Shown: piece after piece, positions 1 to 64,000 of the stretch
How positions within the stretch are numbered: position 1 is the first letter of the stretch
Layout of the letters: each line of letters starts with the position of its first letter
Assembly: GCA_963695435.1 (NCBI GenBank)
Contig: OY968788.1
Span: 134,330-198,329, forward strand
Source of the DNA: an uncultured bacterium
Lineage (GTDB): Bacteria; Patescibacteriota; Kazan-3B-28
Direction of reading: 5' to 3'
Length of the DNA stretch: 64,000 nt
The notes under the pieces: generated by a model
Databases searched by the model: none
The model's input: the letters and a program-made list of their open reading frames with translations, nothing else
What the model was told of the DNA's origin: nothing
Program-made: the position numbers and the translations under genes

Positions 1-901
1 TTGCGACCGCAATCACAATAGTTTTACCAGAACCAACATCACCTTCAAGCAGTCGGTTGGTCGGTTTGGTGTCAGCCAAATCCTGCACGATTTCCCACAA
101 TGCTTTTTTCTGTCCGAGAGTTAACTGGTACGGCAGTTTGGTCAAAACTGATTTGATAAATTCAATGTCTTGAGGGATTGGTTCGGCCGATGATGATTTC
201 AAAAATTGTTTTACGCTTTGGATTGCCAGTTGAGTAAGCAAAAGTTCGTCAAATGCCAAACGGTCTTTGGCGGATTGCAGATATTCCAATGAAGCGGGGA
301 AGTGAAGATGAAGTAACGCTTCGGGGAGAGAGGGGAGGTTATATTCTTTCTTAATAAAGTCGGGGAGGTAGTCTTCGATTTGGCGAATAATTGGGGCAAG
401 GTTAGCGCAAAGTCGGCGGAAGATTTTGGTGGTGAGTTTTCCGCTTTCGGGATATATAGGGACAATGCGAAGACTGTGAACGGGCATGTCGGTAGCTCGT
501 TCGATTTCGGGACTGACTAAAGTGAGTTTGCCCGCTCGGCTTTCGACTTTGCCCGTAAGCAAATATTCCTCTCCATTTTTGAGAGTAGTGCGGAGGTAGG
601 GTTGATTGAACCAAATTACAGGTAGTACACCACTAGCATCATGGGCGACTGCTTGGGTTAGCATTATTCGTTTGACGGGGGAGCGGAAGGTGTTGGTACC
701 GGTCAGAGTGGCTCTGACAGTTCGCCTTTGACCGTCCGCGATGAGCTGGGCAATCGGGGTTAGTTGGGTCAGGTCTTCCCAAGCGCGGGGGAAGTAGTAA
801 ATCAGGTCCTCAACGGTCAAAATGCCCAAAACTGCCAACTGGGAGGTTAGGGCAGGACCTATTCGGGGGAGAGAGTCGAGACGGCTTGAGGGAGTAATCA
901 T
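1..901 (-). CDS. recG: ATP-dependent DNA helicase RecG, N-terminal part (gene continues beyond left edge)
   Basis: Reverse-strand translation from ATG at 899-901 gives MITPSSRLDSLPRIGPALTSQLAVLGI... and reaches the helicase Walker A LLEGDVGSGKTIVIAVA at 1-60; typical RecG wedge/N-terminal region. Absent from the ORF track because truncated at the window edge. Confidence 0.85.
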   Translation of the reverse strand, partial: MITPSSRLDSLPRIGPALTSQLAVLGILTVEDLIYYFPRAWEDLTQLTPIAQLIADGQRRTVRATLTGTNTFRSPVKRIMLTQAVAHDASGVLPVIWFNQPYLRTTLKNGEEYLLTGKVESRAGKLTLVSPEIERATDMPVHSLRIVPIYPESGKLTTKIFRRLCANLAPIIRQIEDYLPDFIKKEYNLPSLPEALLHLHFPASLEYLQSAKDRLAFDELLLTQLAIQSVKQFLKSSSAEPIPQDIEFIKSVLTKLPYQLTLGQKKALWEIVQDLADTKPTNRLLEGDVGSGKTIVIAVA

Positions 902-910
902 AGTTTTTCT

Positions 911-945
911 TTCCGTCATTCCCGCGAAGGCGGGAATCTATTTTT
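911..945. repeat. short palindromic element gtcattcccgcgaaggcgggaatctattttt (family D)
   Basis: Hairpin cccgc-gaag-gcggg. A near-identical copy tgtcattccagcgaaggctggaatctattttt lies at 5422-5452. Confidence 0.6.
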
Positions 946-1334
946 CCTGGATCCTCTGGTCAAGCCAGAGGATGACAGACGGGGGCTATAGGAGGAAATG
1001 TGGCCGGGTTGCCCCCGAAAAGCGCCTTTGGCGCCTCGGGGCTGTATCCCAAGAAATACAGTCTGGGAGCGAGAAAACCCTTGACTGGAAGCCGATTTTA
1101 GAGTATACTTAAGTGAAATGAGCTTGGGGGGTGGCATATTTCTAAATATCCACCTGTCTTATGAAAGTGTACCAAAAGATAATCGACTTTACGGGGATGG
1201 AGTTCAATCGGGAGAACCACCCAAGTTCCAGACTGCGTGAGCGGTCGGCTGATTATAAATCAAGAAAAGCATCAGGTAACAACAATGTTGCCCGCAATGT
1301 TCGAAGCATTTTCCAGAGCTTTTTAGGTTTCTAA

Positions 1335-1428
1335 AAAGGATGTCATTCTGAACGAAGTGAAGAATCTATAAGATTCTTCCTTTTGTTTTAGATCCTTCGC
1401 CCCGATAAATCGGGACTCGAGGATGACA
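1335..1428 (+). repeat. ~95-bp MITE/REP-like element, family E copy 1
   Basis: gtcattctgaacg...gaagaatctat...ttttagatccttcgccccgataaatcgggactcgaggatgaca. Matches the reverse complement of 2669-2750 and partially 34163-34256. Imperfect terminal inverted repeats gtcatyc/gratgac. Confidence 0.7.
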
Positions 1429-1431
1429 TTG

Positions 1432-2622
1432 CTATGTCAGTTTTAGGAAATTCCGTTTGCCGACTTGGAGGACCAAGTCGGTTTTTGGTTTCACGACAAA
1501 GCCGATATCAGTAATGGTGATGTCGCCTAGTTTTACCCCGCCCTGATGAATCAGTCGGCGAGCTTCAGAATTGGAACCTGCCAGTTTGTTTTTGACCAGC
1601 AAGTCTAAAATCGACATTGGTTTGGCAAGTTTTATTGTTTTGATGTCGCTTGGTGCGGAGTGTTTCTGGAAGACGGAGACGAAATCATTTTGAGCTTTAT
1701 CAGCTTCTTTTTTGCCGTGATACATCGAAACAATGGTGTGAGCCAACCGCATTTTCAAATCACGAGGGTTATTCTTTTTGTTCGCCAGTTCCTTTTTGAT
1801 TTTGGCGAGTTCCGCCGTGCTGACATTGGTTGCCAAATCAAAGTAGGTGTAAATGATGCTATCTGGAATAGACATCACTTTTCCGTACTGGCTTTTGGCA
1901 TCTTCGGTAATGCCGATGTAGTTATTCAAAGACTGACTCATTTTTTGGACGCCGTCAGTACCGACAAGGAGCGGAACAGCGATGATAGCTTGCGGAATTT
2001 GTCCAAAATCTTTCTGCAAATCTCTTCCTCGCATTTCATTGAAAAGCTGGTCGGTGCCAATTACGGTGGCATCATCTTTCAACATCACCGAATCGTATCC
2101 TTGCAAGATAGGATAGACCAATTCGTGGAAGCCAATCTCTTCGCCTTTTTTGATTCTCTTTTGGAACATATCTCGTTCAATCATTTGGGAGTGGGTGAAG
2201 TGCGACATTATTTTCAGCAAATCTTCGGCGGACATTTTATCGTGCCATTCGCTGTTGTAACGGATTTCAGTCTTTTTCGGATTTAATATGACCATTACTT
2301 GTTTCAGGTAATTGTTCGCTGACTTCAGTACTTCTGCTTTGGTGCGGAGTTTGCGGGATTGGTCGCGGTCAGTTGGGTCGCCAAAACGGCCGGTGAATCC
2401 GCCGATTAAAAATTGAACAGTGTGGCCGAGGTCCTGAAACTCGCGGAGCTTGTGATAGACCACGCCGTAGCCGATATGCAAATCGGGAGTGGTTGGGTCC
2501 ACGCCGTGTTTGATTTTCAGTTTTTTACCTGAAAGAAGTTTTGCGCGAAGCTCTTTTTCGCCAATCATTTTTTCAACTCGGCGAGAGAGCAGGGAATCGA
2601 TTACTTTTTTGTCTATTGCCAT
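1432..2622 (-). CDS. tyrS: tyrosyl-tRNA synthetase
   Basis: GVDPTTPDLHIGYGV (HIGH-like), GGFTGRFGDPT, KMSQS (KMSKS-like), C-terminal S4-like domain. Confidence 0.9.
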   Translation of the reverse strand: MAIDKKVIDSLLSRRVEKMIGEKELRAKLLSGKKLKIKHGVDPTTPDLHIGYGVVYHKLREFQDLGHTVQFLIGGFTGRFGDPTDRDQSRKLRTKAEVLKSANNYLKQVMVILNPKKTEIRYNSEWHDKMSAEDLLKIMSHFTHSQMIERDMFQKRIKKGEEIGFHELVYPILQGYDSVMLKDDATVIGTDQLFNEMRGRDLQKDFGQIPQAIIAVPLLVGTDGVQKMSQSLNNYIGITEDAKSQYGKVMSIPDSIIYTYFDLATNVSTAELAKIKKELANKKNNPRDLKMRLAHTIVSMYHGKKEADKAQNDFVSVFQKHSAPSDIKTIKLAKPMSILDLLVKNKLAGSNSEARRLIHQGGVKLGDITITDIGFVVKPKTDLVLQVGKRNFLKLT

Positions 2623-2668
2623 AAAGATATTGTATCACCCCAAGATTAGAGAATAGAGAGTAGAGAGT

Positions 2669-2750
2669 GGTGTCATCCTCGAGGTCGCCTAGGCGACCGA
2701 AGGATCTAAAATATCTTTCATAGATTCTTCCTAGCGTCAGAATGACAAAG
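2669..2750 (-). repeat. family E element copy 2, inverted relative to copy 1
   Basis: The reverse complement reads ctttgtcattctgacgctaggaagaatctatgaaagatattttagatccttcggtcgcctaggcgacctcgaggatgaca, which aligns with 1335-1428. Confidence 0.7.
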
Positions 2751-2832
2751 TAAGGGGGCGGGAATGACAAAAAATGAGGTCGGGAGACAGGGCGGGTAAA
2801 TGGTATAATAGGGGTCGTATCAGGTTAGAAAT

Positions 2833-5388
2833 ATGAGTGAACTCATGCCGTTTGGTCCCAGACACGAGATAGATAAGATTCGCCGTCAAATGAAGGCGCG
2901 GTCTTTGGGTAGAAAAGCAAAGAAGAGGGTTTTCACTTTTCTGTCTCGGTATGGCATCAATACTCCGCCAAAGTTGTTTTTGGCGGGGTTTATCGCCGTT
3001 CTTTTTGTATTCAGTTTCACGATGGCGGTGGTTTCAGTTGGACTTCCGAACCCTGCTAGATTGGTAATTTATGCGGCGACTGATTCGACTAAAGTATTCG
3101 ATCGTGACGGTGCCGTACTTTATGACATCTCAAACGGGAAAAACCGCACAACGATTCCTTTTGAGCAAATGCCTGAAGATTTGAAGAATGCAACTATCGC
3201 TATTGAGGATAAAGATTTTTATCATCACAACGGTTTTGATATCAAAGGATTTTTGCGCGGGACAATTTTGAAACCACTTGCGGGGCAAGGTTTTCAGGGT
3301 GGCTCAACAATTACCCAGCAGTTTGTGAAAAATGCGTTGTTAAGTTCGGAGAGAAGTGTCTTACGCAAAGCGCGAGAATTGATTTTGGCATTTGAGTTGG
3401 AAGCGGTTTATTCCAAAGATAAGATTTTGGAATTGTATTTGAATGAGATTCCATACGGCAGCGGGGCATACGGGGCGCAACAGGCGGCTAAAATGTATTT
3501 TGGGAAAGATGCCAAGGATATTAATTTAGCAGAAGCAGCGGTGTTGGCGGCGTTGCCGCAAGCACCGGGGAGATATTCCCCTTACGGACAAAATCCGGAT
3601 TTGCTGATGTTGCGTAAAGATTTGGTTTTGGCGCAGATGGAAAAGCAGGGCTACATCACCAAGGCGGAGGAGGTGGATGCCAAAAAGACGGAAATAAAGT
3701 TTCAACCTCGGAGGGATTCGATTCGCGCTCCTCATTTTGTAATGTATGTAAAAGAATTGTTGGCGGCGAAGTATGGCGAAAAGGTGTTGGAAGAGGGTGG
3801 ACTGCAAATCACCACTACATTAGATATTGATAAACAAAAGGCGGCGGAAGATACAATCGCTAATTTAGCGGAATCCAACAAAACGAAATACAACGCAGGC
3901 AACGCGGCGTTAGTTTCAATCGATCCAAATACGGGAGAGATTTTGGCGATGGTGGGGAGTAAAGATTATTTTGATATGGAGGCGGAAGGAAATGTAAATG
4001 TGGCAATTCGTGAACGGCAACCTGGTTCGTCTATCAAACCGCTTGTTTATGCCACTGCGTTCAAAAAAGATTATGCTCCTGCAACAATGCTGGTGGATGT
4101 GTCCACTGATTTTGGTCAGGGGTATCGGCCACGCAACTATGACGGAGGTTTTCGCGGACCGATTTCTGCTCGGGAGGCGTTGGGCAACTCTATCAACGTT
4201 CCTGCGGTAAAGACATTGGCGTATGCGGGGGTGCAGGACACGATTGATACTGCGCATGATATGGGAATCACTACGCTAAACGGCGGAGCAGACAGATACG
4301 GACTTTCGCTCACATTGGGAGGCGGAGAAGTTACTTTGTTTGATTTGACTCGCGCGTATGGTGTGTTTGCGACGGGCGGAAATCTGACACCGACAATGGC
4401 AGTTTTGAAAGTGACGGACAAATTTGGTCATGTGTTGGAAGAAAACGAACCTGAAAAATCTAAGCAAGTTTTGGATCCGCAGGTGGCGTATTTAATAAAT
4501 AGTATTTTGTCGGATGACAGTGCGCGCGCTCGAGTATTTGGAATGGGCGGGCTACTGACGTTGCCTGGCAGAACAGTTGCGGCGAAGACGGGTACAACAA
4601 ACGATTACAAAGATGGTTGGACAATAGGCTACACTCCTGATTTGGTGACAGGAGTTTGGGCGGGGAATAATCACAACGAAGAAATGACTGCCTCATCAGC
4701 AATGGTGGCGGCGCCAATGTGGAATAGATATATGAAGTTGGCACTGGCTGGTGTACCAAATAAATCTTTCAGCAGACCTGATGGAATTTCGGATGTGATG
4801 GTGGATGCCTTGTCGGGCAAGTTGCCGGTTGAAGGTGTGACGCCAACAACAAAGTCAGAAGTGTTTGCGAGCTGGAGCGTACCGAAAGAAATGGACAATG
4901 TGCATGTGGTGAAAAAAGTAATGAAGAGCGACACCAGCAAATTAGCACCAGCAAATGCACCTGCGGAATTAACTGAAGATAAAGTATTTACTGTAATTCA
5001 TTCGGAACGGCCGAGTAGTTCAAATTGGGAAGGTCCAGTTCTGGCATGGGCGGCGGCAAATGGATATAACAATGTCCCAACGGAAACTTATTCTGGTTCG
5101 ATGGATGGGAGTGCGACGGCGGAAATTACTTTGACGAATCCGATAGAGGGGGCAACGGTTACGGGAGATTTGTTAGTTTCAGCGAGTGTTAGAGCGGGGG
5201 TAGGTGTGAAGAGAGTTGAGTTTTATTATGATAATTCGCTGAAAGGACAGGTGACAGGAGCGCCGTATCAATTTACGATTAAAGCTCCCAAGCAAGACGG
5301 GAAGACACATACCGTTAGGGTTAGATTGCTCAAGGCTGATAATAGTACTGCAGAGGATAGTGTAAGTATTGTTGCTGGTGGAGGATAA
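2833..5388 (+). CDS. class A penicillin-binding protein (transglycosylase + transpeptidase) with a C-terminal Ig-like extension
   Basis: GT51 motifs EDKDFYHHNGFD and GGSTITQQFVKN; transpeptidase SSIKP (SxxK) and KTGTTND (KTG). Confidence 0.9.
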   Translation: MSELMPFGPRHEIDKIRRQMKARSLGRKAKKRVFTFLSRYGINTPPKLFLAGFIAVLFVFSFTMAVVSVGLPNPARLVIYAATDSTKVFDRDGAVLYDISNGKNRTTIPFEQMPEDLKNATIAIEDKDFYHHNGFDIKGFLRGTILKPLAGQGFQGGSTITQQFVKNALLSSERSVLRKARELILAFELEAVYSKDKILELYLNEIPYGSGAYGAQQAAKMYFGKDAKDINLAEAAVLAALPQAPGRYSPYGQNPDLLMLRKDLVLAQMEKQGYITKAEEVDAKKTEIKFQPRRDSIRAPHFVMYVKELLAAKYGEKVLEEGGLQITTTLDIDKQKAAEDTIANLAESNKTKYNAGNAALVSIDPNTGEILAMVGSKDYFDMEAEGNVNVAIRERQPGSSIKPLVYATAFKKDYAPATMLVDVSTDFGQGYRPRNYDGGFRGPISAREALGNSINVPAVKTLAYAGVQDTIDTAHDMGITTLNGGADRYGLSLTLGGGEVTLFDLTRAYGVFATGGNLTPTMAVLKVTDKFGHVLEENEPEKSKQVLDPQVAYLINSILSDDSARARVFGMGGLLTLPGRTVAAKTGTTNDYKDGWTIGYTPDLVTGVWAGNNHNEEMTASSAMVAAPMWNRYMKLALAGVPNKSFSRPDGISDVMVDALSGKLPVEGVTPTTKSEVFASWSVPKEMDNVHVVKKVMKSDTSKLAPANAPAELTEDKVFTVIHSERPSSSNWEGPVLAWAAANGYNNVPTETYSGSMDGSATAEITLTNPIEGATVTGDLLVSASVRAGVGVKRVEFYYDNSLKGQVTGAPYQFTIKAPKQDGKTHTVRVRLLKADNSTAEDSVSIVAGGG

Positions 5389-5419
5389 CGCCGTTTTTTG
5401 TTTTTTATTCTTTTTCTTT

Positions 5420-5535
5420 TTTGTCATTCCAGCGAAGGCTGGAATCTATTTTTATTTAATTGTTTTGAAGCGCCGAATCGCGCTTCAGCGATTGTTACTT
5501 TCCGCTTGAGGAAAGTAACCAAAGTCGCTCGCCAG
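5420..5535. repeat. composite dispersed repeat: family D hairpin followed by family A (two hairpins gaagcgccgaatcgcgcttc and gttactttccgcttgaggaaagtaac)
   Basis: A near-identical ~85-bp copy lies at 43975-44057. Partial copies at 6863-6900 and 36598-36625. Confidence 0.8.
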
Positions 5536-5712
5536 TCGCTTTCACTCTGAATCTCCCAAAATCCTCTCCATCTGCTTATCACCAAACTCGCTACGCTCAG
5601 ACATGGGCACGCTGATTGGAGGGATTTTGGGGATTCAGTACGCTCAAGCTCCAATGGCGGAAATAAAAGAGGATTGATACACTAATGGTGTAATAATTAT
5701 ATTATTGACAAT

Positions 5713-5730
5713 ATAACAATTTTGTTATAC
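5713..5730. promoter_or_regulatory. perfect inverted repeat tataacaa-ttt-ttgttata overlapping a ttgaca/tatact promoter-like region; probable TA operator
   Basis: Seen directly upstream of the HigB-like gene start at 5732. Confidence 0.4.
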
Positions 5731-5731
5731 T

Positions 5732-6034
5732 ATGAAAATAGAGCTGAAAGTTTTAGAATATGTTGCAGATTTTTTGGATGACTTACCAGTGGAGTTATAC
5801 GCTAGATGTGTAAAGAAGTTGAAGCTTTTTGAAGAATTTGGCTTTTTATTGTCAAAGACTGATCTAAAGAAGATCAATAAAAATATTTGGGAGTTGCGTC
5901 CGGGGGACATCAGAATTCTAATAGGTAAAGCGAAGGGCTGTATGTGGGCATTACACGCATTTCCCAAGACAAGTCAGAAAACGCCTATAAAAGAGATTAA
6001 GTTGGCAGACAAACGTTTAAGAGAATTAAGATGA
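5732..6034 (+). CDS. HigB/RelE-family (Gp49-like) type II toxin
   Basis: IWELRPGDIRILIG...HAFPKTSQKTP matches the Gp49/HigB pattern. Stop overlaps the next start (ATGA). Confidence 0.7.
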   Translation: MKIELKVLEYVADFLDDLPVELYARCVKKLKLFEEFGFLLSKTDLKKINKNIWELRPGDIRILIGKAKGCMWALHAFPKTSQKTPIKEIKLADKRLRELR

Positions 6035-6330
6035 GCAAGAAAAAATTCTACACAGTTAGTGAGATAGAAAAGAGAGCGATGAAGAGTCCGAGTTTTCGTC
6101 GGGCTTACGAAGCATTAGAGCCCGAGTATCAAATTGCTAGGGCGGTAATACAGGCGCGTCACAAAAAGGGGATGACGCAAGGAGAATTGGCTCGAAAGGC
6201 GGGAACTAAGCAACCTGTTATTGCGCGTTTGGAGAGCATGAAGAGCCCTGCTTCTTCCAAGAGTATGGGGCGAATTGCTCATGCACTTGATCTTCGCTGG
6301 GAACTAAAGTTAGTGCCGAAGACCAGATAA
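6031..6330 (+). CDS. HigA-like XRE-family HTH antitoxin
   Basis: GMTQGELARKAGTKQPVIARLE is a Cro/C1 HTH. 4-bp overlap with the upstream toxin gene. Confidence 0.7.
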   Translation: MSKKKFYTVSEIEKRAMKSPSFRRAYEALEPEYQIARAVIQARHKKGMTQGELARKAGTKQPVIARLESMKSPASSKSMGRIAHALDLRWELKLVPKTR

Positions 6331-6339
6331 CGGTTCTCT

Positions 6340-6415
6340 TTAGGTCACTAGGTCACTAATGGACTTATGGTCTGTCTATTTGTCTATGAGTCTATTGTCT
6401 ATTATTCTACCCTTG
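6340..6415 (+). repeat. family C repeat with reiterated gtctat/tggtct sub-motifs
   Basis: taggtcactaggtcactaatggacttatggtctgtctatttgtctatgagtctattgtctatt. The reverse complement of 22395-22470 is closely similar. Confidence 0.6.
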
Positions 6416-6512
6416 CTATATCTTATCCAAGCTGTTAGAGTGGGCACACACAATCCTGCTGTCCAGCAGGATTAGTGGATAAATATAATAGACTAATTCA
6501 AGGAGAAATATC

Positions 6513-6716
6513 ATGAATGATGATATGAATACCCCATTGGATCCAATGGCTGATCAGATGAAGTCTGAAGATGCCGATGCAGTAACTCCAGCAACTCCAG
6601 TCAGCGATGATGCTGAAATGGATGCTGAAGTGGTCGCCGAAGATGGCGAAGCCGAGGCTCCAGTAGCTCCAGTAGTGGAGGATAAGGAAGTCTCAGATGA
6701 GGAAGCTGCCGCGTAG
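6513..6716 (+). CDS. small highly acidic hypothetical protein (67 aa)
   Basis: ORF with D/E-rich composition followed by a clean intrinsic terminator. No recognisable domain. Confidence 0.4.
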   Translation: MNDDMNTPLDPMADQMKSEDADAVTPATPVSDDAEMDAEVVAEDGEAEAPVAPVVEDKEVSDEEAAA

Positions 6717-6726
6717 GTTTTAGGTA

Positions 6727-6765
6727 GTTTTAGGGAAAAACCGAGGTGGGAGCCTCGGTTTTTTG
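6727..6765 (+). terminator. rho-independent terminator
   Basis: aaaaccgaggtgggagcctcggtttttt. Confidence 0.75.
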
Positions 6766-6862
6766 TATAGATTTTTTTGTTTTCTTGTCCTCGGGCTTGA
6801 CCCGGGGATCCAAACATTTTTTTATTTAGTTTTTCAAGGGTCTGCGCGACCCTTGTACCGCG

Positions 6863-6900
6863 GTTACTTTCCGCTTGAGGAAAGTAACCAAAGTCGCTTG
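6863..6900. repeat. family A partial copy (gttactttccgcttgaggaaagtaaccaaagtcgct)
   Basis: Identical core hairpin to those at 5497-5535 and 44021-44057. Confidence 0.75.
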
Positions 6901-7098
6901 CCCACGTCGTCGGAACTATCAATTGGCAAAAATCATCTTTCCGCTAATGGTCGAAACTCGGTCGTAGCCACTCCCTCAAACATCTCCCCGCGGCGATGAT
7001 TTTACTCAATTGATTACATTCCTCCTCCTATGGCAGGGGAAGTTGACTGAGGGGAGGATTACTGATATAAGGGATATTATAGTAAACTGAATTAGGAC

Positions 7099-7437
7099 AT
7101 GAATTACTTTAAAGTTCTTCGCGACAAACTGGCTCGGATGCTATCAGAGCTGGTTTCAACGCAGGATATGGTTCCTAGAGAGCTCGCTGATTTACACGAG
7201 TATTTTAGGCTATATGGTCCTCTAGAGTTTGACTACTACAAGAGTGAAGATGGCTGGGTGGCTGTTAGTAAAAACTTTCGATATGGGAGCATTGTTGCAA
7301 ATGGGCGTACTGATAAAGAGCTAGAAAAAAATATTCCTGATGCGATTATGACAATGTTTGATTTGCCGTCTTCGTATGCCAAGGAGGCAAAGCTACATAG
7401 AGTTGGGGATTACAAAAAGGGGTATGCCTTCGCTTAG
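7099..7437 (+). CDS. HicB-like antitoxin (UPF0150/RNase-H-fold type)
   Basis: YKSEDGWVAVSKNF...GRTDKELEKNIPDAIMTMFDL resembles the HicB N-terminal domain. Overlaps the downstream HicA-like gene. Confidence 0.5.
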   Translation: MNYFKVLRDKLARMLSELVSTQDMVPRELADLHEYFRLYGPLEFDYYKSEDGWVAVSKNFRYGSIVANGRTDKELEKNIPDAIMTMFDLPSSYAKEAKLHRVGDYKKGYAFA

Positions 7438-7675
7438 TGAACTGCCGAGTGATATAAAAAGACCTAAACTTATTAGGGCTCTTAGTAGGGTTGGTTTTGA
7501 CATAAGTACACGAGGTGGCAACGGGACACATTATAAGGCTACTTGGCCCGTCACCCAGAAAGCCTTTTCTATCCCTATTAGATTAGATAAACAAACGCTT
7601 TATTACCTGTTGAAAGAGATTCAGATAGTCACAGGCGGTCAGGTTGATTGGGATACCATAAAAAACAATTTGTGA
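7424..7675 (+). CDS. HicA-like toxin (YcfA family)
   Basis: LIRALSRVGFDISTRGGNGTHYKAT matches the HicA motif (G-F...GSHhhf). Internal Met start chosen at 7424. Confidence 0.55.
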   Translation: MPSLSELPSDIKRPKLIRALSRVGFDISTRGGNGTHYKATWPVTQKAFSIPIRLDKQTLYYLLKEIQIVTGGQVDWDTIKNNL

Positions 7676-7701
7676 TACGACTTTACTAGGCGAGTTTTGG
7701 G

Positions 7702-8379
7702 GTGGGGTATAATCTAGACATGAGCCAGCTCCCAGCAATACAAATTGTTTCTAAACAGCGAGTCTCTGATCACGGAGAGGTTTTTACATCCGAGAGGGAG
7801 GTAAACGCGATGCTTGATCTCGTAAAGCAGGAAACGGAGCGTATAGACTCACGTTTTCTTGAGCCGGCCTGCGGGACTGGTAACTTTTTAGTCGAGATTT
7901 TAAAAAGAAAGTTAGAAATAGTTAAAGGACGATATTCAAAGAACCAGATCGAATTCGAGCGTTATTCGGTCATCGCAATCTCGAGTATCTATGGAGTGGA
8001 CATCTTAGAGGACAATGTTATTGCATGTCGAGAGAGACTATATTCTGTTTTCGATGAGCACTATAACTCACTTTATACGGATAGGTGTAAAAAGGAATGC
8101 AAAGTAGCCGTCAGATTTATCTTGTCTCGAAATATATTATGGGGTGATGCCTTGACTTTTAAAGAGCCAAACGAAGAGGCTCGGCCAATTATTTTTTCTG
8201 AATGGAGCGCGGTAAACGGCAATCTGATCAAGAGGCGGGATTATACATTGGCTAATCTTCTTGAGAATCGGTCTCCCGAGGAAGGGACTTTGTTCTCTGA
8301 TATGGGGGACCGAGCTTTTGTTCCTAGACCAATTGCAGATTTCCCTTTGACACACTTTTTAGGCCTTGGAGTAGAATGA
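7702..8379 (+). CDS. Eco57I-type N6-adenine DNA methyltransferase N-terminal module (motifs X and I only; truncated paralogue of the next gene)
   Basis: GEVFTSEREVNAMLDL and FLEPACGTGNFLVEIL (motif I), YGVDILE. No NPPY. 4-bp overlap (ATGA) with the next ORF. Confidence 0.6.
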   Translation: MGYNLDMSQLPAIQIVSKQRVSDHGEVFTSEREVNAMLDLVKQETERIDSRFLEPACGTGNFLVEILKRKLEIVKGRYSKNQIEFERYSVIAISSIYGVDILEDNVIACRERLYSVFDEHYNSLYTDRCKKECKVAVRFILSRNILWGDALTFKEPNEEARPIIFSEWSAVNGNLIKRRDYTLANLLENRSPEEGTLFSDMGDRAFVPRPIADFPLTHFLGLGVE

Positions 8380-9875
8380 TGCAGACAAGTTATAACCCAG
8401 ACGTATTATCCTGTCTTGCCAACCTAAGTAATGATGAAGTTTTCACTTCACCAGCACTAGTAAATCAGATTCTAGACCTGCTGCCGAGTGATTTGTGGCA
8501 GAATAAGGGGGCTAAGTTCCTTGACCCGGTTACTAAATCAGGTGTGTTCCTAAGGGAAATTGCCTCTCGTTTAATTGTTGGTCTGGAAAAAGAAATCCCA
8601 GATCTACAAAAACGCATAAACCACATTTATCAAAATCAGCTTTATGGCGTCTCTATCACCGAACTCACCTCGTTTTTATCTCGCCGAAGCGTTTATTGCT
8701 CAAAGACAGCCAAAGGCAAGTACTCAGTTTGTGATAATTTCAAAAATGAACAAGGTAATATCATCTTTGACCGCATAGAGCACGCATGGATGAATGGAAA
8801 ATGTAAGTACTGTAATGCGAGCCAATCACTACACGATAGAGGTGAACTATTAGAAACTCATGCATATCAATTTATTCATACAAATGAACCAAATAAAATA
8901 TTTAATAATATGAAATTTGATGTAATCGTAGGTAATCCACCCTATCAGTTAAATGATGCTGGTGCACAATCTAGCGCAAGCCCGATTTATCATTATTTTG
9001 TCGAGCAGGCTATTAAGCTGAAACCTCAATATCTTTCAATGATTATTCCTGCTCGCTGGTATTCGGGCGGAAAGGGGCTTGATGATTTTAGAAGTAAAAT
9101 GTTGAATGATGAGAGGATCTCTGAAATTCATGATTATCCAGAGACTTCTGATTGTTTTCCGGGATTGAATATTAGAGGTGGTGTTTGTTATTTTCTTTGG
9201 GATAAGGAGCATACCGGTAAGTGTAAAGTGACTACGCATAAATCTGGAACTGTTGGAAAAACAGTTGAACGATCTTTGTTGGAGAAAGGTAGAGATGTGT
9301 TCATTAGATACAATGAGGCAATAAACATTTTACGGAAAGTTCAAGCATCAGATGAAGATTCTTTTTCAAGCTACGTCAGCGTTCGCAAGCCTTTTGGTTT
9401 ATCAACTGACACTAAGGGTAGGCCAGAACATTTTAAAGATAGCGTAAAGCTCTATCAAAATGGTGGGGTTGGGTATATCAAAAGGTCAGAAGTGGCAAAA
9501 AATGCTGGGTGGATAGATAAAACCAAGGTAATAGTTCCATATTCTAGTCCCGGGGACGATTCGTATCCACATTTGATTTTAAGTAAACCGATTATTGCTG
9601 AGACTAACTCATGCAGTACGGAAACCTATTTAGTTGTGGGTCCTTTTGACTCGAAACTTACATGCGAAAACGTAAGCTCTTACCTTAAAACTAGATTTGT
9701 AAGATTCTTAATACTTCTTCTTAAGCCGACTCAGCACGTTACCCAGAAAACATATGGCTTTGTCCCTGTCCAAAATTTTAAAGAAAAATGGACGGATGAA
9801 AAATTGTATAAGAAGTATGGTATCACGCAAGACGAAGTCAAATTTATAGAGTCGCTGATTCGGCCGATGGATTAA
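8376..9875 (+). CDS. Eco57I/Type IIG-III-like N6-adenine DNA methyltransferase
   Basis: DEVFTSPALVNQILDLL, a degenerate motif I FLDPVTKSGVFLREI, YGVSITE, motif IV VIVGNPPYQ. Confidence 0.7.
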   Translation: MMQTSYNPDVLSCLANLSNDEVFTSPALVNQILDLLPSDLWQNKGAKFLDPVTKSGVFLREIASRLIVGLEKEIPDLQKRINHIYQNQLYGVSITELTSFLSRRSVYCSKTAKGKYSVCDNFKNEQGNIIFDRIEHAWMNGKCKYCNASQSLHDRGELLETHAYQFIHTNEPNKIFNNMKFDVIVGNPPYQLNDAGAQSSASPIYHYFVEQAIKLKPQYLSMIIPARWYSGGKGLDDFRSKMLNDERISEIHDYPETSDCFPGLNIRGGVCYFLWDKEHTGKCKVTTHKSGTVGKTVERSLLEKGRDVFIRYNEAINILRKVQASDEDSFSSYVSVRKPFGLSTDTKGRPEHFKDSVKLYQNGGVGYIKRSEVAKNAGWIDKTKVIVPYSSPGDDSYPHLILSKPIIAETNSCSTETYLVVGPFDSKLTCENVSSYLKTRFVRFLILLLKPTQHVTQKTYGFVPVQNFKEKWTDEKLYKKYGITQDEVKFIESLIRPMD

Positions 9876-9880
9876 TTAAA

Positions 9881-12385
9881 ATGAGTAAATTTTTTCCACA
9901 ACGGCCGGAGGCGAACCCAGCAATTTACGCCTACGAAGACACAAACCCACAATACGAGGGTTTATTAAAAGTTGGTTTTACCACTACGGATGCTCGAGCT
10001 CGAGTGGCACAACAATACCCAACACGACGCCCAGGGGTATTACCTTACAAGATAGTTTTTGAAGAATCGGCTATGCGCAATGATGGCACTATTTTAACTG
10101 ACCATGATGTGCATCGTTATTTGCGCAAAAAAGGTATCGCAAACCCCAAAGGAGAATGGTTTAAGTGCAGTATAAAGGAAATCACTGCAGCTGTATTGGC
10201 TATTAAGAGTGGCGTTAAGAACGAAGATGATCGGACTCTTAGTTTTAGCATGCGGCCAGAGCAAGAAGAAGCAGTAGAGAAAACTATTTCGTATTTTAAG
10301 AGCTTTAGTAAAGAGAACAAGGGTAAAACTCCACACTTTCTTTGGAATGCAAAAATGCGTTTTGGGAAAACATTCGCTACATATCAGTTGGCAAAAAAAA
10401 TGGGATGGAAAAAAATACTAGTACTTACATTTAAGCCGGCAGTGCAGAGTGCTTGGGATGAGGATCTTCAAACACACATCGATTTTAAGGGTTGGCAATT
10501 TATTGCACCAAATGGTTTAACATTTGGGAGAGCTAATAAGAAAAATCCTTTTGTGTGCTTTGGTTCATTTCAGGATTATTTGGGGAAAAATACATCAACA
10601 GGCGGGATTAAAACGAAGAATGAATGGGTGCATGCTACCAATTGGGATTGTGTGGTATTTGATGAATATCATTACGGAGCTTGGCGAGAGAATGCAAAGG
10701 ATTTATTTGAAGCAGAGGGGGAAAGAGAGTTGGAATTTGGAGAGGGGGAGGGTATTGAGTATTTTGATGAAGGTGCAATGCCGATCACTACTAACGCGTA
10801 TCTGTATTTGTCTGGTACGCCATTTAGAGCTATTGCGTCTGGTGAGTTTATTGAAGAACAAATTTTCAACTGGACCTATTCGGATGAGCAGCGGGCAAAA
10901 GAGAATTGGAAGGGTGAGCCAAACCCGTATGCTTCTTTGCCAAGAATGGTGATGCTGACTTATCAACTGCCTGATTCTATCCGTGAAGTTGCCATGAAGG
11001 GGGAATTTAATGAGTTTGATTTAAACCTCTTTTTTAGTGCGGAGGGACTAGGAAGGAATGCAAAATTTAAATATGAAGATGAGGTTCAAAAATGGTTGGA
11101 CTTGATTCGAGGCTCTTTTTCCGAAACAACGATAGATAATTTAAAATTGGGGGCAAAAAAACCACCATTACCTTTCTCACACGCACCTTTACTAAATGTT
11201 CTATCACATACATTTTGGTTCTTGCCAAGTGTTGCTTCTTGCTATGCGATGAGAAATTTACTTGAACAAAGGCAAAATAAGTTTTATCACAACTACAAGG
11301 TGATTGTTGCGGCTGGGACTAGCGCGGGAATTGGTGTAGCGGCGCTCCCGCCAGTACAGCAGGCAATGGAAGATCCTCTAAGCTCAAAAACCATAACTCT
11401 ATCTTGTGGCAAACTTACAACAGGGGTGTCGGTCAAGCCATGGACAGGGATTTTTATGCTACGTAATTCGTCAAGTCCTGAAACTTATTTTCAAGCGGCT
11501 TTTCGTGTACAAACGCCTTGGACCGTGAATAACCCTGATAGTAAATCGCCCAATAAAGAAGAGGTTATCAAACAAGAGTGCTATGTTTTTGACTTTGCGC
11601 CGAACCGAGCTCTCAGACAAATTGCCGACTACGGTTGCCGTCTGAATGTAAATGAGTCTAACCCTGAAAAGAAAATTGATGAATTTATCCATTTTTTACC
11701 TGTGCTTGCTTATGACGGTAGTGCCATGAAGCAAATTGATGCGGCAGGTATCTTGGATATGGCAATGAGCGGCACTACCGCCACCTTGCTTGCAAGAAGG
11801 TGGGAAAGTGCGCTACTGGTCAATGTCGATAACAACACCTTGCAGCGTTTGATGAATAACCAAGACGCGATGGATGCCTTAATGAGTATTGAAGGTTTCC
11901 GTAGTTTAAATAAAGACATTGAGACTATTATTAATAAATCGGAAGCTGTACAAAAAATAAAGAAAGAGGCAAACGATAAAGAGTTAACTCCCAAGAAAGA
12001 GAAAGAGTTGAGCAAAGAGGAGAAAGAGTACAAAAGTATAAGAAAACAGATTCAGGAAAAACTTATAAAATTTGCTACTCGCATTCCGGTATTTATGTAT
12101 CTAACTGATTATCGCGAGAGAAGCTTGAAGGATGTTATTACCAAGCTTGAACCAGGTTTATTTAAAAAAGTAACAGGTCTTTCTGTTAAAGATTTTGAAC
12201 TATTGGTTAGCCTTGGTGTTTTTAATAGCGCACTCATGAATGATGCGGTGTATAAGTTTAAGAGATATGAGGACGCAAGTCTAGCGTATACGGGTATTAA
12301 TAAGCATGAGGGTGAGGATATTGGTCTTTATGACACAGTTATCAGTAACAAAGAATATAGGCAGACATTTGAAAATCATGAATAA
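9881..12385 (+). CDS. T5orf172 (GIY-YIG-like) domain fused to an SF2/ResIII-type helicase; candidate restriction (Res-like) subunit
   Basis: N-terminus IYAYEDT..EGLLKVGFTTTDARARV..GEWFKCSIKEI (T5orf172 pattern). Helicase motif I MRFGKTF, motif II VVFDEYHYG, motif III LSGTPFR, motif VI QAAFRVQTP. K/E-rich C-terminus. Confidence 0.7.
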   Translation: MSKFFPQRPEANPAIYAYEDTNPQYEGLLKVGFTTTDARARVAQQYPTRRPGVLPYKIVFEESAMRNDGTILTDHDVHRYLRKKGIANPKGEWFKCSIKEITAAVLAIKSGVKNEDDRTLSFSMRPEQEEAVEKTISYFKSFSKENKGKTPHFLWNAKMRFGKTFATYQLAKKMGWKKILVLTFKPAVQSAWDEDLQTHIDFKGWQFIAPNGLTFGRANKKNPFVCFGSFQDYLGKNTSTGGIKTKNEWVHATNWDCVVFDEYHYGAWRENAKDLFEAEGERELEFGEGEGIEYFDEGAMPITTNAYLYLSGTPFRAIASGEFIEEQIFNWTYSDEQRAKENWKGEPNPYASLPRMVMLTYQLPDSIREVAMKGEFNEFDLNLFFSAEGLGRNAKFKYEDEVQKWLDLIRGSFSETTIDNLKLGAKKPPLPFSHAPLLNVLSHTFWFLPSVASCYAMRNLLEQRQNKFYHNYKVIVAAGTSAGIGVAALPPVQQAMEDPLSSKTITLSCGKLTTGVSVKPWTGIFMLRNSSSPETYFQAAFRVQTPWTVNNPDSKSPNKEEVIKQECYVFDFAPNRALRQIADYGCRLNVNESNPEKKIDEFIHFLPVLAYDGSAMKQIDAAGILDMAMSGTTATLLARRWESALLVNVDNNTLQRLMNNQDAMDALMSIEGFRSLNKDIETIINKSEAVQKIKKEANDKELTPKKEKELSKEEKEYKSIRKQIQEKLIKFATRIPVFMYLTDYRERSLKDVITKLEPGLFKKVTGLSVKDFELLVSLGVFNSALMNDAVYKFKRYEDASLAYTGINKHEGEDIGLYDTVISNKEYRQTFENHE

Positions 12386-12812
12386 ATTGAGACCGAATTT
12401 GCAGGCAGAGTTATTTAAATATCCTTGGGATGAGGTAGAGGCATGGGGCTGTAGTCGAGACCAGGCCAAATTGTTGTTCGATCAGGGCTTGGCATCATTT
12501 AACCCGGCCGAAAAAGAAGCATTCGAAGGATACGAGGTAAGAGAGTTAGTTTTTCTTAAGACTTTGTATTTCGATTCTGGTTTGCCCAAGGAGAATGTTT
12601 TAGCAATGTTGGCAGGTCTAGAAAAGCCATATAGTTATTCTTTTGATGAAATATATTGGAATTTTTATCGCAAGGAATGGAACTATCTTCCAGCACCAGA
12701 ACAACCAGAGATTGAAGAATTAGTTGATCAGCTTGTAGAGGACGAAGATTTTAGCCGCTTGAAGTCGGTAAAAGAATCCATCGAAGTGATATTAAAAGAA
12801 AATGAATCCTAA
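12378..12812 (+). CDS. hypothetical protein (144 aa), start overlaps helicase stop (ATGAATAA)
   Basis: ORF translationally coupled to the upstream gene. No recognisable motif. Confidence 0.45.
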   Translation: MNKLRPNLQAELFKYPWDEVEAWGCSRDQAKLLFDQGLASFNPAEKEAFEGYEVRELVFLKTLYFDSGLPKENVLAMLAGLEKPYSYSFDEIYWNFYRKEWNYLPAPEQPEIEELVDQLVEDEDFSRLKSVKESIEVILKENES

Positions 12813-12839
12813 ATATGCGGGGAAAATTAGAAGGAAAAT

Positions 12840-13562
12840 ATGGAAGATTTAAGATATATCCAAAGTGAAGAAAAGTTTTTAAACTATTCTTTTGATGTAT
12901 TGAAAAAATATTTCTGCGATGATCGAAAAAAATTTGACTTGTTTTACAACAACATTTTGGGAAAAAAGAAAAATAAATTCCTTAAAATTGCCTCATTTTA
13001 TAAGTTTTTCGTCGTTGATGGTAGATTCATTGTCGAAAATAATAAACCCGATGATTACATAGATTACTTGGATCACACATATAAATATATTGCTATATTT
13101 TCCTTTATCGAAGACTTATATACGACAGAAGAATATGAAGATTTTTATTCATGGTTAAGGAATAAGAAAACAAACATTAAACTTCCTATCAAAAACACGG
13201 ATGCACTAGACGCATTGCACAAACAATATTTAGATATGCACGGTTCAACTCAAAAGGCAGTCAAGTTTTTTGAGTCATTAGATGATGGAACGAAAAAATA
13301 CATAAGCGATAATTTTAAGATCGGGAAAAATGAAATGACGCAACCACTGCTTTTTGCTCAGTTGGCGGGGTTTCTTTATCAAATTAGAAGTGATTTTATT
13401 CACAAATCGAGAATCATCGCTCAATTTAATGAAGGTACTACTATGCACACAGTTAGAAATAAACTAGTTACAAATGATTTAGATTTTGAAAAAATTAAGA
13501 CGATTTTTGAAGAAGGATTTTTATTATTCTTTGGTTACAAAAAAACTAGGGGTTTTTCTTGA
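12840..13562 (+). CDS. hypothetical protein, very AT-rich; possible HEPN-like (Rx4H) Abi-type protein
   Basis: GC content is markedly lower than in flanking genes. C-terminal IRSDFIHKSR contains an R-x4-H motif. Confidence 0.4.
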   Translation: MEDLRYIQSEEKFLNYSFDVLKKYFCDDRKKFDLFYNNILGKKKNKFLKIASFYKFFVVDGRFIVENNKPDDYIDYLDHTYKYIAIFSFIEDLYTTEEYEDFYSWLRNKKTNIKLPIKNTDALDALHKQYLDMHGSTQKAVKFFESLDDGTKKYISDNFKIGKNEMTQPLLFAQLAGFLYQIRSDFIHKSRIIAQFNEGTTMHTVRNKLVTNDLDFEKIKTIFEEGFLLFFGYKKTRGFS

Positions 13563-13595
13563 TAGAGAAGGGGTTTTGTTGTAGGGTAGTGAGGT

Positions 13596-14882
13596 ATGAA
13601 AGTTACGAAATCACAGGGAGAGAAGAATAAGGTTAGATTATCCATTGCGCTGGAGGCGTCTGAATGGAACGCCATTTTGGATAAGGCGAGTGGGAAGGTG
13701 AGTGAGGGGTTGAAGGTGGATGGGTTTAGGGAGGGGAAGGCGCCGAGGGATATTGTGATTGCGAAGGCGGGCGAAGCCCGCGTGATTAGTGAAGCGATTG
13801 AGTTGGCGGTGGAGCAGTATTATCCAATGGCGGTGAAGGAAGAGAATTTGAAGCCCATTGCGTTCCCGAAGATTTCTGTAGAAAAAGGTAATTTGACTGA
13901 GCCGTTGGAGTTTACGGCGGAAGTTGCCATATTGCCGGAAGTTGTTTTGGGAGATTATTCGAAAATCAAATTGACGAAGAAGACAGACGAAGTCGGTGAT
14001 GCGGATGTGGAGGCCGTTTTGAAGAATTTGCAGAAGAAGGCGGTGGAGTTTCAGGAAGTGGAGCGCGTAGCGCAATTGGGAGATTGGGCGGAAATTGATT
14101 TTGAAGGATTTGTTGAAGGTAAGCCATTTGAAGGCGGTGCATCCAAGAAGCATCCGTTGATTTTGGGTGATAAAGTTTTTATCCCCGGTTTTGAAGAAGG
14201 ATTGGTTGGTTTGGGGAAGGGCGAGGAAAAAGAAATCGAAGTGACTTTCCCGAGTGATTATCACAACAAAGATTTAGCGGGGAAGTCAGCGAAATTTAAG
14301 GTGAAGATGAATTTGGTGAAGGCGGTAAATTATCCTGAAATAAATGATGAGTTTGCGAAGAAGCATGCGGGGCAGGAGAGTTTGGAAGTTTTGAAGACGG
14401 ACATCAAAAAATATTTGGAAGAGGAGTCGGCGAAAAAAGCGGAGGAAACTTTGCGGGAAAATGCGTTGCTGGAATTAGTAAAAGTCGCGAAGATTGATTT
14501 GCCTGAAGAGATGATTGAGCAGGAATTGGATAGTATGGTGCATGACCTCAAACATCAGGCGGAACATAGTGGCATGAGTTTTGAAGATTATTTGAAAAAA
14601 GCGGGAGTGAATGAAGCTGGGCTGAAAGCCCAATGGCGGGAACAGGCGGAAAGTCGGGTGCGGATTGGTTTGGCGCTGGAAGCTTTTCGCGATAAAGAAG
14701 GAATTTCGGCTGACGATTCGGATGTTGATGCGGAAATAAAGAAACTGAAAGTGATGTACCCGCAGGACGGGGAGAACATCGATAAAGAATACGGCAAAGG
14801 TTCGAATGGACGCAGTAAGTTGCAGAGAATGTTGGGAAGTCGGAAAGCCATCGACAAATTAGCCGAACTCTTCACGAAATAG
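13596..14882 (+). CDS. tig: trigger factor
   Basis: GFREGKAP, FIPGFEEGLVGLGKGEEKEIEVTFPSDYH (PPIase/FKBP-like segment), overall three-domain layout. Confidence 0.9.
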   Translation: MKVTKSQGEKNKVRLSIALEASEWNAILDKASGKVSEGLKVDGFREGKAPRDIVIAKAGEARVISEAIELAVEQYYPMAVKEENLKPIAFPKISVEKGNLTEPLEFTAEVAILPEVVLGDYSKIKLTKKTDEVGDADVEAVLKNLQKKAVEFQEVERVAQLGDWAEIDFEGFVEGKPFEGGASKKHPLILGDKVFIPGFEEGLVGLGKGEEKEIEVTFPSDYHNKDLAGKSAKFKVKMNLVKAVNYPEINDEFAKKHAGQESLEVLKTDIKKYLEEESAKKAEETLRENALLELVKVAKIDLPEEMIEQELDSMVHDLKHQAEHSGMSFEDYLKKAGVNEAGLKAQWREQAESRVRIGLALEAFRDKEGISADDSDVDAEIKKLKVMYPQDGENIDKEYGKGSNGRSKLQRMLGSRKAIDKLAELFTK

Positions 14883-14936
14883 GGTAGAGGAGCAAGCAAA
14901 AAGGAACTTTTGTTTTTCTATTTGTTTTATCTTTGC

Positions 14937-14975
14937 ACAATTAGCTGAACGGCCGTTCAGCTAATTGTGAGGGTA
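14937..14975. repeat. 35-bp palindromic element caattagctgaacggccgttcagctaattgtg (copy 1)
   Basis: Perfect palindrome ttagctgaacggccgttcagctaa. A second copy lies at 15510-15545. Confidence 0.8.
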
Positions 14976-15045
14976 TTTTTTAAATATTTGTGTGTTTTTT
15001 GATATTTTTCAATATTTTTGAAGTAATTTGGGGGTATGATAAAAG

Positions 15046-15517
15046 GGTGAAGAACAGTCGGGGGGCGTACAGACTGATGAAAGCATTGTTCCGTTTGATG
15101 GACGGCAATGGTGTAGTCCGACTCAATAAACATTGGCAAGAAAAACTTCGCGACCCTCGCCAACATGGCGATGGTCGCTCGTTTAAATATTTGCGTGATG
15201 CGGAATATCTTATTGAGCTGGGGCCGGATAAATATGAAGTGACGGATTTGGCAAAAATTAACTTATTGAAAGAAATTGTTAAGACGCGTAAGAGGGACGG
15301 GAAGTTGAGGCTTGTGATTTTTGATATTCCTGAAAGATTGAAAGCGAATAGAAATTTTTTCCGTCGGCATTTGGTGGATATGGAATTTCAGATGAGACAG
15401 CAAAGTGTATGGGTATCGCCATATCCATGCGAGGACTTAGTTGCTTTGGCTGTGAAATATCACGGTTTGCAGAAATATGTCGAACTAATAGTCGGCAAAG
15501 TAGGCACAATTAGCTAA
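15046..15517 (+). CDS. winged-helix regulator with C-terminal Cas2-like (PaaX-like) domain
   Basis: C-terminal LRLVIFDIPERLKANRNFFRRHLVDMEFQMRQQSVWVS follows the Cas2/PaaX_C pattern (LVxYDI...R..FRR.L...GF...Q.SVW). Start is ambiguous (GTG at 15046 or ATG at 15077). Confidence 0.55.
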
Positions 15518-15545
15518 ACGGCCGTTCAGCTAATTGTGTAGGGGA
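15510..15545. repeat. 35-bp palindromic element copy 2 (overlaps stop codon of the preceding gene)
   Basis: caattagctaaacggccgttcagctaattgtg. Confidence 0.8.
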
Positions 15546-15637
15546 TTTGAGGGGATGGAGCTTTAGTTTTTCTTGACTGGGAGTGGGTTTTTTGGTATAT
15601 AAAGAGTGGCAACTTGCCAATTAGGAGGTGATTAAAG

Positions 15638-16162
15638 GTGCGTCCGATAATCATCATTATTATTGTCTTGCTGACTCTTACTCTCGGCTTTTTATCTGTT
15701 CGGGCTCAAGCCGAAGAGAAGCATGTCGTGAAAGGACCAGTAAAACACATCAAAGGCGACACTATGGTTTTGGGTAACAAAGCGAAGCCGTTTGAAAAAG
15801 TTCCCCCTAAAGAGCAAGCGGCAAACCCCAATACTTCTTTGCCACAGTCTTCGAACAATGGCAGCCATAGCCAGACAAACTCGCCCCCTCGGGAACGCGC
15901 GTGGTTTCCACATCCATGTCGTTTGACCAACTTTATGGGTTGGCTGTTCTGGATAGGGCTTGTCCTGTTAGTTTTAGCCGGAGTGACTGCTTTGGGAATG
16001 GGCGGTGGTTCGGGAGGTGTTTTGGCCGGTATTGGATTGGTTACTCTTATACTTTGGCTAGTGATTCTTTTGCTCCCGATATTAATCGGCATTGTAATCG
16101 TTATTGTCGTCCTTGGCAGTTTGGGGAAACCTGATATTATCTGCTTCTGTTTTCGCAGATAG
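15638..16162 (+). CDS. hypothetical membrane protein (poly-Ile signal/TM, Ser/Pro-rich linker, C-terminal TM helices)
   Basis: aggagg RBS 7 nt upstream of a GTG start. The antisense ORF 15706..16350 is judged spurious. Confidence 0.55.
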   Translation: MRPIIIIIIVLLTLTLGFLSVRAQAEEKHVVKGPVKHIKGDTMVLGNKAKPFEKVPPKEQAANPNTSLPQSSNNGSHSQTNSPPRERAWFPHPCRLTNFMGWLFWIGLVLLVLAGVTALGMGGGSGGVLAGIGLVTLILWLVILLLPILIGIVIVIVVLGSLGKPDIICFCFRR

Positions 16163-16199
16163 CAGGAGGAGGTGCATCGTGAGAGTTGGCTATGTTCTT

Positions 16200-16232
16200 T
16201 GACCGGTCGCGCTTGATGGCGACCGGTTTTTA
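16200..16232 (+). terminator. rho-independent terminator
   Basis: gaccggtcgcgcttgatggcgaccggttttta. Confidence 0.7.
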
Positions 16233-16321
16233 TTTTGTCTGATATAATAGGGGGGCATAACCCTTCTTCGCTCTGACGAGCTACGCAGGGCTTCGCAGAT
16301 ATAAGATTAACTTTTACTGAC

Positions 16322-16921
16322 ATGAGTTTGATTCCGATGGTGATAGACAAGTCCCCGATGGGCGAGCGGGCGTACGATATTTACTCCCGACTTTTGAAAG
16401 ACAGGATTATTTTTATCGGGGGGCCGATTGATGATGAACTGGCGAATTCGGTAATTGCCCAGCTTTTGTTTTTGGAGAGTGAAGATTCGAAGAAAGATAT
16501 TGCGTTGTATATCAACAGCCCCGGTGGTTCGGTAAGTGATGGGATGGCGATTTACGACACGATGCAACACATCAAGCCTGACATCTCAACGATTTGTGTC
16601 GGGATGGCGGCATCAATGGGCGCGATTTTGCTGGCGGGCGGAGCGAAGGGAAAAAGATTTGCTTTGCCGAATTCCCGCGTGATGATTCATCAAGTTTTGG
16701 GTGGAGCGCAGGGACAGGCGAGTGATATCGAAATTCACGCCAAAGAAATTCTGAAATGGAAGAGTAAATTGAATGACCTTTTGGCTCGTCATAGCGGACA
16801 GAAATTGGATAGGATTGAAAAAGATACTGACCGTGACTTCTTTATGGAAGCGCCGGAAGCGAAGGAATACGGGATTATCGACGAGGTATTAGAGAAGAGG
16901 ATTCCTGCGGGAGTTAAATAA
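16322..16921 (+). CDS. clpP: ATP-dependent Clp protease proteolytic subunit
   Basis: [26 protein letters not shown] (catalytic Ser), MIHQ. Extended -10 tgatataat at 16242-16250. Confidence 0.92.
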
Positions 16922-16936
16922 TAATTTTAGAAACTA

Positions 16937-16982
16937 AAAAGAGCTTGGACTGTCTAGGATGACAGCCAAGCTCTTTAGTTCG
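16937..16982. terminator. bidirectional intrinsic terminator
   Basis: aaagagcttggactgtctaggatgacagccaagctcttt lies between convergent genes. Confidence 0.65.
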
Positions 16983-16986
16983 GGGT

Positions 16987-17673
16987 TCACTTGCGCTTGG
17001 GAGAGCGCGGTTTGGGAGATTTCTTGGATGTCTTCTTCTGATGTTTCTTTATCCAAGTCCTTGCCCACTTGATGGTGTCCTTGTCGATGCGTAGATCGTC
17101 ATTGGGTGGGAGTTCTAGAGCCTTGATGATGTCTGGAGCAACGACCCAACCGAAGTTGTCACAGATTGGGCAGACATACTTTTCGGAACTGCATTCGTAT
17201 CCACGGTTGCGGTTGGGGCAAGGGACAATATCGTTGCCATAGGGATTCCCTTCTGCCCAAATGAATTCCTCCATCTTCTTAATGACCCTATTCAGTAGTT
17301 GGTGTTTGTAGAAGCGATAGTACATAGAGTCTACAGAAGAACGGAAATCATAGTGATCCCTTATCCGCTTGGGATCTTTCAGTAACGCTAACACATCCAT
17401 GTAACGCTTGTGGGGGGATTCCATCGAAAAGTTTTCACTTTTCGGATTGAGTTGTTGAAATAAGTAATCTTGGCCGAGATCGTGAATTGCATCTAGAGTG
17501 AAGGATGCTTCAATCAACTTATAGATGTCGGAACAATTGTCGACAGAGGTGTTTCTGCAATACTCACATAAACTCTTTACATAGAGGTATGTTTGACCAC
17601 AGAGCTTTACCCAGTCGATATAGTTCTTGAATCTATCAATAAATTTTTCAAGGTCAGATACCATTTGAATCAC
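16987..17673 (-). CDS. hypothetical protein with C-terminal Cys cluster and Lys-rich tail
   Basis: CPNRNRGYECSSEKYVCPICDN is zinc-ribbon-like. KKHQKKTSKKSPKPRSPKRK tail. Confidence 0.5.
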   Translation of the reverse strand: MIQMVSDLEKFIDRFKNYIDWVKLCGQTYLYVKSLCEYCRNTSVDNCSDIYKLIEASFTLDAIHDLGQDYLFQQLNPKSENFSMESPHKRYMDVLALLKDPKRIRDHYDFRSSVDSMYYRFYKHQLLNRVIKKMEEFIWAEGNPYGNDIVPCPNRNRGYECSSEKYVCPICDNFGWVVAPDIIKALELPPNDDLRIDKDTIKWARTWIKKHQKKTSKKSPKPRSPKRK

Positions 17674-17770
17674 CTCCTTTGGTTTGGTATCCGTGAGAAT
17701 AGCTTAGTCTAGGGGCGGGGGTGGGGAGATGTCAAGGAAGCCCGTTTTTGGTCTGGTGTAAAATGGGTTT

Positions 17771-18673
17771 ATGGAGACTTCAGAGGTATTCGGAGGTTTA
17801 ATTGGGCAGAGTTCGGCAAAGAAAATGTTGTCTGCGTGTTTGGAGTCGGGGAATTTGCCGCAGACGATGATATTTGCGGGACAGAAAGGGGTGGGGAGAA
17901 GGACGGCGGCGAAGTTATTGGCGGGGTATTTACATAGTCAAAATAAAAAAGATGCTTCGGTAGATCCTTCGACTGCGCTCAGGATGTCAGGGCGATTCGA
18001 GAATCACCCTGACACTTTTTGGTTTTCGCAGATTTTAGAAGAAGTAAGTAAAGGCGAGACGCATGAATGGATTGATGCGGTGCGGGAAATGATTCGGAAA
18101 CTGACGATGTCGCCGTTCTCATCAAAATATAAAGTGGCGATTATTGAAGATGCAGATAGGTTGAGCGAAGAAGCGCAGAATGCGTTATTGAAAACTTTGG
18201 AAGAGCCGAGAGAAGATACGGTAATTATTTTGATAGTGCCGAGTGAAGAAACTTTATTACCGACAATTGTGTCACGCTCGCAAGTGGTGAGGTTCGGGCC
18301 TCTTACAAGTGAGGAGATAAAACAAATTGTTCCGAAAGCAAGTGATGAACAAATTATTGCTAGTGGCGGAAGTGCGGGGAAGGTAAAAGATTGGGTGGAG
18401 ATGCCTGTGTGGTGGGAAGACGAAAAAGCAATGCGAGCGTTTTGGAAGAATGTCGGAACGGCTGATGTGAAAACTAAATTTGAATGGGCGGCGAAATATA
18501 AAGAACGAGGTGATGCGATAGAGTTTATTCGAACGGGGATGTTGGTTTGGGAGGGGATGTTGCCGGACGAGAGAGCGGCTAAGGGATTAGCTCGGATGGG
18601 GGTTGCCGTTCAGCAAATTAGAGACAACGTCAATCTGAGAGGAGCAGTAGATACTCTGCTTCTTGCCTTATAG
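17771..18673 (+). CDS. holB: DNA polymerase III delta-prime subunit
   Basis: AGQKGVGRRTAAKLLAGYL and NALLKTLEEP motifs. Confidence 0.8.
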   Translation: METSEVFGGLIGQSSAKKMLSACLESGNLPQTMIFAGQKGVGRRTAAKLLAGYLHSQNKKDASVDPSTALRMSGRFENHPDTFWFSQILEEVSKGETHEWIDAVREMIRKLTMSPFSSKYKVAIIEDADRLSEEAQNALLKTLEEPREDTVIILIVPSEETLLPTIVSRSQVVRFGPLTSEEIKQIVPKASDEQIIASGGSAGKVKDWVEMPVWWEDEKAMRAFWKNVGTADVKTKFEWAAKYKERGDAIEFIRTGMLVWEGMLPDERAAKGLARMGVAVQQIRDNVNLRGAVDTLLLAL

Positions 18674-18725
18674 ATTAGCTGGACTGGGGGCGTCTTTCTG
18701 ATATACTATTTGCGTCTAACTAAGG

Positions 18726-18787
18726 CCCCGGTACCAACCAAACCGGAAATCGCTAAACCGCAATTTCAACGGGTTGGTGGTACGGGG
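18726..18787 (+). other. long imperfect hairpin (ccccggtaccaaccaaaccg ... cgggttggtggtacgggg)
   Basis: ~18-bp arms with a 24-nt loop, in the intergenic region upstream of the TPR gene. Confidence 0.4.
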
Positions 18788-18802
18788 TAAAGTCAATTTA
18801 TT

Positions 18803-19381
18803 ATGTGGGAAGTAATTGTATTTTTGGCGACCGTACTGGTTCTTATCATGATTCTCCGGAAATTGCCGGTGGATTTGGCGATGACGGATAGGAACAAGGA
18901 TGGGGTGATCAATGAGGAGGACAAGGAGAAGACGCCACGAGAAACGGCGGATGAGCATTTTGAAAAAGGAGAGCTGAAGAAGGCGGAGAATATGTATTTG
19001 AAGATTCTTTCCAAAGAGCCAGATGATGCCACGCTGTACAACAAGCTTGGGCTAATTTATCTTCAAGATAAGAATTTCAAAGATGCGAAGTCGGCTCTGA
19101 AACAGGCATTGAAGTTGGAACCGGAAAATGATACTTTTTACAACAACCTCGGACTTTTGTATTACCAGATGGAAGATTATGACGAGGCGATTGAGGCTTA
19201 TGAGAAATCGGCGGCAATCAATGATAAGATCCCGTCAAGATTGGTGAACTTGGGTCTGGCGTACTTTATGACTAAGAAGTATCGTAAAGCGGCGGATAAT
19301 TACGAGAAAGCGATTATCTTGGATCCGAGAGACGAGCAGACGAAAGAACTTTTAAAACAAGCGGAAGAGAAGTTGAAATAA
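18803..19381 (+). CDS. TPR-repeat protein with N-terminal TM helix
   Basis: Several 34-aa TPR-like units (YNKLGLIYLQ..., YNNLGLLYYQ..., LVNLGLAYFM...). Confidence 0.7.
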   Translation: MWEVIVFLATVLVLIMILRKLPVDLAMTDRNKDGVINEEDKEKTPRETADEHFEKGELKKAENMYLKILSKEPDDATLYNKLGLIYLQDKNFKDAKSALKQALKLEPENDTFYNNLGLLYYQMEDYDEAIEAYEKSAAINDKIPSRLVNLGLAYFMTKKYRKAADNYEKAIILDPRDEQTKELLKQAEEKLK

Positions 19382-19397
19382 ACCAGCTGGAAGAGTT

Positions 19398-19472
19398 GCC
19401 GGAGTAGCTCAACGGTAGAGCAGCACTTTTGTAAAGTGAAGGTTGGGGGTTCGATTCCTCTCTCCGGCTCCA
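19398..19472 (+). tRNA. tRNA-Thr (anticodon TGT)
   Basis: Cloverleaf: acceptor gccggag/ctccggc, D-arm gctcaacggtagagc, anticodon loop tttgtaa, encoded CCA. Close to E. coli tRNA-Thr. Confidence 0.85.
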
Positions 19473-19473
19473 C

Positions 19474-19559
19474 GCCAAGGTACCGAAGCGGTCAAACGGG
19501 GCTGACTGTAAATCAGCTGGCTTACGCCTTCCTAGGTTCGAATCCTAGCCTTGGCACCA
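19474..19559 (+). tRNA. tRNA-Tyr (anticodon GTA), long variable arm
   Basis: Acceptor gccaagg/ccttggc, anticodon loop ctgtaaa, long variable arm, T-arm tagg-ttcgaat-ccta, CCA. Confidence 0.85.
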
Positions 19560-19562
19560 GAT

Positions 19563-19638
19563 GCCGACGTAGCTCAGCTGGTAGAGCACCTCCATGGTAA
19601 GGAGGGGGTCACCGGTTCAATCCCGGTCGTCGGCTCCA
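19563..19638 (+). tRNA. tRNA-Thr (anticodon GGT)
   Basis: Acceptor gccgacg/cgtcggc, D-arm tagctcagctggtagagc, anticodon loop atggtaa, T-arm accgg-ttcaatc-ccggt, CCA. Confidence 0.85.
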
Positions 19639-19800
19639 CGTCGAAATGGCTTCGCCCGACGCGCGAACAAGTAAAACTTGTTCGGCTATTGAGGCTCAGC
19701 ATTTCTCCTTTCAAAATCACAAACAGTCGTTTTACTCCTTGGTTTGCGATTTTGGCTTAGGGGAGGACATAGTTGACAGATAGGGCGACCTATTTCATAA
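19639..19800 (+). repeat. post-tRNA conserved element, family B copy 1 (ends in a ttgaca-17-cataat promoter)
   Basis: cgtcgaaatggcttc...cggctattgaggctcagcatttctcc...ccttggtttgcgattttggctt...ttgaca. The homologous copy lies at 54925-55100. Confidence 0.75.
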
Positions 19801-19802
19801 TG
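19773..19802 (+). promoter_or_regulatory. sigma70-like promoter (ttgaca-17 nt-cataat)
   Basis: Seen directly, upstream of rplK. Confidence 0.6.
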
Positions 19803-19814
19803 CCCCTTGTTATG

Positions 19815-19960
19815 CCCCGTAGAGAAATTTAGAACGCCCTTGGGCTAAAGCTATATTCTCTGCGGAAAAGCATGATTCTGATGAGTTATCGTTAGGGCAG
19901 GTTTATTAGGATAATGCCCAAGGCGAGGAGAGAATATAACTTCTAAATTCTTCTACGGGG
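19815..19960 (+). repeat. MITE-like structured element, family F copy 1, forming the 5-prime leader of rplK
   Basis: ccccgtagagaaatttagaa ... agagaatataacttctaaattcttctacgggg (terminal and internal inverted repeats). The second copy lies at 41303-41450. Confidence 0.75.
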
Positions 19961-19961
19961 T

Positions 19962-20384
19962 ATGGCAAAGAAAGTTAAATCAGTTGTGAAGATCCAGCTC
20001 GAGGCTGGTAAAGCAAATCCCGCCCCTCCGGTGGGTACGGCTTTGGGGCCCCATGGCATTGCGATCATGGATTTTTGCAATCAGTACAACGAAGCGACCA
20101 AGTCGATGATGGGGAATGTAATCCCTGCTGTCGTTACGATTTTTGAAGACCGGTCATTCAACTTTATTTTGAAGCAGCCGCCAGCGGCCGAGCTTATCAA
20201 AAAAGCGCTTGGCATTGAAAAGGGCGCTAAAGTTCCGAACAAAGAAAATGTCGGTACATTGACGAAAGCACAACTTAGAGAAATTGCCGAAAAGAAAATG
20301 CCTGACATGAATGCTAATGATATTGAAGCGGCGATGAAGATTATTGCGGGGACCGCCAAAAACATGGGAGTGAAGATAGAATAA
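19962..20384 (+). CDS. rplK: 50S ribosomal protein L11
   Basis: [20 protein letters not shown]. Confidence 0.95.
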
Positions 20385-20463
20385 ATATATTTCTTTGAGG
20401 TGGGACCCATCCCCAGTTTGAAAAACTGGAGATGGGGATAATACCACGTAAAAGGAGAACGAA

Positions 20464-21282
20464 ATGCTAGAGAAGAAAGTTGTCACTAAAAAAGTGACGA
20501 AGAAGGCGGTTAAGAAACCTAGTGCGGGAGATGAATCCTCCTACGCCAAGGCTACGAAGGACATCGGAGCTAAGAAAAAGATAGCTCCTCGTAAGTTTGG
20601 GCGAGGGAAGAAATATCTCGCTGTTTTGCCGAAGGTAGATAAGGAAAAGTTTTATCCGGCAGATGAGGCGATTAAGTTAGCGCAGGAAACTTCCCCGAGC
20701 AAATTTGATGCAACGATAGAGTTGCATGTTTGTATGGGGTTGGATCCAAAGAAGCCTGAGCAAAATATCCGCGGAACTGTTTCGATGCCAGCCGGAACGG
20801 GCAGAACTAAAAAGATCTTGGTTTTGGCGGAGGAAGCAGATGCAAAGAAAGCATTGAGCGCGGGAGCAGATTACGCTGGTCTTGAAGATATGATTAAGAA
20901 AATCCAAGAAGGTTGGATGGATTTTGATTTGGTAATTGCAACACCAACAGCAATGCCTCAAGTTGGAAAACTTGGGCAGACATTGGGGACCAAAGGTTTG
21001 ATGCCAAATCCAAAATCAGGAACTGTTGCGCCTGATGTCGCGAAGGCAGTTGAAGAATTCAAAAAAGGAAAAGTTGAATTTCGTTTAGACAAAGACGCGA
21101 TTATTCATTTGGGGTTTGGGAAAGTTTCATTTAAGACAGAAGATTTGATGACGAACTTCAAAACGATTGTGAGCGCTATTCAATCGGCGAAACCTGCGGC
21201 GTCTAAAGGGTCTTACATCAAACGGATGTCAGTGGCTTCGACGATGGGGCCGGGGATCAAAATCGATCTTCAATCAATCTAA
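20464..21282 (+). CDS. rplA: 50S ribosomal protein L1 with Lys-rich N-terminal extension
   Basis: ELHVCMGLDPKKPEQNIRGTVSMPAGTG. Confidence 0.92.
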   Translation: MLEKKVVTKKVTKKAVKKPSAGDESSYAKATKDIGAKKKIAPRKFGRGKKYLAVLPKVDKEKFYPADEAIKLAQETSPSKFDATIELHVCMGLDPKKPEQNIRGTVSMPAGTGRTKKILVLAEEADAKKALSAGADYAGLEDMIKKIQEGWMDFDLVIATPTAMPQVGKLGQTLGTKGLMPNPKSGTVAPDVAKAVEEFKKGKVEFRLDKDAIIHLGFGKVSFKTEDLMTNFKTIVSAIQSAKPAASKGSYIKRMSVASTMGPGIKIDLQSI

Positions 21283-21284
21283 AG

Positions 21285-21390
21285 CTCTCGAGAGAAGAAC
21301 GAAGGTATGTTCCTCTCTCGACGCTCGTGGGCAAAGCCCATTTCGACAAGTCGAAACAAGCTCACTGCTCTTACCTCCACCTAAAAGATA
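21285..21390 (+). repeat. ~105-bp structured repeat, family G copy 1 (directly after rplA stop)
   Basis: ctcgagagaagaacgaaggtatgttcctctctcgacgctcgtgggcaaagcccatttcgacaagtcgaaacaagctcactgctcttacctccacctaaaaga. Almost identical to 23564-23668. Confidence 0.85.
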
Positions 21391-21520
21391 GAAAAGGAGA
21401 CCGTCCTGCTGTACAGCGGGGCGGTTTTTGTTTGGTGTATAATTTGGGTAAGGAACGACCGACCGATTTTGTAGGGGGCGGGGTTTCGGTATTGTAACTT
21501 ACAAATGAGGAGGTGAGGGG

Positions 21521-22183
21521 ATGCCTCACAGGAAGAAGGATCTGGAAAAGATTCTCAAGAACTTCTTCGTTTTCGAAGGTATAGACGGCTGTGGCAAAGG
21601 AACACAGACGCTGTTGCTAAAAGATCTCCTCGAGCACCATGGGTACGAGGTCTTAGCGACAGAAGAACCAACCAACGGAGAGATAGGCCGTAATATTCGG
21701 CGGGTTCTAGGAGAAGATGAGGGGATTATCAGACCGTCTATGGAGGTGTTGCAGTGTGAATGGTACACACAAGATAGACGGGAGCACCAATTCGAAATTC
21801 GTCGTGCTTTGGGTGGTGCAAAAAGAGTGGTTTTATGTGACAGATATTATCACTCAACCATCGCCTATGGTGCTGCCGCCAAGGACAACGTGCCGTTCGA
21901 TAAGACCTGGACGGTCAACCAAGAGTTCTACAAGCCGGGACTAACGATCTGGCTGAAAATTCCTCCCAAGGATGCGTTCAGAAGGCTCAACTCGCGAAAG
22001 CGCGACCTGTTTGAGAAGGACCCAGACTTTCAGATGAGGGTCCATCAGGAGTATGAGCGGCTGGCGGCGAGACCCGAGTTTTCGGAGATCGTGACAATTG
22101 ACGCCTCTCGATCCGTGGAGTTGGTAGCGCTTGATGTCCAAAAAGTAGTGGCTGCGCATTTAAACCCGCAGCGCGCTGCCTAG
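21521..22183 (+). CDS. tmk: thymidylate kinase
   Basis: FVFEGIDGCGKGTQ P-loop; DRYYHS. Confidence 0.85.
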   Translation: MPHRKKDLEKILKNFFVFEGIDGCGKGTQTLLLKDLLEHHGYEVLATEEPTNGEIGRNIRRVLGEDEGIIRPSMEVLQCEWYTQDRREHQFEIRRALGGAKRVVLCDRYYHSTIAYGAAAKDNVPFDKTWTVNQEFYKPGLTIWLKIPPKDAFRRLNSRKRDLFEKDPDFQMRVHQEYERLAARPEFSEIVTIDASRSVELVALDVQKVVAAHLNPQRAA

Positions 22184-22213
22184 CAGGGTAAAACCTGTCT
22201 GTGTAACTTGATT

Positions 22214-22245
22214 CGAAAAGAGCCCGTGAAAGCGGGCTCTTTGCC
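22214..22245 (+). terminator. rho-independent terminator
   Basis: aaaagagcccgtgaaagcgggctctttgcc. Confidence 0.7.
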
Positions 22246-22394
22246 TATGGGGTTGACAGGGGGTTGGCTGTCAGATAAGATGCTTTTGTCCTTTAGAGAC
22301 AGTAGGTGTTCGCGTCAAAGCGAAGTAAATCCTGCCGAGAGGGAGAAGACAGCTTTTATAGAGCTGTGACTACCTGCTCGGCGAGAGCAGATTT

Positions 22395-22470
22395 TTATAA
22401 CTAGACTAATAGACGATAGACCAATAGACAAATAGCTATAAGTCCATTAGTCCATAGACCATAAGTCCAA
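22395..22470 (-). repeat. family C repeat copy 2 (inverted)
   Basis: ctagactaatagacgatagaccaatagacaaatagctataagtccattagtccatagaccataagtcc is the reverse complement of the 6340-6415 pattern. Confidence 0.6.
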
Positions 22471-22475
22471 TTATT

Positions 22476-22997
22476 ATGCCTAAAACTAAGGTACAAAAAG
22501 GAGTGGTGATTGATGAGCTTACACAGGCGCTGAAGCAAAGCGCGAATAGCGTGGTGACCGATTTCAATAAGCTTACGATGGTAGATTTGGATAGTTTCCG
22601 CAAAGAAGCGCGGGCTAAGGGTTTGAAGTACACAGTAATCAAACCAACCTTGGTGCAGATTGCCGCTAAACAAGCCGGAATTGATGGACTGGCAATTTCC
22701 AAGACAGGGAAAAGCTACGGACTGGTTTGGGGTAATGCGGACGAGGTTAGTGTCTCCAAAGCAGCTTATGAATTTGCAAAAAAGAGTGATGATAGGGTGC
22801 ATATTACTTTGGGCATCATTGACGGAAAGATTGTCGCCGCGGATATGATTATGCAACTTGCAATGCTCCCGTCTTATGAAGAATTAATGGGTCGAGTGGT
22901 GGGAAGTATGAATGCACCGATTGCGAATTTTGTTTACGGATTGAATTACAATTTGCAGTCGTTTTATAACGTGGTCAAAGCGATTGCAAGCAGATAA
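22476..22997 (+). CDS. rplJ: 50S ribosomal protein L10
   Basis: L10 pattern, and position upstream of L7/L12. Confidence 0.9.
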   Translation: MPKTKVQKGVVIDELTQALKQSANSVVTDFNKLTMVDLDSFRKEARAKGLKYTVIKPTLVQIAAKQAGIDGLAISKTGKSYGLVWGNADEVSVSKAAYEFAKKSDDRVHITLGIIDGKIVAADMIMQLAMLPSYEELMGRVVGSMNAPIANFVYGLNYNLQSFYNVVKAIASR

Positions 22998-23017
22998 TTA
23001 TAGAAATTAAATAATTA

Positions 23018-23560
23018 ATGGAGAATATTATGGCAGATGAAAATACAATTCCAGAAGAGCAAGCTCCAGAAGCTTCCACCTCCGCTGAAGCTACGGTGGA
23101 CGTTCCGGTAGAAGCTCCAAAGGAAGATAAGAAAGTAGACAGTATGTCTACTGAAGCCTCGGCGAAGGTAGATGCAAGCAAGTTGTCAGGCAATGCCAAA
23201 AAAGTTTTGGACATGGTTAGTGAGATGACAGTGCTTGAGTTGGCTGAGCTCGTGAAAGTATTGGAAGACAAGTTCGGCGTGAGTGCCGCGCCTGTTGCCG
23301 TTGCCGCCGCTGGTGGTGCTGGTGCTGGAGCTGCAGCCGTCGAAGAGAAGAGCGAATACAACATTAACTTGGTTAATGCTGGTGCCAACAAAATCAACGT
23401 GATTAAGGCAGTTCGCGAAGTGACCGAGTTGGGCTTGAAAGAAGCCAAAGACTTAGTCGAAGGCGCACCAAAAATGGTGAAAGAAAATGTAAAGAAGGCG
23501 GACGCAGAAGAGATTAAGAAGAAATTAGAAGCCGCAGGTGCCAAAGTCGAGTTACAATAA
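23018..23560 (+). CDS. rplL: 50S ribosomal protein L7/L12 (with acidic N-terminal extension; true start may be internal)
   Basis: Ala/Gly-rich hinge and [28 protein letters not shown]. Confidence 0.9.
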
Positions 23561-23563
23561 AAT

Positions 23564-23668
23564 ATCTCGAGAGAAGAACGAAGGTATGTTCCTCTCTCGA
23601 CGCTCGTGGGCAAAGCCCATTTCGACAAGTCGAAACAAGCTCACTGCTCTTACCTCCACCTAAAAGAA
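23564..23668 (+). repeat. family G copy 2 (directly after rplL stop), followed by terminator at 23680-23710
   Basis: ~99% identical to 21285-21390. Terminator is gaagccccgccgaaaggcggggcttttt. Confidence 0.85.
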
Positions 23669-23817
23669 AGAATAAAGAAGCCCCGCCGAAAGGCGGGGCT
23701 TTTTGGTCTCTATTTGACCTTGGGGGCAGATGTGCTATCTTGCGGGTGGCGTGTTTTTGGCTCTAGAAGCCAAAAAGCGACTACTAGCTATTTGACATTT
23801 AGAAGGGGGTGATAACA

Positions 23818-24852
23818 ATGCGAAACGTTATTCTGTTTCTGTTAATAATGGGTCTGGTATCTTGCGTAACATCAAGAGTAACACGATGGACCAAGATGTC
23901 TGATCTAACGCCAAACAATCGAACAGCCTGGGAGAATCAGCTAAAACAATTGGTTCGGTATCCATCTAACCAAATACCCAGCGAGGATGGCGTTTGGGTG
24001 GACAACGGCTATGGCTGGCAAGGGTCATACTCTGACTCGGTGCCAGTACTGTTTTGTTCTCCGGAGTTTAGGGTGGTTCATGTGGGTTCCCACGGAGCAC
24101 CTTGGGTTTTGAAAGAGGGCGGCGTAGAAATCTTTTCAGAAAGTGAGTTCAGTCTCACTTCGGTCGATAGTGCCAATCATCCTGTTGAGAGGAAGGTTTT
24201 CAATCGAACAGTTGTTGGGAAGATTTCTCCGTTAGCGCAACTGACTTCGGATAAAGCGAAGGTGTTTCAGGTAATAATGCAGAAACGTTCAAAGACAGGA
24301 CTCTATTGGGTAGAAGATGGTAGCGGTATTGGTTTCATCTATGTTGATCCCAAGATGTCTTTCAATCTTTTCAATAGGGGGGAGAAACTAGACGGTACGG
24401 TTTCTATCTATGATGGGGACGGAAAGCTTTTGGAACAACATCCCGATATGTTCCAAAAGGAGCTTGGTATTCGGTTGGACAAGAGTATGAAAAAGTTTTC
24501 AGTGGAATGGAAAATGGATGGTTCAACCACCCTTTTCAACCACTGGGCGACTGTGATGGATTATTCTTACCCAATTCTGATAGATGCGCAGGGGGAGGTT
24601 GGGGTACCGACCTCGAGCTGGAACTTAACACAGGCTGATGTAATTTATGGCACTACCCCACCTAGCCCTTGGGCAAATTGCTATCGGGAGGGCTGGGTGC
24701 AAGTTAACATTGCCAGAAGTACTAATCTTAGCGCTTGGGTTGATGTGACGATTGATCTAGACGCTTCCACTCCTACTGGGATTATCCCAGTAGGAATAGC
24801 TTTTGTGACGATTACGGTGCCTTGCGATTCTACATCTACTATAGGAAGGTGA
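23818..24852 (+). CDS. hypothetical lipoprotein/secreted protein
   Basis: Signal peptide with lipobox-like LVSC. No known domain. Confidence 0.55.
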   Translation: MRNVILFLLIMGLVSCVTSRVTRWTKMSDLTPNNRTAWENQLKQLVRYPSNQIPSEDGVWVDNGYGWQGSYSDSVPVLFCSPEFRVVHVGSHGAPWVLKEGGVEIFSESEFSLTSVDSANHPVERKVFNRTVVGKISPLAQLTSDKAKVFQVIMQKRSKTGLYWVEDGSGIGFIYVDPKMSFNLFNRGEKLDGTVSIYDGDGKLLEQHPDMFQKELGIRLDKSMKKFSVEWKMDGSTTLFNHWATVMDYSYPILIDAQGEVGVPTSSWNLTQADVIYGTTPPSPWANCYREGWVQVNIARSTNLSAWVDVTIDLDASTPTGIIPVGIAFVTITVPCDSTSTIGR

Positions 24853-24857
24853 TTACA

Positions 24858-25388
24858 ATGCGAATTATTCTGATGTTTGTCGCGGTAGCGACCGTGATGT
24901 TGATGGCGGGGTGCAAGGCCATCTCGGGTCCGAAAGGGCCGAGCCAGCCCGGGACGTATCTCAATAAGCAGTGGGGACATCCGATTGTGCTGGTAAACCC
25001 GCTAGAGACCAAAGAAGAACAGAAGGCATGGAGCAATGATTTCGGTGCTAGCGGGGTAGACACTTTTCGGGTGGTAGACATTGATAAGACATTTGAAGTC
25101 CACTCGGAAGCTGTCATACACCCCGGTAGCGCGGAGTTTGAGCTCGATGTCTACCCTGGGTCATCGATGTACGGGTTACTGGGGGGGATGACCGCTGCTC
25201 CGGCTGACTATTTTAAGGACTACAAGGGTTCGACGGATAGTATCAAAGTTCTCTACATAGGGGAGTTTGACTTGGGCTCGAAAGACGATCCGAAGCCTAT
25301 ATCAAAATTCAGCGTGTTCCTTATTTCTCGGGGTCGGTATCTTATTGATGCCGTTGAAGGGGAGGGAAGGATACTCGTTGAATGGTAG
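24858..25388 (+). CDS. hypothetical lipoprotein
   Basis: Signal peptide with LMAGC lipobox. Its upstream RBS context resembles that of the preceding gene. Confidence 0.55.
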   Translation: MRIILMFVAVATVMLMAGCKAISGPKGPSQPGTYLNKQWGHPIVLVNPLETKEEQKAWSNDFGASGVDTFRVVDIDKTFEVHSEAVIHPGSAEFELDVYPGSSMYGLLGGMTAAPADYFKDYKGSTDSIKVLYIGEFDLGSKDDPKPISKFSVFLISRGRYLIDAVEGEGRILVEW

Positions 25389-25569
25389 GGAGATGAATGA
25401 ACATTGAAGTGGGCGGTCTGCTATGCAGATCCGCCCACTTTTAATATCCAAATATAACTAGAAAAACAGAAATAAAAAATCGCCAACTCCTTGACGATGA
25501 ATCTATCATAGCACACCCAAAACCAAAAAACTAGATTGTGCGAAAAAATAGACCAAGTAGAATTTAGTT

Positions 25570-27357
25570 GTGAGGGATTTTAAGAGATTACTTATAGAAA
25601 TGAAGCCGATGTATCCGGTTTTGTTTTTGATTACAGTCTTGGCGTTGATTAGTACCAGTGCCATTATGGCGACTCCTTGGTTGTATCGGGAGCTGATTAA
25701 TTTTCTGACCAGCTATAAGCTAAGTAAGCTATTCGCGGAGATTATCTCAACAAGAGATCCGGTAGAGATATTGCTCTGGTTGATAGGGATGTATTTTGTT
25801 CTGCAGATTCTGCTTACGGTGACTAGGGCGATAGAATTGTATTTTCGTAATGTATCTAGCACTCGGGCATATCTTTATTTTTCAGTTAAAGGGTTGCAGA
25901 AGTTGCATACTTTGCCGGTAGAGTATTTTGAGAAACGGTCGGCGGGGGCTTTGCGGGAAAGAGTTCAGAGTGGGGCAAGTGAAATGTTTGGAATTTCCCG
26001 AAATATTGTTTCGGAAGTTTTGCCGACTTTGCTGACTTTTATTGTTGCGGTGGTTGTGTTGATGAGGTTCGATTTTAGATTGTCTTTGGGTTTGGCAATT
26101 GCAGCGCCGATTTATATTGTGATTTCAATTTGGAGAGCGAAGATACTACGCTTTTGGCAAAAGAAATTCCGCAATGTGATGGAGAAGGGCGGAAAGTTGT
26201 TTATGGAGAATTTGTTTCACTATCAGCTGATAAAAGAATTTAGTAGGCAAACTTATGAAGAACAGCGGTTGGGCAAAACCTATGACAAGGGAGTAGAAAT
26301 TTCAAAACGAAAGGAGCGGGCAGTACGGGTGATGGGAATTGTCCGAGAGGTAGTGGCGGATTCTGCGTATATGTGGGTCTATGGGTATGGTGGCTATTTG
26401 GTGTTGAAGGGTCAGCTTTCTCTGGGTGACTTGATTTTATTTGTTGCTTATTTGGATAGGGTGTTTAGCCCTCTGCGTTGGGTGACGGATATTTACGATC
26501 AACTGCAGGTGGGGTTTGTATCGATTGGACGGTTGTTTAAAATTTGGGATATCAAACCGGCGGTGGATGATATTCCGAATGCTAAACCTTTGAAGGTGAC
26601 TAATGGTGAAATAAAGTTTGAGAAAGTTTCATTTACATACAGAAGTAGTAAGAGGCAAAAAGGAGAGCGAACGGTATTTCGCAACTTTAATCTGACGATT
26701 TACCCGCATGAGATGTTGGCGATTATCGGACCATCAGGCGGAGGAAAATCGACGCTGACTAAACTACTACTTCGATTGTATGACCCAGAAAAAGGGAGAA
26801 TTGTAATTGATGGGCAGGACATTAGCCAAGTGAAGCAGAATTCGGTGCGGGATAATATCGGAACTGTGATGCAGGAAGTCGGGGCGGTGAATCATACTTT
26901 GCAATACAATATCAAATATGGAAAACTGCAGGCGTCGATGGACAAAGTAATATTGGCAACGAAGGTCGCGAATTTGTATCAGTTCGTGATGTCTTTGAGA
27001 AACAAATTCAAAACTCGGATTGGGGAGCGGGGAGTGAAGTTGTCGGGCGGAGAGAAACAGCGATTGGCGATTGCGAGAGCGCTTTTGAAGAATGCGCCGA
27101 TTTTGGTTTTGGATGAGGCTACTAGTGCGCTTGATTCGGAGAATGAAAAATTGATTCAGGAAGCGTTGTGGAAATTGATTGAAGGACGGACGACAGTGGT
27201 GATTGCTCATCGGCTTTCGACGGTGAAACGGGCGGATAGGATTATTGTGGTGGAAAAGGGGAAGATTACCGAGCAGGGAACTCACAAGGAGCTGATGAAG
27301 AAGAGCGGATATTACCGCCGGCTGTTCACTTTGCAGGGGGCGATGTTGGAGGAGTAG
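25570..27357 (+). CDS. ABC transporter, fused permease/ATP-binding protein (MsbA-type exporter)
   Basis: N-terminal 6-TM domain; IIGPSGGGKSTL Walker A; LSGGEKQRLAIARAL signature; ILVLDEATSALD Walker B. Confidence 0.9.
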   Translation: MRDFKRLLIEMKPMYPVLFLITVLALISTSAIMATPWLYRELINFLTSYKLSKLFAEIISTRDPVEILLWLIGMYFVLQILLTVTRAIELYFRNVSSTRAYLYFSVKGLQKLHTLPVEYFEKRSAGALRERVQSGASEMFGISRNIVSEVLPTLLTFIVAVVVLMRFDFRLSLGLAIAAPIYIVISIWRAKILRFWQKKFRNVMEKGGKLFMENLFHYQLIKEFSRQTYEEQRLGKTYDKGVEISKRKERAVRVMGIVREVVADSAYMWVYGYGGYLVLKGQLSLGDLILFVAYLDRVFSPLRWVTDIYDQLQVGFVSIGRLFKIWDIKPAVDDIPNAKPLKVTNGEIKFEKVSFTYRSSKRQKGERTVFRNFNLTIYPHEMLAIIGPSGGGKSTLTKLLLRLYDPEKGRIVIDGQDISQVKQNSVRDNIGTVMQEVGAVNHTLQYNIKYGKLQASMDKVILATKVANLYQFVMSLRNKFKTRIGERGVKLSGGEKQRLAIARALLKNAPILVLDEATSALDSENEKLIQEALWKLIEGRTTVVIAHRLSTVKRADRIIVVEKGKITEQGTHKELMKKSGYYRRLFTLQGAMLEE

Positions 27358-27412
27358 GGGGTAGGGGTAGTATCTAGTATCTAGAGGCGAAAAGGATGAA
27401 AAATGAAGAAGG

Positions 27413-27892
27413 ATGATTAATAAGACTTTGGTTACCAGTTTGTCGAAGATGGTTAAGCGTGACCAGCAACTGCGTAAGCGCGCAGTTATTTCTGGTAATT
27501 TAAAAGATGGGCTGGCTATCAAAAAGATAGACGATTCTCACCACAAATGGCTAAAGAGTTTTATTCAAAAATATGGTTATCCCAATGTTCGATTAGTAGG
27601 GAAGAGGGGGATGCATGATTTTTGGTTACTCATTCAACACCAAGATGATAATTTAAAGCTACAAGAGGACTGTTTGGCTCACTGCAATTTTGAACAGAAA
27701 GACAAAGCATTTCTTACTGACAGGGTTTTATTGGCGCAGGGGAAAAAGCAGATTTATGGCACACAGTTCCATCGTGATACAAAAGGACAGTTGGTGCCTC
27801 GTCCAATACGCAATAAGGCTGGTCTAGATGCTAGGAGACGGTCAGTGGGTTTGGGATCTTTCAAGAAATATCAAGAGCATTTTGAGGGGTAG
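27413..27892 (+). CDS. hypothetical protein (159 aa)
   Basis: ORF only. Intrinsic terminator ccgcttctagagcgggtttttt at 27934-27956. Confidence 0.45.
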   Translation: MINKTLVTSLSKMVKRDQQLRKRAVISGNLKDGLAIKKIDDSHHKWLKSFIQKYGYPNVRLVGKRGMHDFWLLIQHQDDNLKLQEDCLAHCNFEQKDKAFLTDRVLLAQGKKQIYGTQFHRDTKGQLVPRPIRNKAGLDARRRSVGLGSFKKYQEHFEG

Positions 27893-27977
27893 GCTGGACG
27901 CTTGACTTTGGGGGGTTCTGTGGTATGATTTATCCGCTTCTAGAGCGGGTTTTTTATACCTAGTATAATCAGGTGTT

Positions 27978-30900
27978 ATGGGTAATGGAGGCAACAATAT
28001 GGAGAAGTTCGAAGTGCCGGATCAAATCTCGGCGGACTTGGTTACTCCAGAAGAGTCGGCTTTGGCTGAATTGATTGGTAAGGCTGAGCAGGCCGATAGA
28101 GAATCTTATGATGGAGCTTTTGTATCCTCTTCGGAGGTTCCTAAGCTGGCAGAAATATCGGATGAATGGGTGATGAGCGAAAGATGCCTTGAAGACCCCG
28201 AATATCTAAAATTTTTAAGTTCGCTAGAACAAGAATATATAGAACCTTCCCTAGAGAAAGGGCCGAAGCTGCTGAAGGATGTGGCTATTTTGTCGATCGA
28301 CTACGAAGGATTTACTCGTTTTGCTCGCCGTCTTACGGAAACAGTAGATTACTCCAAGTATGCCTCTCGCGAGATGGCTAAACACATGAGTTTGGGTTTG
28401 AACGAAGCCAGACGGCTTGTTGGGGCCTACGGGGGAATGATGGATGGTGTATTTGGTGATGGGACATCAGCTATTTTTTATGGCGATAAGGCGGTTGCCA
28501 AGGCAGTCTTGGCTGCTCAGGCGATAGAAGAAAAGATTAAAACATTGCAGGACATTAGTGTTCGTGGTGTTGAAGCTCCTTGGAAGGTACGATTTGGTAT
28601 CTCTTTTGGAGATGCAATGTTGGTTAGTTATGGTGACAACGAAAGAAGGGCAGACCTAACTGGTTCGGTTGTGGCGCAGGCCGAGGACTTGCAAAAAAAG
28701 GCTATCCCAGGCAAGTCCAGTATCGTGCTTTCAGAATCAGCCCAAGGGAAATTGAGCAGTGAGAGCGAGGTGTCATTTAGTGAAGATTTGAACGCCTATG
28801 CAGTGGGCAAGCTGGACAAGAAAGATAAAGAGATTGATCTCACGGAGGGAGGGATGCAGGCACCCCAAGAGCCTGAAGAGATACGCCGTTGGGCGGCTTT
28901 TCGCGAAAAACATTTTAGCCAGACTCGTCGCAAAGAAATAAGAAACCAATACTTCCGCGAACAAGAGCCAGATCCAGACATGCTGCCGATCAGCACTCTT
29001 TTTATACGCTTGAAGGGCTTGGATATGAGCGGAGAAAATTTTGAACAGACCAATTCCTACATGACATCTATTTTTGAAATTGCTAATAATTTTCGCGGTA
29101 AGGTTGATAAAGTACATCACGATTCAGTGATGATCAACTTTGTAGCTGGTGATCATGAGCTTAATAGCGCAATGGCAGCAGTACGAATTAGAGAAGAAAT
29201 AGAAACACTTAGGCAGCAGTTCGATGATTCGAAGCTTGATCCTAAAATGTCATGTACAAAAGGTGATGCCTTTTTGCTGGTCGTTGGCGGGAACAGAACT
29301 GTTTACGGAGAAAGTGTAAACCGAGCCTCACGCTTGCTGTATGCCAATAACCCAGGCGGTGGTTTGGTGGTAGATGAGTCAACCTTTTTGAAAATTAACC
29401 GAGCGCGGGTAGATGCAGAAGCGCTTAGACCGGTAGTGCTGAAAGACTATGAAGATAAACCGATCAACATCTATCTCATAAAGAACATTGAGCAAATAAC
29501 CTTCCGCCATGTTGATGTGGAGAAGGTGGTGGGCTTGGAACGAGAAACAAAATTATTGAATCAGTATTATGACGAGGCTAAGGCCGAAGGACGAGTGGTA
29601 GCGGTCAAAGGTCCTTCTGGTGCTGGTAAAACGCTGTTGGTGGCTCGCTTTATTCACGACAAAGAAGAAAAGGGCGTGAAGGTTATTGAGGGGCGTGCCG
29701 AAAGGTCACGCCAGAACATATCTTTTGCTGTTTGGAGAGATATTTTGGAAAGTGCCTTTGTTGTTCAGAATGTGGCCGACAAGGAAAGAAGGGGGGCAAT
29801 CGTTGAGGAGCATTTTAGGGTCAATGGACTAAGCGATGTCTATGGCGACAAGCTAGCATTGTTCAATGCTGTTTTGGATACAAAATTTAGTGAGACAGAC
29901 GCAACTCGATATCTTTCTACTGATGAGCGGGAAGAAAAAAGAGCCGAACTGATTGCTGAAACATTGAAGAGTTTTGCTAGCTTGAACCAGCCGGCGATTG
30001 TCTTTTTGGAAGATGTTCACTTTTTTGATAAAGACTCGGCTCAACTGGCCGCGAAGGTTATGCCAAAGCTTGAGCAGAATAGTTGTTTGGAAGTTCTGAC
30101 CACTTGGATTGAAGAAGAGGGCGATGAGCGGACAGAGCGATTAATGAACTTCCTAAAAAACCTTTCTCATTTTAGAGAAGTTCCAGTTGAATCTTTGCCG
30201 CTTTATAAAGAAAAGTATTACGATGATATTCCTGCGGCGCGAGAGTGGTGGCATCAAGCCAAAGAGAAATACCTCGCGTTGGCGAGCAATATCGGCATTG
30301 AATTCTTGCCCAGCGATCTTGATGAGAACGATAAAAACTATGAGAAAAAGGACAAGGCCTATGCGAGATTCTTTATTAATGTAGCTAGAACTTCTAAGGG
30401 GGTTCCGCGGCATGTGCTAGAGATATTGGAATATTTCACACTTTACAAGGGACGCGGCAAGGACTATTTCCGAGAGAAAGAACTTTCAGTTGACGGAGAA
30501 TCAAAGGTTTTTTATGCCCTGGGAGAAACTCGTATCGGCGACGAAGACTTGTTTGGCGAAGAGGAAATTAGTGATATTTATAAAATTGAACAACAAAAAC
30601 TGGAGAATCTCGGAGGAGACTCCAAGGCTATCTTGAGGGACGCTTCGGTAGTAGGTATGGTTTTTGACGAGAAGGTCTTGCAACACATATCGGGGTTAAG
30701 CGGAGAGAGAATTCAAAGAGCATTGCGTAACGCAAAAGTGGCTCGCATGGTTCGCTCTTTGGGTGAGGGTGAATGGGAGTTTATCCATGGTGTTACCCAA
30801 CATGCCATCTATGAAAGTATCGGTAAGATTCGTGAACGCCAAGCGAATCACCGGCTGATTGCTGAATATTTAGTAGAGTCCACGCCCGACAGCTTGAGAA

Positions 30901-32351
30901 ATATTGTGCATCACTATCGCCACAGTGATGATTACTTGAATGCGCTGAGATATTTGGATGAATATACTGAACAGCTGAAGAAGGTGCATTTGTGGGGAAC
31001 GGCCTTGGATCAAATTCGGTATGCTACTAATCTAGGTTTCGAGAGCGAAAAAAAGGAAGGTGTCTTTGAAAAAATCCAAGAAAGAGGTTGGCAGGTCTTT
31101 GATGAAACAAAGGGTTTTAGAACCTTGCGGCGTCTGGCCCCAGAGGAGAGGGATTGGCTAGTAGACGGGCAGGCCAAGCGTGCATTTAGGGCGGTATCTA
31201 TTTGGCGAGCTTCAGCAGGTGACAGAAAAAAAGCATTGGCTATTCTTGAATCGGCGAAGAAGGTATTTACAGAAAACCATTCTAGCACCGAAGAAGCTGA
31301 GCCGCATGATCAGATCATTTTGGCTCGTTTCCATAGAGAATTGGGAAAGGATAAAACCTATCTGGCTCTTTATGACGAAGCTCAAGCTGATTTGGATAAG
31401 GCCGGAGAGTTATTGGATGAAGTAGAGGCGGGTTTAGTTAGTAAGGATAGTTTGTTGTCCGACTATCGGGAGATGAGAGCTGATTTGTATGATGCCTTAG
31501 GGTGGCTAAATAAAAGAATGCGTAACTACCCGAAGGCTTTGGAGTGTTATCAAAAAGGGCTTCCATTTTCTGACAATTACGAAACAGAATTCTCTCTTCG
31601 TAACGGACTAGCATTCTCTTATAAAGACTTGGGCAGACCCAAGAAGGCACAAGACACATATGCAAAACTGTTAGAGTTGGCGGAGAGGGAGAATGATAAG
31701 GGGAACTTAGTAGTGATACTGAACAATAGCGCTAGTTTGAATGCTAGAATGGGGCGTCTGGAAGAGGCCGAGGGACTTCATAGAAGAGCAATAGAGCTAG
31801 GGGAACAAATATCTAAGACAACTAGTGTCTATTACTCTAAAGGTGGGCTGGCTTTCATTCTACGAATGAAAGGAGAGTATGAAAAGGCAGCTGATTTGTT
31901 TCGAGAATCTTCAGAATTTTTTGGCGACAGAGGGTCATCATATAATGCGAATGTTTCTAGGGCAGAGCTTGCTTTTTGTTTAATAAAATCGGGTGAGTTG
32001 GCTGAAGCGGAGCAAATTATAGATGGGCTAAGAAATAGTAAAGAAGCTCTTTTCCGGGGTAGGTCATATACCTTGGGAGCGATGATGGATATAGGGAGAG
32101 AGGGCTATCAAGTAGACGAGGAAATTTTGAGGGAATTTAATCGGGGAGTGGAACTTCTGAAAGAAAGCGGCAAAGAAGATGACTTGGCCTTTGATCTTTT
32201 GTACTTTGGTGAGCTTGAGATAGAAAACGGAAGAACAGAGGAAGGGTTGACAAAAGTAAGGGAAGCGAAAGATATTTACGAAAGAATCCAGGATTTGTCA
32301 GAGATGGGGAAGATAGAAAAAATATTGAAACGGTATCCTGCGGGGGAGTAG
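27978..32351 (+). CDS. tandem class III nucleotidyl cyclase (CHD) domains + STAND/AAA P-loop NTPase + TPR repeats
   Basis: CHD1 ILSIDYEGFTRFA and FGDGTSAIFYG (metal-binding Asps). CHD2 YGESVNRASRLL (Asn/Arg transition-state motif). P-loop VVAVKGPSGAGKTLL. Walker B IVFLEDVHFFD. C-terminal TPR units. Confidence 0.8.
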   Translation: MGNGGNNMEKFEVPDQISADLVTPEESALAELIGKAEQADRESYDGAFVSSSEVPKLAEISDEWVMSERCLEDPEYLKFLSSLEQEYIEPSLEKGPKLLKDVAILSIDYEGFTRFARRLTETVDYSKYASREMAKHMSLGLNEARRLVGAYGGMMDGVFGDGTSAIFYGDKAVAKAVLAAQAIEEKIKTLQDISVRGVEAPWKVRFGISFGDAMLVSYGDNERRADLTGSVVAQAEDLQKKAIPGKSSIVLSESAQGKLSSESEVSFSEDLNAYAVGKLDKKDKEIDLTEGGMQAPQEPEEIRRWAAFREKHFSQTRRKEIRNQYFREQEPDPDMLPISTLFIRLKGLDMSGENFEQTNSYMTSIFEIANNFRGKVDKVHHDSVMINFVAGDHELNSAMAAVRIREEIETLRQQFDDSKLDPKMSCTKGDAFLLVVGGNRTVYGESVNRASRLLYANNPGGGLVVDESTFLKINRARVDAEALRPVVLKDYEDKPINIYLIKNIEQITFRHVDVEKVVGLERETKLLNQYYDEAKAEGRVVAVKGPSGAGKTLLVARFIHDKEEKGVKVIEGRAERSRQNISFAVWRDILESAFVVQNVADKERRGAIVEEHFRVNGLSDVYGDKLALFNAVLDTKFSETDATRYLSTDEREEKRAELIAETLKSFASLNQPAIVFLEDVHFFDKDSAQLAAKVMPKLEQNSCLEVLTTWIEEEGDERTERLMNFLKNLSHFREVPVESLPLYKEKYYDDIPAAREWWHQAKEKYLALASNIGIEFLPSDLDENDKNYEKKDKAYARFFINVARTSKGVPRHVLEILEYFTLYKGRGKDYFREKELSVDGESKVFYALGETRIGDEDLFGEEEISDIYKIEQQKLENLGGDSKAILRDASVVGMVFDEKVLQHISGLSGERIQRALRNAKVARMVRSLGEGEWEFIHGVTQHAIYESIGKIRERQANHRLIAEYLVESTPDSLRNIVHHYRHSDDYLNALRYLDEYTEQLKKVHLWGTALDQIRYATNLGFESEKKEGVFEKIQERGWQVFDETKGFRTLRRLAPEERDWLVDGQAKRAFRAVSIWRASAGDRKKALAILESAKKVFTENHSSTEEAEPHDQIILARFHRELGKDKTYLALYDEAQADLDKAGELLDEVEAGLVSKDSLLSDYREMRADLYDALGWLNKRMRNYPKALECYQKGLPFSDNYETEFSLRNGLAFSYKDLGRPKKAQDTYAKLLELAERENDKGNLVVILNNSASLNARMGRLEEAEGLHRRAIELGEQISKTTSVYYSKGGLAFILRMKGEYEKAADLFRESSEFFGDRGSSYNANVSRAELAFCLIKSGELAEAEQIIDGLRNSKEALFRGRSYTLGAMMDIGREGYQVDEEILREFNRGVELLKESGKEDDLAFDLLYFGELEIENGRTEEGLTKVREAKDIYERIQDLSEMGKIEKILKRYPAGE

Positions 32352-32428
32352 AGATCTGGGATTTACTTTAGAAACTAAAACAGCCCCGAATGATATTCGG
32401 AGCCGTTTTGACTGTTTAAAGGTTTTAC

Positions 32429-32626
32429 TTATCTTGTTGCTTCTTCGTCATCAAAACTTGCGCCTATCGTTGAAGAGGGTACAGGTCGTGTTCCTGTTGG
32501 TGTCGGAGTAGTATTTTTGATTGAGGCAGCCAAAGAATAACCAACTATGACTCCCAAGAGTAGGACTATGGCGAGGACGACTATTAGTTCTTTTTCTGCA
32601 AGTTTTAGTAAACTCTTTTTGTTCAT
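32429..32626 (-). CDS. small N-anchored membrane protein (65 aa), paralogous termini to the next gene
   Basis: KELIVVLAIVLLLGVIVGYSLAAS TM helix and acidic C-terminal tail FDDEEATR. Confidence 0.5.
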   Translation of the reverse strand: MNKKSLLKLAEKELIVVLAIVLLLGVIVGYSLAASIKNTTPTPTGTRPVPSSTIGASFDDEEATR

Positions 32627-32629
32627 GAT

Positions 32630-34003
32630 TTATTGCATCGTTTCTTCCTCATCAAGGCTTGAGCCAAGTGGGTTGGCGCTGGAGCCTTTGGCGCCACCCA
32701 AGAGATTGCCAAAGAATGTAATTATGGTTTTGATGGCGCTGGGTTTTTCGACAACAACTTTGCCGGCAGAATCAAAAATCTTTGTACCAACAGCTATTTG
32801 TTTAAAGTCGTTGATTATTTGATTAAATCCGACTTGAAGTTTGGTAATAGCTTTTTGAGTTGCAGTCATGCCAGTAGTGACGGTATTAAGTTCTGCTTGA
32901 GAAACGACGGTAGAGTTTGTGGCTTCTACACGTGCGATAACTGCGGCATCAGAGAACAAAGTCGTGGTAGCGACTGAAGGTGTGATAGTAGTAGGAGCTG
33001 GGGTAGTGGTAGAAGCGCTAGCTGGACCAGCTAGAATGTTGCTGATTGCGTCGAGCAAAGTTTGCTTGGATGTGTCGTCAGTAGTTGTGGTTGGAGTAGT
33101 AGCAGTTGGTGTAGTTGTGCTTGGTGTAGTAGTGGCTGGAGTGACGGCTACAGGTTCTGGAACAACAGTAATACTGGCAGATGCAGATTTGCCATCTGCT
33201 GTAACTTTCACTGTTATGACGCCAGCCTCCGTTGTGGTGACTAACCCATCCTGATTTATCGTTGCAATTCCGTTTGGAATAGTAGCAAGACTCCACTTGA
33301 GGGGCAGTTGGCTGGAAGATATTGAAGAGCCGACTTGGTCCGTAGCTATGACAACGAATCTGCGGCTTTCTCCAGCAAGCATTTTTGTGGTAGAGGGGAG
33401 CACTGCGAGAGTTGCGACTGTATCAGCTGATACTGAAGGAGCAGCGCTTGGAGGGTTGATGCTAAGAGCGCGAATGGAATGAGTACCACCTACAAAATTA
33501 AGAGTCAATTCATTTGCGCCTGTGATAACTACTGGTTGACTTGAGCTAACAATATTAATTCCATTTAAGCTGATGCCACCGACATTACCCCAAGCATAAA
33601 TTGCACCGCTGAATGGGCTACCAAGTTTGATAGAAGCGGTGTATTTTTCACCTACAACGGTACCAGCCATACCTTTATTAGCGAGAGTGGAGACGCTGGA
33701 AGGAGTAAGTGTTAGTCTTCTAACACGATAAGTGTTTGTATCGCTGAGGATTGCGGGGTCAAAGGATAAAGTACTGTATGTAGTAGTACCTATAGTAAAA
33801 GCACTAGTTTCAGCATCTTGGGCGGTTAGGGCGGCGGAAGTAACGGCTTCGGTGCCAGCTAAGGTGTAGCCGACCACGGCCGCGAGCAATATAAGAATAG
33901 CTAGAGTAGCTTCTAGCTCCCGTTCGACCCAACCAATCCCCCGGTGGAGAAAGTTGTGCTTTTTCATATGTGTTTTTATTTTTGTTGGCGCTATTTTTGC
34001 CAA
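32630..34003 (-). CDS. N-anchored surface protein with Big_2 (Ig-like) domain and Thr/Pro-rich linker
   Basis: TM helix ELEATLAILILLAAVVGYTLAG. Big_2-like ATINQDGLVTTTEAGVITVKVTADGKSASASITV. TTTP repeats. Acidic tail SSLDEEETMQ. Confidence 0.7.
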   Translation of the reverse strand: MAKIAPTKIKTHMKKHNFLHRGIGWVERELEATLAILILLAAVVGYTLAGTEAVTSAALTAQDAETSAFTIGTTTYSTLSFDPAILSDTNTYRVRRLTLTPSSVSTLANKGMAGTVVGEKYTASIKLGSPFSGAIYAWGNVGGISLNGINIVSSSQPVVITGANELTLNFVGGTHSIRALSINPPSAAPSVSADTVATLAVLPSTTKMLAGESRRFVVIATDQVGSSISSSQLPLKWSLATIPNGIATINQDGLVTTTEAGVITVKVTADGKSASASITVVPEPVAVTPATTTPSTTTPTATTPTTTTDDTSKQTLLDAISNILAGPASASTTTPAPTTITPSVATTTLFSDAAVIARVEATNSTVVSQAELNTVTTGMTATQKAITKLQVGFNQIINDFKQIAVGTKIFDSAGKVVVEKPSAIKTIITFFGNLLGGAKGSSANPLGSSLDEEETMQ

Positions 34004-34162
34004 CTTATTATTTCATTTTAGCACAAAAGAGAGATTGTGTCAAGATAGGGCGAGGAGAGAGTGTGGAGTGGGAGTTGATTTTTTGGGGGGAACAGGGTAG
34101 ATTGGGGGCTGTGGTAAGCGAGTTATGAGTAATGAGTTACGAGTAATGAGCGAAGCCACGGG

Positions 34163-34256
34163 ATATATAGTATAGATCCTTCCCCCGACAAGTCGGGGTC
34201 GAGGATGACAAATTTTTATGAGATTCTGAAATAAATTCAGAATGACGGGATAATAC
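34163..34256. repeat. family E partial copy 3 plus gattctgaa..ttcagaatgac hairpin
   Basis: tagatccttcccccgacaagtcggggtcgaggatgacaaa matches the 3-prime half of 1335-1428. Confidence 0.6.
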
Positions 34257-34260
34257 ATAT

Positions 34261-35574
34261 ATGTTTAAACGGGTTGCTGTAATTAGTTTGATTGTGATTG
34301 CCCTGATTGGGTCGGCGATTGTCGATTTTCCTTCAGTGGCGAATTTTGTGGGTCTTAAGAGCAATTTCAAAATCCGCGAGGGTTTGGATTTGCAGGGAGG
34401 CACACAGCTTGTTTATCAAACTGATTTGTCGAAAGTAAAACCTGCCGATCAAGCCAATGCGGCGCAAGGTGTGGTGGAAGTCATTGATAAACGAATTAAC
34501 GCGCTTGGTGTGACGGAACCGTCAATTCAGAAGACGCGTGATAATTCGCGAGTGATTGTGGAACTGCCGGGTATTAAAGATATTGATTCCGCTATCAAGC
34601 TGATTGGTCAAACGGCACAACTGGAGTTTCGTGAAGGGATTGAGGGGAAGAGCCTGAAGGACGGTAAATATAGTTCTCCAAATTATGACGATTGGAAAGA
34701 CACAGGACTGACCGGTGCTCATTTTGCAAAGGCGGAAGTTCAATTCCAGCAGGGGCAAAGTACTGTTGTGCCGAAGCCTGAAATCAGTATTCAGTTTGAT
34801 GCAGAAGGCAGAAAGCTTTTTGCGGAAATTACAGGCAGAAATGTAGATAAACCGTTGGCGATTTTCTTGGATAAGAACTTGTTGTCTGCTCCGAATGTGG
34901 AGGAGAAAATCGATAGCGAATCGGCCGTGATATCTGGCAGTTTTGATTTGCAGGAGGCGAAGACTTTGGCGATTCAGCTCAATGCTGGTGCGTTGCCTGT
35001 GCCAATTACGCTGGTGTCGCAGAACAATGTCGGTGCCACGATGGGAACAGAATCGGTGCAGAAAAGCATTGTGGCGGGGCTTCTCGGGCTTCTGCTGGTT
35101 ATTTTATTTATGATAATTTACTATCGCCTGCCAGGATTTTTGGCATCATTGGCGTTGCTTTTCTACGCGATGCTTACCATGGCGATTTTCATTGCGATTC
35201 CAGTGACGATTACTTTGCCTGGTATCGCTGGTTTCATTCTATCTATAGGGATGGCGATTGATGCCAACATTTTGATATTTGAGAGGACAAAAGAAGAATT
35301 GCGGTCTGGTGCGCCGTTGATTTCGGCAATTGATACCGGTTTCAATCGGGCGTGGAGCTCAATTCGTGATTCTAACTTCTCTTCTCTTATTACCGCGGTC
35401 ATTCTTTATTATTTTGGTTCGGGAATGATTAAAGGATTTGCAATGACTTTGGGTCTTGGTATTTTGGTGAGCTTGTTCACTGCACTGACAGTTACGCATA
35501 CTATTTTGCGGGCAGTAGCGGGGACGAGTTTGAAGAATAAAATGAGCTGGTGGATGGCGGGAGTGAAGCAATGA
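34261..35574 (+). CDS. secD: protein translocase subunit SecD
   Basis: LDLQGGTQLVYQ, ELPGIKD, C-terminal 6-TM domain. Confidence 0.9.
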   Translation: MFKRVAVISLIVIALIGSAIVDFPSVANFVGLKSNFKIREGLDLQGGTQLVYQTDLSKVKPADQANAAQGVVEVIDKRINALGVTEPSIQKTRDNSRVIVELPGIKDIDSAIKLIGQTAQLEFREGIEGKSLKDGKYSSPNYDDWKDTGLTGAHFAKAEVQFQQGQSTVVPKPEISIQFDAEGRKLFAEITGRNVDKPLAIFLDKNLLSAPNVEEKIDSESAVISGSFDLQEAKTLAIQLNAGALPVPITLVSQNNVGATMGTESVQKSIVAGLLGLLLVILFMIIYYRLPGFLASLALLFYAMLTMAIFIAIPVTITLPGIAGFILSIGMAIDANILIFERTKEELRSGAPLISAIDTGFNRAWSSIRDSNFSSLITAVILYYFGSGMIKGFAMTLGLGILVSLFTALTVTHTILRAVAGTSLKNKMSWWMAGVKQ

Positions 35575-36503
35575 ATATTGTAAAAGCGACAAGAGTTTGG
35601 TTGGGAATCTCCTCCGTACTGGTGGTGGCGAGTTTGGTTGTTATTTTCACATTCCGCTATCACTTAGGGACTGATTTTGCTGGTGGTACCGCTTTGGAAG
35701 TACAGACTGGTCCAGCTAGTACCTATCAATTGCCAGCAAATACGGGTATCAACCAATATCTGACTACTACATATAAGGAAGCGACGGGGCAAGATGGGAT
35801 TGTACAGAGTGCCGGAAGCGCGGAGCGGTTTATTTTGCGGAGCAAGACAATTACCAATGACCAGAAAAATGCGTGGCTGACTAAAGCCAAAACAGGTATT
35901 CCTGCTCTCACTGAAATGCAGTTTACCAGCGTGAGTCCGACTGTGGGTGCGGATGTTGTGCGTAAGGCTATCTTAGCGGTAATCGTAGCAATGCTGGCGA
36001 TTCTACTTTATTTGGCATATGCCTTCCGCAAAGTTCCAAAGCCGACTAACTCATGGCGATTTGGTGTGACAGCCGTAGCAGCTTTGCTTGCTCATGACGT
36101 TATTATTTTGCTGGGTGTGTATTCCCTCTTGAGTCATTTCTTTGGAGCGGAAGTGGACAGCATGTTTATTACGGCGCTTCTGACTCTGCTTGGTTTTTCG
36201 GTGCATGACACTATCGTTACTTACGACAGACTACGGGAGAATTTGATTCGCAAAGGTGCTTCTAATTTTGAACAAACAGTAAACGACAGTATTGTGGAAA
36301 CTATTACTCGTTCTATCAACACCACATTTACTTTGGTGCTGGTGCTTCTCGCAATGACATTGATGGGCGGACGGAGTACTTTCTTCTTTACGCTGTCACT
36401 TTTGATTGGTGTGATATTGGGGACTTACTCTTCAATTTTTGTAGCATCACCGCTACTTCTTATGTGGCAAAAGGCGGCTGACCGGCAAAAACCAGTACAG
36501 TAG
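35571..36503 (+). CDS. secF: protein translocase subunit SecF
   Basis: Start ATG overlaps the secD stop (ATGA). GTDFAGGTALEV. Confidence 0.88.
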   Translation: MNIVKATRVWLGISSVLVVASLVVIFTFRYHLGTDFAGGTALEVQTGPASTYQLPANTGINQYLTTTYKEATGQDGIVQSAGSAERFILRSKTITNDQKNAWLTKAKTGIPALTEMQFTSVSPTVGADVVRKAILAVIVAMLAILLYLAYAFRKVPKPTNSWRFGVTAVAALLAHDVIILLGVYSLLSHFFGAEVDSMFITALLTLLGFSVHDTIVTYDRLRENLIRKGASNFEQTVNDSIVETITRSINTTFTLVLVLLAMTLMGGRSTFFFTLSLLIGVILGTYSSIFVASPLLLMWQKAADRQKPVQ

Positions 36504-37138
36504 ATTTTTCTTTTTCTTTATTCTTTTTTGTCATTCTGAACTTATTTCAGAATCTTTTTATTTATTTTTTCCAGCACTCACGCCGTGCTGATGGTGGCGG
36601 TTACTTTTCTAGAAAAGTAACACAAAAGTTCCCGCCAGTCGTCGGGATTGTTCGCCCCTGCCTACCGGTAGGCAGGTAACAAAATTAGCTTTCTTCGCTA
36701 TCGGCAAACTCCCCCGATAGCCATCGGGGTCAAACATGCCTTCGCCTGCGCTAATTTTGTCGGCTCAATACATCCCTCCTCCAATGGCGGACTAAAGAAA
36801 GGATGGGGGATAAAAAACAGTCCTGCACTTGGGGCAGGACTGCTTGGTTCGGGTGGAGATGAGCTACAACCGTATCTGGCGAAAGGCGCGGTGGTACTTT
36901 TCCGAACCAACGGACAAAGGTGCGGCTGTTTTTTGCGATGGGAGGAGTTGGAAATTATTTTTTCCAGAAGTCCAGTGTCGGGTGTGTGAATATCAAGGGG
37001 GGATGAGGGGTAGACCGAGTATCCCTAGCAGGAGGGCTGGTCTACATTGAAGCCGACATTGGAATATCTCCGCACCTAATCGCAAAAATGTGCCGCAATG
37101 AATTGTAGCACTTATCTGATAGTAGGCAATAGAGGGTC
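36504..37138. other. 635-bp non-coding region dense in palindromes/hairpins (candidate structured ncRNA or repeat cluster)
   Basis: No ORF above 75 aa. Hairpins gtcattctgaa..ttcagaatc, gttacttttctagaaaagtaac, cctgcctaccggtaggcagg, cagtcctgcacttggggcaggactg. Confidence 0.4.
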
Positions 37139-37909
37139 TTATTTTGGCGAAATGTGTTCTTCGGTGACTTGGTCAACGGCGTAGCGGTATTTGCAATAAT
37201 CACAGTCAGGATCGGGGTCAGGAATCTCGTCTGACATTAGACAATCCTTTATTTTCACCAGAGTCTGGTCAATCCAGTCGGTTTTACCGATGTAGGGGAT
37301 TACCTTGATGTCGAATTCTAATTTGCCATCAAATGCCGCGAGGTCTTTTTTGCCATTGCAGTAAACAAAGTAGGCGGTATCGGAAACTTCAAATCCGTTT
37401 TTGCGGAAAAGCCATTGGTAGATTTCTACCTGCCGTTTGTAGCCATCTTGCCACTCGGCATCCAATGTTACTTCTTTTTCTTTGCTGGTGGCTTTGTAGT
37501 CCACAATCATTATTTCGCCTTTGGGGTTTACCCAAACATCATCGATGCCGCCGTAAATTTTTAGGTTGGTGGCAGGGTCGATGTATTGAATACCAGAACG
37601 CGCGTTACGCCAGACCTCTAAGTCTTCGTGGGAATATGGTACGGCATCAATCCCATAAGCTGACATCAGTGGATGCGGAGTGCCGTTAGCGCGGTGTATA
37701 TCAAATTCTTTTTTGAGAAGATGATCCACGGCCGAGTTCAAAGTAAAGGGATAGCCCGGTGGCTGACCGACGCCCAAACGAATATCAATATAAAAACAAC
37801 GCGGACATTTGATAAAGTTGTCGATTTTGCTTCGGCTAAGTTTTTGAGGGGTTTCCCCGTTTGGATCAAAGAGGTCTCGGGTACGTTTTCCTGTGTAGTA
37901 TTCAGACAT
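37139..37909 (-). CDS. Cas4/RecB-like PD-(D/E)xK nuclease with Cys clusters
   Basis: GIDDVWVNPKGEIMIVDYKATSK (D...DYK nuclease motif). N-terminal CPRC and C-terminal CDYC cysteines. Confidence 0.6.
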   Translation of the reverse strand: MSEYYTGKRTRDLFDPNGETPQKLSRSKIDNFIKCPRCFYIDIRLGVGQPPGYPFTLNSAVDHLLKKEFDIHRANGTPHPLMSAYGIDAVPYSHEDLEVWRNARSGIQYIDPATNLKIYGGIDDVWVNPKGEIMIVDYKATSKEKEVTLDAEWQDGYKRQVEIYQWLFRKNGFEVSDTAYFVYCNGKKDLAAFDGKLEFDIKVIPYIGKTDWIDQTLVKIKDCLMSDEIPDPDPDCDYCKYRYAVDQVTEEHISPK

Positions 37910-37980
37910 GATGACTCCTTAAAATTTACGCTTTCATATCATATCACACCCCTTGAGGCGGTATGATAATATAACAAGGT

Positions 37981-39255
37981 ATGGGAAGGAGTTTTCAAAA
38001 GCCGAGGGGGACACAAGATATTCTGCCGAGCGAGCAGAAGTATTGGATGTTTGTGGAAGATACTTTTCGGGAGATGATGCTCGCGGCGGGTTTTGGGAAA
38101 ATTGCTACTCCAACATTTGAAGATACGGATTTGTTTACTCGCGGTGTTGGTGAAGTGACTGACATTGTGAGCAAAGAAATGTATACCTTTAAGGACAGAG
38201 GCGGTAATTCAGTTACTTTGCGTCCTGAAGGAACAGCGGGTGTGGCGCGGGCGTACATTGAGCACGGTATGCATAAAGAACCGCAGCCAGTGAAATTATT
38301 TTATTTTGGACAGATGTTTCGTTATGATCGCCCGCAGGCGGGAAGATTCAGAGAGTTCTATCAAGCGGGTGCGGAACTATTCGGCGAATTGGACCCAACA
38401 ACCGACGCGCAGATGATTGCGGTGATGATGAAGTTTTATGAAAAGTTGGGACTAAAAGATTTGAAAGTGCGGGTGAACAGTATTGGGGACACGCGAAGTC
38501 GGACAAAAATAAATAAAGCATTGATTGATTTTTTGTCCGCACACAGACGCAGGCTTTGTAATGACTGCAAAATCAGACTCTCGAAAAATCCGCTTCGGGT
38601 GCTGGATTGTAAGGAAAAGGGGTGTCAGGCAATTTTGGATGAGGCGGGGAGTGTCTTGTTGGATAGTCTAACGCCGGATTCGCGTAATTTCTTTACGAAA
38701 GTTTTAGAATATTTGGACGACATGGGTGTGAATTATGAATTGACTCCGCGACTTGTTAGGGGATTGGATTATTACACACACACAGTTTTTGAAGTTATAA
38801 GTAAGGATGACAATAATGCGTTGGGTGGCGGCGGACGGTATGACGGATTATTGAAAATGCTGGGCGGCCCGGATATTCCCGCGGTGGGATTTGCGGTGGG
38901 GATTGAACGCACAATTGAACTACTCAAAAAACAAGCGGTCAAAGTTCCTGAACCTGCAATGAGTGATATTTTTGTGGCACAGCTTGGTGATGAAGCAAAG
39001 AAGAAAGCGATAAAAGTAATTACGCAAGTGCAGGATGCGGGATTCCGAGTAGCGCACGCGTTGGGCAGAGAAAGCATCAAAGGACAATTGCGGGTGGCGG
39101 ACAGACTGGGAACCAAAATTGCTATTATTATTGGGGAGAGAGAAGTCCACGATGGGAGCGTAATAATTAGAGATTTGAAGGATGGGACACAAGAGTCGGT
39201 GCTAGACAGAAATCTGGTGAAAGCCATCCAGCGTAAGTTGAAGGAGAAAAAATGA
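37981..39255 (+). CDS. hisS: histidyl-tRNA synthetase
   Basis: Class II motifs: TLRPEGTAG, FRYDRPQAGRFREFYQ, GGGRYD. Confidence 0.92.
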   Translation: MGRSFQKPRGTQDILPSEQKYWMFVEDTFREMMLAAGFGKIATPTFEDTDLFTRGVGEVTDIVSKEMYTFKDRGGNSVTLRPEGTAGVARAYIEHGMHKEPQPVKLFYFGQMFRYDRPQAGRFREFYQAGAELFGELDPTTDAQMIAVMMKFYEKLGLKDLKVRVNSIGDTRSRTKINKALIDFLSAHRRRLCNDCKIRLSKNPLRVLDCKEKGCQAILDEAGSVLLDSLTPDSRNFFTKVLEYLDDMGVNYELTPRLVRGLDYYTHTVFEVISKDDNNALGGGGRYDGLLKMLGGPDIPAVGFAVGIERTIELLKKQAVKVPEPAMSDIFVAQLGDEAKKKAIKVITQVQDAGFRVAHALGRESIKGQLRVADRLGTKIAIIIGEREVHDGSVIIRDLKDGTQESVLDRNLVKAIQRKLKEKK

Positions 39256-39575
39256 ACGATGACAAGTGGGGAGAATTATTAGACCGAATTAAAGACCAGT
39301 TCGGTATTTTGGAAGAAGGTGATGAGCCTATTCCCGACATGCCAAGCGGGCGAAGAGAGTTTGTTGTTTTTGAAGGACCGATGGGGAAAATGATGTTGGA
39401 ACGGACGACAAAACCAAGAGTGATGGGCGAAAAAAGTTTTGGCGGAAGTAAATATGGGACAGGAAGTGGAGTAGAAAAGATTTATTCGCCAGACGAAACA
39501 GTAAAGATAATGAAAGCGTATAAATTTGTTGGGGAAGATTGGGAAGAAGTAAGAGCGGATAATTTTACGATGTAG
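39252..39575 (+). CDS. hypothetical protein (107 aa)
   Basis: ORF overlapping hisS stop (ATGA). No recognisable domain. Confidence 0.5.
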   Translation: MNDDKWGELLDRIKDQFGILEEGDEPIPDMPSGRREFVVFEGPMGKMMLERTTKPRVMGEKSFGGSKYGTGSGVEKIYSPDETVKIMKAYKFVGEDWEEVRADNFTM

Positions 39576-39580
39576 AAAAT

Positions 39581-39946
39581 ATGGAAGATTGTATTTTTGC
39601 GAAATTTGCACGGGGGGAAATAAAACCGGACAAGATTCGGTATGAGGATGATGAGATTTTAGCTTTTGATGATATTCATCCCAAAGCGCCGACTCATATT
39701 TTGATATTGCCGAAAAAGCCGATTCAAGGGGTCGCTCAGATGGAGGCGGGGGATGAGGTGCTTGTTGGCAAGATGGTTTATCGGGCAAAACTGCTGGCGG
39801 AGGAAATGGGAATAGCCGAAAACGGTTATCGACTGACTATCAATGTCGGGAAGTGGGGAGGGCAGGAAGTTCCCTATCTCCATATTCATCTGTTGGGCGG
39901 AGCGCCCCTGAATCCAGATATAGAGCATTTAAGCTCCGCGAGCTAA
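39581..39946 (+). CDS. HIT-family (histidine triad) protein
   Basis: HLHIHLLGG histidine triad. Confidence 0.85.
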   Translation: MEDCIFAKFARGEIKPDKIRYEDDEILAFDDIHPKAPTHILILPKKPIQGVAQMEAGDEVLVGKMVYRAKLLAEEMGIAENGYRLTINVGKWGGQEVPYLHIHLLGGAPLNPDIEHLSSAS

Positions 39947-39987
39947 AAACTCTTGCCATATCTGATGTAAGGAGGTATTATTTTGGC

Positions 39988-40191
39988 ATGTCAACTTTCG
40001 TAAAAAAGAAGGAACGGGAGAGCTTCGACGCTATGCTGCGGCGGTTCAATCGGATGGTAATGTCCAGTAAGGTGCTGGCGGAATACAAAGAACGCCGGTT
40101 TTTTGCTAAACCAACCTCTAAGAGAGAGCTGAAATCAACGGCTTTGCGGAGAGAGAAAATCCGCGTACAAAAGCAGAAGGAACTGTATTAG
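39988..40191 (+). CDS. rpsU: 30S ribosomal protein S21
   Basis: ESFDAMLRRFNRMVMSSKVLAEYKERRFFAKPTSKRE. aggagg RBS upstream. Confidence 0.85.
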   Translation: MSTFVKKKERESFDAMLRRFNRMVMSSKVLAEYKERRFFAKPTSKRELKSTALRREKIRVQKQKELY

Positions 40192-40298
40192 CTCTTGAGG
40201 AAAGAACGAGGGCGTGTTCTTCCCTCAACGGTCAGTCGGCTAAGCCGAGTTTCGCAAGCGAAACCAAGCTGACCTGCTCTCATCTCCACCCTAAAGAG
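40192..40298 (+). repeat. family G diverged copy 3 (directly after rpsU stop)
   Basis: ctcttgaggaaagaacgagggcgtgttcttccctcaacgg...gagtttcgcaagcgaaac...gctctcatctccaccctaaaga parallels the G1/G2 hairpin layout. Confidence 0.65.
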
Positions 40299-40343
40299 AT
40301 AGATGACGAGTTTACAGCTTCCCCTCCTTTTTAGAAAATAACA

Positions 40344-40790
40344 ATGGGATTGAAGGAACAAATTACGGGAGAGATGAAGGAAGCGATGAAGGCGGGAGAC
40401 GCCTTGAGGCTTTCAACTTTGCGTATGTTAATTGCGGCGTTCAATAATATGGAAATTGAGAAACGGGCGCAGGGAGTTGAACATCCAGAAGAAAAAGATT
40501 ATCAGGCAGTAATAAAGAAAGAAGTGAAGAAGCGCCAAGAAGCAATTGAGGCGTACAAAATGGCGGGACGAATTGAATCGCAAGAACAAGAAGAAAAAGA
40601 ATTGAAAATGCTGTCAGTTTATTTGCCTGAAGAAATGAGTGAAACGGAAGTAAAAGTGGTAGTGGATGCGGTAATTTCCGAAATGGGAGTTGGTAATATG
40701 GGAGCAATTATCGGAGAAGTGAAGAAAAGAACCGATGGTCGCGCAGATGGCGGGATGATAGCCAAACTGGTGAAAGAAAAATTAGGGTAG
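40344..40790 (+). CDS. GatB/YqeY domain protein
   Basis: YqeY pattern EAMKAGD..RLSTLRML, and conserved linkage after rpsU. Confidence 0.8.
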   Translation: MGLKEQITGEMKEAMKAGDALRLSTLRMLIAAFNNMEIEKRAQGVEHPEEKDYQAVIKKEVKKRQEAIEAYKMAGRIESQEQEEKELKMLSVYLPEEMSETEVKVVVDAVISEMGVGNMGAIIGEVKKRTDGRADGGMIAKLVKEKLG

Positions 40791-40792
40791 CA

Positions 40793-41251
40793 ATGGCAAG
40801 AGTTTATGTTGGCTACGAGACTTATGGATTGGAAAGCATTGATGATGAGCTTGTCCAGTTTATTTTTGATGTAGTAATTAGTTTGACCAAGCTTGATTCT
40901 GAAAGTGAAGCAGGATTGATATTGGCGACAGACAAACGGATGTGGGAACTGAATAAAAAATATCGGGACAAGGACACTCTCGCTAATATTTTGACATTTA
41001 CATATGCGGAATCTACTCCGAAAGAAATGAGGAGCACGGAGGATAAAAATTATTTGGGAGATATTTTCATTTCTCGGGCGGAGCTGATTCGTGAAGCAAA
41101 GGCACAAAAAATATCCAACAAAGAGAGATTTGTCCATTTGTTCGCTCATGGACTGCTTCATTTGGCTGGAATCCACCACCCCAACGAGCGTGCTGCGGTG
41201 AAGATGGAAAAACTCGAAGATAAGGTGATAGAGCTGGTTTTATCAGCTTGA
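40793..41251 (+). CDS. ybeY: rRNA maturation RNase YbeY
   Basis: HGLLHLAGIHH metal-binding motif. Confidence 0.85.
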   Translation: MARVYVGYETYGLESIDDELVQFIFDVVISLTKLDSESEAGLILATDKRMWELNKKYRDKDTLANILTFTYAESTPKEMRSTEDKNYLGDIFISRAELIREAKAQKISNKERFVHLFAHGLLHLAGIHHPNERAAVKMEKLEDKVIELVLSA

Positions 41252-41302
41252 ACCGTTGCCAAGCCCGTTCCATAGGATAGAATAGGGACAGGTTTCAGCA
41301 TG

Positions 41303-41450
41303 CCCCGTAGAGAAATTTAGAACGTCTTGGGCGTAGATTATATTCTCTGATGGGGAAATACAACCACAACTGGTTTGTAATGCTATAGTTGAAGGTTCAT
41401 ACATGTCCAAGCCGAGTGAGAGAATATAATTTCTAAATTCTTCTACGGGG
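41303..41450 (+). repeat. family F copy 2, forming the leader of ftsA
   Basis: ccccgtagagaaatttagaacgtcttgggcgtagattatattctct...gagagaatataatttctaaattcttctacgggg. The last g is the first base of the GTG start at 41450. Confidence 0.75.
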
Positions 41451-42670
41451 TGAAAGAGAAAATTGCTGTTGGTATAGACATCGGCGATTCTAAAGTGGTG
41501 ACAGTAATTGGTCACCGTGCCGAAGGTGAAATACACCCCAGTGTTGTGGGAGTGAGTATTCATGAAGGTTCAGGAATGCGGCGTGGTGTGGTGACGGACG
41601 TAGAAGAAGCAGTATCAGCAATTGCAAGTTCGATTGAAGAAGCGGAACGAATGGCGGGATTGCCTGCAGAAGCGGTTTACATCTCACTTGTGGGTGACCA
41701 CATCAATGCAACTAATAATAAAGGATTGGTGACGATTGCGCGGGGTAGAGAAGAAATTACTTACGAAGATGTTGTGCGGGTAAGAGAAGTGGCGCAGTCA
41801 GTGCCAATGTCGGTCAATCGGGAAATTTTGCATGTTATTTCCAAAACCTACACGGTGGACGGGCAGGACGGTATCAAGGACCCGGTGGGGATGTCGGGGG
41901 TGAGGTTGGAGGTGGATGCTCATGTGATTACTGGTTCAACTCCTTTTATCAAGAATATTAGGAAGACGGCAGAGCAGGCGGGGGTGGCAGTTGCTGGTTT
42001 TGTTTTAGGTCCATTGGCCGCCGCTAAGGCGGTACTTTCAAAAAAGCAGAAAGAACTGGGAGTGGCGCTGATCGATATTGGCGCAAGTACAACCGGGATG
42101 GTGGTTTTTGAAGAGGGTGGGATTTATCATTCGGCAGTGCTTCCCATTGGTTCCGATCATTTGACTCATGATATTGCGATTGGTTTGAGAGTTTCGTTAG
42201 ACACGGCGGAGAAAATAAAATTGGAATACGGTGTGGCTAGCCCGGTTATGTTATCGGACAAAGACACAATTGATTTATCTAAAATTGATAAAGATGAAGA
42301 ACAGATAATTTCGCGCAGATATGTTGCCGATATTATTGAAGCAAGATTGGCGGAATTATTTTTGATGATAAAGTCGGAGTTACGGAAAGTCGGTCGCGAC
42401 GGCGTATTACCAGCCGGAGCGGTGTTGGTGGGCGGAGGAGCGAAGTTGGCCGGGATTGTTGAATCAGCCAAAAGTCACCTCGGTCTTCCCACACAACTGG
42501 GTTTTCCAGTCGAATTGAAGGGGATGGTTGACAAACTAGATGACCCCCGGTTCGCGACCGCCATCGGATGCATGCTGTGGGGTATGGATGAGGACAGTAG
42601 CCAGAGCAATTTCCCAACTTTGGATTTTGCGGCGATCGTCTCTCGGATAAAAAACATCTTCACCAAATAA
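41450..42670 (+). CDS. ftsA: cell division protein FtsA
   Basis: Actin-like fold motifs VGIDIGDSKV, LIDIGASTTGMVVFE. Confidence 0.88.
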   Translation: MKEKIAVGIDIGDSKVVTVIGHRAEGEIHPSVVGVSIHEGSGMRRGVVTDVEEAVSAIASSIEEAERMAGLPAEAVYISLVGDHINATNNKGLVTIARGREEITYEDVVRVREVAQSVPMSVNREILHVISKTYTVDGQDGIKDPVGMSGVRLEVDAHVITGSTPFIKNIRKTAEQAGVAVAGFVLGPLAAAKAVLSKKQKELGVALIDIGASTTGMVVFEEGGIYHSAVLPIGSDHLTHDIAIGLRVSLDTAEKIKLEYGVASPVMLSDKDTIDLSKIDKDEEQIISRRYVADIIEARLAELFLMIKSELRKVGRDGVLPAGAVLVGGGAKLAGIVESAKSHLGLPTQLGFPVELKGMVDKLDDPRFATAIGCMLWGMDEDSSQSNFPTLDFAAIVSRIKNIFTK

Positions 42671-42711
42671 ATCCGCGCTAGTCGCGGGTTAGGGGGCAGG
42701 GAGGAAGAGGC

Positions 42712-42735
42712 GTAGTTTGACATTGTCAAACTACG
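42712..42735. promoter_or_regulatory. perfect palindrome gtagtttgac-attg-gtcaaactac containing ttgaca; putative ftsZ promoter/operator
   Basis: Followed by tgtacaat (-10-like). Confidence 0.4.
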
Positions 42736-42815
42736 GTTTGTACAATGCTTGGTTGTAAACTTTTGTTTACCACAGATATATTAGTTTTTGTTAAGGGAGG
42801 TCGAAAGATAGGATA

Positions 42816-43919
42816 ATGGCAACCAAAAAACGGACCATGAGTGCGAACATTGCGTCGGACACCTTTGAAGAGGCGGATGTTTTTGCACGAATTAAGGTTG
42901 TCGGTGTGGGCGGCTCCGGCTGCCACGCGGTGAATCGAATGATTCAATCCAGAATCAAGGGGGTAGAATTCGTCGCGGTAAACACAGACGCGCAGGATCT
43001 GCATCACAATGATGCGCCTGTTAGGGTTCAGATTGGCCAAACCACTACCCGTGGTCTTGGCGCCGGCTCGGACCCTGAGCTGGGACGGAAGTCAGCGGAA
43101 GAGGACAAGGAAGCTATCTACACAGCGCTGAAAGATGCCGACATGGTTTTTGTGACCTGCGGCATGGGTGGCGGCACCGGTACAGGTGCTGCGCCGATCG
43201 TGGCAGAAATCGCCAAAGAGTTGGGTGCGCTGACGGTGGCGGTAGTGACGAAGCCGTTCTCGTTCGAGGGTATGCGGCGTAAGCGGGTAGGTGACGAAGG
43301 TATTCAGGAGCTGCAAAGCAGAGTGGATACTCTAATCACTATTCCAAACGACCGACTGCTCCAAGTTATCGATAAGAAAACATCACTATACGATGCTTTC
43401 TCTGTGGTGGATGACATTCTCCGCCAAGGTGTGCAGGGTATTTCAGATTTGATTACCATGCACGGGATGATCAACGTCGACTTTGCTGATGTGAAGACGA
43501 TTATGCAGAATGCCGGAAGCGCTTTGATGGGAATCGGGCGTGGTACTGGCGATAATCGTGCACTCGAGGCTGCAAAGATGGCGATTGATTCACCTTTGCT
43601 GGAATTGTCCATTGATGGCGCGAAGGGAATTCTGTTCAACATTACCGGTGGCCCGGATATGTCGATGTATGAAATCGACGAGGCTGCTCGGGTGATTACC
43701 GAAGCGTCTGACCCGGATGCTAACATCATCTTTGGTGCGGTAGTAGACGAAGCGATGCAGGGTGAAATTAAAATTACCGTTATCGCAACGGGGTTTGATG
43801 AAGCCTACACCCAAAGACGGAAGATGGAGGTGAAACCGGCGGTGAAGATGGAACATTCTAGAGAAGACGACAGGGATGAGTTAGATGTCCCCGCCTTCAT
43901 TCGTAAAAAAATTAAATAA
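42816..43919 (+). CDS. ftsZ: cell division protein FtsZ
   Basis: [31 protein letters not shown] tubulin signature. Confidence 0.95.
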
Positions 43920-43940
43920 ATATTATAGTGCGATTACATC

Positions 43941-43975
43941 GCGAGAGACGACCGCTAATTGGCGGTCGTTTTCTT
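43941..43975 (+). terminator. rho-independent terminator
   Basis: gagacgaccgctaattggcggtcgttttcttttt. Confidence 0.7.
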
Positions 43976-44057
43976 TTTATTTAATTGTTTTGAAGCGCCG
44001 AATCGCGCTTCAGCGATTGTTACTTTCCGCTTGAGGAAAGTAACCAAAGTCGCTCCC
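43975..44057. repeat. family A copy 2 (two-hairpin element)
   Basis: tttatttaattgttttgaagcgccgaatcgcgcttcagcgattgttactttccgcttgaggaaagtaaccaaagtcgct is near-identical to 5452-5535. Confidence 0.85.
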
Positions 44058-44250
44058 CACTCACAAATTGCTATCCAAAATAGAAAATCAGACCTTTCTG
44101 GACTATACGCTATACTCGCTACGCTCAAACAACGCTATCCATACCGGCTGATTTTCTAATTGGATAACGCAATTTGCTCGATGGGGTTGGGACAAAGGAG
44201 AAAGCCCGGCGCGGAGACGCAGGGCTTTGAGGAATGCAGGTTTGGGCATG

Positions 44251-44448
44251 TTAGCCGGCACCCCAGTGCCAGTGTGGTGATACTGGTGGATTTCCTGTTA
44301 CTACGTCTAGCTGGTAGAGGCCTAGACATATTAGGATGACTGTAGCAAAGAGCCCGATGTTATAAGCCCAATTGACCCACTTTGCCTTGCCGAGTAGGGG
44401 CATCAGCAATAAGAGACCTGCTGACATGGTCAGCGCAACAATGTTCAT
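44251..44448 (-). CDS. small hydrophobic membrane protein (65 aa), hypothetical
   Basis: Two TM helices. Downstream hairpin on this strand (aagcccggcgcggagacgcagggctt). Confidence 0.4.
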   Translation of the reverse strand: MNIVALTMSAGLLLLMPLLGKAKWVNWAYNIGLFATVILICLGLYQLDVVTGNPPVSPHWHWGAG

Positions 44449-44687
44449 GATTGACTCCGATGGTACAAATTCATCAGCAGTGTAAGGGAGGGTGGGGATA
44501 AAAGCAAGGGATAGGTGGTGTGAGAGCTGATTTAGGGTAGTACAAGATATAGGGGTATTATTAGTCTTACATACACAACATACGGTAGAGAGTAGAGTTT
44601 AGAGAGTAGAGTCTGGCTGGTAACTCTTGGAACTTGTTTGTAAATTTTTCTCTATTCTCTCGTCTCTGTTCTCTAATCTCTAATTTT

Positions 44688-45167
44688 ATGAAGTGCCCGC
44701 AGTGTGGTGACTTAAATAGCGCGGTAGTGGATTCCCGCGAGGCAGAAGACAGCGCTACTGTTCGGCGTCGGCGAGAGTGTGTGAAGTGTCAGTTTCGATT
44801 TACAACTTATGAAAGAGCGGAGCAGTCGCGATTGATGGTGGTAAAGCGAGACGGCACACGGGAATTGTTTGAACGGGAAAAAATGGCGGCGGGGATTTAT
44901 AAAGCATTTCATAAACGGCCATTGTCCGCGGCGGACATTGAAAAAGTAATTGATGATATTGAGCGGGAGATTTACGAATTGAATCGGGAGGAAGTCCCAT
45001 CTTCGGATGTTGGAGAAATGGTTATCAAAAAATTGGAACAAGTGGACGGTGTGGCATACATTCGCTTTGCCGCGGTGTATCGAAAATTTACGGACTTAGA
45101 AACTTTTGATAAAGAAATTAAAAAAATGATTGAAAAGCAAAATAAAAAAACTATATCAAATAATTAA
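44688..45167 (+). CDS. nrdR: transcriptional repressor NrdR
   Basis: MKCPQCGD...CVKC zinc ribbon plus ATP-cone (MVVKRDGTRELFEREK). Confidence 0.9.
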   Translation: MKCPQCGDLNSAVVDSREAEDSATVRRRRECVKCQFRFTTYERAEQSRLMVVKRDGTRELFEREKMAAGIYKAFHKRPLSAADIEKVIDDIEREIYELNREEVPSSDVGEMVIKKLEQVDGVAYIRFAAVYRKFTDLETFDKEIKKMIEKQNKKTISNN

Positions 45168-45181
45168 AAACGATTTTCAGA

Positions 45182-48016
45182 ATGGAAGACACTACGACTG
45201 AACGGGGGCTTGTGGGCAGACACTTTACCAAAGAAGGCGAAGATGTTTTCGGTATGACCGAATGGGGGACGCGACAGGTTAGCTTGAAGGATACAGATGG
45301 CACAATGCTTCTCGATCGGGAAGTAGAATCACCGACCAATTGGTCTGAAACGGCGGTGACGATTGCAGCGTACAAATATTTGCGGAAGCGGGGAGTGGGT
45401 TCGCCGGAAGGAATGGAAATCTCCATCAAACAGCTGGTGCATCGGGTAGCGCACACGATTCGGATTGGCGGTGAGCAATTAGGACATTTGATTGAAAAAT
45501 CCGAAGCGGATGCTTTTGAGGAAGAATTAAAATTTATTTTGATGACGCAACGGGCGGCATTCAATTCTCCGGTTTGGTTCAATGTTGGTCTGTTCCACGA
45601 GTATGGTATTACTGGCAATTCGCAGAATTGGCATTGGGATCAAAAGAAAAATGAAGCCGAATCAGCGGTGAACGGATACGAACATCCACAGGCATCGGCA
45701 TGTTTTATCCAGTCGGTGAGAGATGACATGGTAGATATTTTTGATTTATTGAAAAAAGAATCGCAATTGTTCAAGTATGGTAGCGGCTCGGGAACTAATT
45801 TTTCTACATTGCGTTCCAAGTACGAAAGGTTGTCGGGCGGTGGAACTTCGTCAGGAGTGTTATCTTTCCTAAAAGTTTTTGATGCTGGTGCTGGCGCGAC
45901 TAAATCGGGTGGCACTACTCGCCGGGCGGCAAAGATGGTCATTCTGAATGTGGATCACCCGGAAGTCATGGAATTTATTCGCTGGAAGGCTCGGGAGGAA
46001 GATAAGGCCAAGATGCTAATCGAGCATGGCGGGCTCCCATCAGATTTCAACGGAGAGGCTTACCAGACTGTGGGTGGGCAGAATTCAAATAATTCGATAC
46101 GGGTGACGGATGAATTTATGCAAGCTTATCTAGACGGAACCAATTGGGACTTGCGTGCGGTGACAACGGGAGAAATTACTAAAACTTTGCCAGCGCGGCA
46201 GATTATGCGGGAAATTGCTCAAGCGGCGTGGCGATGCGCTGATCCGGGGATGCAATACGATACCACGATCAACAAATGGAACACATGCAAGGTCAGTGGT
46301 CGGATAAATGCCAGTAACCCATGCAGCGAATATATGTTTCTAGACGATTCGGCATGCAATTTGGCATCAATCAACCTGGTGAAATATTTGAAGGATGACG
46401 GAACATTTGATGTTGAGGGATACCGTCATACGGTGGACATTATGGTTACCGCTCAAGAAATTCTGGTTGATTTTTCATCGTATCCGGGGGAAACGATTGC
46501 TGAAAATTCTCATGAGTTTAGACCATTGGGATTGGGGTATGCCAACCTGGGTGCGTATTTGATGCGAGTGGGAATGCCGTACGATTCCGACAAGGGGAGA
46601 GCTTTGGCTTCGGCAATGACAGGGATAATGACGGGCAGAGCGTACGGTCAATCGGCAAGGATTGCCAAGAGACTGGGTGCATTCAATTCATTTGCTCCGA
46701 ATCGTGAATCAATGTTGGGCGTAATCAGGATGCACCAGACGGCGGCTTACGCAGTTGATGCAGGCAGTCTTGTACCGGAGCTTTTTGCGGCGGTCAAACA
46801 AGATTGGGACGAGGCGTACGCGCTAGGCGAACAGGCGGGTTATCGTAACGCGCAGGTGTCGGTGTTGGCGCCAACTGGGACGATCGGTCCCTTGATGGAT
46901 GCGGACACAACTGGCATTGAGCCGGAGTTTGCGTTGGTGAAGTATAAGAAATTGGCCGGTGGTGGCGGATACTCGATCGTGAATCATTCCGTCAGCGCGG
47001 CGCTGGAACATTTGGGTTACAACCAGACGGAAACAAAAGAGATCAATGATTACATTTTGGAAAACGGAACAGCCGAGGGCGCGCCGCATTTAAGAGAAGA
47101 ACACTTGCCGATATTTGATTGTGCCAGCCGAGTTGGAAACGGAGTTCGGTTTATTCGGCCGATGGCGCATGTTGAAATGATGTCGGCGGTTCAGCCATTT
47201 ATCAGCGGAGCAATTAGCAAAACAGTAAATATGCCGGAAGAAACAACGGTAGAAGAAATCGAACAAATTTATGTTGAAGCATGGAAGGCGGGGATAAAAG
47301 CGCTGGCGTTGTATCGTGATAATTGCAAAGCATCACAACCGTTGACGGTGAAGAAAAAAGATGAAGAAAAAGATTCCAAAGAAACGGAATTATTGAAACC
47401 GCAGGAAGCTGATATGCCCAAAACTCGTCGGGGGCTGACGCATAGTTTTGTGGTGGGCAATCACAAAGTTTATATCACCGCCAATCATTACGCTGACGGT
47501 CGGTTGGGAGAGATTTTCCTAAGAACTGCCCGCGAAGGTTCGGCATTCTCTGGGTTGATGGATACATTAGCGCGATTGCTGTCCAAAGCATTGCAGAGAG
47601 GTGAATCGGTGGAGTCGTTGGTGGATTCGCTTTTGAACATGCGGTTTGAGCCATGGGGACCAACTGATGACATGGATGTTCCTTTTGCCAAATCAATCCC
47701 AGACTATATCGCGCGGTGGGTGGGACATCATTATTTGCCAGTCGAGAGACAAGTAATGATGGGGATTATCGGTGAGGATGTAGCAAAGTCCTTGGAACAA
47801 TCCGATATCACTAATGTTAATGTGGCTGCGGTTGCTTCGGAGCAGGAAATGCCGGAGCCAATCCCGATGCAAACTTCGCTGGATATGATCCCAGATAAAA
47901 ATGGTGATGTGCGGGAAAGTAGCGCGCCACCCTGTCCGACTTGCGGGGCACTGATGGTAAGAAATGGCACTTGTTATTCGTGTCGGGAGTGCGGAACAAC
48001 AACAGGTTGCAGTTAG
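45182..48016 (+). CDS. nrdJ: class II (adenosylcobalamin-dependent) ribonucleotide reductase
   Basis: N-terminal FTKEGEDVFGMTEWGTRQVSL...WSETAVTIAAYKYLRK. C-terminal Zn-ribbon CPTCGALMVRNGTCYSCRECG. Confidence 0.85.
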   Translation: MEDTTTERGLVGRHFTKEGEDVFGMTEWGTRQVSLKDTDGTMLLDREVESPTNWSETAVTIAAYKYLRKRGVGSPEGMEISIKQLVHRVAHTIRIGGEQLGHLIEKSEADAFEEELKFILMTQRAAFNSPVWFNVGLFHEYGITGNSQNWHWDQKKNEAESAVNGYEHPQASACFIQSVRDDMVDIFDLLKKESQLFKYGSGSGTNFSTLRSKYERLSGGGTSSGVLSFLKVFDAGAGATKSGGTTRRAAKMVILNVDHPEVMEFIRWKAREEDKAKMLIEHGGLPSDFNGEAYQTVGGQNSNNSIRVTDEFMQAYLDGTNWDLRAVTTGEITKTLPARQIMREIAQAAWRCADPGMQYDTTINKWNTCKVSGRINASNPCSEYMFLDDSACNLASINLVKYLKDDGTFDVEGYRHTVDIMVTAQEILVDFSSYPGETIAENSHEFRPLGLGYANLGAYLMRVGMPYDSDKGRALASAMTGIMTGRAYGQSARIAKRLGAFNSFAPNRESMLGVIRMHQTAAYAVDAGSLVPELFAAVKQDWDEAYALGEQAGYRNAQVSVLAPTGTIGPLMDADTTGIEPEFALVKYKKLAGGGGYSIVNHSVSAALEHLGYNQTETKEINDYILENGTAEGAPHLREEHLPIFDCASRVGNGVRFIRPMAHVEMMSAVQPFISGAISKTVNMPEETTVEEIEQIYVEAWKAGIKALALYRDNCKASQPLTVKKKDEEKDSKETELLKPQEADMPKTRRGLTHSFVVGNHKVYITANHYADGRLGEIFLRTAREGSAFSGLMDTLARLLSKALQRGESVESLVDSLLNMRFEPWGPTDDMDVPFAKSIPDYIARWVGHHYLPVERQVMMGIIGEDVAKSLEQSDITNVNVAAVASEQEMPEPIPMQTSLDMIPDKNGDVRESSAPPCPTCGALMVRNGTCYSCRECGTTTGCS

Positions 48017-48050
48017 AGAAGAATGATGAATTACGAATTATGAATTAAGG

Positions 48051-48659
48051 ATGGAACAAGAAAGATTGGAAACAATTGAGCGGGAGGATTATGAGCAACG
48101 GCTTGAAGAGGCGGAAGCGTTGTGGAGGATTTTGGCTGCCCGTATAAACATACTCGTTCATGAGGGGATTTTTACTTCTCGCGAAGCTCAACTGTGGTTT
48201 GATGAGGAAGAAAATTGCAAGGCTCATCCGGAATGGGTGCAGGGATTGTTGGACCATTTAGGGGATTTCGAGGATTCAGGAGAGGCTGTTTTGGAAAGGG
48301 TTAGAGATATTTTGGAGAGCTCTCTTTTTTCTAGCAAAGAAAGAGCTGTGTATATGCGGTACGCCGAAGAAGCGAGTTATTGGGAGAAGTTAGCTCTGGT
48401 GGGTAAGTTGGAGTTGGTGGTGGAAAAGCGTTTGAAAGAGAAGGAAGAAGCTAAAAAAATAAAGTACAAATCTATTACGGAACTGATGGATAAAATTAAA
48501 GTGGCAATTTCTGGTGGTCGGTTAGATGAAGCGACTGCACTTTTGTCGGGAATGAATCCTGCTGAAAATCCTGTTGGATACGAAAAATTGAGTCGCGACT
48601 TAGAAAGAGAGAAGATTGTCCAAACTCGCAATCAAATCAACGCAATGATGGCGGCGTAA
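48051..48659 (+). CDS. hypothetical protein (202 aa)
   Basis: ORF, no recognised domain. Confidence 0.5.
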   Translation: MEQERLETIEREDYEQRLEEAEALWRILAARINILVHEGIFTSREAQLWFDEEENCKAHPEWVQGLLDHLGDFEDSGEAVLERVRDILESSLFSSKERAVYMRYAEEASYWEKLALVGKLELVVEKRLKEKEEAKKIKYKSITELMDKIKVAISGGRLDEATALLSGMNPAENPVGYEKLSRDLEREKIVQTRNQINAMMAA

Positions 48660-48710
48660 GGAGGGGGATAATCCAACAATTCGTCAATTCAACAATTGGG
48701 GGAGGCAACA

Positions 48711-48929
48711 ATGAGAATTAAAGTAAAAGTTATTACTAGGGCTTCTCGGAATGCAATTGAAAAAATTTCCGATGAAAGTTTTCGGGTTTGGGTGACGGAG
48801 GTGCCGGAGAGGGGAAAGGCGAATGAAAAAGTGCGGGAACTACTAGCGCTTGAATTTGGGGTTACAAAAACTGCTGTTCACCTTACAAGAGGGCAGACCT
48901 CCAGCCAGAAGGTATTTGAGATAGGGTAG
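48711..48929 (+). CDS. DUF167/YggU-family protein
   Basis: IKVKVITRASRNAI...VTEVPERGKANEKVRELLALEFGV..VHLTRGQTSSQKV. Confidence 0.7.
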   Translation: MRIKVKVITRASRNAIEKISDESFRVWVTEVPERGKANEKVRELLALEFGVTKTAVHLTRGQTSSQKVFEIG

Positions 48930-49009
48930 GGGGTATAAGGAGAAAAGTTTGACCTAGAGCGGGTTTTTTGATACAGTGGGGGCATTCTAATTCAGAGAGG
49001 GGGTCTGAT

Positions 49010-49420
49010 ATGGACCTTATTATTGTTTGGGTTGCCATCTTGGTTTTGGGCGGCATAATTGTCGTCACCAAGTGGGCTTTTCCGAAGAAGGTTGCGGCTG
49101 GTCTCTCGCTGGTCTCGGTTTCTGCCGAGGCTTCGCCAGAGGGAAGGGCGGCGACGGTGCAATTGGCTTATAGCGGACTTCCGGCAGAGGGTGAACAAGC
49201 CCTCGAGACAAAAGAGACTGCCAAGCCTGCCTGGTACTTGGTCGCGCTAAAGCCAAGTAGTCGTCGACATCTTCAGCGTCGTCTTCCTAAGAGGCTTCGT
49301 AAGGCAGAACCGATGAGAGTTGTGGCGACTAACCCGTTTGACGCGAAGGAGTCGCTCGCTTGTCGGCATTCCTTAGGAACGAAGCACTTTATGGCGCTTC
49401 GTCTGGAAGAGGTGGCGTAA
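49010..49420 (+). CDS. hypothetical membrane protein
   Basis: N-terminal TM helix. agagaggggg RBS upstream. Confidence 0.5.
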   Translation: MDLIIVWVAILVLGGIIVVTKWAFPKKVAAGLSLVSVSAEASPEGRAATVQLAYSGLPAEGEQALETKETAKPAWYLVALKPSSRRHLQRRLPKRLRKAEPMRVVATNPFDAKESLACRHSLGTKHFMALRLEEVA

Positions 49421-49707
49421 TGGCACACCAGGTCTGGGCGGTATTGTTTGTAGCCGTCGTTGCCGCCATTTTGGTGGCAGCATTCTTTACGCTTGAGATT
49501 CTCATCAACTTTTGGCCTTGGCCGAAGGGCAAAAGTATCAATTTTTCTAAGACTGATAGGTTTCTTTACAGTCTTGGAGAGGAGCTGGTTGATTTGGATT
49601 TCAAAGTCAAAAGTTCATTAGCCAGGCTGGTTTGGTATCGCAAGGCTGATAACCACTACCATGGTCGTCACAAGAAGAGGCCGAAGTATCGGGGGAAGTG
49701 GAAGTGA
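49420..49707 (+). CDS. hypothetical small membrane protein
   Basis: Start overlaps the previous stop (TAATG). TM helix. Basic C-terminus. Confidence 0.5.
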   Translation: MAHQVWAVLFVAVVAAILVAAFFTLEILINFWPWPKGKSINFSKTDRFLYSLGEELVDLDFKVKSSLARLVWYRKADNHYHGRHKKRPKYRGKWK

Positions 49708-49715
49708 TATGTAAT

Positions 49716-49772
49716 CTTTCGCCCAGCTCCCAGTTCGTACCGTTTCGGTACAACTGGAGCTGGGCTTTTTCT
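49716..49772 (+). terminator. rho-independent terminator
   Basis: cccagctcccagttcgtaccgtttcggtacaactggagctgggcttttt. Confidence 0.75.
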
Positions 49773-49833
49773 TTGTCCGTTAGGAGGAGGCAGATGGGGT
49801 ATAATAGGGGGGATATTTTTTAGATATTAGATT

Positions 49834-50376
49834 ATGGCTAGTCAATATACGGAACAACGGGTAGGGGTCTTTGTGGACGTCTCCAATATGTATTACTCCG
49901 CTAAGGCGATGTACCAGAGGAAGGTCAACTTCAAGGCGGTTCTGGAGGCGGCGGTGGGCGATAGGAATCTGATTAGAGCTATTGCTTATGTGATTCAGGC
50001 GGATATTCCTGAAGAGGGCAATTTCTTCGAGGCACTGGAGCACATTGGTTTTGAGGTCAAAGCCAAAGAGTTGCAGATTTTTTATGGTGGCAACAAAAAG
50101 GGCGACTGGGATGTTGGCATCGCAATGGATACGATTAAATTGGCACCCAAGGTGGATGTGGTGGTAATTGTATCGGGAGACGGTGATTTTGTGCCGTTGG
50201 TGGAATATCTGCAAAGTTTGGGTCAAAAAGTAGAAGTCGTGGCGTTTGGGCGGAGCGCGTCCGGGAAATTGCAAGAGAAGGCCGATAGATTTATTGATCT
50301 CGACAAAGACACCAGAAAATATTTGATTGTAGATAGACGCAGAACTGCTAAACCCGAAGAAGGAAATGGCATTTAG
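49834..50376 (+). CDS. NYN-domain (LabA-like) protein
   Basis: VGVFVDVSNMYYSA and VVIVSGDGDF motifs. Confidence 0.75.
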   Translation: MASQYTEQRVGVFVDVSNMYYSAKAMYQRKVNFKAVLEAAVGDRNLIRAIAYVIQADIPEEGNFFEALEHIGFEVKAKELQIFYGGNKKGDWDVGIAMDTIKLAPKVDVVVIVSGDGDFVPLVEYLQSLGQKVEVVAFGRSASGKLQEKADRFIDLDKDTRKYLIVDRRRTAKPEEGNGI

Positions 50377-53263
50377 GAAAGTTGATGCAAAAGCAGATTT
50401 CTCCAAACAGGAGGAAGAAATTCTTTCGTTTTGGGATAAAGAAAAAATCTTTGAAAAAAGTTTGGAATTGCGTAAGGATGCGAAACGGTATGTATTTTTC
50501 GAAGGACCTCCGACTGCAAATGCCAAGCCCGGACTTCATCATGCATTAGCGCGTTATTTCAAAGATTTGTTTCCGCGTTACAAAACAATGCAGGGGTTTT
50601 TGGTAGAACGAAAAGCGGGATGGGACACGCATGGGTTGCCTGTGGAAATCGCGGTGGAAAAAGAATTGGGAATTTCTACCAAACCGGAAATTGAAAAATA
50701 TGGCGTAGAAAAGTTCAACGCTAAAGCTTGCCAGAGTGTGTGGGAATACAAGGAAGACTGGGAGAAATTCACCCGTCGAAGCGGATTTTGGCTGGACTTG
50801 GAACATCCGTATATCACCTATGATGCGGACTATGTTGAGTCGGTCTGGGCGATTTTGAAGAAGGCATGGGACGATAAACTGATTTATCAGGGGTATCGGG
50901 TAGTGCCTCGTTGTCCGCGATGCGGAACAGCATTGTCGAGCCATGAGGTAGCGCAGGGGTATAAAGAAGTTGAAGAGACTTCAGTTTTTCTGAAATTCAA
51001 AGTTAAGGGCAAAGACAATACTTATATTTTGGCGTGGACTACTACGCCGTGGACATTGCCCGGGAATGTTGCGTTGGCGATAAATCCCACGATTCAGTAT
51101 GCGATAATTGAACATACACAGAGCCGAGAAAAGTGGATTGTGTCGATGGCATACGCTAACGCGTTGATGGCTAGCGGTGGGTTTGGTGTTCCGACACTTA
51201 TAGAAACCAAAGATTTGGTTGGTTTGGAATATGAGCCGTTATTTGATGGGGCAGTTCCGAGGAATGTAGAGAATTACAAAAACGCCTTTAAAGTATACTC
51301 GGCAGAGTTTGTGAATACGATGGAGGGTACTGGGGTGGTACATGTCGCGCCTATGTATGGCGAGGACGACTATAATCTTGGTGAAAAAGTCGGTTTGCCT
51401 AAATTCCATACGGTTTTGCCGGACGGGACTTTTGGTTCAACGGTAAAACAATGGGCGGGTCATCCCATCATGAGGCAGGGAGGGAAAAATCAAGAATTGA
51501 GTCAGGCAATCATTGATTATCTGCGAAATAATCAGTCATTGTTTAGGGAGGAGAAAATTACTCACGATTACCCGTTCTGTTGGAGGTGTGAAACTCCGCT
51601 TTTGTATTACGCATCTGAATCGTGGTTTATCGCGATGACTAAGTTGCGCGACAAGATGATTAAGAGTAACCAGAAAATAAACTGGGTGCCCGATTATTTC
51701 AAAGAGGGACGATTTGGCGAGTGGCTCCGAGAAATAAAAGATTGGGGGATTTCTCGCGAACGGTATTGGGGAACACCGTTGCCGTTTTGGATGAATACTG
51801 ATGGCGATAGCTTCTGTGTTGGTTCATTTGAAGAATTGAAGAAGTTAGCGAAAGATTCTAAAAAAGTCGGTGACAATTTTGATCCGCACAAACCGTTTGT
51901 TGATGACATTGTTTTAGTGAAAGACGGTAGGGAATATAAGCGAGTTCCCGAAGTTTTGGATGTTTGGTTCGATAGCGGTTCAATGCCTTTTGCGCAGTGG
52001 CATTATCCATTTGAAAATAAGGAAAGAATTGATAAAGGACTCGCCTATCCTGCAGATTTTATTAGCGAAGCGGTGGATCAGACTCGGGGTTGGTTTTACA
52101 CCTTGTTGGCAGTGGCGACGCTGATGGGCAAAGAAGCGCCGTACAAAAATGTGATTTGTCTCGGACACATAATGGACAAGAACGGAAAGAAGATGAGCAA
52201 GTCCAAGGGAAATGTGGTGGACCCGTGGAAGATTTTTGATAATTACGGTTCGGATTCATTGCGGTGGTATCTTTACACAATCAATCAGCCCGGTTTGCCG
52301 AAGAACTTTGATGAAGAAGGCGTGAAACAAGTTGTGCGCAGATTTATGTTGACGCTTTGGAATACCTATTCGTTTTTTGTGACTTACGCGAATATCGATA
52401 AGTTCGAAGCTAGCCGAGACCCAAAAATAGTGCCAAAGAATATTTTGGATCAGTGGATTTGGGCGAGGCGAAATCGATTGGTTGAGCAAGTTTCGAAAGA
52501 GTTGGACGATTACAACCCGATGCAGGCATGTCTTGCTATTGAAGCGTTTGTAGATGATTTATCCAATTGGTATGTCAGGAGAAGTCGACGCAGATTTTGG
52601 AAAGGCGAAAATGATGCCGACAAACAGATGGCTTATATTGTGTTGTATTCGGTCTTGAAGGATATGACAAAATTGTTGGCGCCGTTTATGCCGTTCTTGG
52701 CAGAAACTATGTATTCCAATCTGAAATCAGACGAGGAACCAATCTCGGTTCATCTGGCTGATTGGCCAAAAGCAGGAAAGGTGGACGAAAAGATTTTGGA
52801 GCAGATGAAGCTACTTAGGGAGTTAGTTGAAGATGGGCTCAATCAGAGGGAGCAGGCGGGTGTCAAAGTCCGCCAGCCGTTGGCGAAGTTTACGGTAAGT
52901 GCGTCGTCGGCTGATTTGCCCGAAGCGATGGAGGAGATTTTGAAAGATGAATTGAATGTAAAAACGATAGAGCGTGGCAAAGAAAATAAATTGGATACCA
53001 AACTAACCCCGCAGTTACGGTCGGAAGGACTTGCTAGGGAAATTGTGCGGACGATTCAAATATTACGAAAAGAAGGGGGACTCAATATTACTGACAGAAT
53101 AAAACTTTCATGGAATTCTGACGCAAAAGAAGTCAAGCAAGCGATGGAAGAATTCGGTGATTACATCAAAGCGGAAGTATTGGCAGATGAAATACTGGGA
53201 GGAGACGGGCAGGAGTACGCGATCAATGGCTTTATGGTAAAGTTGAGAGTGGAGAAAAAATGA
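50366..53263 (+). CDS. ileS: isoleucyl-tRNA synthetase
   Basis: PPTANAKPGLHH (HIGH region), CWRCETPLLYYASESWFI, KMSKSKGNVVDP. Confidence 0.85.
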   Translation: MAFRKVDAKADFSKQEEEILSFWDKEKIFEKSLELRKDAKRYVFFEGPPTANAKPGLHHALARYFKDLFPRYKTMQGFLVERKAGWDTHGLPVEIAVEKELGISTKPEIEKYGVEKFNAKACQSVWEYKEDWEKFTRRSGFWLDLEHPYITYDADYVESVWAILKKAWDDKLIYQGYRVVPRCPRCGTALSSHEVAQGYKEVEETSVFLKFKVKGKDNTYILAWTTTPWTLPGNVALAINPTIQYAIIEHTQSREKWIVSMAYANALMASGGFGVPTLIETKDLVGLEYEPLFDGAVPRNVENYKNAFKVYSAEFVNTMEGTGVVHVAPMYGEDDYNLGEKVGLPKFHTVLPDGTFGSTVKQWAGHPIMRQGGKNQELSQAIIDYLRNNQSLFREEKITHDYPFCWRCETPLLYYASESWFIAMTKLRDKMIKSNQKINWVPDYFKEGRFGEWLREIKDWGISRERYWGTPLPFWMNTDGDSFCVGSFEELKKLAKDSKKVGDNFDPHKPFVDDIVLVKDGREYKRVPEVLDVWFDSGSMPFAQWHYPFENKERIDKGLAYPADFISEAVDQTRGWFYTLLAVATLMGKEAPYKNVICLGHIMDKNGKKMSKSKGNVVDPWKIFDNYGSDSLRWYLYTINQPGLPKNFDEEGVKQVVRRFMLTLWNTYSFFVTYANIDKFEASRDPKIVPKNILDQWIWARRNRLVEQVSKELDDYNPMQACLAIEAFVDDLSNWYVRRSRRRFWKGENDADKQMAYIVLYSVLKDMTKLLAPFMPFLAETMYSNLKSDEEPISVHLADWPKAGKVDEKILEQMKLLRELVEDGLNQREQAGVKVRQPLAKFTVSASSADLPEAMEEILKDELNVKTIERGKENKLDTKLTPQLRSEGLAREIVRTIQILRKEGGLNITDRIKLSWNSDAKEVKQAMEEFGDYIKAEVLADEILGGDGQEYAINGFMVKLRVEKK

Positions 53264-53763
53264 ACAGGTTTCTATCAAACTTAATTTTAGGATTTTTTGT
53301 GCTGGCGCTAATGGCGGTGTATGGCTTTGCCAAGCAGCCGACAGTCTACAGCACGCTGATGGGTAAAAGTCAGGTGGCAACACAAGCGGAAGATACTCGG
53401 CGCGTAATTTTGCCGAATGGTACGACCATTGCTGTCGAGGTTGCTGCTACCGAAGCGCAGCAGAGCCAAGGCTTGGCAGGAGTAGAGCAATTAGAAAATA
53501 ACACCGGTATGCTGTTCACATTTGCTCAAGCGGGGGCTCATTCGATGTGGATGCAGGGGATGAAAACCTCAATTGATATGGTTTGGCTGAATGATGAAGG
53601 ACAGGTGGTGTATCTGGCAAGCAAGGTGCCTGTGCCAACAGAAGGGCAGACCGAGCTCCCGACTTACACAAATGTTGAGCCGGCGAGATATGTGTTGGAG
53701 CTGGCGGCGGGGACGGTGGAGTCTACGGATATAAAGGAAGGTTCGAAGCTGATTTTGTCCTAG
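53260..53763 (+). CDS. DUF192-family protein
   Basis: GLAGVEQLENNTGMLFTF...SMWMQGMKTSIDMVWLNDEGQVV...PARYVLELAAG. Confidence 0.75.
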   Translation: MNRFLSNLILGFFVLALMAVYGFAKQPTVYSTLMGKSQVATQAEDTRRVILPNGTTIAVEVAATEAQQSQGLAGVEQLENNTGMLFTFAQAGAHSMWMQGMKTSIDMVWLNDEGQVVYLASKVPVPTEGQTELPTYTNVEPARYVLELAAGTVESTDIKEGSKLILS

Positions 53764-53802
53764 TTCTTGCCAGAGTTGCCCAGAGGTGTTAGCCTGTAAG
53801 CT

Positions 53803-54114
53803 ATGACTTTAGCAGTGATAAAAACAGGTGGGAAACAGTATCTCGTTACCGAGGGCGATACTTTAGATATCGAGACAATAGAGGGAGCGAAAACTCCTTT
53901 GAAGTTGGAAGAAGTATTGCTGGTGGATGACGGTAAAACCACGCAGATCGGTACTCCTTTTATAGAGAAAGCATCAGTTGAAGCCGAGGTGGTTACTGAA
54001 CTCCGCGACAAAAAAGTGATCGTCTTCAAAATGAAACGGCGCAAGCGGTATCGCCGGACTCAAGGACATCGGCAGAACAAACTCCGAATCAAAATAACAA
54101 AAATCACCGCTTAG
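53803..54114 (+). CDS. rplU: 50S ribosomal protein L21
   Basis: AVIKTGGKQYLVTEGD. Confidence 0.9.
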   Translation: MTLAVIKTGGKQYLVTEGDTLDIETIEGAKTPLKLEEVLLVDDGKTTQIGTPFIEKASVEAEVVTELRDKKVIVFKMKRRKRYRRTQGHRQNKLRIKITKITA

Positions 54115-54125
54115 TAGCGGTGATT

Positions 54126-54776
54126 TTATAGATTCTTGCTGTATGCCGGATGAGGGATGGTGTGGAAGTCCTCGAACGGATAAATTACCACCCAAACCTT
54201 CCCGGTAATAAGATGGCGGGCAACTGGTCCCCACATCCGTGAATCAGAACTGTTGTTGCGGTTGTCGCCCATTACAAAATATTCGTCTTTTCCAAGAGTC
54301 CGTTTGACATTAGTAGAAGTGGGTACATTGATGTAGGGTTCATTCAAGAGAACTCCATTGGGGAACTTTGGGTTGTAGATAAATACTTGACCGTCTCGGA
54401 CTTCCACTGTTTCACCAGGGGTAGCGATGATTCGTTTGATGAAGGAAACAGCAATATTCTGCGGCCATTTGAAAACTATTACGTCGCCGCGGTGAGGCGA
54501 GCGGAAGCGGTAAGTAACCTGATCGACAATGATATATTCGTTGTTGTGGAAGTTTGGTTCCATCGAGGGACCGGAAACATAAAACGGCTGGATCAGGAAG
54601 AAACGAATCATAAACGCCACACCAAGAACAGTCGCGACTGTTTTGAAAACATCATAAATAAACAGCGCAGTTGCGACTACGACCGTTAGCCAAGCACTGC
54701 GACGAGGAACTCGCTGGTGTTGGTGAGACGACTTGTGCCCTCCGTCATCGACGGATTCGAACATATCTTCGACCAT
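54126..54776 (-). CDS. lepB: signal peptidase I
   Basis: GPSMEPNF (catalytic Ser box), GDNRNNSSDSRMWG. Confidence 0.9.
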   Translation of the reverse strand: MVEDMFESVDDGGHKSSHQHQRVPRRSAWLTVVVATALFIYDVFKTVATVLGVAFMIRFFLIQPFYVSGPSMEPNFHNNEYIIVDQVTYRFRSPHRGDVIVFKWPQNIAVSFIKRIIATPGETVEVRDGQVFIYNPKFPNGVLLNEPYINVPTSTNVKRTLGKDEYFVMGDNRNNSSDSRMWGPVARHLITGKVWVVIYPFEDFHTIPHPAYSKNL

Positions 54777-54847
54777 AAGTTTTCACAAATTCCTTTTCAT
54801 TATATAGTACAACTTACTTTTGTGGTTATAATTTAGATGTTTCGTTT

Positions 54848-54924
54848 GGGCTTGTAGCTCAGTTGGTTAGAGCGTTCGGTTCACATCCGAAAGGTCACTG
54901 GTTCGAGTCCAGTCAGGCCCACCA
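54848..54924 (+). tRNA. tRNA-Val (anticodon CAC)
   Basis: Acceptor gggcttg/caggccc, D-arm gctcagttggttagagc, anticodon loop ttcacat, T-arm actgg-ttcgagt-ccagt, CCA. Confidence 0.85.
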
Positions 54925-55100
54925 CGTCGTCGAAATGGCTTCACGCTACGCACGAGCTCGACAAGTTTGCTCGGCTATTGGCGTTCAGCATTTCTCCTCT
55001 CCCCAAAATGTTCGCTACGCTGGAACATTTCGGGGACCCCATTTTAGGGCTCCTTGGTTTGCGATTTTGGCTTTGGGACTGGGGAAGGTTGACTTATGGG
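54925..55100 (+). repeat. post-tRNA conserved element, family B copy 2 (ends in ttgact-17-taagat promoter-like region)
   Basis: cgtcgaaatggcttc...cggctattggcgttcagcatttctcct...ccttggtttgcgattttggctt...gttgac parallels 19639-19800. Confidence 0.75.
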
Positions 55101-55262
55101 GGAGAGTCGGATAAGATGCCGACTGTATATTAACGCACCCCGCCATTTTTACTTATCGGTAAAACGACAGAGTAAAATCGTCCACTCCTGCTGATTACTA
55201 GATAATTAGCTCAGGACGAAACACTAAAATGGCGAGGGGAGGTATAAAAAGGAGAATTAGGT

Positions 55263-56036
55263 ATGAAGCAGAATATTTCAGTTGAGGCGATGATGGAGGC
55301 GGGGATGCATTTTGGGCACCAAACGCATAGGCGTAACCCGAAGATGGACCCGTATATTTTTGATGCCCGCTCGGGTATTCACATTATTGATCTGACCAAA
55401 TCCATGCCAATGTTGGAAAGAGCGTTGGAGTTTGCGCGGGAAACTGTTTCAGAGGGCAAGCAAGTTTTGTTTGTCGGCACTAAGAAGCAAGCTGGAGGCA
55501 TTATCAAAGCACACGCAACAGAATGCGGAATGCCGTATGTAGATGAGAGATGGATGGGTGGGCTTTTGACCAACTTCGACACATTGAAGAAAAGATTAAA
55601 GTATCTGCGCGAATTGGACGAGAAATATGCCAAAAATGATTTTGGCGATATGACCAAGAAGGAACGGGTGGAATTGGATCGTGTGTACAAATCTTTGAAC
55701 ATCACGATGGGAGGGCTCCGGGATTTGAAGGCTTTGCCGGCTGCAGTGTTTGTGGTTAGTGTTTTGCAGGACGCAATTGCGGTGCGGGAAGCTAAGAAGC
55801 TAAAACTCCCTGTCGTTGCTATGGTGGACACCAACGGCGATCCAACATCGGTTACTTATCCGATTCCTTCTAATGATGATGCCAAGAAAGCGATCGATTA
55901 TGTGGTTAGTCTAATGGCGGAAGCGTGTTCTATTAGCAAGGCTCCGGAAAAGACAGTTGAGAAGAAAAAGGAAGAAACGACTAGCACAGAACCAGAATTA
56001 GTCGCTAATATAGAAGAGGGGAATGATGGAAATTAA
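55263..56036 (+). CDS. rpsB: 30S ribosomal protein S2
   Basis: MHFGHQTHRRNPKMDPYIF. Confidence 0.95.
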   Translation: MKQNISVEAMMEAGMHFGHQTHRRNPKMDPYIFDARSGIHIIDLTKSMPMLERALEFARETVSEGKQVLFVGTKKQAGGIIKAHATECGMPYVDERWMGGLLTNFDTLKKRLKYLRELDEKYAKNDFGDMTKKERVELDRVYKSLNITMGGLRDLKALPAAVFVVSVLQDAIAVREAKKLKLPVVAMVDTNGDPTSVTYPIPSNDDAKKAIDYVVSLMAEACSISKAPEKTVEKKKEETTSTEPELVANIEEGNDGN

Positions 56037-56496
56037 AGCAGAATTAGTAAAAAAATTAAGAGATTTGACTTCTGCCGGAATGATGGAAGCCAAGCAGGCT
56101 TTGATGGAAGCAGGCGGTGATTTTGATAAAGCGGTAGAACTTCTAAAGGCGCGCGGTGCAGCCATTGCCGCTAAAAAGGCAGAACGGATAGCCGCTAACG
56201 GTATCGTTGCTTCATATGTTCATATCGGTAGCAAAATTGGCGTGCTGGTGGAAGTAATGGTGGAAACAGATTTTGTCGCTCGCGATGAAAAGTTTGTCAC
56301 TTTTGCTAAAGATTTAGCAATACACATTGCGGGAATGAATCCAGCCAATCTAGAGGAGCTGATGAGCCAACCTTTTGTCAAAGACCCTAGTATAACGGTG
56401 GCTGATTTGCTAAACGAGCAAGTTGCTCACTTCAAGGAAAATATTAAAATTGGCCGATTTGTACGGATGGAATTAGGGGTAGTACCAACATGTTAG
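56023..56496 (+). CDS. tsf: elongation factor Ts (short form)
   Basis: TSAGMMEAKQALMEAGGDFDKAVELLKARG. Confidence 0.88.
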   Translation: MMEIKAELVKKLRDLTSAGMMEAKQALMEAGGDFDKAVELLKARGAAIAAKKAERIAANGIVASYVHIGSKIGVLVEVMVETDFVARDEKFVTFAKDLAIHIAGMNPANLEELMSQPFVKDPSITVADLLNEQVAHFKENIKIGRFVRMELGVVPTC

Positions 56497-57035
56497 ATGA
56501 ACTTAAATCCAAGTTGGATCAGAGTTTGGCAGTGTTTCGCGAAGATTTGAATGGTGTACGCACGGGCAGAGCCGGTGCGGGTTTGGTAGAAAATCTGGTG
56601 GCGGATGTTTACGGCAGTAAGATGCCGTTGAAGCAGATTGCGAGTGTGATGGTACCAGACTCCCGCTCTATCGCTATTCAACCGTGGGACAAGGCAAATC
56701 TGGCATCAATTGAGAAAGCGATTCGGGAATCTGATTTGGGATTTAATCCTGTAAACGATGGAACGATGGTGCGAATCAATGTCCCTCCGCTTTCAGAAGA
56801 GCGCAGAGCTGAGTTGGCAAAGATTGCATCCAGTAAGGCGGAAAATGCTAAGGTGGTTATTCGCAATGTGCGGCGAGAAGTGATGGATAAGATTACCGGG
56901 CAAGTAAGAGATAAGCAGATCGGTGAGGACGAACAGAATCGCTTAGAAAAACAGGTGCAGGAAAAAGTTGACGGAGCAATCGCTTCCATTGACGAATTAT
57001 TCAAACAAAAAGAAGCCGAGATCAAAACAGTCTAA
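56490..57035 (+). CDS. frr: ribosome recycling factor
   Basis: RTGRAGAGLVENLVADVYGSKMPLKQIA. Confidence 0.92.
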   Translation: MLDELKSKLDQSLAVFREDLNGVRTGRAGAGLVENLVADVYGSKMPLKQIASVMVPDSRSIAIQPWDKANLASIEKAIRESDLGFNPVNDGTMVRINVPPLSEERRAELAKIASSKAENAKVVIRNVRREVMDKITGQVRDKQIGEDEQNRLEKQVQEKVDGAIASIDELFKQKEAEIKTV

Positions 57036-57057
57036 GTTGCTCGGAGTGAAAACCCAG

Positions 57058-57140
57058 AAATAGGGTTTTCCCTTCCGACGCTCGCTAACGCTCACTGCCT
57101 CCCTTTCCAAGAGGAGTTCGCAGTCCGAAGTGAATTCGAG
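57058..57140 (+). repeat. possible diverged family G copy after frr
   Basis: cgacgctcgctaacgctcactgcctcc resembles cgacgctcgtgggc...gctcactgctcttacctcc. Weak. Confidence 0.3.
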
Positions 57141-57194
57141 ACTGCTCACGGGCAGAATCTAGAATATAGAATTGATGATTCAGAGGGATTTGGG

Positions 57195-57887
57195 TTGAAT
57201 CAGATAACTCCGCAACATATTTCGTTTGTGCTGGACGGTAATCGGCGCTGGGCTAAGGCGCAGGGGTTGCCAACATTAGAGGGGCATCTGCGAGGAACGG
57301 ATGCGGTGTTTAATATTATTCAGTGGTGCAGTGAGGTGGGCGTGAAATATCTGACCACTTATGCTTTTTCGACAGAAAACTGGGATCGGCCGCAGGAGGA
57401 ATTGAATTATTTGTTTGGGATTGTGTTTGAGCAGGGCATCAAAAAATATTTGCCACAGTTGCTGAAAGATAATGTAAAAGTAAATTTGTTTGGGCGTCTT
57501 GATAGATTTCCGGCAAAAATGCAGGCCGTTATTAATGATCTGTTAGCAAAGACGGCGGGGGGCACGGGTTTGATATGGAATGTTTGCATGGATTATGGCG
57601 GGCGAGCAGAGATTATCCAGGCGGTAAAGAAAATCGTGGAGGCAGGGGTAGTACCAGAGGAGATTACTGACCAGGCTATTACCAACCAGATGTATTCTGC
57701 GGGGGTGCCAGACCCGGATTTGATGATTCGTACTGGCGGGGAACACCGGTTGAGCAACTTCTTGCTATGGCAGCACGCCTATACGGAACTGTATTTCGCC
57801 GAGATTTATTTGCCTGCTTTTTCTAAAAAAGATTTTGATGAGGCGTTGGAGTGGTACGCTAATAGGGAACGGAGATACGGGAAATAG
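57195..57887 (+). CDS. uppS: undecaprenyl diphosphate synthase
   Basis: VLDGNRRWA, YLTTYAFSTENW. Confidence 0.9.
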   Translation: MNQITPQHISFVLDGNRRWAKAQGLPTLEGHLRGTDAVFNIIQWCSEVGVKYLTTYAFSTENWDRPQEELNYLFGIVFEQGIKKYLPQLLKDNVKVNLFGRLDRFPAKMQAVINDLLAKTAGGTGLIWNVCMDYGGRAEIIQAVKKIVEAGVVPEEITDQAITNQMYSAGVPDPDLMIRTGGEHRLSNFLLWQHAYTELYFAEIYLPAFSKKDFDEALEWYANRERRYGK

Positions 57888-57934
57888 AGAATAGAGAATA
57901 GAGAATAGAGAATAGAGAATAGAGAATAGAGAAT
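57883..57934. repeat. tandem heptamer (agagaat) x7 filling the uppS-rseP gap
   Basis: atagagaatagagaatagagaatagagaatagagaatagagaatg runs from the uppS stop to the rseP ATG. Confidence 0.9.
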
Positions 57935-59015
57935 GACTTTTGTTACAGTAATAGTTTTCATTTTGATTTTCAGCCTGCTGGTGCTGGTGCACGAGGCGGG
58001 TCATTTTATGGCCGCCAAAAGAGCGGGAGTGAAGGTGGAAGAATTCGGGCTTGGATTGCCACCGCGAATTTGGGGCAAAAGAAAACACGGGACAATTTGG
58101 TCATTCAACTGGATTCCATTTGGCGGGTTTGTTCGGCTGAAGGGCGAGGATGGTGAACACGCGCACGATAAAGATTCGATGGCGCACAAAAAAGCCGGTC
58201 CAAGACTTTGGATCATTGTCGCGGGAGTGTTGATGAACTTTTTATTGGCGTATGTTTTGTTGATGCTTGGTTTTTGGTTTGGGATGGCGCCACTGGCACT
58301 TGATTTAAAAGCATTGGGCGAAGGAGAATATCAATCAAAGGTGATAGTGCTGGATGTGGTAAAGGGTTCCCCGGCAGAAACTGCTGGTATCAAGTCGGGA
58401 GATACAATTGTTTCTGTAGGGGGAACACAGATTACTTTAGTTAGCCAGTTACAGAGTATTTTGGCCGCAAAGACTAGTGCCAAAATAATCGTGGAACGGG
58501 ACGAGAAACCTGTGGCGCTGACAGTCGCAACTAAGGCGGAAGATGGAAAACGAATTATTGGGGTGTTGATAGATGAGGTGGTGGCATCGGTGAAATACAC
58601 TTGGTGGAAGGTGCCGTATTACGCGCTGTTAGATTTTATTTTGTTAGTGAAGCAAATTGCTGCCGCGTTGGTAGCGTTTGTGGTGCATTTATTTACAACT
58701 GCTTCAATTCAGGAATCAGTATCGGGGCCGGTGGGGATTGCTAAAGTTACTAGTGAGGCGGTGAAACTGGGATGGCTCTATACATTACAGTTGGTGGCAT
58801 TTTTGAGCGTGAACTTGGGGTTGATCAATATTGTTCCGTTCCCGGCACTGGATGGCGGGAGGTTGATATTTATTCTGCTTGAAATGGGAAGGGGCGGGAA
58901 GAAGGTCAGCAAAAAAGTTGAGAATGCGATTCACAGTCTCGGATTTATTTTATTGTTAGCACTAATTTTTGCAGTTACTTACCGAGACATCATTCATCTA
59001 TTCAATCCGGCCTAA
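57933..59015 (+). CDS. rseP: RIP zinc metalloprotease RseP (M50, with PDZ)
   Basis: LVHEAGHFMAAK (HExxH), PDZ segment, NIVPFPALDGG. Confidence 0.88.
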   Translation: MTFVTVIVFILIFSLLVLVHEAGHFMAAKRAGVKVEEFGLGLPPRIWGKRKHGTIWSFNWIPFGGFVRLKGEDGEHAHDKDSMAHKKAGPRLWIIVAGVLMNFLLAYVLLMLGFWFGMAPLALDLKALGEGEYQSKVIVLDVVKGSPAETAGIKSGDTIVSVGGTQITLVSQLQSILAAKTSAKIIVERDEKPVALTVATKAEDGKRIIGVLIDEVVASVKYTWWKVPYYALLDFILLVKQIAAALVAFVVHLFTTASIQESVSGPVGIAKVTSEAVKLGWLYTLQLVAFLSVNLGLINIVPFPALDGGRLIFILLEMGRGGKKVSKKVENAIHSLGFILLLALIFAVTYRDIIHLFNPA

Positions 59016-59018
59016 TTC

Positions 59019-59816
59019 ATGAGATTACTTGAGGGGAAGAAGTTGGCGGATAAAATGACTCGCAGTTTAGCGGGGAAGTTTAGGGGTGTAGGGACACTTG
59101 CAGGGGTACTGGTGGGCGATAATTCTGCCTCTATCCTGTATTTAAAGAAGAAGAAGGAGTTGGCGGAGACGCTTGGGGTAAAGTTTGTTTTGCACAAATT
59201 GCCCTCTAAGGCGACGCTTAAACAAGTAGTCGGTCTAATTGAGAAATTGAATTGCGACAAAAAGACAGCGGGGATTATTGTTCAACTTCCATTACCGAAA
59301 CATTTAGATACAGACGCGATTGTGAATATGGTTGAGCCAAAAAAAGATGTTGATGGATTGACGGATGCGAATAATATTTCAGGGGAAGTGTTGCCAGCAA
59401 CGGCAACGGGAATTTTGAAACTGCTTGCGGAATATAAAATATCGTTAGCGAATAAAAAGATTGTATTGGTTGGATGGACTAGGCTTTTGAATATTCCATT
59501 GAGTTTGTATTTTGCAAGAAAAGGGAATCAAGTGGTGGTAATTCAAGAAGGAACGAAGAATTTTGGCGAACTTAAACAAGCCGACATTATTATTACCGCA
59601 GTTGGAAAAGCGAATTTAATTAAGGGCAAAGATATCAAAGAAGGAGCAGTAGTGGTGGATGCAGGGATAAGTCGGGCAGGGGGCAAGTTAGTGGGGGACT
59701 GCGAGTTTGCTTCGGTCAGTAAAAAGGCGAGTTTTATAACGCCGGTGCCGGGTGGGGTAGGACCGATGACGGTGGTGAGTCTGTTGATAAACCTGAAAAC
59801 ACTGTCTAAAAAGTAG
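59019..59816 (+). CDS. folD: bifunctional methylenetetrahydrofolate dehydrogenase/cyclohydrolase
   Basis: GIIVQLPLP, DVDG, PVPGGVGPMT. Confidence 0.85.
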   Translation: MRLLEGKKLADKMTRSLAGKFRGVGTLAGVLVGDNSASILYLKKKKELAETLGVKFVLHKLPSKATLKQVVGLIEKLNCDKKTAGIIVQLPLPKHLDTDAIVNMVEPKKDVDGLTDANNISGEVLPATATGILKLLAEYKISLANKKIVLVGWTRLLNIPLSLYFARKGNQVVVIQEGTKNFGELKQADIIITAVGKANLIKGKDIKEGAVVVDAGISRAGGKLVGDCEFASVSKKASFITPVPGGVGPMTVVSLLINLKTLSKK

Positions 59817-59916
59817 CTCTGGGAGTGGATTTTAGACGGGGTTGACAGGAGAAAGCGTTTCCTTATAATTCATTTGTGCTAGGTCTAGATAGACCTAGTG
59901 GGGAGAAGTTTTTATT

Positions 59917-60393
59917 ATGATGGACGTTCAAGAATTGTATTTGTCAAAAGAGGGTTGGACCAAGCTGAAAGAGGAGCTGGCCGATCTTCAACTTCAAAGA
60001 GTCGAAGTAACGCAAAAAATCCGCGAAGCGCGGGAGTTTGGTGATTTGTCAGAAAACGCAGAATATCAGGAAGCAAAAACTCGCCAAGCGTTTATTGAAG
60101 GACGAATTGAAGAAATTGAAACAACGCTGAAGACAGCGAAGATTATCAATGGCAACGGTAACGGCGGGATCAATGGCGGTGAAGTGACAGTTGGTTCACA
60201 AGTGACAGTGAAGTTCAATGGTAAAGAAATTACTTACGACATTACCGGCTCCAATGAAGCTAGTCCTGAAGAAGGGAAGATCTCTAACGAATCGCCGTTG
60301 GGCAGAACTCTTATTGGCAGAAGAATTGGTGAAAAAGTGAAACTTGCGACTGGTGAAGGGGAGAGAGAATACCAGATCGTCAAAGTCAGCTAA
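59917..60393 (+). CDS. greA: transcription elongation factor GreA
   Basis: GDLSENAEYQEAK. Confidence 0.9.
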   Translation: MMDVQELYLSKEGWTKLKEELADLQLQRVEVTQKIREAREFGDLSENAEYQEAKTRQAFIEGRIEEIETTLKTAKIINGNGNGGINGGEVTVGSQVTVKFNGKEITYDITGSNEASPEEGKISNESPLGRTLIGRRIGEKVKLATGEGEREYQIVKVS

Positions 60394-60473
60394 ATTGGGT
60401 TGTTTGCGGAGAGGCGGTTCTGCCGTTCGGCAGAGCTGTTTTTGTGTATCCGACCTGATATAATAGTCAGGTT

Positions 60474-61943
60474 ATGGATAGTATCGACCAGATTATTTCA
60501 TTTAGATTAGAGAAGCTTCGGAAGCTACGGGAGAAGGGTGTTGACCCTTATCCTGCGAAATCTAACCGTACTTTGCGGGTGGATGAATTTGTAGAGAAGT
60601 TTGCTACTCTCAAGCGCGGTGGTAAAGCAGTGACGCTGGTAGGCAGGGTGATGGCGTTCCGAGAATTTGGCGGGCTTTCTTTTGGAAGAATAAAAGACGG
60701 ACACGGGGAAACGCAGATTTTGTTCAAGAAAGATGAAATAGGAGAGAAGGCTTACAAAGATTTAGGGTTGCTGGATATCGGTGACATTGTGCAGGTGCGC
60801 GGGAAAGCAATGCTCACTAAAAAAGGCGAAAAAACTTTGCTTGTGAGTACGCTCACAATGTTAGCGAAGAGTTTGCGTCCATTGCCCGAAAAATGGCACG
60901 GATTGACGGATCAAGAATCAAGATTCCGCCAAAGATATTTGGATTTGTTATTTAATTCCGAAATTAAAGAAAGATTTATTGTTCGGCACAAATTGGTGCA
61001 GACTATCCGCGAATTTTTGTTGAAGAGAGATTATGTCGAAGTAGATACTCCTGCGCTTCAGCCAATGCCCGGAGGCGCTCTCGCAACGCCATTTAAAACG
61101 CATTACAACGCGACTAATTCGGATGTGTATCTGCGGATTGCGCCAGAGCTGTATCTGAAGAGATTGATTATCGGGGGATTTGAGCGGGTGTTTGAGTTTG
61201 CCCGAGTATTTAGAAACGAAGGGGTTTCTACCCAGCATTTGCAGGATTTCACGATGCTGGAGTTTTATCAGGCGTATGCGACTTATGAAGATTTGATGAA
61301 GTTGACGGAAGATATGTTCACAGAAGTTTTGAAAAAAGTTTTCAAGACGACAAAGATAAAGTTTGGTGATAAAAATATCGATTTCAAAACGCCGTGGCCG
61401 AGAAAAACTTTTGGCCAACTAATCAAACAATATGCCGATATTGATATCGAAGCGTTCCCGACTGTCGAAAAACTGCAGGCGGAAATAAAGCGCAAGAAAA
61501 TAAAGATGAATTATTCAGGAAAGGCTGGGAGAGGAAAATTGATTGACGAACTATACAAAGAAAAAGTTCGGGCGAATTTGGTGAACCCGATTTTCTTAAT
61601 CGATCATCCGCTGGATTTGTCTCCGCTTTCCAAACAAAAAGATAATGACGAGACGAAAGTTCAGCGATTCCAGCTGGTGGTTTGCGGGATGGAAATCGTG
61701 AATGCGTTTTCGGAGCTGAATGATCCGATTGATCAGAAGGAGCGGTTCAAGGCGCAGGCGAAAATGAAAAAAGAGGGTGATGCGGAAGCTCACTCGATGG
61801 ATGATGATTTTGTGAAAGCATTAGAATATGGAATGCCACCGACAGCAGGTTTTGGGATGGGGATTGATAGGCTGGTGGCTATTCTGACTGATGCCGAGTC
61901 GGTACGGGAAGCGGTGCTATTTCCATTTGTAAAAGACAAATAA
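60474..61943 (+). CDS. lysS: lysyl-tRNA synthetase (class II)
   Basis: Class II motif 2 FRNEG in RVFRNEGVSTQH. OB-fold N-terminus. Extended -10 tgatataat at 60449-60457. Confidence 0.9.
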   Translation: MDSIDQIISFRLEKLRKLREKGVDPYPAKSNRTLRVDEFVEKFATLKRGGKAVTLVGRVMAFREFGGLSFGRIKDGHGETQILFKKDEIGEKAYKDLGLLDIGDIVQVRGKAMLTKKGEKTLLVSTLTMLAKSLRPLPEKWHGLTDQESRFRQRYLDLLFNSEIKERFIVRHKLVQTIREFLLKRDYVEVDTPALQPMPGGALATPFKTHYNATNSDVYLRIAPELYLKRLIIGGFERVFEFARVFRNEGVSTQHLQDFTMLEFYQAYATYEDLMKLTEDMFTEVLKKVFKTTKIKFGDKNIDFKTPWPRKTFGQLIKQYADIDIEAFPTVEKLQAEIKRKKIKMNYSGKAGRGKLIDELYKEKVRANLVNPIFLIDHPLDLSPLSKQKDNDETKVQRFQLVVCGMEIVNAFSELNDPIDQKERFKAQAKMKKEGDAEAHSMDDDFVKALEYGMPPTAGFGMGIDRLVAILTDAESVREAVLFPFVKDK

Positions 61944-61944
61944 T

Positions 61945-63153
61945 ATGTTGGATTTTAAAGCAATCAAAAACAATCAGGACGAATGGGAAGCAGGGCTAAA
62001 GCGCAAGGGCGCTAAAGTTAATTTGGATAATCTGATAGAGCTTTCGGGCAAATACAGCGATTTACTGCAAAAAGTAGAAGCTTCGCGGGCAGACAAAAAT
62101 GCGGCGGCGAAGCATAAGGATGTTGAAGCGGGGAAGAAAATTGGCAAGGAGCTGGAAAAACTGGAAAAAGATTTGGCAAAATTGGAAGCTGAATTGGAGA
62201 AAGAATCTGTCGAGATTCCAAATCTGCCTTTGGCGGATGTGCCCGAAGGTGGGGAAGCGGATGGAAAAGTTTTGGGCAAAAACGGCGAAGTTTCAAAAAT
62301 AAAACATCCCAAAGACCATGTTGAATTAGGCAAGACATTAAACATTATTGATATTGAGCGGGGAGCGAAAGTTTCGGGCGCAAGATTTTACTTTCTGAAG
62401 AATCAAGCGGTGCAGTTAGAATTTGCGTTGGTGAATTATGTTTTGGAAATTTTAGGGAAGAAAGGCTTTGATTTTCTGATGGGTCCGCAGTTGCTTTCTG
62501 AAAAAGTGATGATGGCGGGCGGATATTTGGGGAAGGCGAAAGATGAAGTTTACAAAACGCAGGACGATTTGTATTTGGCGGGGACATCCGAGCAAATTAT
62601 TTTGGGATATCATTTGGACGAAATTATTGAAGTGCCGAAGCGGTACGCCAGTTTTTCAACTTGTTTTAGAAGAGAGGCGGGAAGCTACGGCAAAGATGTG
62701 AAGGGGATTATTCGCACTCATCAATTCGACAAAGTAGAAATGTTTTCATTTGTTATTCCCGAACAGTCAGAAAAGGAACTTGAATTTTTGGTGAGTGTTC
62801 AGGAGGAGATTTTGCAAGGGCTGGAAATCCCGTATCAAAAAATAATGTTGGCGGGAGGGGATTTGAGTATTGCCAGCGCCAAGACGATTGATTTGGAAAG
62901 TTGGATTCCATCCCAAGAGAAATATCGGGAAACTCATTCGTGCAGTAACTGCACCGATTGGCAGGCGAGACGAGGAAATATCCGATACAAGGGCAAGGAT
63001 GGCAAATCGGAATTCGTGCATACACTAAACGGCACAGCTATTGCTATCGGGAGAATCTTGGCAGTATTTTTGGAAAATCATCAGCAGGAAGATGGAAGTG
63101 TCAGTATCCCCAAGGCGCTTCAGCCGTATTTAGGATTCAAGGAAATTAAGTAA
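61945..63153 (+). CDS. serS: seryl-tRNA synthetase
   Basis: N-terminal coiled coil. [27 protein letters not shown]. Confidence 0.9.
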
Positions 63154-64000
63154 TGGTGAAATTTCTCGAGCGGATTTTGGGGGATCCGAACAAACAGGCA
63201 ATCAAGAAACTAAAGCCGATCGTTGATCGGGTTAATTTGCTGGAGCCTTCTATTGAGCCATTGTCAGATGAAGAACTAAAGGCAAAAACGGAATATTTTA
63301 AGGAACTTCTGGCGGGCGGAAAAACTTTGGATGATATTTTGCCTGAAGCTTTTGCCGTGGTGCGCGAATCAGCCAAGAGAGTTTTGGGCGAACGGCATTT
63401 TGATGTTCAGTTGATGGGAGGCGCAGCACTTCACCAAGGAAAAATTGCGGAGATGAGAACGGGTGAAGGAAAAACTTTGGTTGCCACTTTGCCTGTCTAT
63501 TTGAATGCTTTGAGCGGAAAAGGTGTGCATGTTGTTACCGTAAACGATTACCTGGCTAAGCGTGACTCGGAATGGATGGGTAAGGTTTATGAATTTTTGG
63601 GGCTGACCGTGGGTGTGATTACGCACGATACCAGCCCAACGGATAGAAAGATGGCGTATGCGGCTGATATTACTTACGGAACAAACAATGAATTCGGGTT
63701 TGATTATTTGCGGGACAATATGGCGGGGCGGAAAGAGGATCAAGTCCAGCGAGGGCTGAACTTTGCCATCGTGGACGAAGTTGACTCTATTTTGGTTGAT
63801 GAAGCGAGAACTCCTTTGATTATTTCCGCACCCGACGAGGAATCGACCCAGCATTACAAACAATTTGCGGCACTGGTACCGCAACTGCAAAAAGATACCG
63901 ATTATACGACTGACGATAAAACTAAGTCGGCGATTTTGACGGAAGCGGGAATTGAGAAAATCCAAAAGCTTCTTGGCATTGATGATATTTATGAATCGGG
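63154..64000 (+). CDS. secA: preprotein translocase ATPase SecA, N-terminal part (continues beyond right edge)
   Basis: [56 protein letters not shown]. Absent from the ORF track because truncated. Confidence 0.9.

Follow-up and report, generated by a model that had tools for sequence, protein, structure and literature searches.

A palindrome-bracketed winged-helix and Cas2-like gene between tig and clpP: an accessory cassette that may repress itself

Why should a small gene lodged between the housekeeping genes tig and clpP be bracketed by two long and almost identical palindromes? The locus lies in a 64-kb stretch of DNA (the whole of what was analyzed, hereafter the window) and its features are listed in Table 1. 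The upstream palindrome, CACAATTAGCTGAACGGCCGTTCAGCTAATTGTG, is perfect (17+17, with zero spacer), and the second copy departs from it by a single mismatch, a G to A change in the left arm. An earlier note on this DNA had already pointed out the near-identical pair flanking the gene, here called gene X, and the overlap of the downstream copy with the stop codon; both observations hold, the TAA stop (15515-15517) falling inside the left arm of that copy. The 35 nt given there as the size of the palindrome apply to the direct repeat, which includes the preceding G, while the palindrome itself is 34 bp long and had been placed one base off. Searching the window with up to three mismatches returned only these two matches, both flanking gene X (100 shuffles gave zero matches), and searches with half-sites and outer arms found nothing in the 64 kb beyond the two copies. 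The generic terminator that the same note had envisaged, occurring at many unrelated positions, is therefore not what is found here. In a collection of genome contigs that excluded the source genome the palindrome gave two chance matches, in Solirubrobacterales and Myxococcales, and against Rfam the locus gave no family match, just sub-threshold microRNA-like hairpin matches. Tandem Repeats Finder detected no CRISPR-like array in the window, as had been stated before. An element of the replication origin or terminus was rejected because the GC skew is uniformly positive, with no switch within the window.

Table 1. Features of the palindrome-bracketed cassette and its surroundings (window coordinates; a slash marks the palindrome centre).
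Feature	Coordinates	Strand	Basis or remark
tig	13596-14882		Upstream flank of cassette
Left 17-nt direct repeat, GGAACTTTTGTTTTTCT	14903..14919	.	3' half and T-tract of tig terminator
Upstream 34-bp palindrome, proposed operator	14936..14969	.	Centre ACGG/CCGT; homologous loci have their own palindrome in the same place
Putative extended -10, TGATATTTT, of gene X promoter	15000..15008	+	Positional homologue of TGATATAAT in L001
Gene X, 156-aa winged-helix and Cas2-like (mini-PaaX) protein	15047..15517	+	Pfam PaaX_M, AlphaFold2, Foldseek
F-D-I-P-E codons, Cas2 beta1 signature with conserved Asp	15320..15334	+	19-sequence alignment
Gln-119 codon (P0001 residue 109)	15401..15403	+	x of Q-x-S-V-W, beta2-beta3 hairpin tip
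Downstream 34-bp palindrome, one mismatch	15505..15538	.	Overlaps last four codons and stop of gene X
Right 17-nt direct repeat, GGAGCTTTAGTTTTTCT	15557..15573	.	Pairs with 14903-14919
Resident promoter of variable slot	15573..15601	+	TTGACT, 17 nt, TATATA with TG before; context, outside cassette
174-aa membrane-protein ORF	15638-16162		Between gene X and clpP
clpP	16322-16921		Downstream flank of region

The public protein P0001 begins at ATG 15077, but the true start of gene X is probably GTG 15047, since the N-terminal motif K-x-S-R-G-A-Y-R-L-M is conserved in six homologues. The Pfam model PaaX_M (PF20803, "PaaX central Cas2-like domain") matched the product with an E-value of 2.6e-17 (63.1 bits, cut-off 24), and the precomputed annotation of every close homologue includes this domain. 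Among PDB sequences, a profile search recovered the Cas2 chains 8ia4 and 6jhz at E 4e-4, with the stretch F-D-I-P-E aligned to their beta1-alpha1-beta2 region. In the AlphaFold2 model (pLDDT 86) helices and a beta-hairpin wing make up residues 1-70, and Foldseek matched the model to Rv0674 (3kfw) over its full length (149 columns aligned), to E. coli PaaX (8a39; 119 columns) and to type II-A Cas2 (probability 1.0, rmsd 2.5-3.3 A over ~77 residues). The score against the cas2 equivalog TIGR01573 was 19.4 bits, under the cut-off of 24.5. No match was obtained to a Pfam model for the N-terminal domain of PaaX, nor to PaaX_C, the helical ligand-binding domain at the C terminus of PaaX, which responds to phenylacetyl-CoA; X ends ~15 residues past the Cas2-like domain. 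By these profile matches and the predicted model, X is a winged helix followed by a Cas2-like domain, i.e., PaaX minus its ligand-binding domain. The winged-helix, Cas2-like or PaaX-like assignment made in the earlier note thus agrees with three kinds of comparison (Pfam, the PDB-sequence profile search, and modeling with Foldseek); of the two comparisons it proposed, the Cas2 fold was matched and PaaX_C was not, and its label "domesticated" for the Cas2-fold regulator is not established.

The F, D, P and E of F-D-I-P-E are invariant in an alignment of 19 sequences, and so is Q-x-S-V in the same alignment, which contains no invariant His-x-His or Tyr. There was no Pfam transposase match in X, including Y1_Tnp, nor any known recombinase or HUH motif, and TnpA was absent among the top 50 Foldseek matches. 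The family is large (~6,000 clusters at 50% identity), its best 150 representatives range from 127 to 259 aa and, in the loci sampled, it is confined to genomes of the candidate phyla radiation; no homologue exceeding 71% identity was present among 5.8 billion proteins. A full-text search of the literature found no description of it. At third codon positions the GC content of X is 0.446, vs. 0.53-0.54 in tig and clpP. A phage gene was rejected on account of the absence of relatives among IMG/VR viral contigs and of any PHROGs match.

The earlier note had described an insertion into a conserved tig-clpP linkage. Compared with the closest relatives the segment is indeed an insertion; however, tig and clpP were not adjacent in any of seven related genomes (L001 and L098-L103), and the gap, whose emptiness it had proposed to check, spans 0.56-3.6 kb with different contents each time. 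As the gap is never closed and its genes always differ, the cassette occupies a variable slot and not an otherwise tight linkage. X is absent from six of these relatives, whose Tig proteins are 64-94% identical to that of the window, and their empty sites (L098-L103) have no palindrome at the insertion point. The sequence TTGACTGGGRGYGGGTTTT after tig is kept in L098, L099 and L100, with a different gene next in each, and in L099 the homologous tig T-tract abuts the TTGACT promoter directly, with no cassette between. In the window, the cassette is placed between the tig terminator and this resident promoter. The 17-nt border repeats match at 15 of 17 positions, a score reached in 19 of 5000 shuffles. 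A general target-site duplication was rejected, because just 5 of 37 loci exceeded the 95th percentile of controls, and the border repeat of the window is an individual case, not a family-wide trait. A separate insertion point in L001, hinted at by short motifs shared after tig, was judged too weakly supported (alignment scores 14 and 15-16, vs. shuffle maxima of 13 and 15-16).

Homologues of X are found in different conserved operons (tig-X, ftsI-X, khpA-X-trmD and X-tRNA synthetase) and in variable regions adjoining restriction-modification genes. Their neighbors include tig, clpP, trmD, ftsI and tRNA synthetases, with no paa genes nearby. No recurrent neighbor family was conserved in 84 loci, the commonest occurring in 9 of the 84, on either side and either strand, and for that reason a multi-gene system was rejected. 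In syntenic pairs, down to ~66% DNA identity, X keeps the same place and the same orientation; an invertible segment was rejected on this ground and on the absence of minus-strand alignment pieces. Palindrome, gene and palindrome together constitute a discrete accessory cassette, patchily distributed across candidate-phyla-radiation genomes.

The main point beyond the earlier note is that the palindrome pair, with its genome-specific arms, is a family-wide hallmark of X. A flanking direct repeat with a score of at least 17 was found at 44 of 63 family genes but at only 5 of 133 control genes (Mann-Whitney p 3e-22). The palindromes measure ~30-46 bp and share the centre RCGR/YCGY, while the arms differ between genomes and are alike within a genome: at variable positions the two copies of one locus have an identity of 0.85, vs. 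0.32 between loci, and even among syntenic orthologues it is 0.94-0.97 within a genome and 0.76-0.82 between genomes. In 31 of 39 loci, searched for ~4 kb on each side, there were exactly two copies, and X itself usually occurs once per locus (once in the 64-kb window). In the DNA searched the palindromes are specific to gene X, neither generic terminators nor dispersed repeats. Of 33 loci, 26 have the upstream copy placed after the 3' end of a gene that runs in the same direction. In most homologous loci the centre of the downstream copy lies between 26 nt before and ~83 nt after the stop; in L007 it is within a coding region, 40 nt before trmD, and, as judged from crude ORF calls, ~1/3 of loci have a convergent gene facing it.

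The anatomy of the sites fits a protein that reads double-stranded DNA. Positions 2-4, counted outward from the centre, are the most conserved in sequence, with C at position 3 in 154 and G at position 2 in 140 of 156 half-sites. Arm-to-arm symmetry is 0.99 at position 3, falls to 0.73 at positions 6-7 and recovers to 0.91-0.95 at positions 13-16; the dip extends over positions 5-8, and several loci have an asymmetric middle, some of 6 nt. Among the mismatches between arms there were 36 G-T and 32 A-C, with no wobble bias, and 85 of transversion type; an RNA hairpin formed on one strand was rejected on the basis of the first two counts. The base after the stem is A-rich, not T-rich (T occupies position 18 in 75 of 156 half-sites when these are read in left-arm orientation). 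Where the two copies of a locus differ, changes at mirrored positions occur together more often than expected (33 observed vs. ~14 expected, the observed value being reached in 0 of 2000 shuffles). Simple selection on half-sites does not predict such mirrored changes, so that selection on hairpins or quasipalindrome template switching has to be added as an assumption.

Across the family, -10-like hexamers peak 20-40 nt past the centre of the upstream palindrome (34 matches, vs. 9 at the downstream copy), which places the -35 position inside its right arm. We infer that the upstream copy covers the predicted -35 region of the gene X promoter; in the window this palindrome ends ~30 nt before the putative -10, farther than in most loci. 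The idea that the downstream copy serves the next gene as an operator was rejected, because -10-like hexamers show no enrichment near it and the next gene is convergent in about a third of cases. Protein and site also vary together. Loci with a central A (CGA/TCG) have Lys as the hairpin-tip residue and those with a central G (CGG/CCG) have Gln, His or Gly, the 2x2 counts being 17, 3, 2 and 17 in 39 loci, a sample of related sequences that is not fully phylogeny-corrected. Each character changes ~6-7 times on a neighbor-joining tree, and several switches of residue and base appear to be independent (e.g., L011, nested in a Gln/G clade). Gln-119 is thus a candidate reader of the central base pair. 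Of the two roles offered in the earlier note for the palindromes, operators or terminators, the first is favored by site anatomy, promoter position and covariation; the A-rich base after the stem and the coding-region copy of L007 speak against the second.

The reading that we prefer, to which we give a probability of roughly 0.55, is autorepression by a PaaX-like dimer of X bound to both palindromes. Each 34-bp palindrome would be occupied by one dimer. Its Cas2-like portion would lie over the RCGR/YCGY centre, where the beta2-beta3 hairpin would recognize the central base pair with its tip, and its two winged helices would reach the genome-specific outer arms, each placing its wing at the A/T-rich positions 9-12 and its recognition helix at positions 13-17. 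With the upstream site overlapping or abutting the -35 region, X would repress its own synthesis, in the manner of PaaX at the Px promoter. E. coli PaaX binds TGATTC(N27)GAATCA, a site of ~39 bp, and represses its own promoter through occlusion of RNA polymerase (PMC9493321). The same protein would occupy the 3' site, where its most likely, though conjectural, effects are closure of a repression loop over the gene and/or a roadblock shielding the cassette from transcription of its neighbors. In some loci a further copy could extend this control to a small neighboring gene. Several observations were counted against autorepression: perfect palindromes of 34-48 bp exceed in length and precision what a repressor requires, no promoter association is seen for the downstream copy, a regulator of nothing but itself has no evident benefit, and the invariant Asp of the Cas2 motif is compatible with a catalytic role.

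The patchy distribution could also be that of an autonomous mobile element, in which X would be an enzyme, a nuclease or recombinase of Cas2 fold guided to its target by the winged helix, and the palindromes subterminal recognition or cleavage sites, comparable to the hairpin ends used by IS200/IS605 TnpA or the hix sites of Hin. Presence and absence among close relatives, the border repeat of the window, a solitary X-type palindrome that L100 has between tig and clpP and the different operons that harbor homologues would all be accounted for, and so would the invariant Asp, the mirrored compensatory changes suggestive of hairpins, the palindrome-bracketed extra genes of L033, L072 and L076, and the arm variants apparently shuffled among the four half-sites when L043 is compared with L057. 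We nevertheless consider it unlikely. Target duplication is not general, and the absence of a palindrome at the empty sites means that integration did not proceed by palindrome-by-palindrome recombination. Syntenic pairs retain place and orientation without inversion, there is usually one copy per locus, and viral-contig relatives, transposase matches and known recombinase or HUH motifs were lacking in the searches described above. The two-zone symmetry of the sites, often with an asymmetric middle, fits binding to duplex DNA better than hairpin stems. Still less likely, in our estimate, is a more specific form, an unrecognized autonomous element whose Cas2-fold protein would cut, join or duplicate the CRISPR-repeat-sized repeats bracketing its own gene.

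It is quite improbable that the palindromes are nucleic-acid hairpins independent of X (3'-end hairpins or terminators, RNase III sites or insulating stabilizers), with X an unrelated regulator or nuclease. As single-stranded DNA the two copies are predicted to fold stably, at -15.3 kcal/mol (z -7.4) upstream and -10.5 kcal/mol downstream, and a consensus scan called the upstream copy weakly terminator-like, with the tail AGGGTATTTT; the mirrored differences and the position of the copies, after a co-directional gene and after X, would suit hairpins as well. Yet hairpins give no reason for the sequence shared within a locus and not between loci, nor for a protein residue that covaries with the central base. 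Other features against them are the lack of G-U bias and the many transversion-type mismatches, the dip in symmetry, the conservation concentrated beside the would-be loop, the A-rich base after the stem, the coding-region copy in L007 and the lack of an Rfam match. Ordinary hairpins in the same loci look different, with 11-bp stems and 4-nt loops.

Toxin-antitoxin-like modules are typically autoregulated through palindromic operators. A single-chain toxin-antitoxin-like or defence effector, i.e., a nuclease domain of Cas2/VapD type restrained and tightly autorepressed by the winged helix fused to it, for which the palindromes would serve as operators, seems to us equally improbable: the fold with its invariant Asp, weak Cas2 matches in PADLOC, the patchy occurrence in variable regions beside restriction-modification genes and an isolated gene that lacks a conserved partner across 84 loci would agree with it, but no PADLOC defence-system model other than Cas2 itself was matched, the 3' palindrome is left unexplained, the same domain in PaaX is described just as a dimerization motif (PMC9493321), and the proposal is for the most part a version of autorepression and not its competitor.

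The genomes of candidate-phyla-radiation bacteria are tiny and have few recognized regulators, and here a minimal gene cassette of 0.65 kb comes and goes between conserved housekeeping genes. If autorepression is correct, the family would offer hundreds of natural and mutually orthogonal protein-operator pairs built on one scaffold, in which the Cas2-like domain reads the conserved centre and the winged helix the variable arms. A DNA-recognition code could be learned from such a collection, which would also supply synthetic biology with insulated parts, and the Cas2 fold would acquire a DNA-reading role, with the tip of its beta-hairpin at the dyad. Should X instead act enzymatically on its repeats, it would represent a new type of mobile element and a Cas2-like, repeat-directed DNA transaction outside CRISPR, possibly linking the evolution of PaaX-type regulators, Cas2 and repeat arrays.

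Among known systems, intrinsic terminators have a GC-rich stem-loop with an immediate U-tract, whereas the palindromes of the X family are A-rich after the stem. With IS200/IS605 tnpA, RAYT/REP, integron cassettes and their attC sites, and hin/hix, the cassette shares a gene of ~150-190 aa bracketed by similar palindromic sites that co-vary with the protein, in variable genomic contexts. It differs in having no fold or motif of HUH/Tyr, serine or tyrosine recombinases and sites that are not dispersed in the DNA searched, and it shows no inversion between syntenic genomes. For the comparison with integron cassettes, no recurrent integrase was seen among the neighbor genes of 84 loci, and the centre of the palindromes is RCGR/YCGY. 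The replication terminator protein (RTP) of B. subtilis is a small, dimeric, autoregulated winged-helix protein with Ter sites adjoining its own gene. X would resemble it in size, winged helix and gene-adjacent sites and, on the preferred reading, in dimeric state and autoregulation, but the window has no GC-skew switch, the cassette is accessory, and the sites of X are symmetric and genome-specific. Cas2 (the closest being type II-A: 5zyf, 5xvn and 8ia4) and X share the ferredoxin-like fold, the "hydrophobic-D-I" of beta1 and the "Q-x-S-V-aromatic" motif, and the repeats resemble CRISPR repeats in size, in being palindromic and directly repeated, and in their identity within, but variation between, loci. 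However, there is no array in the 64-kb window and no cas1 or other cas gene recurrent in the 84 loci, the "spacer" is the 0.5-0.9 kb gene itself, and X is fused to a DNA-binding domain. PaaX of E. coli and Pseudomonas (8a39, 3l09), responsive to phenylacetyl-CoA, and the uncharacterized Rv0674 of M. tuberculosis (3kfw) have, like X, a winged helix and then a Cas2-like middle domain. PaaX recognizes a long two-fold-symmetric site with widely spaced contacts, a likeness found in the long palindromes that are the predicted sites of X, and it represses its own gene by promoter occlusion, as X may do by analogy. X is 156 aa long as opposed to ~300 aa, has neither PaaX_C nor paa neighbors, and its predicted sites are near-perfect, genome-specific palindromes on both sides of the gene.

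As the earlier note had proposed, the product of gene X joins a winged helix to a Cas2/PaaX fold. Pfam recognized PaaX_M ("PaaX central Cas2-like domain", E 2.6e-17) and a profile of 19 homologues, run against PDB chains, matched type II Cas2 (E 4e-4) over the beta1-alpha1-beta2 region. Foldseek aligned M. tuberculosis Rv0674 (3kfw) to X across its full length and retrieved type II-A Cas2 (probability 1.0, rmsd 2.5–3.3 Å), with E. coli PaaX (8a39) also among the matches. The Cas2 signature residues, F-D-I-P-E and Q-x-S-V-W, are invariant in the family alignment. X ends right after the Cas2-like domain and is therefore without the ligand-sensing PaaX_C domain, hence the name mini-PaaX. In the public record, P0001 (146 aa, 100% identical, on a 560-kb contig), translation begins at ATG 15077. 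Immediately before this ATG, ten codons (15047-15076) read K-N-S-R-G-A-Y-R-L-M and are kept in six homologues, which makes GTG 15047 the likelier start (156 aa). GTG 15047 restores this conserved N-terminal motif, and the public start is probably ten codons too late.

The palindrome pair described around this gene in the earlier note was confirmed (see table), and the stop codon and last four codons of X (+ strand) fall inside the downstream copy. Allowing up to three mismatches, these were the only copies of CACAATTAGCTGAACGGCCGTTCAGCTAATTGTG in the 64-kb window, both flanking X (shuffles gave zero), and searches with a single arm or with the outer arms only found no extra sites over the same 64 kb. 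Homologues with 54–71% identity to X are located in differing conserved neighbourhoods, i.e., after tig (L001), after mraZ-rsmH-ftsL-ftsI (L005), between rpsP-khpA and trmD (L007 and L011) and ahead of a class II tRNA synthetase gene and mreB (L013), and each has its own palindrome pair. Of at least 588 relatives confirmed by a metagenome scan, 80 loci were examined. Each gene was scored by the best direct repeat, without gaps, that its upstream region shares with its end; scores of at least 17 were found in 44 of the 63 non-redundant family genes with enough flank, compared to 5 of 133 other genes of the same loci (Mann-Whitney p 3e-22; ORF calls in these metagenomic loci are crude). The upstream copy ends 8–310 nt ahead of the start of the homologous region. 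Relative to the stop codon, the downstream copy is centred between 26 nt before and ~83 nt after it in most loci. Apart from these pairs, few long palindromes without a loop occur in the loci; the rest are ordinary hairpins with an 11-bp stem and a 4-nt loop. Within ~4 kb on each side, two copies were present in 31 of 39 loci, three in seven and four in one; in L033, L072 and L076 the third copy encloses an additional small gene upstream of X. The family is large: an exhaustive profile search gave 6,058 clusters (50% identity) at E ≤1e-3 and 3,879 at 1e-10, and the best 150 clusters measured 127–259 aa.

In two loci (L005 and L012) the palindromes form short arrays with a start-to-start distance of 65–75 nt (a ~34-nt repeat plus a ~31–41-nt spacer), near CRISPR-like dimensions. 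Between copies three and four of L005 there is a near-consensus promoter (TTGACT, 17 nt, TATAAT). Another locus, L093, carries two family paralogues within 4 kb on the same contig.

The anatomy of the sites was studied in 39 loci (156 half-sites), with positions numbered outward from the centre. Positions 1–4 are conserved as RCGR·YCGY (the dot marks the centre), with C at position 3 in 154 and G at position 2 in 140 of the 156 half-sites; centre variants include ACGGCCGT, ACGATCGT, GCGATCGC, GCGGCCGC and GCTATAGC. Positions 5–8 have no sequence preference and the lowest arm-to-arm symmetry (0.73–0.83), positions 9–12 are A/T-rich, and positions 13–16 are genome-specific in sequence, yet their symmetry is 0.91–0.95, declining at positions 17–19 (0.76, 0.64, 0.50). 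Several loci (L005, L011, L012, L023 and L039) are clearly asymmetric in the stretch that separates their symmetric centre from the outer arms, which are symmetric too; the asymmetry has the same orientation in all copies of a given locus. A dimer bound to one face of the duplex would be expected to give such a pattern, with two contact zones per half-site separated by about one helical turn; a hairpin stem or an intrinsic terminator would not. Protein-independent hairpins are a rival explanation, and mismatches between arms showed no wobble bias over the 156 half-sites (36 G-T, 32 A-C and 85 transversion-type). The terminator role that the earlier note had considered was not borne out, and a generic terminator or dispersed repeat is rejected, given the A-rich bases just past the stem on the 3' side (39 loci), the two-zone symmetry, the two copies in the window and, mostly, two per locus.

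Hexamers resembling a -10 (at least 5 of 6 matches to TATAAT) have their maximum 20–40 nt past the centre of the upstream copy, 34 against nine at the downstream copy, where no such association was detected; the background was ~3–6 per 10-nt bin. At this distance the -35 position falls within the right arm, with L011 (TATAAT, 6 nt, ATG), L007, L034, L043, L054 and L078 as examples. In the window, where the candidate is homologous to TGATATAAT of L001, a ~22-nt insertion places it ~30 nt past the palindrome. By a crude ORF call, the gene after the downstream copy is convergent in roughly a third of the loci.

The best-supported reading is that mini-PaaX is an autorepressor. E. coli PaaX, which binds TGATTC(N27)GAATCA, is autorepressing: it occludes RNA polymerase from its promoter. 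Its middle Cas2-like domain is the dimerisation motif (PMC9493321). We infer that X would bind along the whole 34-bp palindrome as a dimer: its paired Cas2-like domains would cover RCGR·YCGY at the centre, the outer arms would be contacted by the winged helices, and occupancy of the upstream site would repress the X promoter. The downstream site would be bound by the same protein, where it might close a loop around the X gene, act as a roadblock insulating the cassette inside whichever operon received it, or control the neighbouring gene.

When alignment columns were screened against site positions for mutual information (39 loci), one of the strongest pairs was the central base and residue x of Q-x-S-V-W (MI 0.93, z 6.1; shared ancestry is only partly corrected in this and in the symmetry statistics). 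In the predicted model, the Cas2-like domain carries this residue at its beta2-beta3 hairpin tip. Of the 20 loci with a central A (CGA·TCG), 17 have Lys there, and all 14 loci with Gln, His or Gly have a central G (CGG·CCG); the 2x2 counts are 17 (A, Lys), 3 (A, other), 2 (not A, Lys) and 17 (neither). On a neighbour-joining tree built without the residue-x column each character changed ~6–7 times, with L011 (Lys, A) nested within a Gln/G clade and a Gln/His/G clade (L047, L076, L052 and L072) within the Lys/A group. This correlation among related sequences points to the Cas2-like dimer lying on the dyad, short of proof.

The two copies of one locus are on average 0.85 identical at variable positions, versus 0.32 between loci. 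Among syntenic orthologues, identity was 0.94–0.97 within and 0.76–0.82 between genomes for the window and L001, and 0.85–0.94 and 0.56–0.62 for L007 and L011. Differences between copies fell at mirrored positions 33 times versus ~14 expected (0 of 2000 shuffles reached 33), so each copy tends to retain its own symmetry; a script counted 17 compensated pairs, ~13 after removal of four from L041, where the downstream centre was misplaced. The retained symmetry could reflect selection for a hairpin or cruciform. It could also come from quasipalindromes in which template switching, a known mutational route, copies one arm from the other.

The cassette is an accessory one, and its setting in the window suggests insertion. 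The window Tig has many close homologues (80–94% identity is plentiful), and homologues of X above 71% identity are absent from a collection of 5.8 billion proteins. In six relatives (L098–L103, Tig 64–94% identical) a six-frame profile search of the fetched DNA found no X, and there were no palindromes at the corresponding place. The insertion into the tig-clpP linkage that had been suggested earlier thus stands as to the missing gene, but the gaps in these relatives are not empty (0.56–3.6 kb, with different unrelated genes). A promoter after tig, TTGACTGGGRGYGGGTTTT..., is retained in L098, L099 and L100; in L099 the T-tract of the tig terminator directly adjoins it, whereas in the window the cassette intervenes. 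A 17-nt repeat borders the cassette, its second copy directly ahead of TTGACT (score reached by 19 of 5000 shuffles), and looks like either the trace of an insertion that duplicated its target or a repeat through which precise loss could occur. An enzymatic mobile element is the rival here, and no general pattern of target duplication was found in the other loci. The GC3 of X is 0.446, compared to 0.531 for tig and 0.540 for clpP. L001 also carries X after tig (Tig 67.5%, ClpP 90% and X 71% identical to the window), so an ancient presence with repeated loss is possible, and X keeps its place and orientation in syntenic genome pairs down to ~66% DNA identity. The solo palindrome of L100, in a tig-clpP gap without X, has a 14-nt core, TGAACGGCCGTTCA, in common with the window palindromes and may be what a lost cassette left behind, or else a target to which a paralogue binds in trans. 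Of the operators and the mobile cassette offered by the earlier note, the first, as putative binding sites, is the better supported; the second holds as an accessory cassette that is putatively mobile.

The conserved TTGACTGGGRGYGGGTTTTTTGG-TATA promoter stands after tig in four related genomes and precedes a different, non-homologous gene in each (174, 223, 127 and 178 aa), as if the promoter were constant and the gene slot behind it exchangeable. Just upstream of tig lies a low-GC island (0.29–0.40, window 0.45) encoding an 834-aa protein similar to a type IIG restriction enzyme/helicase model (PADLOC E 4e-29) and two unmatched ORFs. Relatives carry other restriction-modification genes there (methyltransferase and ResIII in L098; methyltransferase in L001; HTH, MvaI_BcnI and methyltransferase in L100; Eco57I and T5orf172/ResIII in L103), which makes this side of tig a restriction-modification hot spot. 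The window also has at least three occurrences of a second hairpin, GTTACTTTCC-GCTTGA-GGAAAGTAAC, together with a loop-less variant, GTTACTTTTCTAGAAAAGTAAC; this hairpin may belong to a dispersed, clade-specific class of hairpins or terminators. Palindromes of the type CCTGCC...GGCAGG (e.g., CCTGCCTACCGGTAGGCAGG) recur across unrelated candidate-phyla-radiation loci and are a class distinct from those of X.

Coordinates of the features in the window and in the compared loci
Locus	Feature	Position	Detail
Window	Second hairpin	5494-5519, 6862-6889, 36600-36621, 44019-44044	
Window	Low-GC island	9881-13562	
Window	tig	13596-14882	upstream of X
Window	17-nt repeat, first copy	14903-14919	GGAACTTTTGTTTTTCT
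Window	Upstream palindrome	14936-14969	CACAATTAGCTGAACGGCCGTTCAGCTAATTGTG; perfect 17+17, no spacer
Window	Candidate -10	15000-15008	TGATATTTT
Window	Gene X	15047-15517 (+)	
Window	Downstream palindrome	15505-15538	one mismatch
Window	17-nt repeat, second copy	15557-15573	GGAGCTTTAGTTTTTCT
Window	TTGACTGGGRGYGGGTTTTTTGG-TATA promoter	15573-15601	
Window	Membrane-protein ORF	15638-16162	174 aa; downstream of X
Window	clpP	16322-16921	downstream of X
Window	CCTGCC...GGCAGG	36657-36676	
L005	Palindrome array	4458-4811	two extra copies downstream of X
L012	Palindrome array	4816-4999	three copies upstream of X
L017	CCTGCC...GGCAGG	81-112	
L033	Palindrome-cargo-palindrome-X-palindrome	2691-4355	216-aa protein without known identity
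L072	Palindrome-cargo-palindrome-X-palindrome	2470-3735	123-aa membrane protein
L076	Palindrome-cargo-palindrome-X-palindrome	1600-3015	150-aa GNAT-type acetyltransferase
L093	Family paralogues	3800-4366, 7902-8285	second runs off locus end
L093	CCTGCC...GGCAGG	5542-5559, 6792-6809	
L098	CCTGCC...GGCAGG	~6365-6390	tig-downstream spacer
L098	TTGACTGGGRGYGGGTTTTTTGG-TATA promoter	6466-6500	
L099	TTGACTGGGRGYGGGTTTTTTGG-TATA promoter	6349-6378	
L100	TTGACTGGGRGYGGGTTTTTTGG-TATA promoter	~6856-6880	
L100	Solo palindrome	7556-7579	AATATTGAACGGCCGTTCAATATT; 24 bp, perfect
L103	Related hairpin	5338-5363	GGTTACTTTG...CAAAGTAACC; directly after tig

A toxin-like effector, the remaining rival, would account for X less well than the autorepressor. 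A CRISPR locus, which the earlier note had likewise not seen, is ruled out by the score of X against the curated Cas2 model TIGR01573 (19.4 bits, below the cut-off of 24.5), the lack of an array in the window and the lack of recurrent neighbour families. Also ruled out were a phage-borne origin (viral-sequence searches), a known RNA (RNA-family search), a skew-switch location (no GC skew switch in the window) and a conserved multi-gene system (neighbour-family comparison across loci).

Three things appear undescribed in the literature searched: a stand-alone mini-PaaX family, restricted to candidate-phyla-radiation genomes among the loci sampled; its bracketing by genome-specific palindromes with a conserved centre; and the apparent DNA-reading role of the Cas2-like domain. 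X itself is a truncated relative of known regulators, and the mechanism that we propose is of a known kind.

Follow-up and report, generated by a model that had tools for sequence, protein, structure and literature searches.

A candidate CGTC-tagged, REP-like structured insert at the 3' ends of two tRNA genes in a patescibacterial genome

Classical REPs are 20-40 bp long and occur in more than 100 copies. Regulatory RNAs can also derive from tRNA trailers, as does the E. coli 3'ETS-leuZ, which is about 50 nt long, has a terminator at its end, and shows conservation at a single locus. In Proteobacteria, REP/BIME elements and REPINs are mobilised by RAYT tyrosine transposases (PMC2817692, PMC3116915). 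The CGTC-tagged REP superfamily of Di Nocera, De Gregorio and Rocco (2013) includes RPE-4 and RPE-6 of Rickettsia and dRS3 of Neisseria. Its hallmark is a terminal unpaired CGTC (or TGTC/CCTC) adjoining the stem; the units measure 20-40 bp, the stem of 8-9 bp opens with two A-T pairs and carries a loop of 4-5 nt, a short unpaired CCA tail lies opposite the tag, and the units are found in tens to hundreds of copies, often as head-to-head dimers (PMC3733652).

Here we describe an element that resembles these systems in some respects and departs from them in others. The DNA analyzed (the window) is a 64-kb stretch from an uncultured bacterium of the Kazan-3B-28 lineage; its L11 and S2 homologues likewise point to a Patescibacteria (CPR) genome close to 'candidate division Kazan'. 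ARAGORN and Rfam located four tRNAs in it, arranged in two clusters. A non-coding element of 130-165 nt lies directly 3' of the CCA end at both tRNA loci, and each copy ends 1-6 nt upstream of a sigma-70-type promoter, that of rplK for copy A and that of rpsB for copy B. The features are listed below. L-numbers denote orthologous loci of relatives, fetched via L11 and S2 homologues; L069-3922 is a further copy within L069, and R1 is a covariance model of the first hairpin.

19398-19638: tRNA cluster Thr(TGT)-Tyr-Thr(GGT) (ARAGORN, Rfam)
19563-19638, plus strand: tRNA-Thr(GGT), last in its cluster, CCA encoded (ARAGORN; Rfam tRNA, 66 bits)
19639-19772, plus strand: copy A, whole element, directly 3' of the tRNA-Thr(GGT) CCA
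19639-19642, plus strand: CGTC tag of copy A, unpaired, directly 5' of the hairpin (sequence)
19643-19705, plus strand: domain 1 of copy A, rod hairpin (MFE -26.5 kcal/mol, z -3.7; covariation; R1, 89.7 bits)
19702-19712, plus strand: CU-rich linker of copy A, TTCTCCTTTC (alignments, folds)
19712-19758, plus strand: domain 2 of copy A, predicted hairpin CAAAATCACAAAC ... GTTTGCGATTTTG (fold z -3.15)
19759-19772, plus strand: G-rich 3' end of copy A, AGGGGAGG plus 5 nt ahead of the -35 hexamer (folds)
19773-19801, plus strand: rplK promoter TTGACA-17-CATAAT, outside the element (promoter scan, 11/12 matches; identical in L066)
54848-54924, plus strand: tRNA-Val(CAC), CCA encoded (ARAGORN; Rfam, 72 bits)
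54925-55088, plus strand: copy B, whole element, directly 3' of the tRNA-Val(CAC) CCA
54925-54931, plus strand: start of copy B, CGT followed by the CGTC tag (sequence; same CGTCGTC start in L069-3922)
54932-54994, plus strand: domain 1 of copy B, rod hairpin (MFE -24.5 kcal/mol, z -2.6; covariance model, 90.7 bits)
54991-55003, plus strand: CU-rich linker of copy B, TTTCTCCTCTCCC (sequence, fold)
55001-55049, plus strand: extra predicted hairpins of copy B, CCCCAAAATGTTC-GCTACGCTG-GAACATTTCGGGG and CCCCATTTTAGGG (fold; common to L066, without counterpart in A)
55050-55088, plus strand: 24-nt block of copy B, identical to that of A (55050-55073), then the G-rich 3' end TTGGGACTGGGGAAGG
55089-55117, plus strand: rpsB promoter TTGACT-17-TAAGAT, outside the element (promoter scan; kept in L079, L080, L081 and L272)

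The two copies are homologous. They are identical in 77% of alignment columns and have exact blocks of 15, 10, 14 and 24 nt in common; these blocks (CGTCGAAATGGCTTC, TCGGCTATTG, TCAGCATTTCTCCT and the 24-mer CTCCTTGGTTTGCGATTTTGGCTT) each occur exactly twice in the 64-kb window, with about zero occurrences expected in shuffles, and self-BLAST of the window paired 19607-19785 with 54893-55101 (E 1e-14). The original prediction had reported the shared blocks and had placed the start of both copies right after the tRNA CCA. This holds for copy A, which begins there with CGTCGAAATGGCTTC, whereas the common start of copy B comes 3 nt later, behind an additional CGT (CGT+CGTCGAAATGGCTTC); copy B also carries an insert of about 25-35 nt. 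The ttgac(a/t)-17-(cataat/taagat) promoters that had been proposed to feed rplK and rpsB were recovered at both loci, and the peptide PWFAILA, already suspected to be an artefact, is the translation of the identical 24-mer and is not coding. The two regions are homologous non-coding DNA that reaches from the tRNA 3' end to real-looking promoters.

No coding signal was found in the element. We considered a minus-strand gene, because GAAAGGAGAAATG looks like a ribosome-binding site with an ATG, and dismissed it: L075 does not have the ATG, L066 would encode an unrelated peptide, and the GAAAGGAGAAATG bases are the compensated 3' strand of helix P1 (described below). No third copy turned up in the 64-kb window, even by unfiltered covariance-model search. 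Rfam (release 15) returned only the four tRNAs at gathering score and, in E-value mode, nothing credible within the element.

Comparison with relatives revealed homologues in L066-68, L075 and L272, and in part in L079, so the element is not confined to the two copies of the window. At the Thr/rplK locus, L066-68 (L11 98% identical) and L075 (89%) have the element flush with the tRNA-Thr(GGT) CCA. L069 (L11 87%) has a different, 102-nt trailer at this site, and the element is missing from L071-74 (L11 87%), where the promoter lies 3 nt past the tRNA (in L071, CCA + 3 nt + TTGACG), and from L083 (L11 85%), which reads CCA + 11 nt + TTGACG. At the Val/rpsB locus, the element is present in L272 (S2 87%), whose contig begins inside it; L079 (S2 86%) has an 84-nt spacer with the 3' block only, and L080 (S2 83%) and L081 (84%) are empty, with CCA + 8 nt + TTGACT. 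L081 and L083 belong to one genome, which is therefore empty at both loci. Apart from any tRNA, a copy occupies the clpP-holB spacer of L069 (3922-4053). It starts with CCCACGTCGTCGAAAC and ends with GACGTTTCTCCTCC. It has a 14-mer in common with B (chance expectation 0.0013) and folds into a rod of 126 nt (z -5.2); its match to R1 is weaker (E 0.2) but convincing by eye. The window and the relatives together have six loci with the element.

The tRNA-Thr region is itself a rearrangement hot spot. L071 has a split/nested tRNA with LAGLIDADG and GIY-YIG genes, and L083 has an insertion in the tRNA-Thr anticodon loop.

Because filled and empty sites coexist among relatives, the element appears to be an insertion into an ancestrally tiny (8-11 nt) spacer between tRNA and promoter, confined to a subclade. 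It is not part of the rplK or rpsB promoter, because the promoters of L080, L081 and L083 follow the CCA by 8-11 nt without it; on these comparisons the element is dispensable for both promoters. Exact-word scans with the 18-mer CTTGGTTTGCGATTTTGG gave 19 genome-contig and 46 metagenome-contig matches, all attributable to chance as no other block was present; the 18-mer falls in a block of which the relatives have a different variant. Exact-word scans of viral contigs likewise gave chance matches only.

A conserved rod hairpin, which the original prediction had missed, is the main feature of the element. Taken alone, the first 65-90 nt of A, B, L066 and L075 all adopt the same rod (z -2.0 to -3.7). 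Read 5' to 3', the CGUC tag comes first, unpaired, and is followed by helix P1, a 2x2 internal loop, helix P2, a junction, and the tip helix P3. The CGTC tag of copy A is found in the equivalent place in B, L066, L075 and L069-3922. P1 is GAAAUG[G]CU/AGCAUUUC, with the variant GGAAUA[A]GU/GCUAUUCC in L075 and inner pairs AC/GU in L066. P2 differs by copy yet always pairs (GCCCGA/UUG-GGC, ACGCUA/UGGCGU, GAC/GUC, AACU/GGUU), the junction (U)ACGC...GCUWUU is conserved, and P3 is wholly different in sequence and length among the four copies and paired in all of them. In the DNA of copy A, the rod reads GAAATG[G]CT / AGCATTTC for P1 and GCCCGA / TTG[A]GGC for P2, followed by the conserved junction ACGC...GCTATT and the tip CGAACAAGT/ACTTGTTCG. 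Copy B has an identical P1, a P2 that is compensated relative to A (ACGCTA/TGGCGT), and the tip CGAGC/GCTCG with loop TCGACAAGTTT.

The pairing is maintained by covariation. The covariance model R1, built from A, B, L066 and L075, recovers these copies at 76-91 bits. In an alignment fitted to R1, which comprises four full and two partial or weak sequences, three of them orthologous, 83.2% of cells were paired as opposed to 64.5% in column shuffles (0/500 reached the observed value). Both sides had changed in 16 of the 21 pairs of this alignment, and P1 was 97.5% paired with compensation in 5/8 pairs. As a control, the partner was slid by 1-3 columns, which left 35-54% pairing. The minus strand of the rod folds as well as the plus strand, and G-U versus A-C counts were 6 to 3. 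In L075 and B, a CGUCG tail could form a pseudoknot with the CGACG of the tip loop, but this is inconsistent across copies, and we rejected it.

The CU-rich linker (UUUCUCCUYU) is the best-conserved unpaired stretch across copies and resembles the anti-Shine-Dalgarno sequence. Predicted folds pair it with the G-rich run just before the -35 hexamer in A, L075, L272, L079 and the centroid of B; in copy A, the helix that the linker can form with AGGGGAGG includes G-U pairs. Changes in the two partners are lineage-specific (CCAAUCUCC/GGGGGAUUGG in L079, UAUUCCU/AGGGAAUA in L075). The hairpin of domain 2 is much less well supported. Its inner helix in copy A would be CAAAAUCACAAAC/GUUUGCGAUUUUG, whose 3' strand varies in L075 and L272 without compensation, and domain 2 folds no better than shuffles in L272 (z +1.3) and L066 (z +0.7). 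In copy A, the 3' strand of domain 2 falls inside the 24-nt block at 19735-19758 that is identical in copy B.

Different parts of each copy have different closest relatives. The 5' half of A is closest to B (78%) and its 3' half to L075 (87%), whereas the middle of B, including the two extra hairpins, is closest to L066 (76% identity by BLAST over positions 36-119 of B) and the 3' end of B to the orthologous L079 spacer (93%). Two variants of the 24-nt block occur, TTGGTTTGCGATTTTGGCTT in both window copies and TTAGTTCRYAATTTTGGYTA at the Thr locus of L075 and the Val locus of L272. Thus, the variant of this block tracks the genome rather than the locus. L066 and copy A differ in tip helix and module content despite near-identical flanking genes. 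The mosaic pattern in these alignments is typical of repeats that are homogenised or exchanged by recombination.

Several other structured intergenic families, with 2-4 copies each, were found in the window:

5393-5603, 6758-6960, 36507-36641 and 43974-44131: family F1
19812-19976 and 41300-41464: family F3
21258-21430 and 23542-23705: family F4
14935 and 15504: 34-nt perfect palindromes

The loop motif CGCTACGC lies inside hairpins at 5589, 44117, 54944 and 55013 and recurs in the L069 trailer, and GTCGAAATGG and TCGACAAGT of the element are also present in F4. An 8-mer census of the intergenic spacers of the window gave no high-copy shared word. No transposase (including Y1/RAYT) or integrase was found by Pfam among the approximately 40 proteins of the window, nor a Y1 transposase in the fetched loci; the neighbouring genes of both copies are housekeeping genes. 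Within the window, both tRNA loci (2/2) carry the element as opposed to 0 of about 38 other spacers (Fisher p 0.0013). This association could reflect the small number of permissive insertion sites in a compact genome, or it could mean that the element has a tRNA-linked function and is not a passive insert. The clpP-holB copy of L069 shows that the association is not obligatory.

Like the CGTC-tagged REPs, the element has an unpaired CGTC at the foot of a palindromic stem (A, B, L066, L075 and L069-3922), is extragenic, downstream of genes, probably transcribed, and without a known dedicated transposase, and forms sub-variants by complementary stem changes and mosaics with other hairpins. Unlike them, it has a P1 of 6+2 bp that opens with G-C, within a 65-125-nt rod with bulges, internal loops and a hypervariable tip. 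Its tail opposite the tag is TCC(T), and the CCA lies on the tag side (the tRNA CCA in four copies, CCCA in L069). Moreover, only 2 copies are present in 64 kb, with no head-to-head dimers seen there. Given this misfit in stem length, loop, tail, unit size and apparent copy number, the element is better described as a REP-like variant than as a member of the CGTC superfamily.

With the REP/BIME elements and REPINs, the element shares an intergenic mosaic of palindromic units and linker motifs, homogenisation within a genome, presence or absence by strain, and proposed roles in the stability or termination of transcript 3' ends. It differs from them in having no GTAG tag at the foot, no RAYT in view and no inverted REP doublet, in its low copy number and far longer units, and in its host, a CPR bacterium with a 0.56-Mb genome. 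It resembles 3'ETS-leuZ in its position directly 3' of the last tRNA of a cluster, where it would be co-transcribed and could act as RNA, but it is 130-165 nt long, has no terminator, is duplicated behind tRNAs that are unrelated to each other, and is missing from close relatives. MITEs and PATEs, too, are small and strongly folded non-coding inserts, with sites that are filled in some relatives and empty in others. The absence of inverted ends and target duplication and the constant abutment on a short target motif are traits of the IS200/IS605-derived PATEs in particular, although no parent IS or transposase was found for the element in the window or the fetched loci. A MITE was rejected, as the ends CGTCGAAATGG and ...GGCTTAGGGGAGG are not inverted copies and filled and empty sites show no target duplication.

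Other identities were likewise rejected. A boxB-boxA antitermination signal (tip hairpin + GCTWTTG) matches boxA at about 6/10 positions and would lie upstream of the operon's promoter. The likeness to integron attC folds is limited to the conserved ends, a bulged base, a central spacer and a variable tip, with no RYYYAAC/GTTRRRY cores, integrase or cassette array. For TIGR arrays, IS110 bridge RNA, retron ncRNA and group II intron domains, there was no partner gene and no tandem array.

On balance, we think it probable that the element is a lineage-specific, REP/BIME-like, CGTC-tagged palindromic insert that is non-coding and probably transcribed as a tRNA trailer. Its first unit would be a long imperfect palindrome of 65-125 nt with the unpaired CGTC tag at the 5' foot, and its second unit, after the CU-rich linker, a more variable hairpin region that the linker and the G-rich 3' end would close. 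The behaviour would be that of REP/BIME elements: extragenic, modular, exchanged or homogenised between loci of one genome, and gained and lost between close relatives, with the hairpin held by compensatory substitutions. The low numbers, 2 copies in 64 kb and six loci in all with the relatives, speak against this reading, and neither a target-site duplication nor a terminal inverted repeat could be defined for this possibly mobile element.

A scan detected no intrinsic terminator in either copy, and neither a terminator nor a promoter between tRNA and element. As tRNA and element lie on the same strand, we infer that the element is transcribed as the tRNA 3' trailer. GCTTTTGG comes after the tip of L075 and GCTTTTAG after that of L066, which is only suggestive of a terminator. 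In such a transcript, a stable rod 4-7 nt past the CCA would structure the 3' end, where it might stop or slow read-through into the ribosomal protein operon, or mark the point at which a nuclease halts or enters.

The same position and fold would suit a functional small or cis-acting RNA made from the tRNA 3' trailer, driven by the tRNA promoter and with its 5' end freed by tRNA processing. Its two hairpins would flank the exposed, anti-Shine-Dalgarno-like UUUCUCCUYU seed, which would base-pair with target mRNAs at their ribosome-binding sites or, in cis, sequester the G-rich 3' segment. The flush CCA junction in A, B, L066 and L075, the presence of the element at both tRNA loci of the window, the conservation of the unpaired linker in all copies, the compensatory changes in the hairpin and the G-U pairs in the linker/G-rich helix of copy A are consistent with such an RNA. 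A 24-nt block that is identical within a genome and different in orthologues would fit a co-evolving trans partner, and 3'ETS-leuZ provides a precedent. We nevertheless consider this RNA unlikely, if credible. Relatives whose ribosomal proteins are 83-87% identical do not have the element behind the same tRNAs, the L069 copy is not behind a tRNA, no terminator sets the 3' end, the strand asymmetry is weak, and module content varies greatly, L066 having no 24-nt block and B and L066 having extra hairpins. The structured trailer or small RNA suggested by the original prediction is thus still a live option, but a universal tRNA trailer or processing signal conflicts with the empty tRNA ends of near relatives and with the off-tRNA copy of L069. 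Quite unlikely, in our estimate, is a dedicated two-hairpin trailer RNA module with an anti-Shine-Dalgarno-like seed, borne on the 3' ends of tRNA units in a CPR subclade, or the related alternative of a small mobile element with the CCA end of tRNA genes as its specific target. With an RNA module, the copies of a genome would be kept alike by a common trans partner (such as the ribosome or mRNA ribosome-binding sites, a nuclease, or a protein), and tRNA transcription would be coupled to the ribosomal protein operon that starts a few bases downstream.

There is a slim chance that the element is a non-autonomous, PATE-like element of the IS200/IS605 type, inserted as a single strand 3' of the short target CCA. 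Terminal inverted repeats and a target-site duplication are absent, and hairpins lie close to each end. CCA (CCCA/TCCA/ACCA + CGTC) precedes every copy, the non-tRNA copy of L069 among them; the copies share one strand, and relatives have filled as well as empty sites. Yet no Y1 transposase accompanies it, its right end is not definable, only three independent loci are known, and the short ancestral spacer would by itself force any insertion to lie beside the CCA. An attachment-site relic of a tRNA-targeting integrative element had also been proposed; the sequence past the CCA would then be left-over attL-side DNA, with the rest deleted. The junction exactly at the 3' end of two different tRNAs and the hot spot around tRNA-Thr (L071, L083) agree with it. 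We regard it as very unlikely, as the far end, ahead of the promoters, shows no duplicate of the tRNA 3' fragment, the neighbourhood has neither an integrase nor another gene of such an element, exact-word scans of viral contigs gave chance matches only, and the same sequence follows two unrelated tRNAs and occupies a non-tRNA spacer; moreover, decaying DNA would not be expected to keep its hairpin by compensatory changes. Extremely unlikely is upstream regulatory DNA (an UP element or transcription-factor site) common to promoters of ribosomal protein operons, a reading that takes up the ribosomal promoter upstream region of the original prediction. Both copies do end 1-6 nt before the -35 hexamer of such an operon, the T-rich 24-nt block lies at about -38 to -15 relative to that hexamer, and block and promoter are conserved between B and L079. 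However, orthologous promoters do without the element (L080, L081, L083 and L071), L066 keeps its rplK promoter without the 24-nt block, and in L075 the element lies about 1.3 kb from rplK, with an extra gene between, and is not beside the rplK promoter. Only 2/5 upstream regions of ribosomal protein genes in the window have the element, with no copy upstream of rplJ, rpsU or rplU, and the L069 copy precedes holB; the covariation, too, indicates a hairpin rather than a duplex binding site.

On sequence comparison, the element represents a new family of repeats or RNA structures that is limited to a small CPR subclade. Genomes of CPR/Patescibacteria are tiny and tightly packed, and repeated structured non-coding inserts are unexpected and, to our knowledge, hardly described there. 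At least four such families occur in the window, and they occupy gene boundaries, lying past tRNAs or terminators, at start codons or in 3' UTRs. In the element described here, compensatory evolution preserves the fold, while the element itself is swapped between loci and disappears in near relatives. If transcribed, these elements would offer a handle on tRNA 3'-end formation and on the separation of tRNA read-through from ribosomal protein promoters in organisms that cannot be cultured. If mobile, they would add a new phylum and a much longer type of unit to the range of REP-like elements.

Repeats of about 150 nt that form a second family are positioned exactly at the rplK start codon and at that of an FtsA gene; their coordinates follow, together with those of other elements in the window.

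5393-5603, 6758-6960, 36507-36641 and 43974-44131: multi-hairpin intergenic array family
5732-6330: Gp49-like/HTH_3 toxin-antitoxin pair
7702-12385: restriction-modification-like block, following the toxin-antitoxin pair
14935-14969 and 15504-15538: two near-identical perfect palindromes of 34-35 nt (GCACAATTAGCTGAACGGCCGTTCAGCTAATTGTG)
19812-19961 and 41300-41451: start-codon repeat, ~150 nt (also in a relative's locus, L071, at about 6700-6850)
21283-21393 and 23562-23672: two copies of a 113-nt module

The start-codon repeat is arranged as ATG|CCCC...GGGGT|ATG or GTG, and its inverted ends of 20 nt (CCCCGTAGAGAAATTTAGAA...TTCTAAATTCTTCTACGGGG) enclose nested inner stems. The corresponding locus of a close relative (L066, L11 98% identical) is free of the insert and reads cataatgccccttgttATGgcaaag; thus, insertion was precise and recreated the start codon. 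The repeat, which had no Rfam match, could be a MITE-like element or a 5' leader held in common.

The 113-nt module is found immediately 3' of the rplA and rplL stop codons. Its two copies are 97% identical, and a canonical terminator comes after each of them. The palindrome TTTCGACAAGTCGAAA and, on the minus strand, the 10-mer GTCGAAATGG are shared between this module and the tRNA-flank element (the CGTC-tagged rod-hairpin insert behind tRNA-Thr(GGT) and tRNA-Val(CAC)).

The multi-hairpin intergenic arrays of the window are preceded by terminators, and every array contains one long hairpin closed by CCAAAAT...ATTTTGG with TCGCTACGCTCA in its interior. An equivalent array is located upstream of the weaker copy of the tRNA-flank element in the clpP-holB spacer of another relative (L069 3922-4053). 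The two 34-35-nt palindromes flank a gene with a PaaX/Cas2-like domain (14990-15517). The restriction-modification-like block consists of an MmeI/Eco57I methylase followed by a T5orf172 + ResIII helicase; together with the toxin-antitoxin pair, it probably represents defence genes, whereas the rest of the region is of housekeeping type.

The window rpsB 5' leader (55118-55262) has a long-range helix, CCCCGCCATTTT/AAAATGGCGAGGGG, and is unrelated to the leader (ACACTCGACATAAACAAATCCTCG...) common to four relatives' loci (L079, L080, L081 and L272). The divergence begins immediately past TGTATATTAA, downstream of the conserved promoter.

In the relative L083 (2140-2402), an insertion of ~215 nt apparently breaks tRNA-Thr(GGT) in the anticodon loop, after ...ccatggtaa, and the gene continues downstream as gaaggagggggtcaccggttc...ggctcca. 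ARAGORN made no call for the interrupted gene, and no Rfam intron family matched at gathering score. In L071 (6390-6650), and likewise in L072-L074, an insert of ~180 nt divides a tRNA-Thr(TGT)-like gene (gccggagtagctc ... gaaggttgggggttcgattcctctctccggctcca) and itself holds a second, complete tRNA-Thr(TGT); LAGLIDADG and GIY-YIG endonuclease genes are located immediately upstream. In L066 (2570-2640), the DNA upstream of the tRNA cluster contains a GC-rich hairpin (ccccgaaggggccccgttgggg) joined to a tRNA-Thr 5' fragment (gccgacgtagctcag). For tRNA-Thr(TGT), L066 and the window have different alleles despite near-identical flanking coding DNA. The tRNA cluster resembles a hot spot of recombination.

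Follow-up and report, generated by a model that had tools for sequence, protein, structure and literature searches.

Short hairpin-forming, MITE-like elements at translation start codons in Kazan-group Patescibacteria

Two copies of a short inverted-repeat element, here termed family F, are found in a stretch of 64,000 nt from an uncultured bacterium of the Kazan-3B-28 lineage (contig OY968788.1; hereafter the window), one before rplK (19815-19960) and the other before ftsA (41303-41450). Comparison with related genomes supports the classification of family F as a mobile MITE-like element rather than as a fixed regulatory leader and shows it to integrate, as judged from the sequences, in one orientation at translation start codons with a short duplication (TATG or TG(G/A)A, 2-4 nt detectable). 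We lean, somewhat beyond an even chance, towards an overall account in which family F would be a non-autonomous hairpin-forming MITE-like element of Kazan-group Patescibacteria that inserts at start codons, is mobilised by a GIY-YIG nuclease, retains its arms and occludes the initiation region by its hairpin.

The initial annotation had described two repeats of about 147 bp with terminal and inner inverted repeats; both were recovered in these positions, together with a third pair of boxes, B and B′. In copy 1, the forward strand reads from the 5′ terminal inverted repeat, arm A (CCCCGTAGAGAAATTTAGAA, 19815-19834), into box B (CGCCCTTGGGC, 19835-19845) and, after a short spacer, into the left inner repeat, box C (TATATTCTCT, 19852-19861), followed by a variable centre (19862-19915), box B′ (GCCCAAGGCG, 19916-19925), the right inner repeat, box C′ (AGAGAATATA, 19929-19938), and the 3′ terminal inverted repeat, arm A′ (TTCTAAATTCTTCTACGGGG, 19941-19960), which constitutes the last 20 nt of the rplK 5′ UTR. 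Copy 2, likewise on the forward strand, is composed of arm A (41303-41322), box B (41323-41333), box C (41339-41348), box B′ (41405-41414), box C′ (41419-41428) and arm A′ (41431-41450). The element termini are CCCCGTAG... at the 5′ and ...CTACGGGG at the 3′ end, and by the box order A-B-C...B′-C′-A′ the pairings B:B′ and C:C′ cross. Sequence identity between the two copies is complete across the first 47 nt or so and the last 45 nt or so, and the central 50 nt or so are unrelated. Within the window the arm sequence occurs four times, twice per copy, as opposed to zero occurrences in dinucleotide-preserving shuffles. Family F elements measure 105-152 bp, below the ceiling of about 300-500 bp for bacterial MITEs, and are devoid of coding capacity, containing only frames of 3-39 codons from the relic ATG; the 20-nt arms, complementary at 18 of 20 positions, are kept across 34 aligned copies.

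Both copies directly follow an ATG and, as had been noted before, end at a start codon. Copy 1 is flanked by a TATG duplication, the 5′ copy of which (19811-19814) holds the relic of the original rplK start (ATG, 19812-19814) and the 3′ copy of which (19961-19964) holds the functional start (ATG, 19962-19964), so that a single T separates the element from the start codon. In copy 2 the relic ftsA ATG (41300-41302) lies directly 5′ of arm A, and the last base of the element, G41450, is the first base of the rebuilt GTG start (41450-41452). The downstream genes were identified by Pfam as Ribosomal_L11 (rplK) and FtsA/SHS2_FTSA (ftsA), followed by L1 and FtsZ, respectively.

Related loci depict these positions in the empty state as well. 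The rplK site is empty in four relatives (L064, L065, L067 and L068; ...T ATG GCA AAG, TATG being present once), whereas the window, L043 and L066 carry the element there. The ftsA site is empty in L060, L062 and L063 (...ATG AAA GAA AAA), compared with ...ATG-element-TG AAA GAG AAA at the filled site of the window, and the hisS and rpsU sites are filled in L060 only among the relatives compared. Nearly all copies are flanked by direct repeats (TATG, TGGA, TGAA, TTGA or TGGG) with a detectable length that varies between 2 and 4 nt, and through this duplication a relic of the old start codon persists on the 5′ side of the element. Tandem dimers with the junction GGGG-TATG-CCCC occur in L056 and L044, and copies at different loci have interiors that are 81-97% identical. 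Taken together, the orthologous sites without the element, the duplications at its flanks, the tandem copies and the nearly identical paralogues argue for a mobile element and bear out the inserted MITE that the initial annotation had offered as an alternative. Moreover, unrelated element interiors are found at the same start codon of rplK, lepA, mnmA and hsp20, and the ftsA site of L058 is occupied by a different element family, which points to recurrent independent insertion. The copy density is about one per 15-20 kb in some contigs versus three matches in the 700-kb METB01 contig. Some copies are truncated at the 5′ end; all of these keep C′ and A′. Matches to the arm pattern in Aequorivita and Clostridia (L002-L005, L019, L039, L046) are single arms in unrelated sequence and were set aside.

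Within the several CPR genomes covered, 35 of 41 distinct copies adjoin a protein-gene start codon, without exception in the same orientation. By chance, only about 13% would be expected at starts if intergenic and start-codon TATG/TGGA/TGAA sites were equally available (p ~4e-25, a value that relies on crude gene calls). The random intergenic placement in relatives that would mark a pure MITE is thus not what is observed. A relic start codon precedes 40 of the 41 copies, in 34 cases an ATG. GTG accounts for 20 of 39 rebuilt starts, as against 9 of 137 starts in control genes (Fisher p = 2e-9); in the rebuilt starts it is composed of the last G of the element and the TG of the gene. Of the six copies located off protein starts, two precede tRNA-fMet, two form the upstream unit of a tandem dimer, and the remaining two lie in a -35 box and before a -10 box, respectively. 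Host genes, among them rplK, ftsA, infA, rpmJ, secY, gyrA and aminoacyl-tRNA synthetase (aaRS) genes, belong mostly to translation, replication or division. As the first step of the favoured account, which the sequences show, the original start remains as a relic directly before arm A and a new one is recreated at the 3′ edge of the element, either as the duplicated ATG (rplK type) or as the last G plus TG, yielding GTG (ftsA type).

For the second step, mobilisation, the family-F arms themselves provide a candidate. At valS (L049, L006) and lysS (L069-L072) they enclose an open reading frame for a GIY-YIG protein (PF01541, E = 1e-16) of 87-90 aa within elements of 310 nt; the valS and lysS versions are 67% identical, and the lysS element carries a compensatory A19G/T2C change in its arms. 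A homologue, P0246, also 67% identical, begins with MIMFY like the L049 copy, whose first ATG sits inside arm A. The closest solved relatives of these proteins are the UPF0213 proteins 1ywl and 1zg2; NCBIfam provided no name for them, nor did a cluster look-up. Other inverted-repeat families of the type CCCGT...ACGGG enclose GIY-YIG genes as well (L012, L056), and GIY-YIG genes of these genomes are also found without such arms, beside tRNA genes. As far as the sequences go, the GIY-YIG elements with family-F arms are probably the autonomous form. The two window copies contain no GIY-YIG ORF, and the short elements would most likely be deletion derivatives mobilised in trans by the nuclease, with strand transfer or repair perhaps relying on host functions and on microhomology at the start codon. 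GIY-YIG enzymes are not known as transposases, and no transposition is known to be catalysed by an 87-aa domain of this type. Duplications of varying detectable length (2-4 nt) are not usual among transposases; no enzyme of the DDE, HUH or serine type with family-F arms was found, nor any HUH gene among the called genes of the fetched loci. A phage origin was rejected, no match being obtained in 50,697 phage records or IMG/VR, and a search of full-text literature yielded no description of such an element.

A more far-reaching reading, which we regard as possible but hold only tentatively, is that of an undescribed mobile class, in which a minimal GIY-YIG cassette with 20-nt inverted repeats and its ORF-less miniatures would spread ectopically to start codons, capture host promoters, rebuild the start and render translation of essential genes dependent on the opening of the hairpin made by its paired arms. 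The universal ATG and the first bases of the second codon would perhaps serve as microhomology for repair-mediated copying, the captured promoter would express the cassette, and the hairpin might be opened, for example, by ribosomes at the relic, formerly leaderless, start.

The third step of the four-step account concerns the arms. In the orthologous pairs w1/L043 and w2/L025 the arms are identical at 40/40 and 39/40 positions, and the interiors are 63-67% identical (background 51 ± 7%), with third codon positions at 49%. Since an exact match to one arm was the basis on which loci were retrieved, the high conservation of at least one arm, and the perfect A′ of the 'half' elements, are partly built in; the four elements found via protein homology instead (two in L060, one each in L066 and L058) carry 2-3 substitutions in each arm or are members of another family. 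Four solo exact A′ arms were detected, each adjoining a GTG start, versus no solo A arm, a difference that is not significant on its own (p ~0.06-0.12). Once inserted, A′ would form the last 20 nt of the host 5′ UTR and part of the start codon and would no longer be losable, which may explain the near-invariant arms, the drifting interior and the retention of C′ and A′ in every truncated copy. The same observations could be read without any host role: in a purely selfish MITE the arms would merely appear conserved because the copies are young or homogenised by gene conversion or re-insertion, and where a genome is streamlined and strongly biased towards deletion, only those insertions would survive that had become indispensable by supplying the start codon. 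The repeated replacement by unrelated subfamilies at one site, the similarity of paralogous copies, the strong variation in copy number between genomes and the retrieval bias, with arms varying in the protein-retrieved loci, all agree with such an element. It is nevertheless an unlikely explanation, as orthologous copies with diverged interiors keep 39-40 of 40 arm positions, and as a single orientation together with 85% versus 13% placement at starts is hard to derive from random insertion and a selection filter alone; furthermore, insertions at essential, highly expressed genes such as rplK, infA, rpmJ, secY, gyrA and the aaRS genes must at least be compatible with expression.

The fourth and weakest step would take place in the mRNA, where arm A may pair with A′ and block the initiation region. 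The large stem-loop proposed in the initial annotation is reproduced by RNA folding, both leaders being predicted as long hairpins with minimum free energies of -59.4 kcal/mol (copy 1) and -54.0 kcal/mol (copy 2), z-scores of -5.8 and -6.6 and 0 of 200 shuffles as stable. The predicted stem takes in the -15 to -1 region, and in copy 1 also the AUG, in keeping with the proposed sequestration of the ribosome-binding region. Across the aligned copies A:A′ is 93.7% paired and shows double changes; for C:C′ the figure is 82.9%, and 9 of its 12 pairs show such changes. Sense versus antisense folding energy was discarded as a test for constraint at the RNA level; elements favour the sense strand by 3.2 kcal/mol and random windows of the G-rich strand do so by 8.6 kcal/mol, which renders it uninformative. 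Expression would then require opening of the stem, either by ribosomes that start at the 5′-proximal relic codon and read through arm A or by an RNase cut, and on the basis of the predicted fold the element could thereby act on translation as a brake or a switch. Coupling via an upstream reading frame was rejected: frames from the relic start terminate 29-301 nt before the host start, most of them within arm A or shortly behind it, and none close to that start.

The proposal that ACGGGG of the 3′ arm supplies the Shine-Dalgarno sequence did not hold up. Its GGGGUAU can pair with AUACCUC of the 16S tail (-9.1 kcal/mol, 18 of 500 shuffles as good, with the 16S taken from the related L053), but the pairing runs into the AUG and leaves a spacing of 0-1 nt, whereas Shine-Dalgarno sequences of the window lie 5-9 nt upstream of the starts (5-7 nt in SD-led genes such as rplA). 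A Shine-Dalgarno role of A′ is therefore unlikely. A′ was also dismissed as a -10 box or leaderless promoter since no TAnnnT is present at a suitable distance.

Alternatively, the hairpin may be removed from the RNA, being cut near its 3′ base by RNase III, an RNase Z-like enzyme or another nuclease, or being excised, with the arms as processing signals; a leaderless or near-leaderless mRNA resembling the ancestral one would be restored. A -10-like box is located 3-13 nt before the relic start in 26 of 41 target genes versus 41 of 137 control genes (p = 2e-4), which suggests that many host genes were leaderless or short-leadered. Removal would also suit an element that ends 0-1 nt from the start codon, arms that form a 20-bp helix with a conserved A·C mismatch and a flanking duplication by which precise removal would give back the original ORF. 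We judge it distinctly unlikely all the same. No ribozyme or known processing motif was detected with Rfam (E <= 10): the Rfam 15 covariance models gave no match at gathering score in the whole window, and at E <= 10 both copies matched only miRNA/snoRNA models at chance level. A hammerhead-like reading of CUGAUGA in copy 1 was rejected as well, the motif being absent from copy 2 and no ribozyme model matching. The copies at secY, infA and rpmJ are situated within operons and not at transcript 5′ ends. Finally, 5′-truncated copies that lack arm A and the relic precede the essential lysS and valS, indicating that an unprocessed leader of A′ plus GTG is sufficient.

The element was correctly recognised as the immediate 5′ leader, with consensus-like promoters 7-13 nt upstream of each copy. 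Upstream of copy 1, TTGACA-17-CATAAT (19773..19801, forward strand) matches the consensus at 11 of 12 positions and predicts a transcription start at about 19808, 7 nt before the element; a box of the form TTGAC-N17-[CT]AATAAT/CATAAT lies ahead of rplK in relatives whether or not they carry the element. Upstream of copy 2, TTGCCA-16-TAGAAT is found (41256..41283, forward strand), of which TAGAAT is kept in element-less relatives. With host promoters already in place directly upstream, it is highly improbable that family F acts as a portable promoter of its own. Such an inward sigma-70-type promoter would have its -35 box (TTTAGA) in arm A and its -10 box (TATAwT) in box C with box B as a spacer of 17-18 nt, and transcripts from inside would lack arm A, leaving the A′ leader free. 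Both window copies contain TTTAGA-17/18-TATATT, several copies have a perfect TATAAT, and the asymmetric box order gives the right spacing in the forward orientation only. However, only 13 of 34 elements contain the motif, and the second subfamily lacks it, for which reason an internal promoter was rejected as a family feature, and the -35 match is weak (4/6), consensus matches being in any case no evidence of function.

To a non-mobile cis-regulatory leader RNA of a growth-gene regulon, with a common protein or RNA factor binding the arms, we give hardly any credence: the mostly translation, replication or division genes, an arm sequence conserved beyond pairing needs and the strong fold would fit it, but the empty/filled comparisons largely refute it, close relatives having clean empty sites and duplications at the same genes, different genomes carrying the element at different genes, and tandem dimers, copies upstream of tRNA or within promoter boxes and the lack of an Rfam family pointing the same way.

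As far as we found, no mobile elements that recognise the start codon, a landmark rather than a long sequence, are known in bacteria, and independent insertions have hit the same nucleotide position of rplK, ftsA, lepA, mnmA and hsp20 in different lineages. By insertion, the start ATG of core genes is turned into GTG and leaders are replaced, which matters for gene calling in CPR genomes. Some gene callers extend or shift such genes, as seen in 'L11' entries of 198 aa and 189 aa. If UPF0213-type GIY-YIG proteins do mobilise elements, a very abundant family of unknown function would gain a role. The arms, in turn, provide a compact, testable system in which to study how translation begins at a start codon hidden at the foot of a 20-bp helix, in organisms rich in leaderless genes.

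Family F shares features with several known systems. The Correia/NEMIS elements of Neisseria are MITEs of 100-155 bp with long terminal inverted repeats and many copies beside genes, whose co-transcribed hairpin can alter mRNA processing or expression and which may contain promoter-like boxes. Family F resembles them as a short terminal-inverted-repeat element with a hairpin in 5′ UTRs. Correia/NEMIS elements, however, generate a TA duplication, are found in either orientation at no constant distance from genes and do not restore a start codon, whereas family F has an unrelated arm sequence, TATG/TGRA duplications and a single orientation; we know of no GIY-YIG partner of Correia/NEMIS. Mycobacterial MIRUs are intergenic repeats with ends in fixed register with flanking stop and start codons that preserve downstream expression. 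The register with gene starts is shared by family F, but MIRUs are direct tandem repeats in operons, not palindromic, without terminal inverted repeats, duplications or a nuclease gene.

Free-standing GIY-YIG homing genes such as T4 seg/mob are small selfish genes between host genes that use host promoters and have RNA hairpins around the ribosome-binding site. The small GIY-YIG gene lodged between host genes, with hairpins, is likewise found here; homing genes, in contrast, lack terminal inverted repeats, ORF-less derivatives and duplications, spread allelically by homology, and encode enzymes with DNA-binding domains that the 87-90 aa proteins do not possess. IS200/IS605-derived palindromes and REP/RAYT also combine hairpin repeats with strict orientation and a short target beside one end, and where the genes of a genome are strongly biased to one strand, strict orientation of the IS200/IS605 type would result in one orientation only. 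They differ in having subterminal hairpins instead of one long inverted repeat, no duplication and a Y1 (HUH) transposase, whereas terminal repeats and duplications are present in family F. Integron attC sites have a similar layout: they are imperfect palindromes (57-141 bp) with conservation at the ends and at unpaired bases and a centre that varies, and they are placed directly before the next gene. Neither copy contains an RYYYAAC or GTTRRRY core, though, and family F is flanked by core housekeeping genes and not by cassettes, with no integrase context seen. The Rickettsia palindromic elements are likewise mobile palindromic repeats of a reduced genome, which persist within or at essential genes since their insertion is compatible with expression, but these are inserted in frame into coding sequence and translated, whereas family F lies outside the reading frame and takes the place of the leader. 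Measured against bacterial MITEs in general, family F is short, non-coding and bounded by terminal inverted repeats, and it is dispersed with presence/absence polymorphism between relatives.

The two family F copies in the window lie directly before rplK (copy 1, 19815-19960) and ftsA (copy 2, 41303-41450), and both begin with CCCCGTAGAGAAATTTAGAA (arm A) and end with TTCTAAATTCTTCTACGGGG (arm A'). The window contains four matches to the arm pattern, and 100 shuffles contain none. Sequence identity between copies 1 and 2 is complete for about 47 nt from the 5' end and about 45 nt from the 3' end, and the ~50 nt in the middle are unrelated. Between the arms, the boxes B (CGCCCTTGGGC), C (TATATTCTCT), B' (GCCCAAGGCG) and C' (AGAGAATATA) follow the order A-B-C...B'-C'-A', so that the B:B' and C:C' pairings cross. 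The long terminal and inner inverted repeats reported in the initial annotation are recovered here as arms A/A' and boxes C/C', as is the position of both copies at start codons: the ATG of the 140-aa L11 protein is separated from copy 1 by a single T, and the GTG of the 406-aa FtsA begins with the terminal G of copy 2. Long stable hairpins are predicted for both leaders (z = -5.8 for copy 1 and -6.6 for copy 2); a search of Rfam returned no family matching the element. Since consensus-like promoters are matched just upstream (TTGACA-17-CATAAT ending at 19801 and TTGCCA-16-TAGAAT ending at 41283), both copies would be located in 5' UTRs, in agreement with their proposed role as immediate 5' leaders.

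Comparison with relatives depicts both sites in an empty and a filled state. The rplK site is empty in four fetched loci (L064, L065, L067 and L068; TTGAC-N17-TAATAAT...T ATG GCA AAG) and filled in the window, L043 and L066 (...T ATG[element]T ATG GCA AAG). At ftsA, TAGAAT...ATG AAA GAA AAA in L060, L062 and L063 corresponds to TAGAAT...ATG[element]TG AAA GAG AAA in the window, and at hisS and rpsU the element is present only in L060.

For a census, a single degenerate pattern covering both arms was searched for in the JGI metagenomes and in genomes sampled at one per species, and further loci were fetched via FtsA, L11 and GIY-YIG homologues. Matches are found in MAGs of the Kazan group and other Patescibacteria (METB01, METE01, CAYGIK01, JBAZNQ01) and in several groundwater or sediment contigs. 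A few single-arm matches in Aequorivita and Clostridia were attributed to chance and set aside, and none of the phage and viral contigs searched carries the arm pattern. Scan and fetched loci together yield 41 distinct full elements (105-152 nt, plus three 310-nt versions), as well as four independent 3'-only remnants.

Short direct repeats that take in the start codon flank almost all copies (TATG/TATG, (A)TGGA/(G)TGGA, (A)TGAA/(G)TGAA, TTGA/TTGA or TGGG/TGGG). In 40/41 copies a start codon precedes arm A at a distance of 0-2 nt, so that the old ATG remains as a relic; the codon is ATG in 34, matching its predominance in control genes (89%, n=137). The rebuilt start at the 3' edge is GTG in 20/39 copies versus 6.6% of controls (p = 2e-9), and this GTG is composed of the terminal G of the element and the TG of the gene. 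Tandem dimers are joined by GGGG-TATG-CCCC. Interiors 81-97% identical occur between copies at different loci, and pairs of copies sharing a start codon (rplK, window versus L066; lepA; mnmA; hsp20) have interiors at background identity (0.51 ± 0.07 with the same aligner). In L058, from an 85%-identical relative, the TGAA position of ftsA holds a different composite element of ~300 nt (9727-10000; ends CCCCGTTA...TAACGGGG, also given as CCCCGTTACAA.../...TTGTAACGGGG) with the same TGAA duplication. Because unrelated interiors or a different element occupy identical start codons, the same nucleotide position has been hit repeatedly, and there appears to be a superfamily of elements with common CCCCGT/ACGGGG termini and a start-codon target. 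Empty and filled orthologous sites, flanking repeats and tandem dimers bear out the earlier alternative of an inserted MITE, and we regard it as very likely that a mobile element was inserted at the rplK and ftsA start codons. A 77-nt element of another arm family (CCCGTTAGAAATC...GATTTCTAACGGG) lies before an ATG in L014 (2421-2497, minus strand).

Relatives do not carry the element at random intergenic positions, as its 3' arm adjoins a protein-gene start codon in 35/41 copies and its orientation relative to the gene is the same without exception. Two junctions are observed, ...CTACGGGG-T-ATG (n=17, 15 abutting a gene) and ...CTACGGG-GTG or -ATG, in which the codon takes its first base from the end of the arm (n=22, 20 abutting a gene). 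Host genes include rplK, ftsA, lepA, gyrA, lysS, valS, hisS, rpsU, secY and infA as well as rpmJ, mnmA, recO, glmM, dus and hsp20. Six copies lie elsewhere: two ~33 nt upstream of tRNA-fMet, one inside the TTGA of a TTGACA -35 box, one immediately 5' of a TGGCATAAT -10 box, and two as the upstream partners in tandem dimers. The window has 196 TATG/TGGA/TGAA sites lying wholly between genes (counting both strands) and 30 located at start codons, so that uniform choice among tolerated sites would place 13% of copies at start codons versus 85% observed, a comparison based on crude gene calls and copies that are not all independent. Start-codon placement reflects, with high probability, more than chance combined with exclusion from coding sequence. 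In L048 and L018, ~35 nt separate the element from the tRNA-fMet gene, and a conserved frame of 8 codons (VDRRPTDC* / VDRKCSDC*) starts at the junction GTG and overlaps a TGCTAACAT -10-like box.

In two probable orthologous pairs the arms are identical at 40/40 (copy 1/L043) and 39/40 positions (copy 2/L025), figures partly affected by retrieval via exact arm match, versus 63-67% identity in interiors, 49% at third codon positions and ~57% in the 5' flank. Elements reached via protein homology have 2-3 changes per arm, some of them compensatory (AATTTT/AAAATC). All four independent solo arms are A' adjoining a GTG start and none is A, with a pattern that detects both. This fits A' having become indispensable as the source of the final 20 nt of the leader and of part of the start codon; the asymmetry is no more than suggestive, and retention of A' as a leader by host-level selection has about an even chance of being correct. 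In a plain MAFFT alignment, 93.7% of cells are paired in helix A:A', 82.9% in C:C' and 78.5% in B:B', with double changes in 2/20, 9/12 and 6/7 pairs, respectively, and all three lie far above the structure slid by 1-3 columns. Helix A:A' contains an invariant G.U and an invariant A.C mismatch. The pairings may act in RNA, in single-stranded DNA or as paired protein-binding sites.

In the three 310-nt versions, at valS (L049, L006) and lysS (L069-L072, METE01), family F arms enclose an ORF for an 87-89 aa GIY-YIG protein (PF01541, E = 1e-16); among solved structures, the UPF0213 proteins 1ywl and 1zg2 are nearest to it. The ORF starts 5 nt past arm A and stops at the first bases of A'. The valS-site and lysS-site proteins are 67% identical, and the arms of the lysS copy carry a compensatory A19G/T2C change. 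Three states are found at lysS: ORF-bearing (METE01), a 142-nt miniature (L047) and 5'-truncated remnants (METB01, JBAZNQ01). GIY-YIG genes also lie within two further inverted-repeat families with CCCGT...ACGGG termini (L012, L056), among them a 277-nt CCCGTTAGAGAC...GTCTCTAACGGG cassette adjoining the tsaD start codon (L012, 4404-4680). A 67%-identical homologue (P0246) begins with MIMFY, as in the L049 copy, whose first ATG falls within arm A. GIY-YIG genes without such arms exist, and the link of element to GIY-YIG is therefore strong, not proven; that the GIY-YIG-bearing form is the autonomous partner is a possibility to which we give slightly less than even weight. A stand-alone GIY-YIG gene of METB01 (L021, ~4900-5250) is flanked by GTCATCCCGAG...CTCGGGATGAC, inverted repeats similar to the repeat GTCATTCC(C/A)GCGAAGGC(G/T)GGAATC at window 904-945 and 5412-5453; small GIY-YIG genes here thus seem bounded by several inverted-repeat kinds.

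The initial annotation proposed that the hairpin sequesters the ribosome-binding site, with A' as the Shine-Dalgarno sequence. The former part stands as a prediction: the stem covers -15 to -1, in copy 1 also the AUG, and across -15..+12 the predicted probability of being unpaired averages 0.26-0.29 with arm A versus 0.43-0.51 without. The latter is not supported. The GGGG of A' can pair with the 16S tail of a related genome, yet this pairing extends into the start codon, so its placement is unlike that of the working Shine-Dalgarno sequences of this genome. A -10-like box lies 3-13 nt before the relic start in 26/41 copies versus 41/137 controls (p = 2e-4), ending exactly 6 nt before it in a dozen cases; many hosts were therefore leaderless or nearly so before insertion. 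The new transcript would then begin at or close to the relic AUG, from which short reading frames (MPRREI*, MAP* or 12-39 codons) run through arm A, and a ribosome initiating there would melt the stem. This opening by the relic start codon is our preferred route, unproven and on balance improbable. Alternatively, sequestration would be relieved by an internal promoter, TTTAGA-17/18-TATAwT, a motif present in both window copies but in only 13/34 elements overall, or by an RNase cut at the stem base. Truncated copies show that A' and GTG, without arm A or relic, are sufficient for lysS and valS. In many window genes a TATAAT-type -10 box stands as little as 6-11 nt from the ATG and a Shine-Dalgarno sequence is missing (for example 27957-27980, 60453-60476, 37960-37983), which suggests frequent leaderless or very short-leadered mRNAs; classical GGAGG sites precede others (rplA, ftsZ, 21521, 37909-).

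Further repeats were observed. One of ~125-150 nt (window 19639-19762 and 54928-55077, also L018 and L067) lies directly 3' of tRNA genes (tRNA-Thr, tRNA-Val, tRNA-fMet in L018 and the tRNA upstream of rplK in L067), contains conserved blocks CGTCGAAATGGCTTC...CAGCATTTCTCC...GGTTTGCGATTTTGG with a strong predicted fold and has no match in Rfam; family F copy 1 is just downstream of one of these. A second (5449-5537, 6818-6906, 43974-44062) forms two stem-loops following a T-rich run, with copies 1 and 3 98% identical and copy 3 just past the ftsZ stop, and may be a terminator-type repeat. A 113-nt repeat with three hairpins (21281-21393 and 23560-23672, 97% identical) begins at the stop codons of rplA and of ORF 23018-23560. 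The 34-nt perfect or near-perfect palindrome CACAATTAGCTGAACGG/CCGTTCAGCTAATTGTG (14936-14969 and 15505-15538) flanks ORF 14990-15517, and AGAGAAT/AGAGTAG tandem heptamers directly precede ORFs (57888-57935, ending at the ATG of ORF 57933; 2643-2669; 44589-44615). A Gp49-like (PF05973) and HTH_3 gene pair between two D1/D14 repeat copies (5732-6330) looks like a toxin-antitoxin-type module. Several database L11 proteins exceed the norm of ~141 aa (P0121, 144 aa; P0128, 198 aa; P0183, 189 aa); the called gene of P0128 (L065, 2471-3067) starts 171 nt upstream of the true ATG (~2642), its extension running through tRNA genes at an empty rplK site. Start-site annotation in public gene calls is unreliable around these loci.

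Taken as a whole, the composite of a mobile start-codon element, a GIY-YIG partner, retained A' and stem opening is the best explanation, which we hold with moderate confidence. A full-text literature search, covering part of the journals, returned no description of such an element. That family F represents a new class of GIY-YIG-driven, start-codon-homing element is a less likely reading. It shares a hairpin in 5' UTRs with Correia elements, register with start codons with MIRUs, and conserved ends with a variable centre with attC sites, and it resembles free-standing GIY-YIG homing genes, but does not match any of these in its defining features. Family F is MITE-like in its size, inverted repeats, flanking duplications, copy number and insertion polymorphism; in contrast to known MITEs, it inserts in a single orientation at start codons, reconstructs the start codon, generates duplications of variable length and has an ORF-bearing form with a GIY-YIG gene instead of a transposase.
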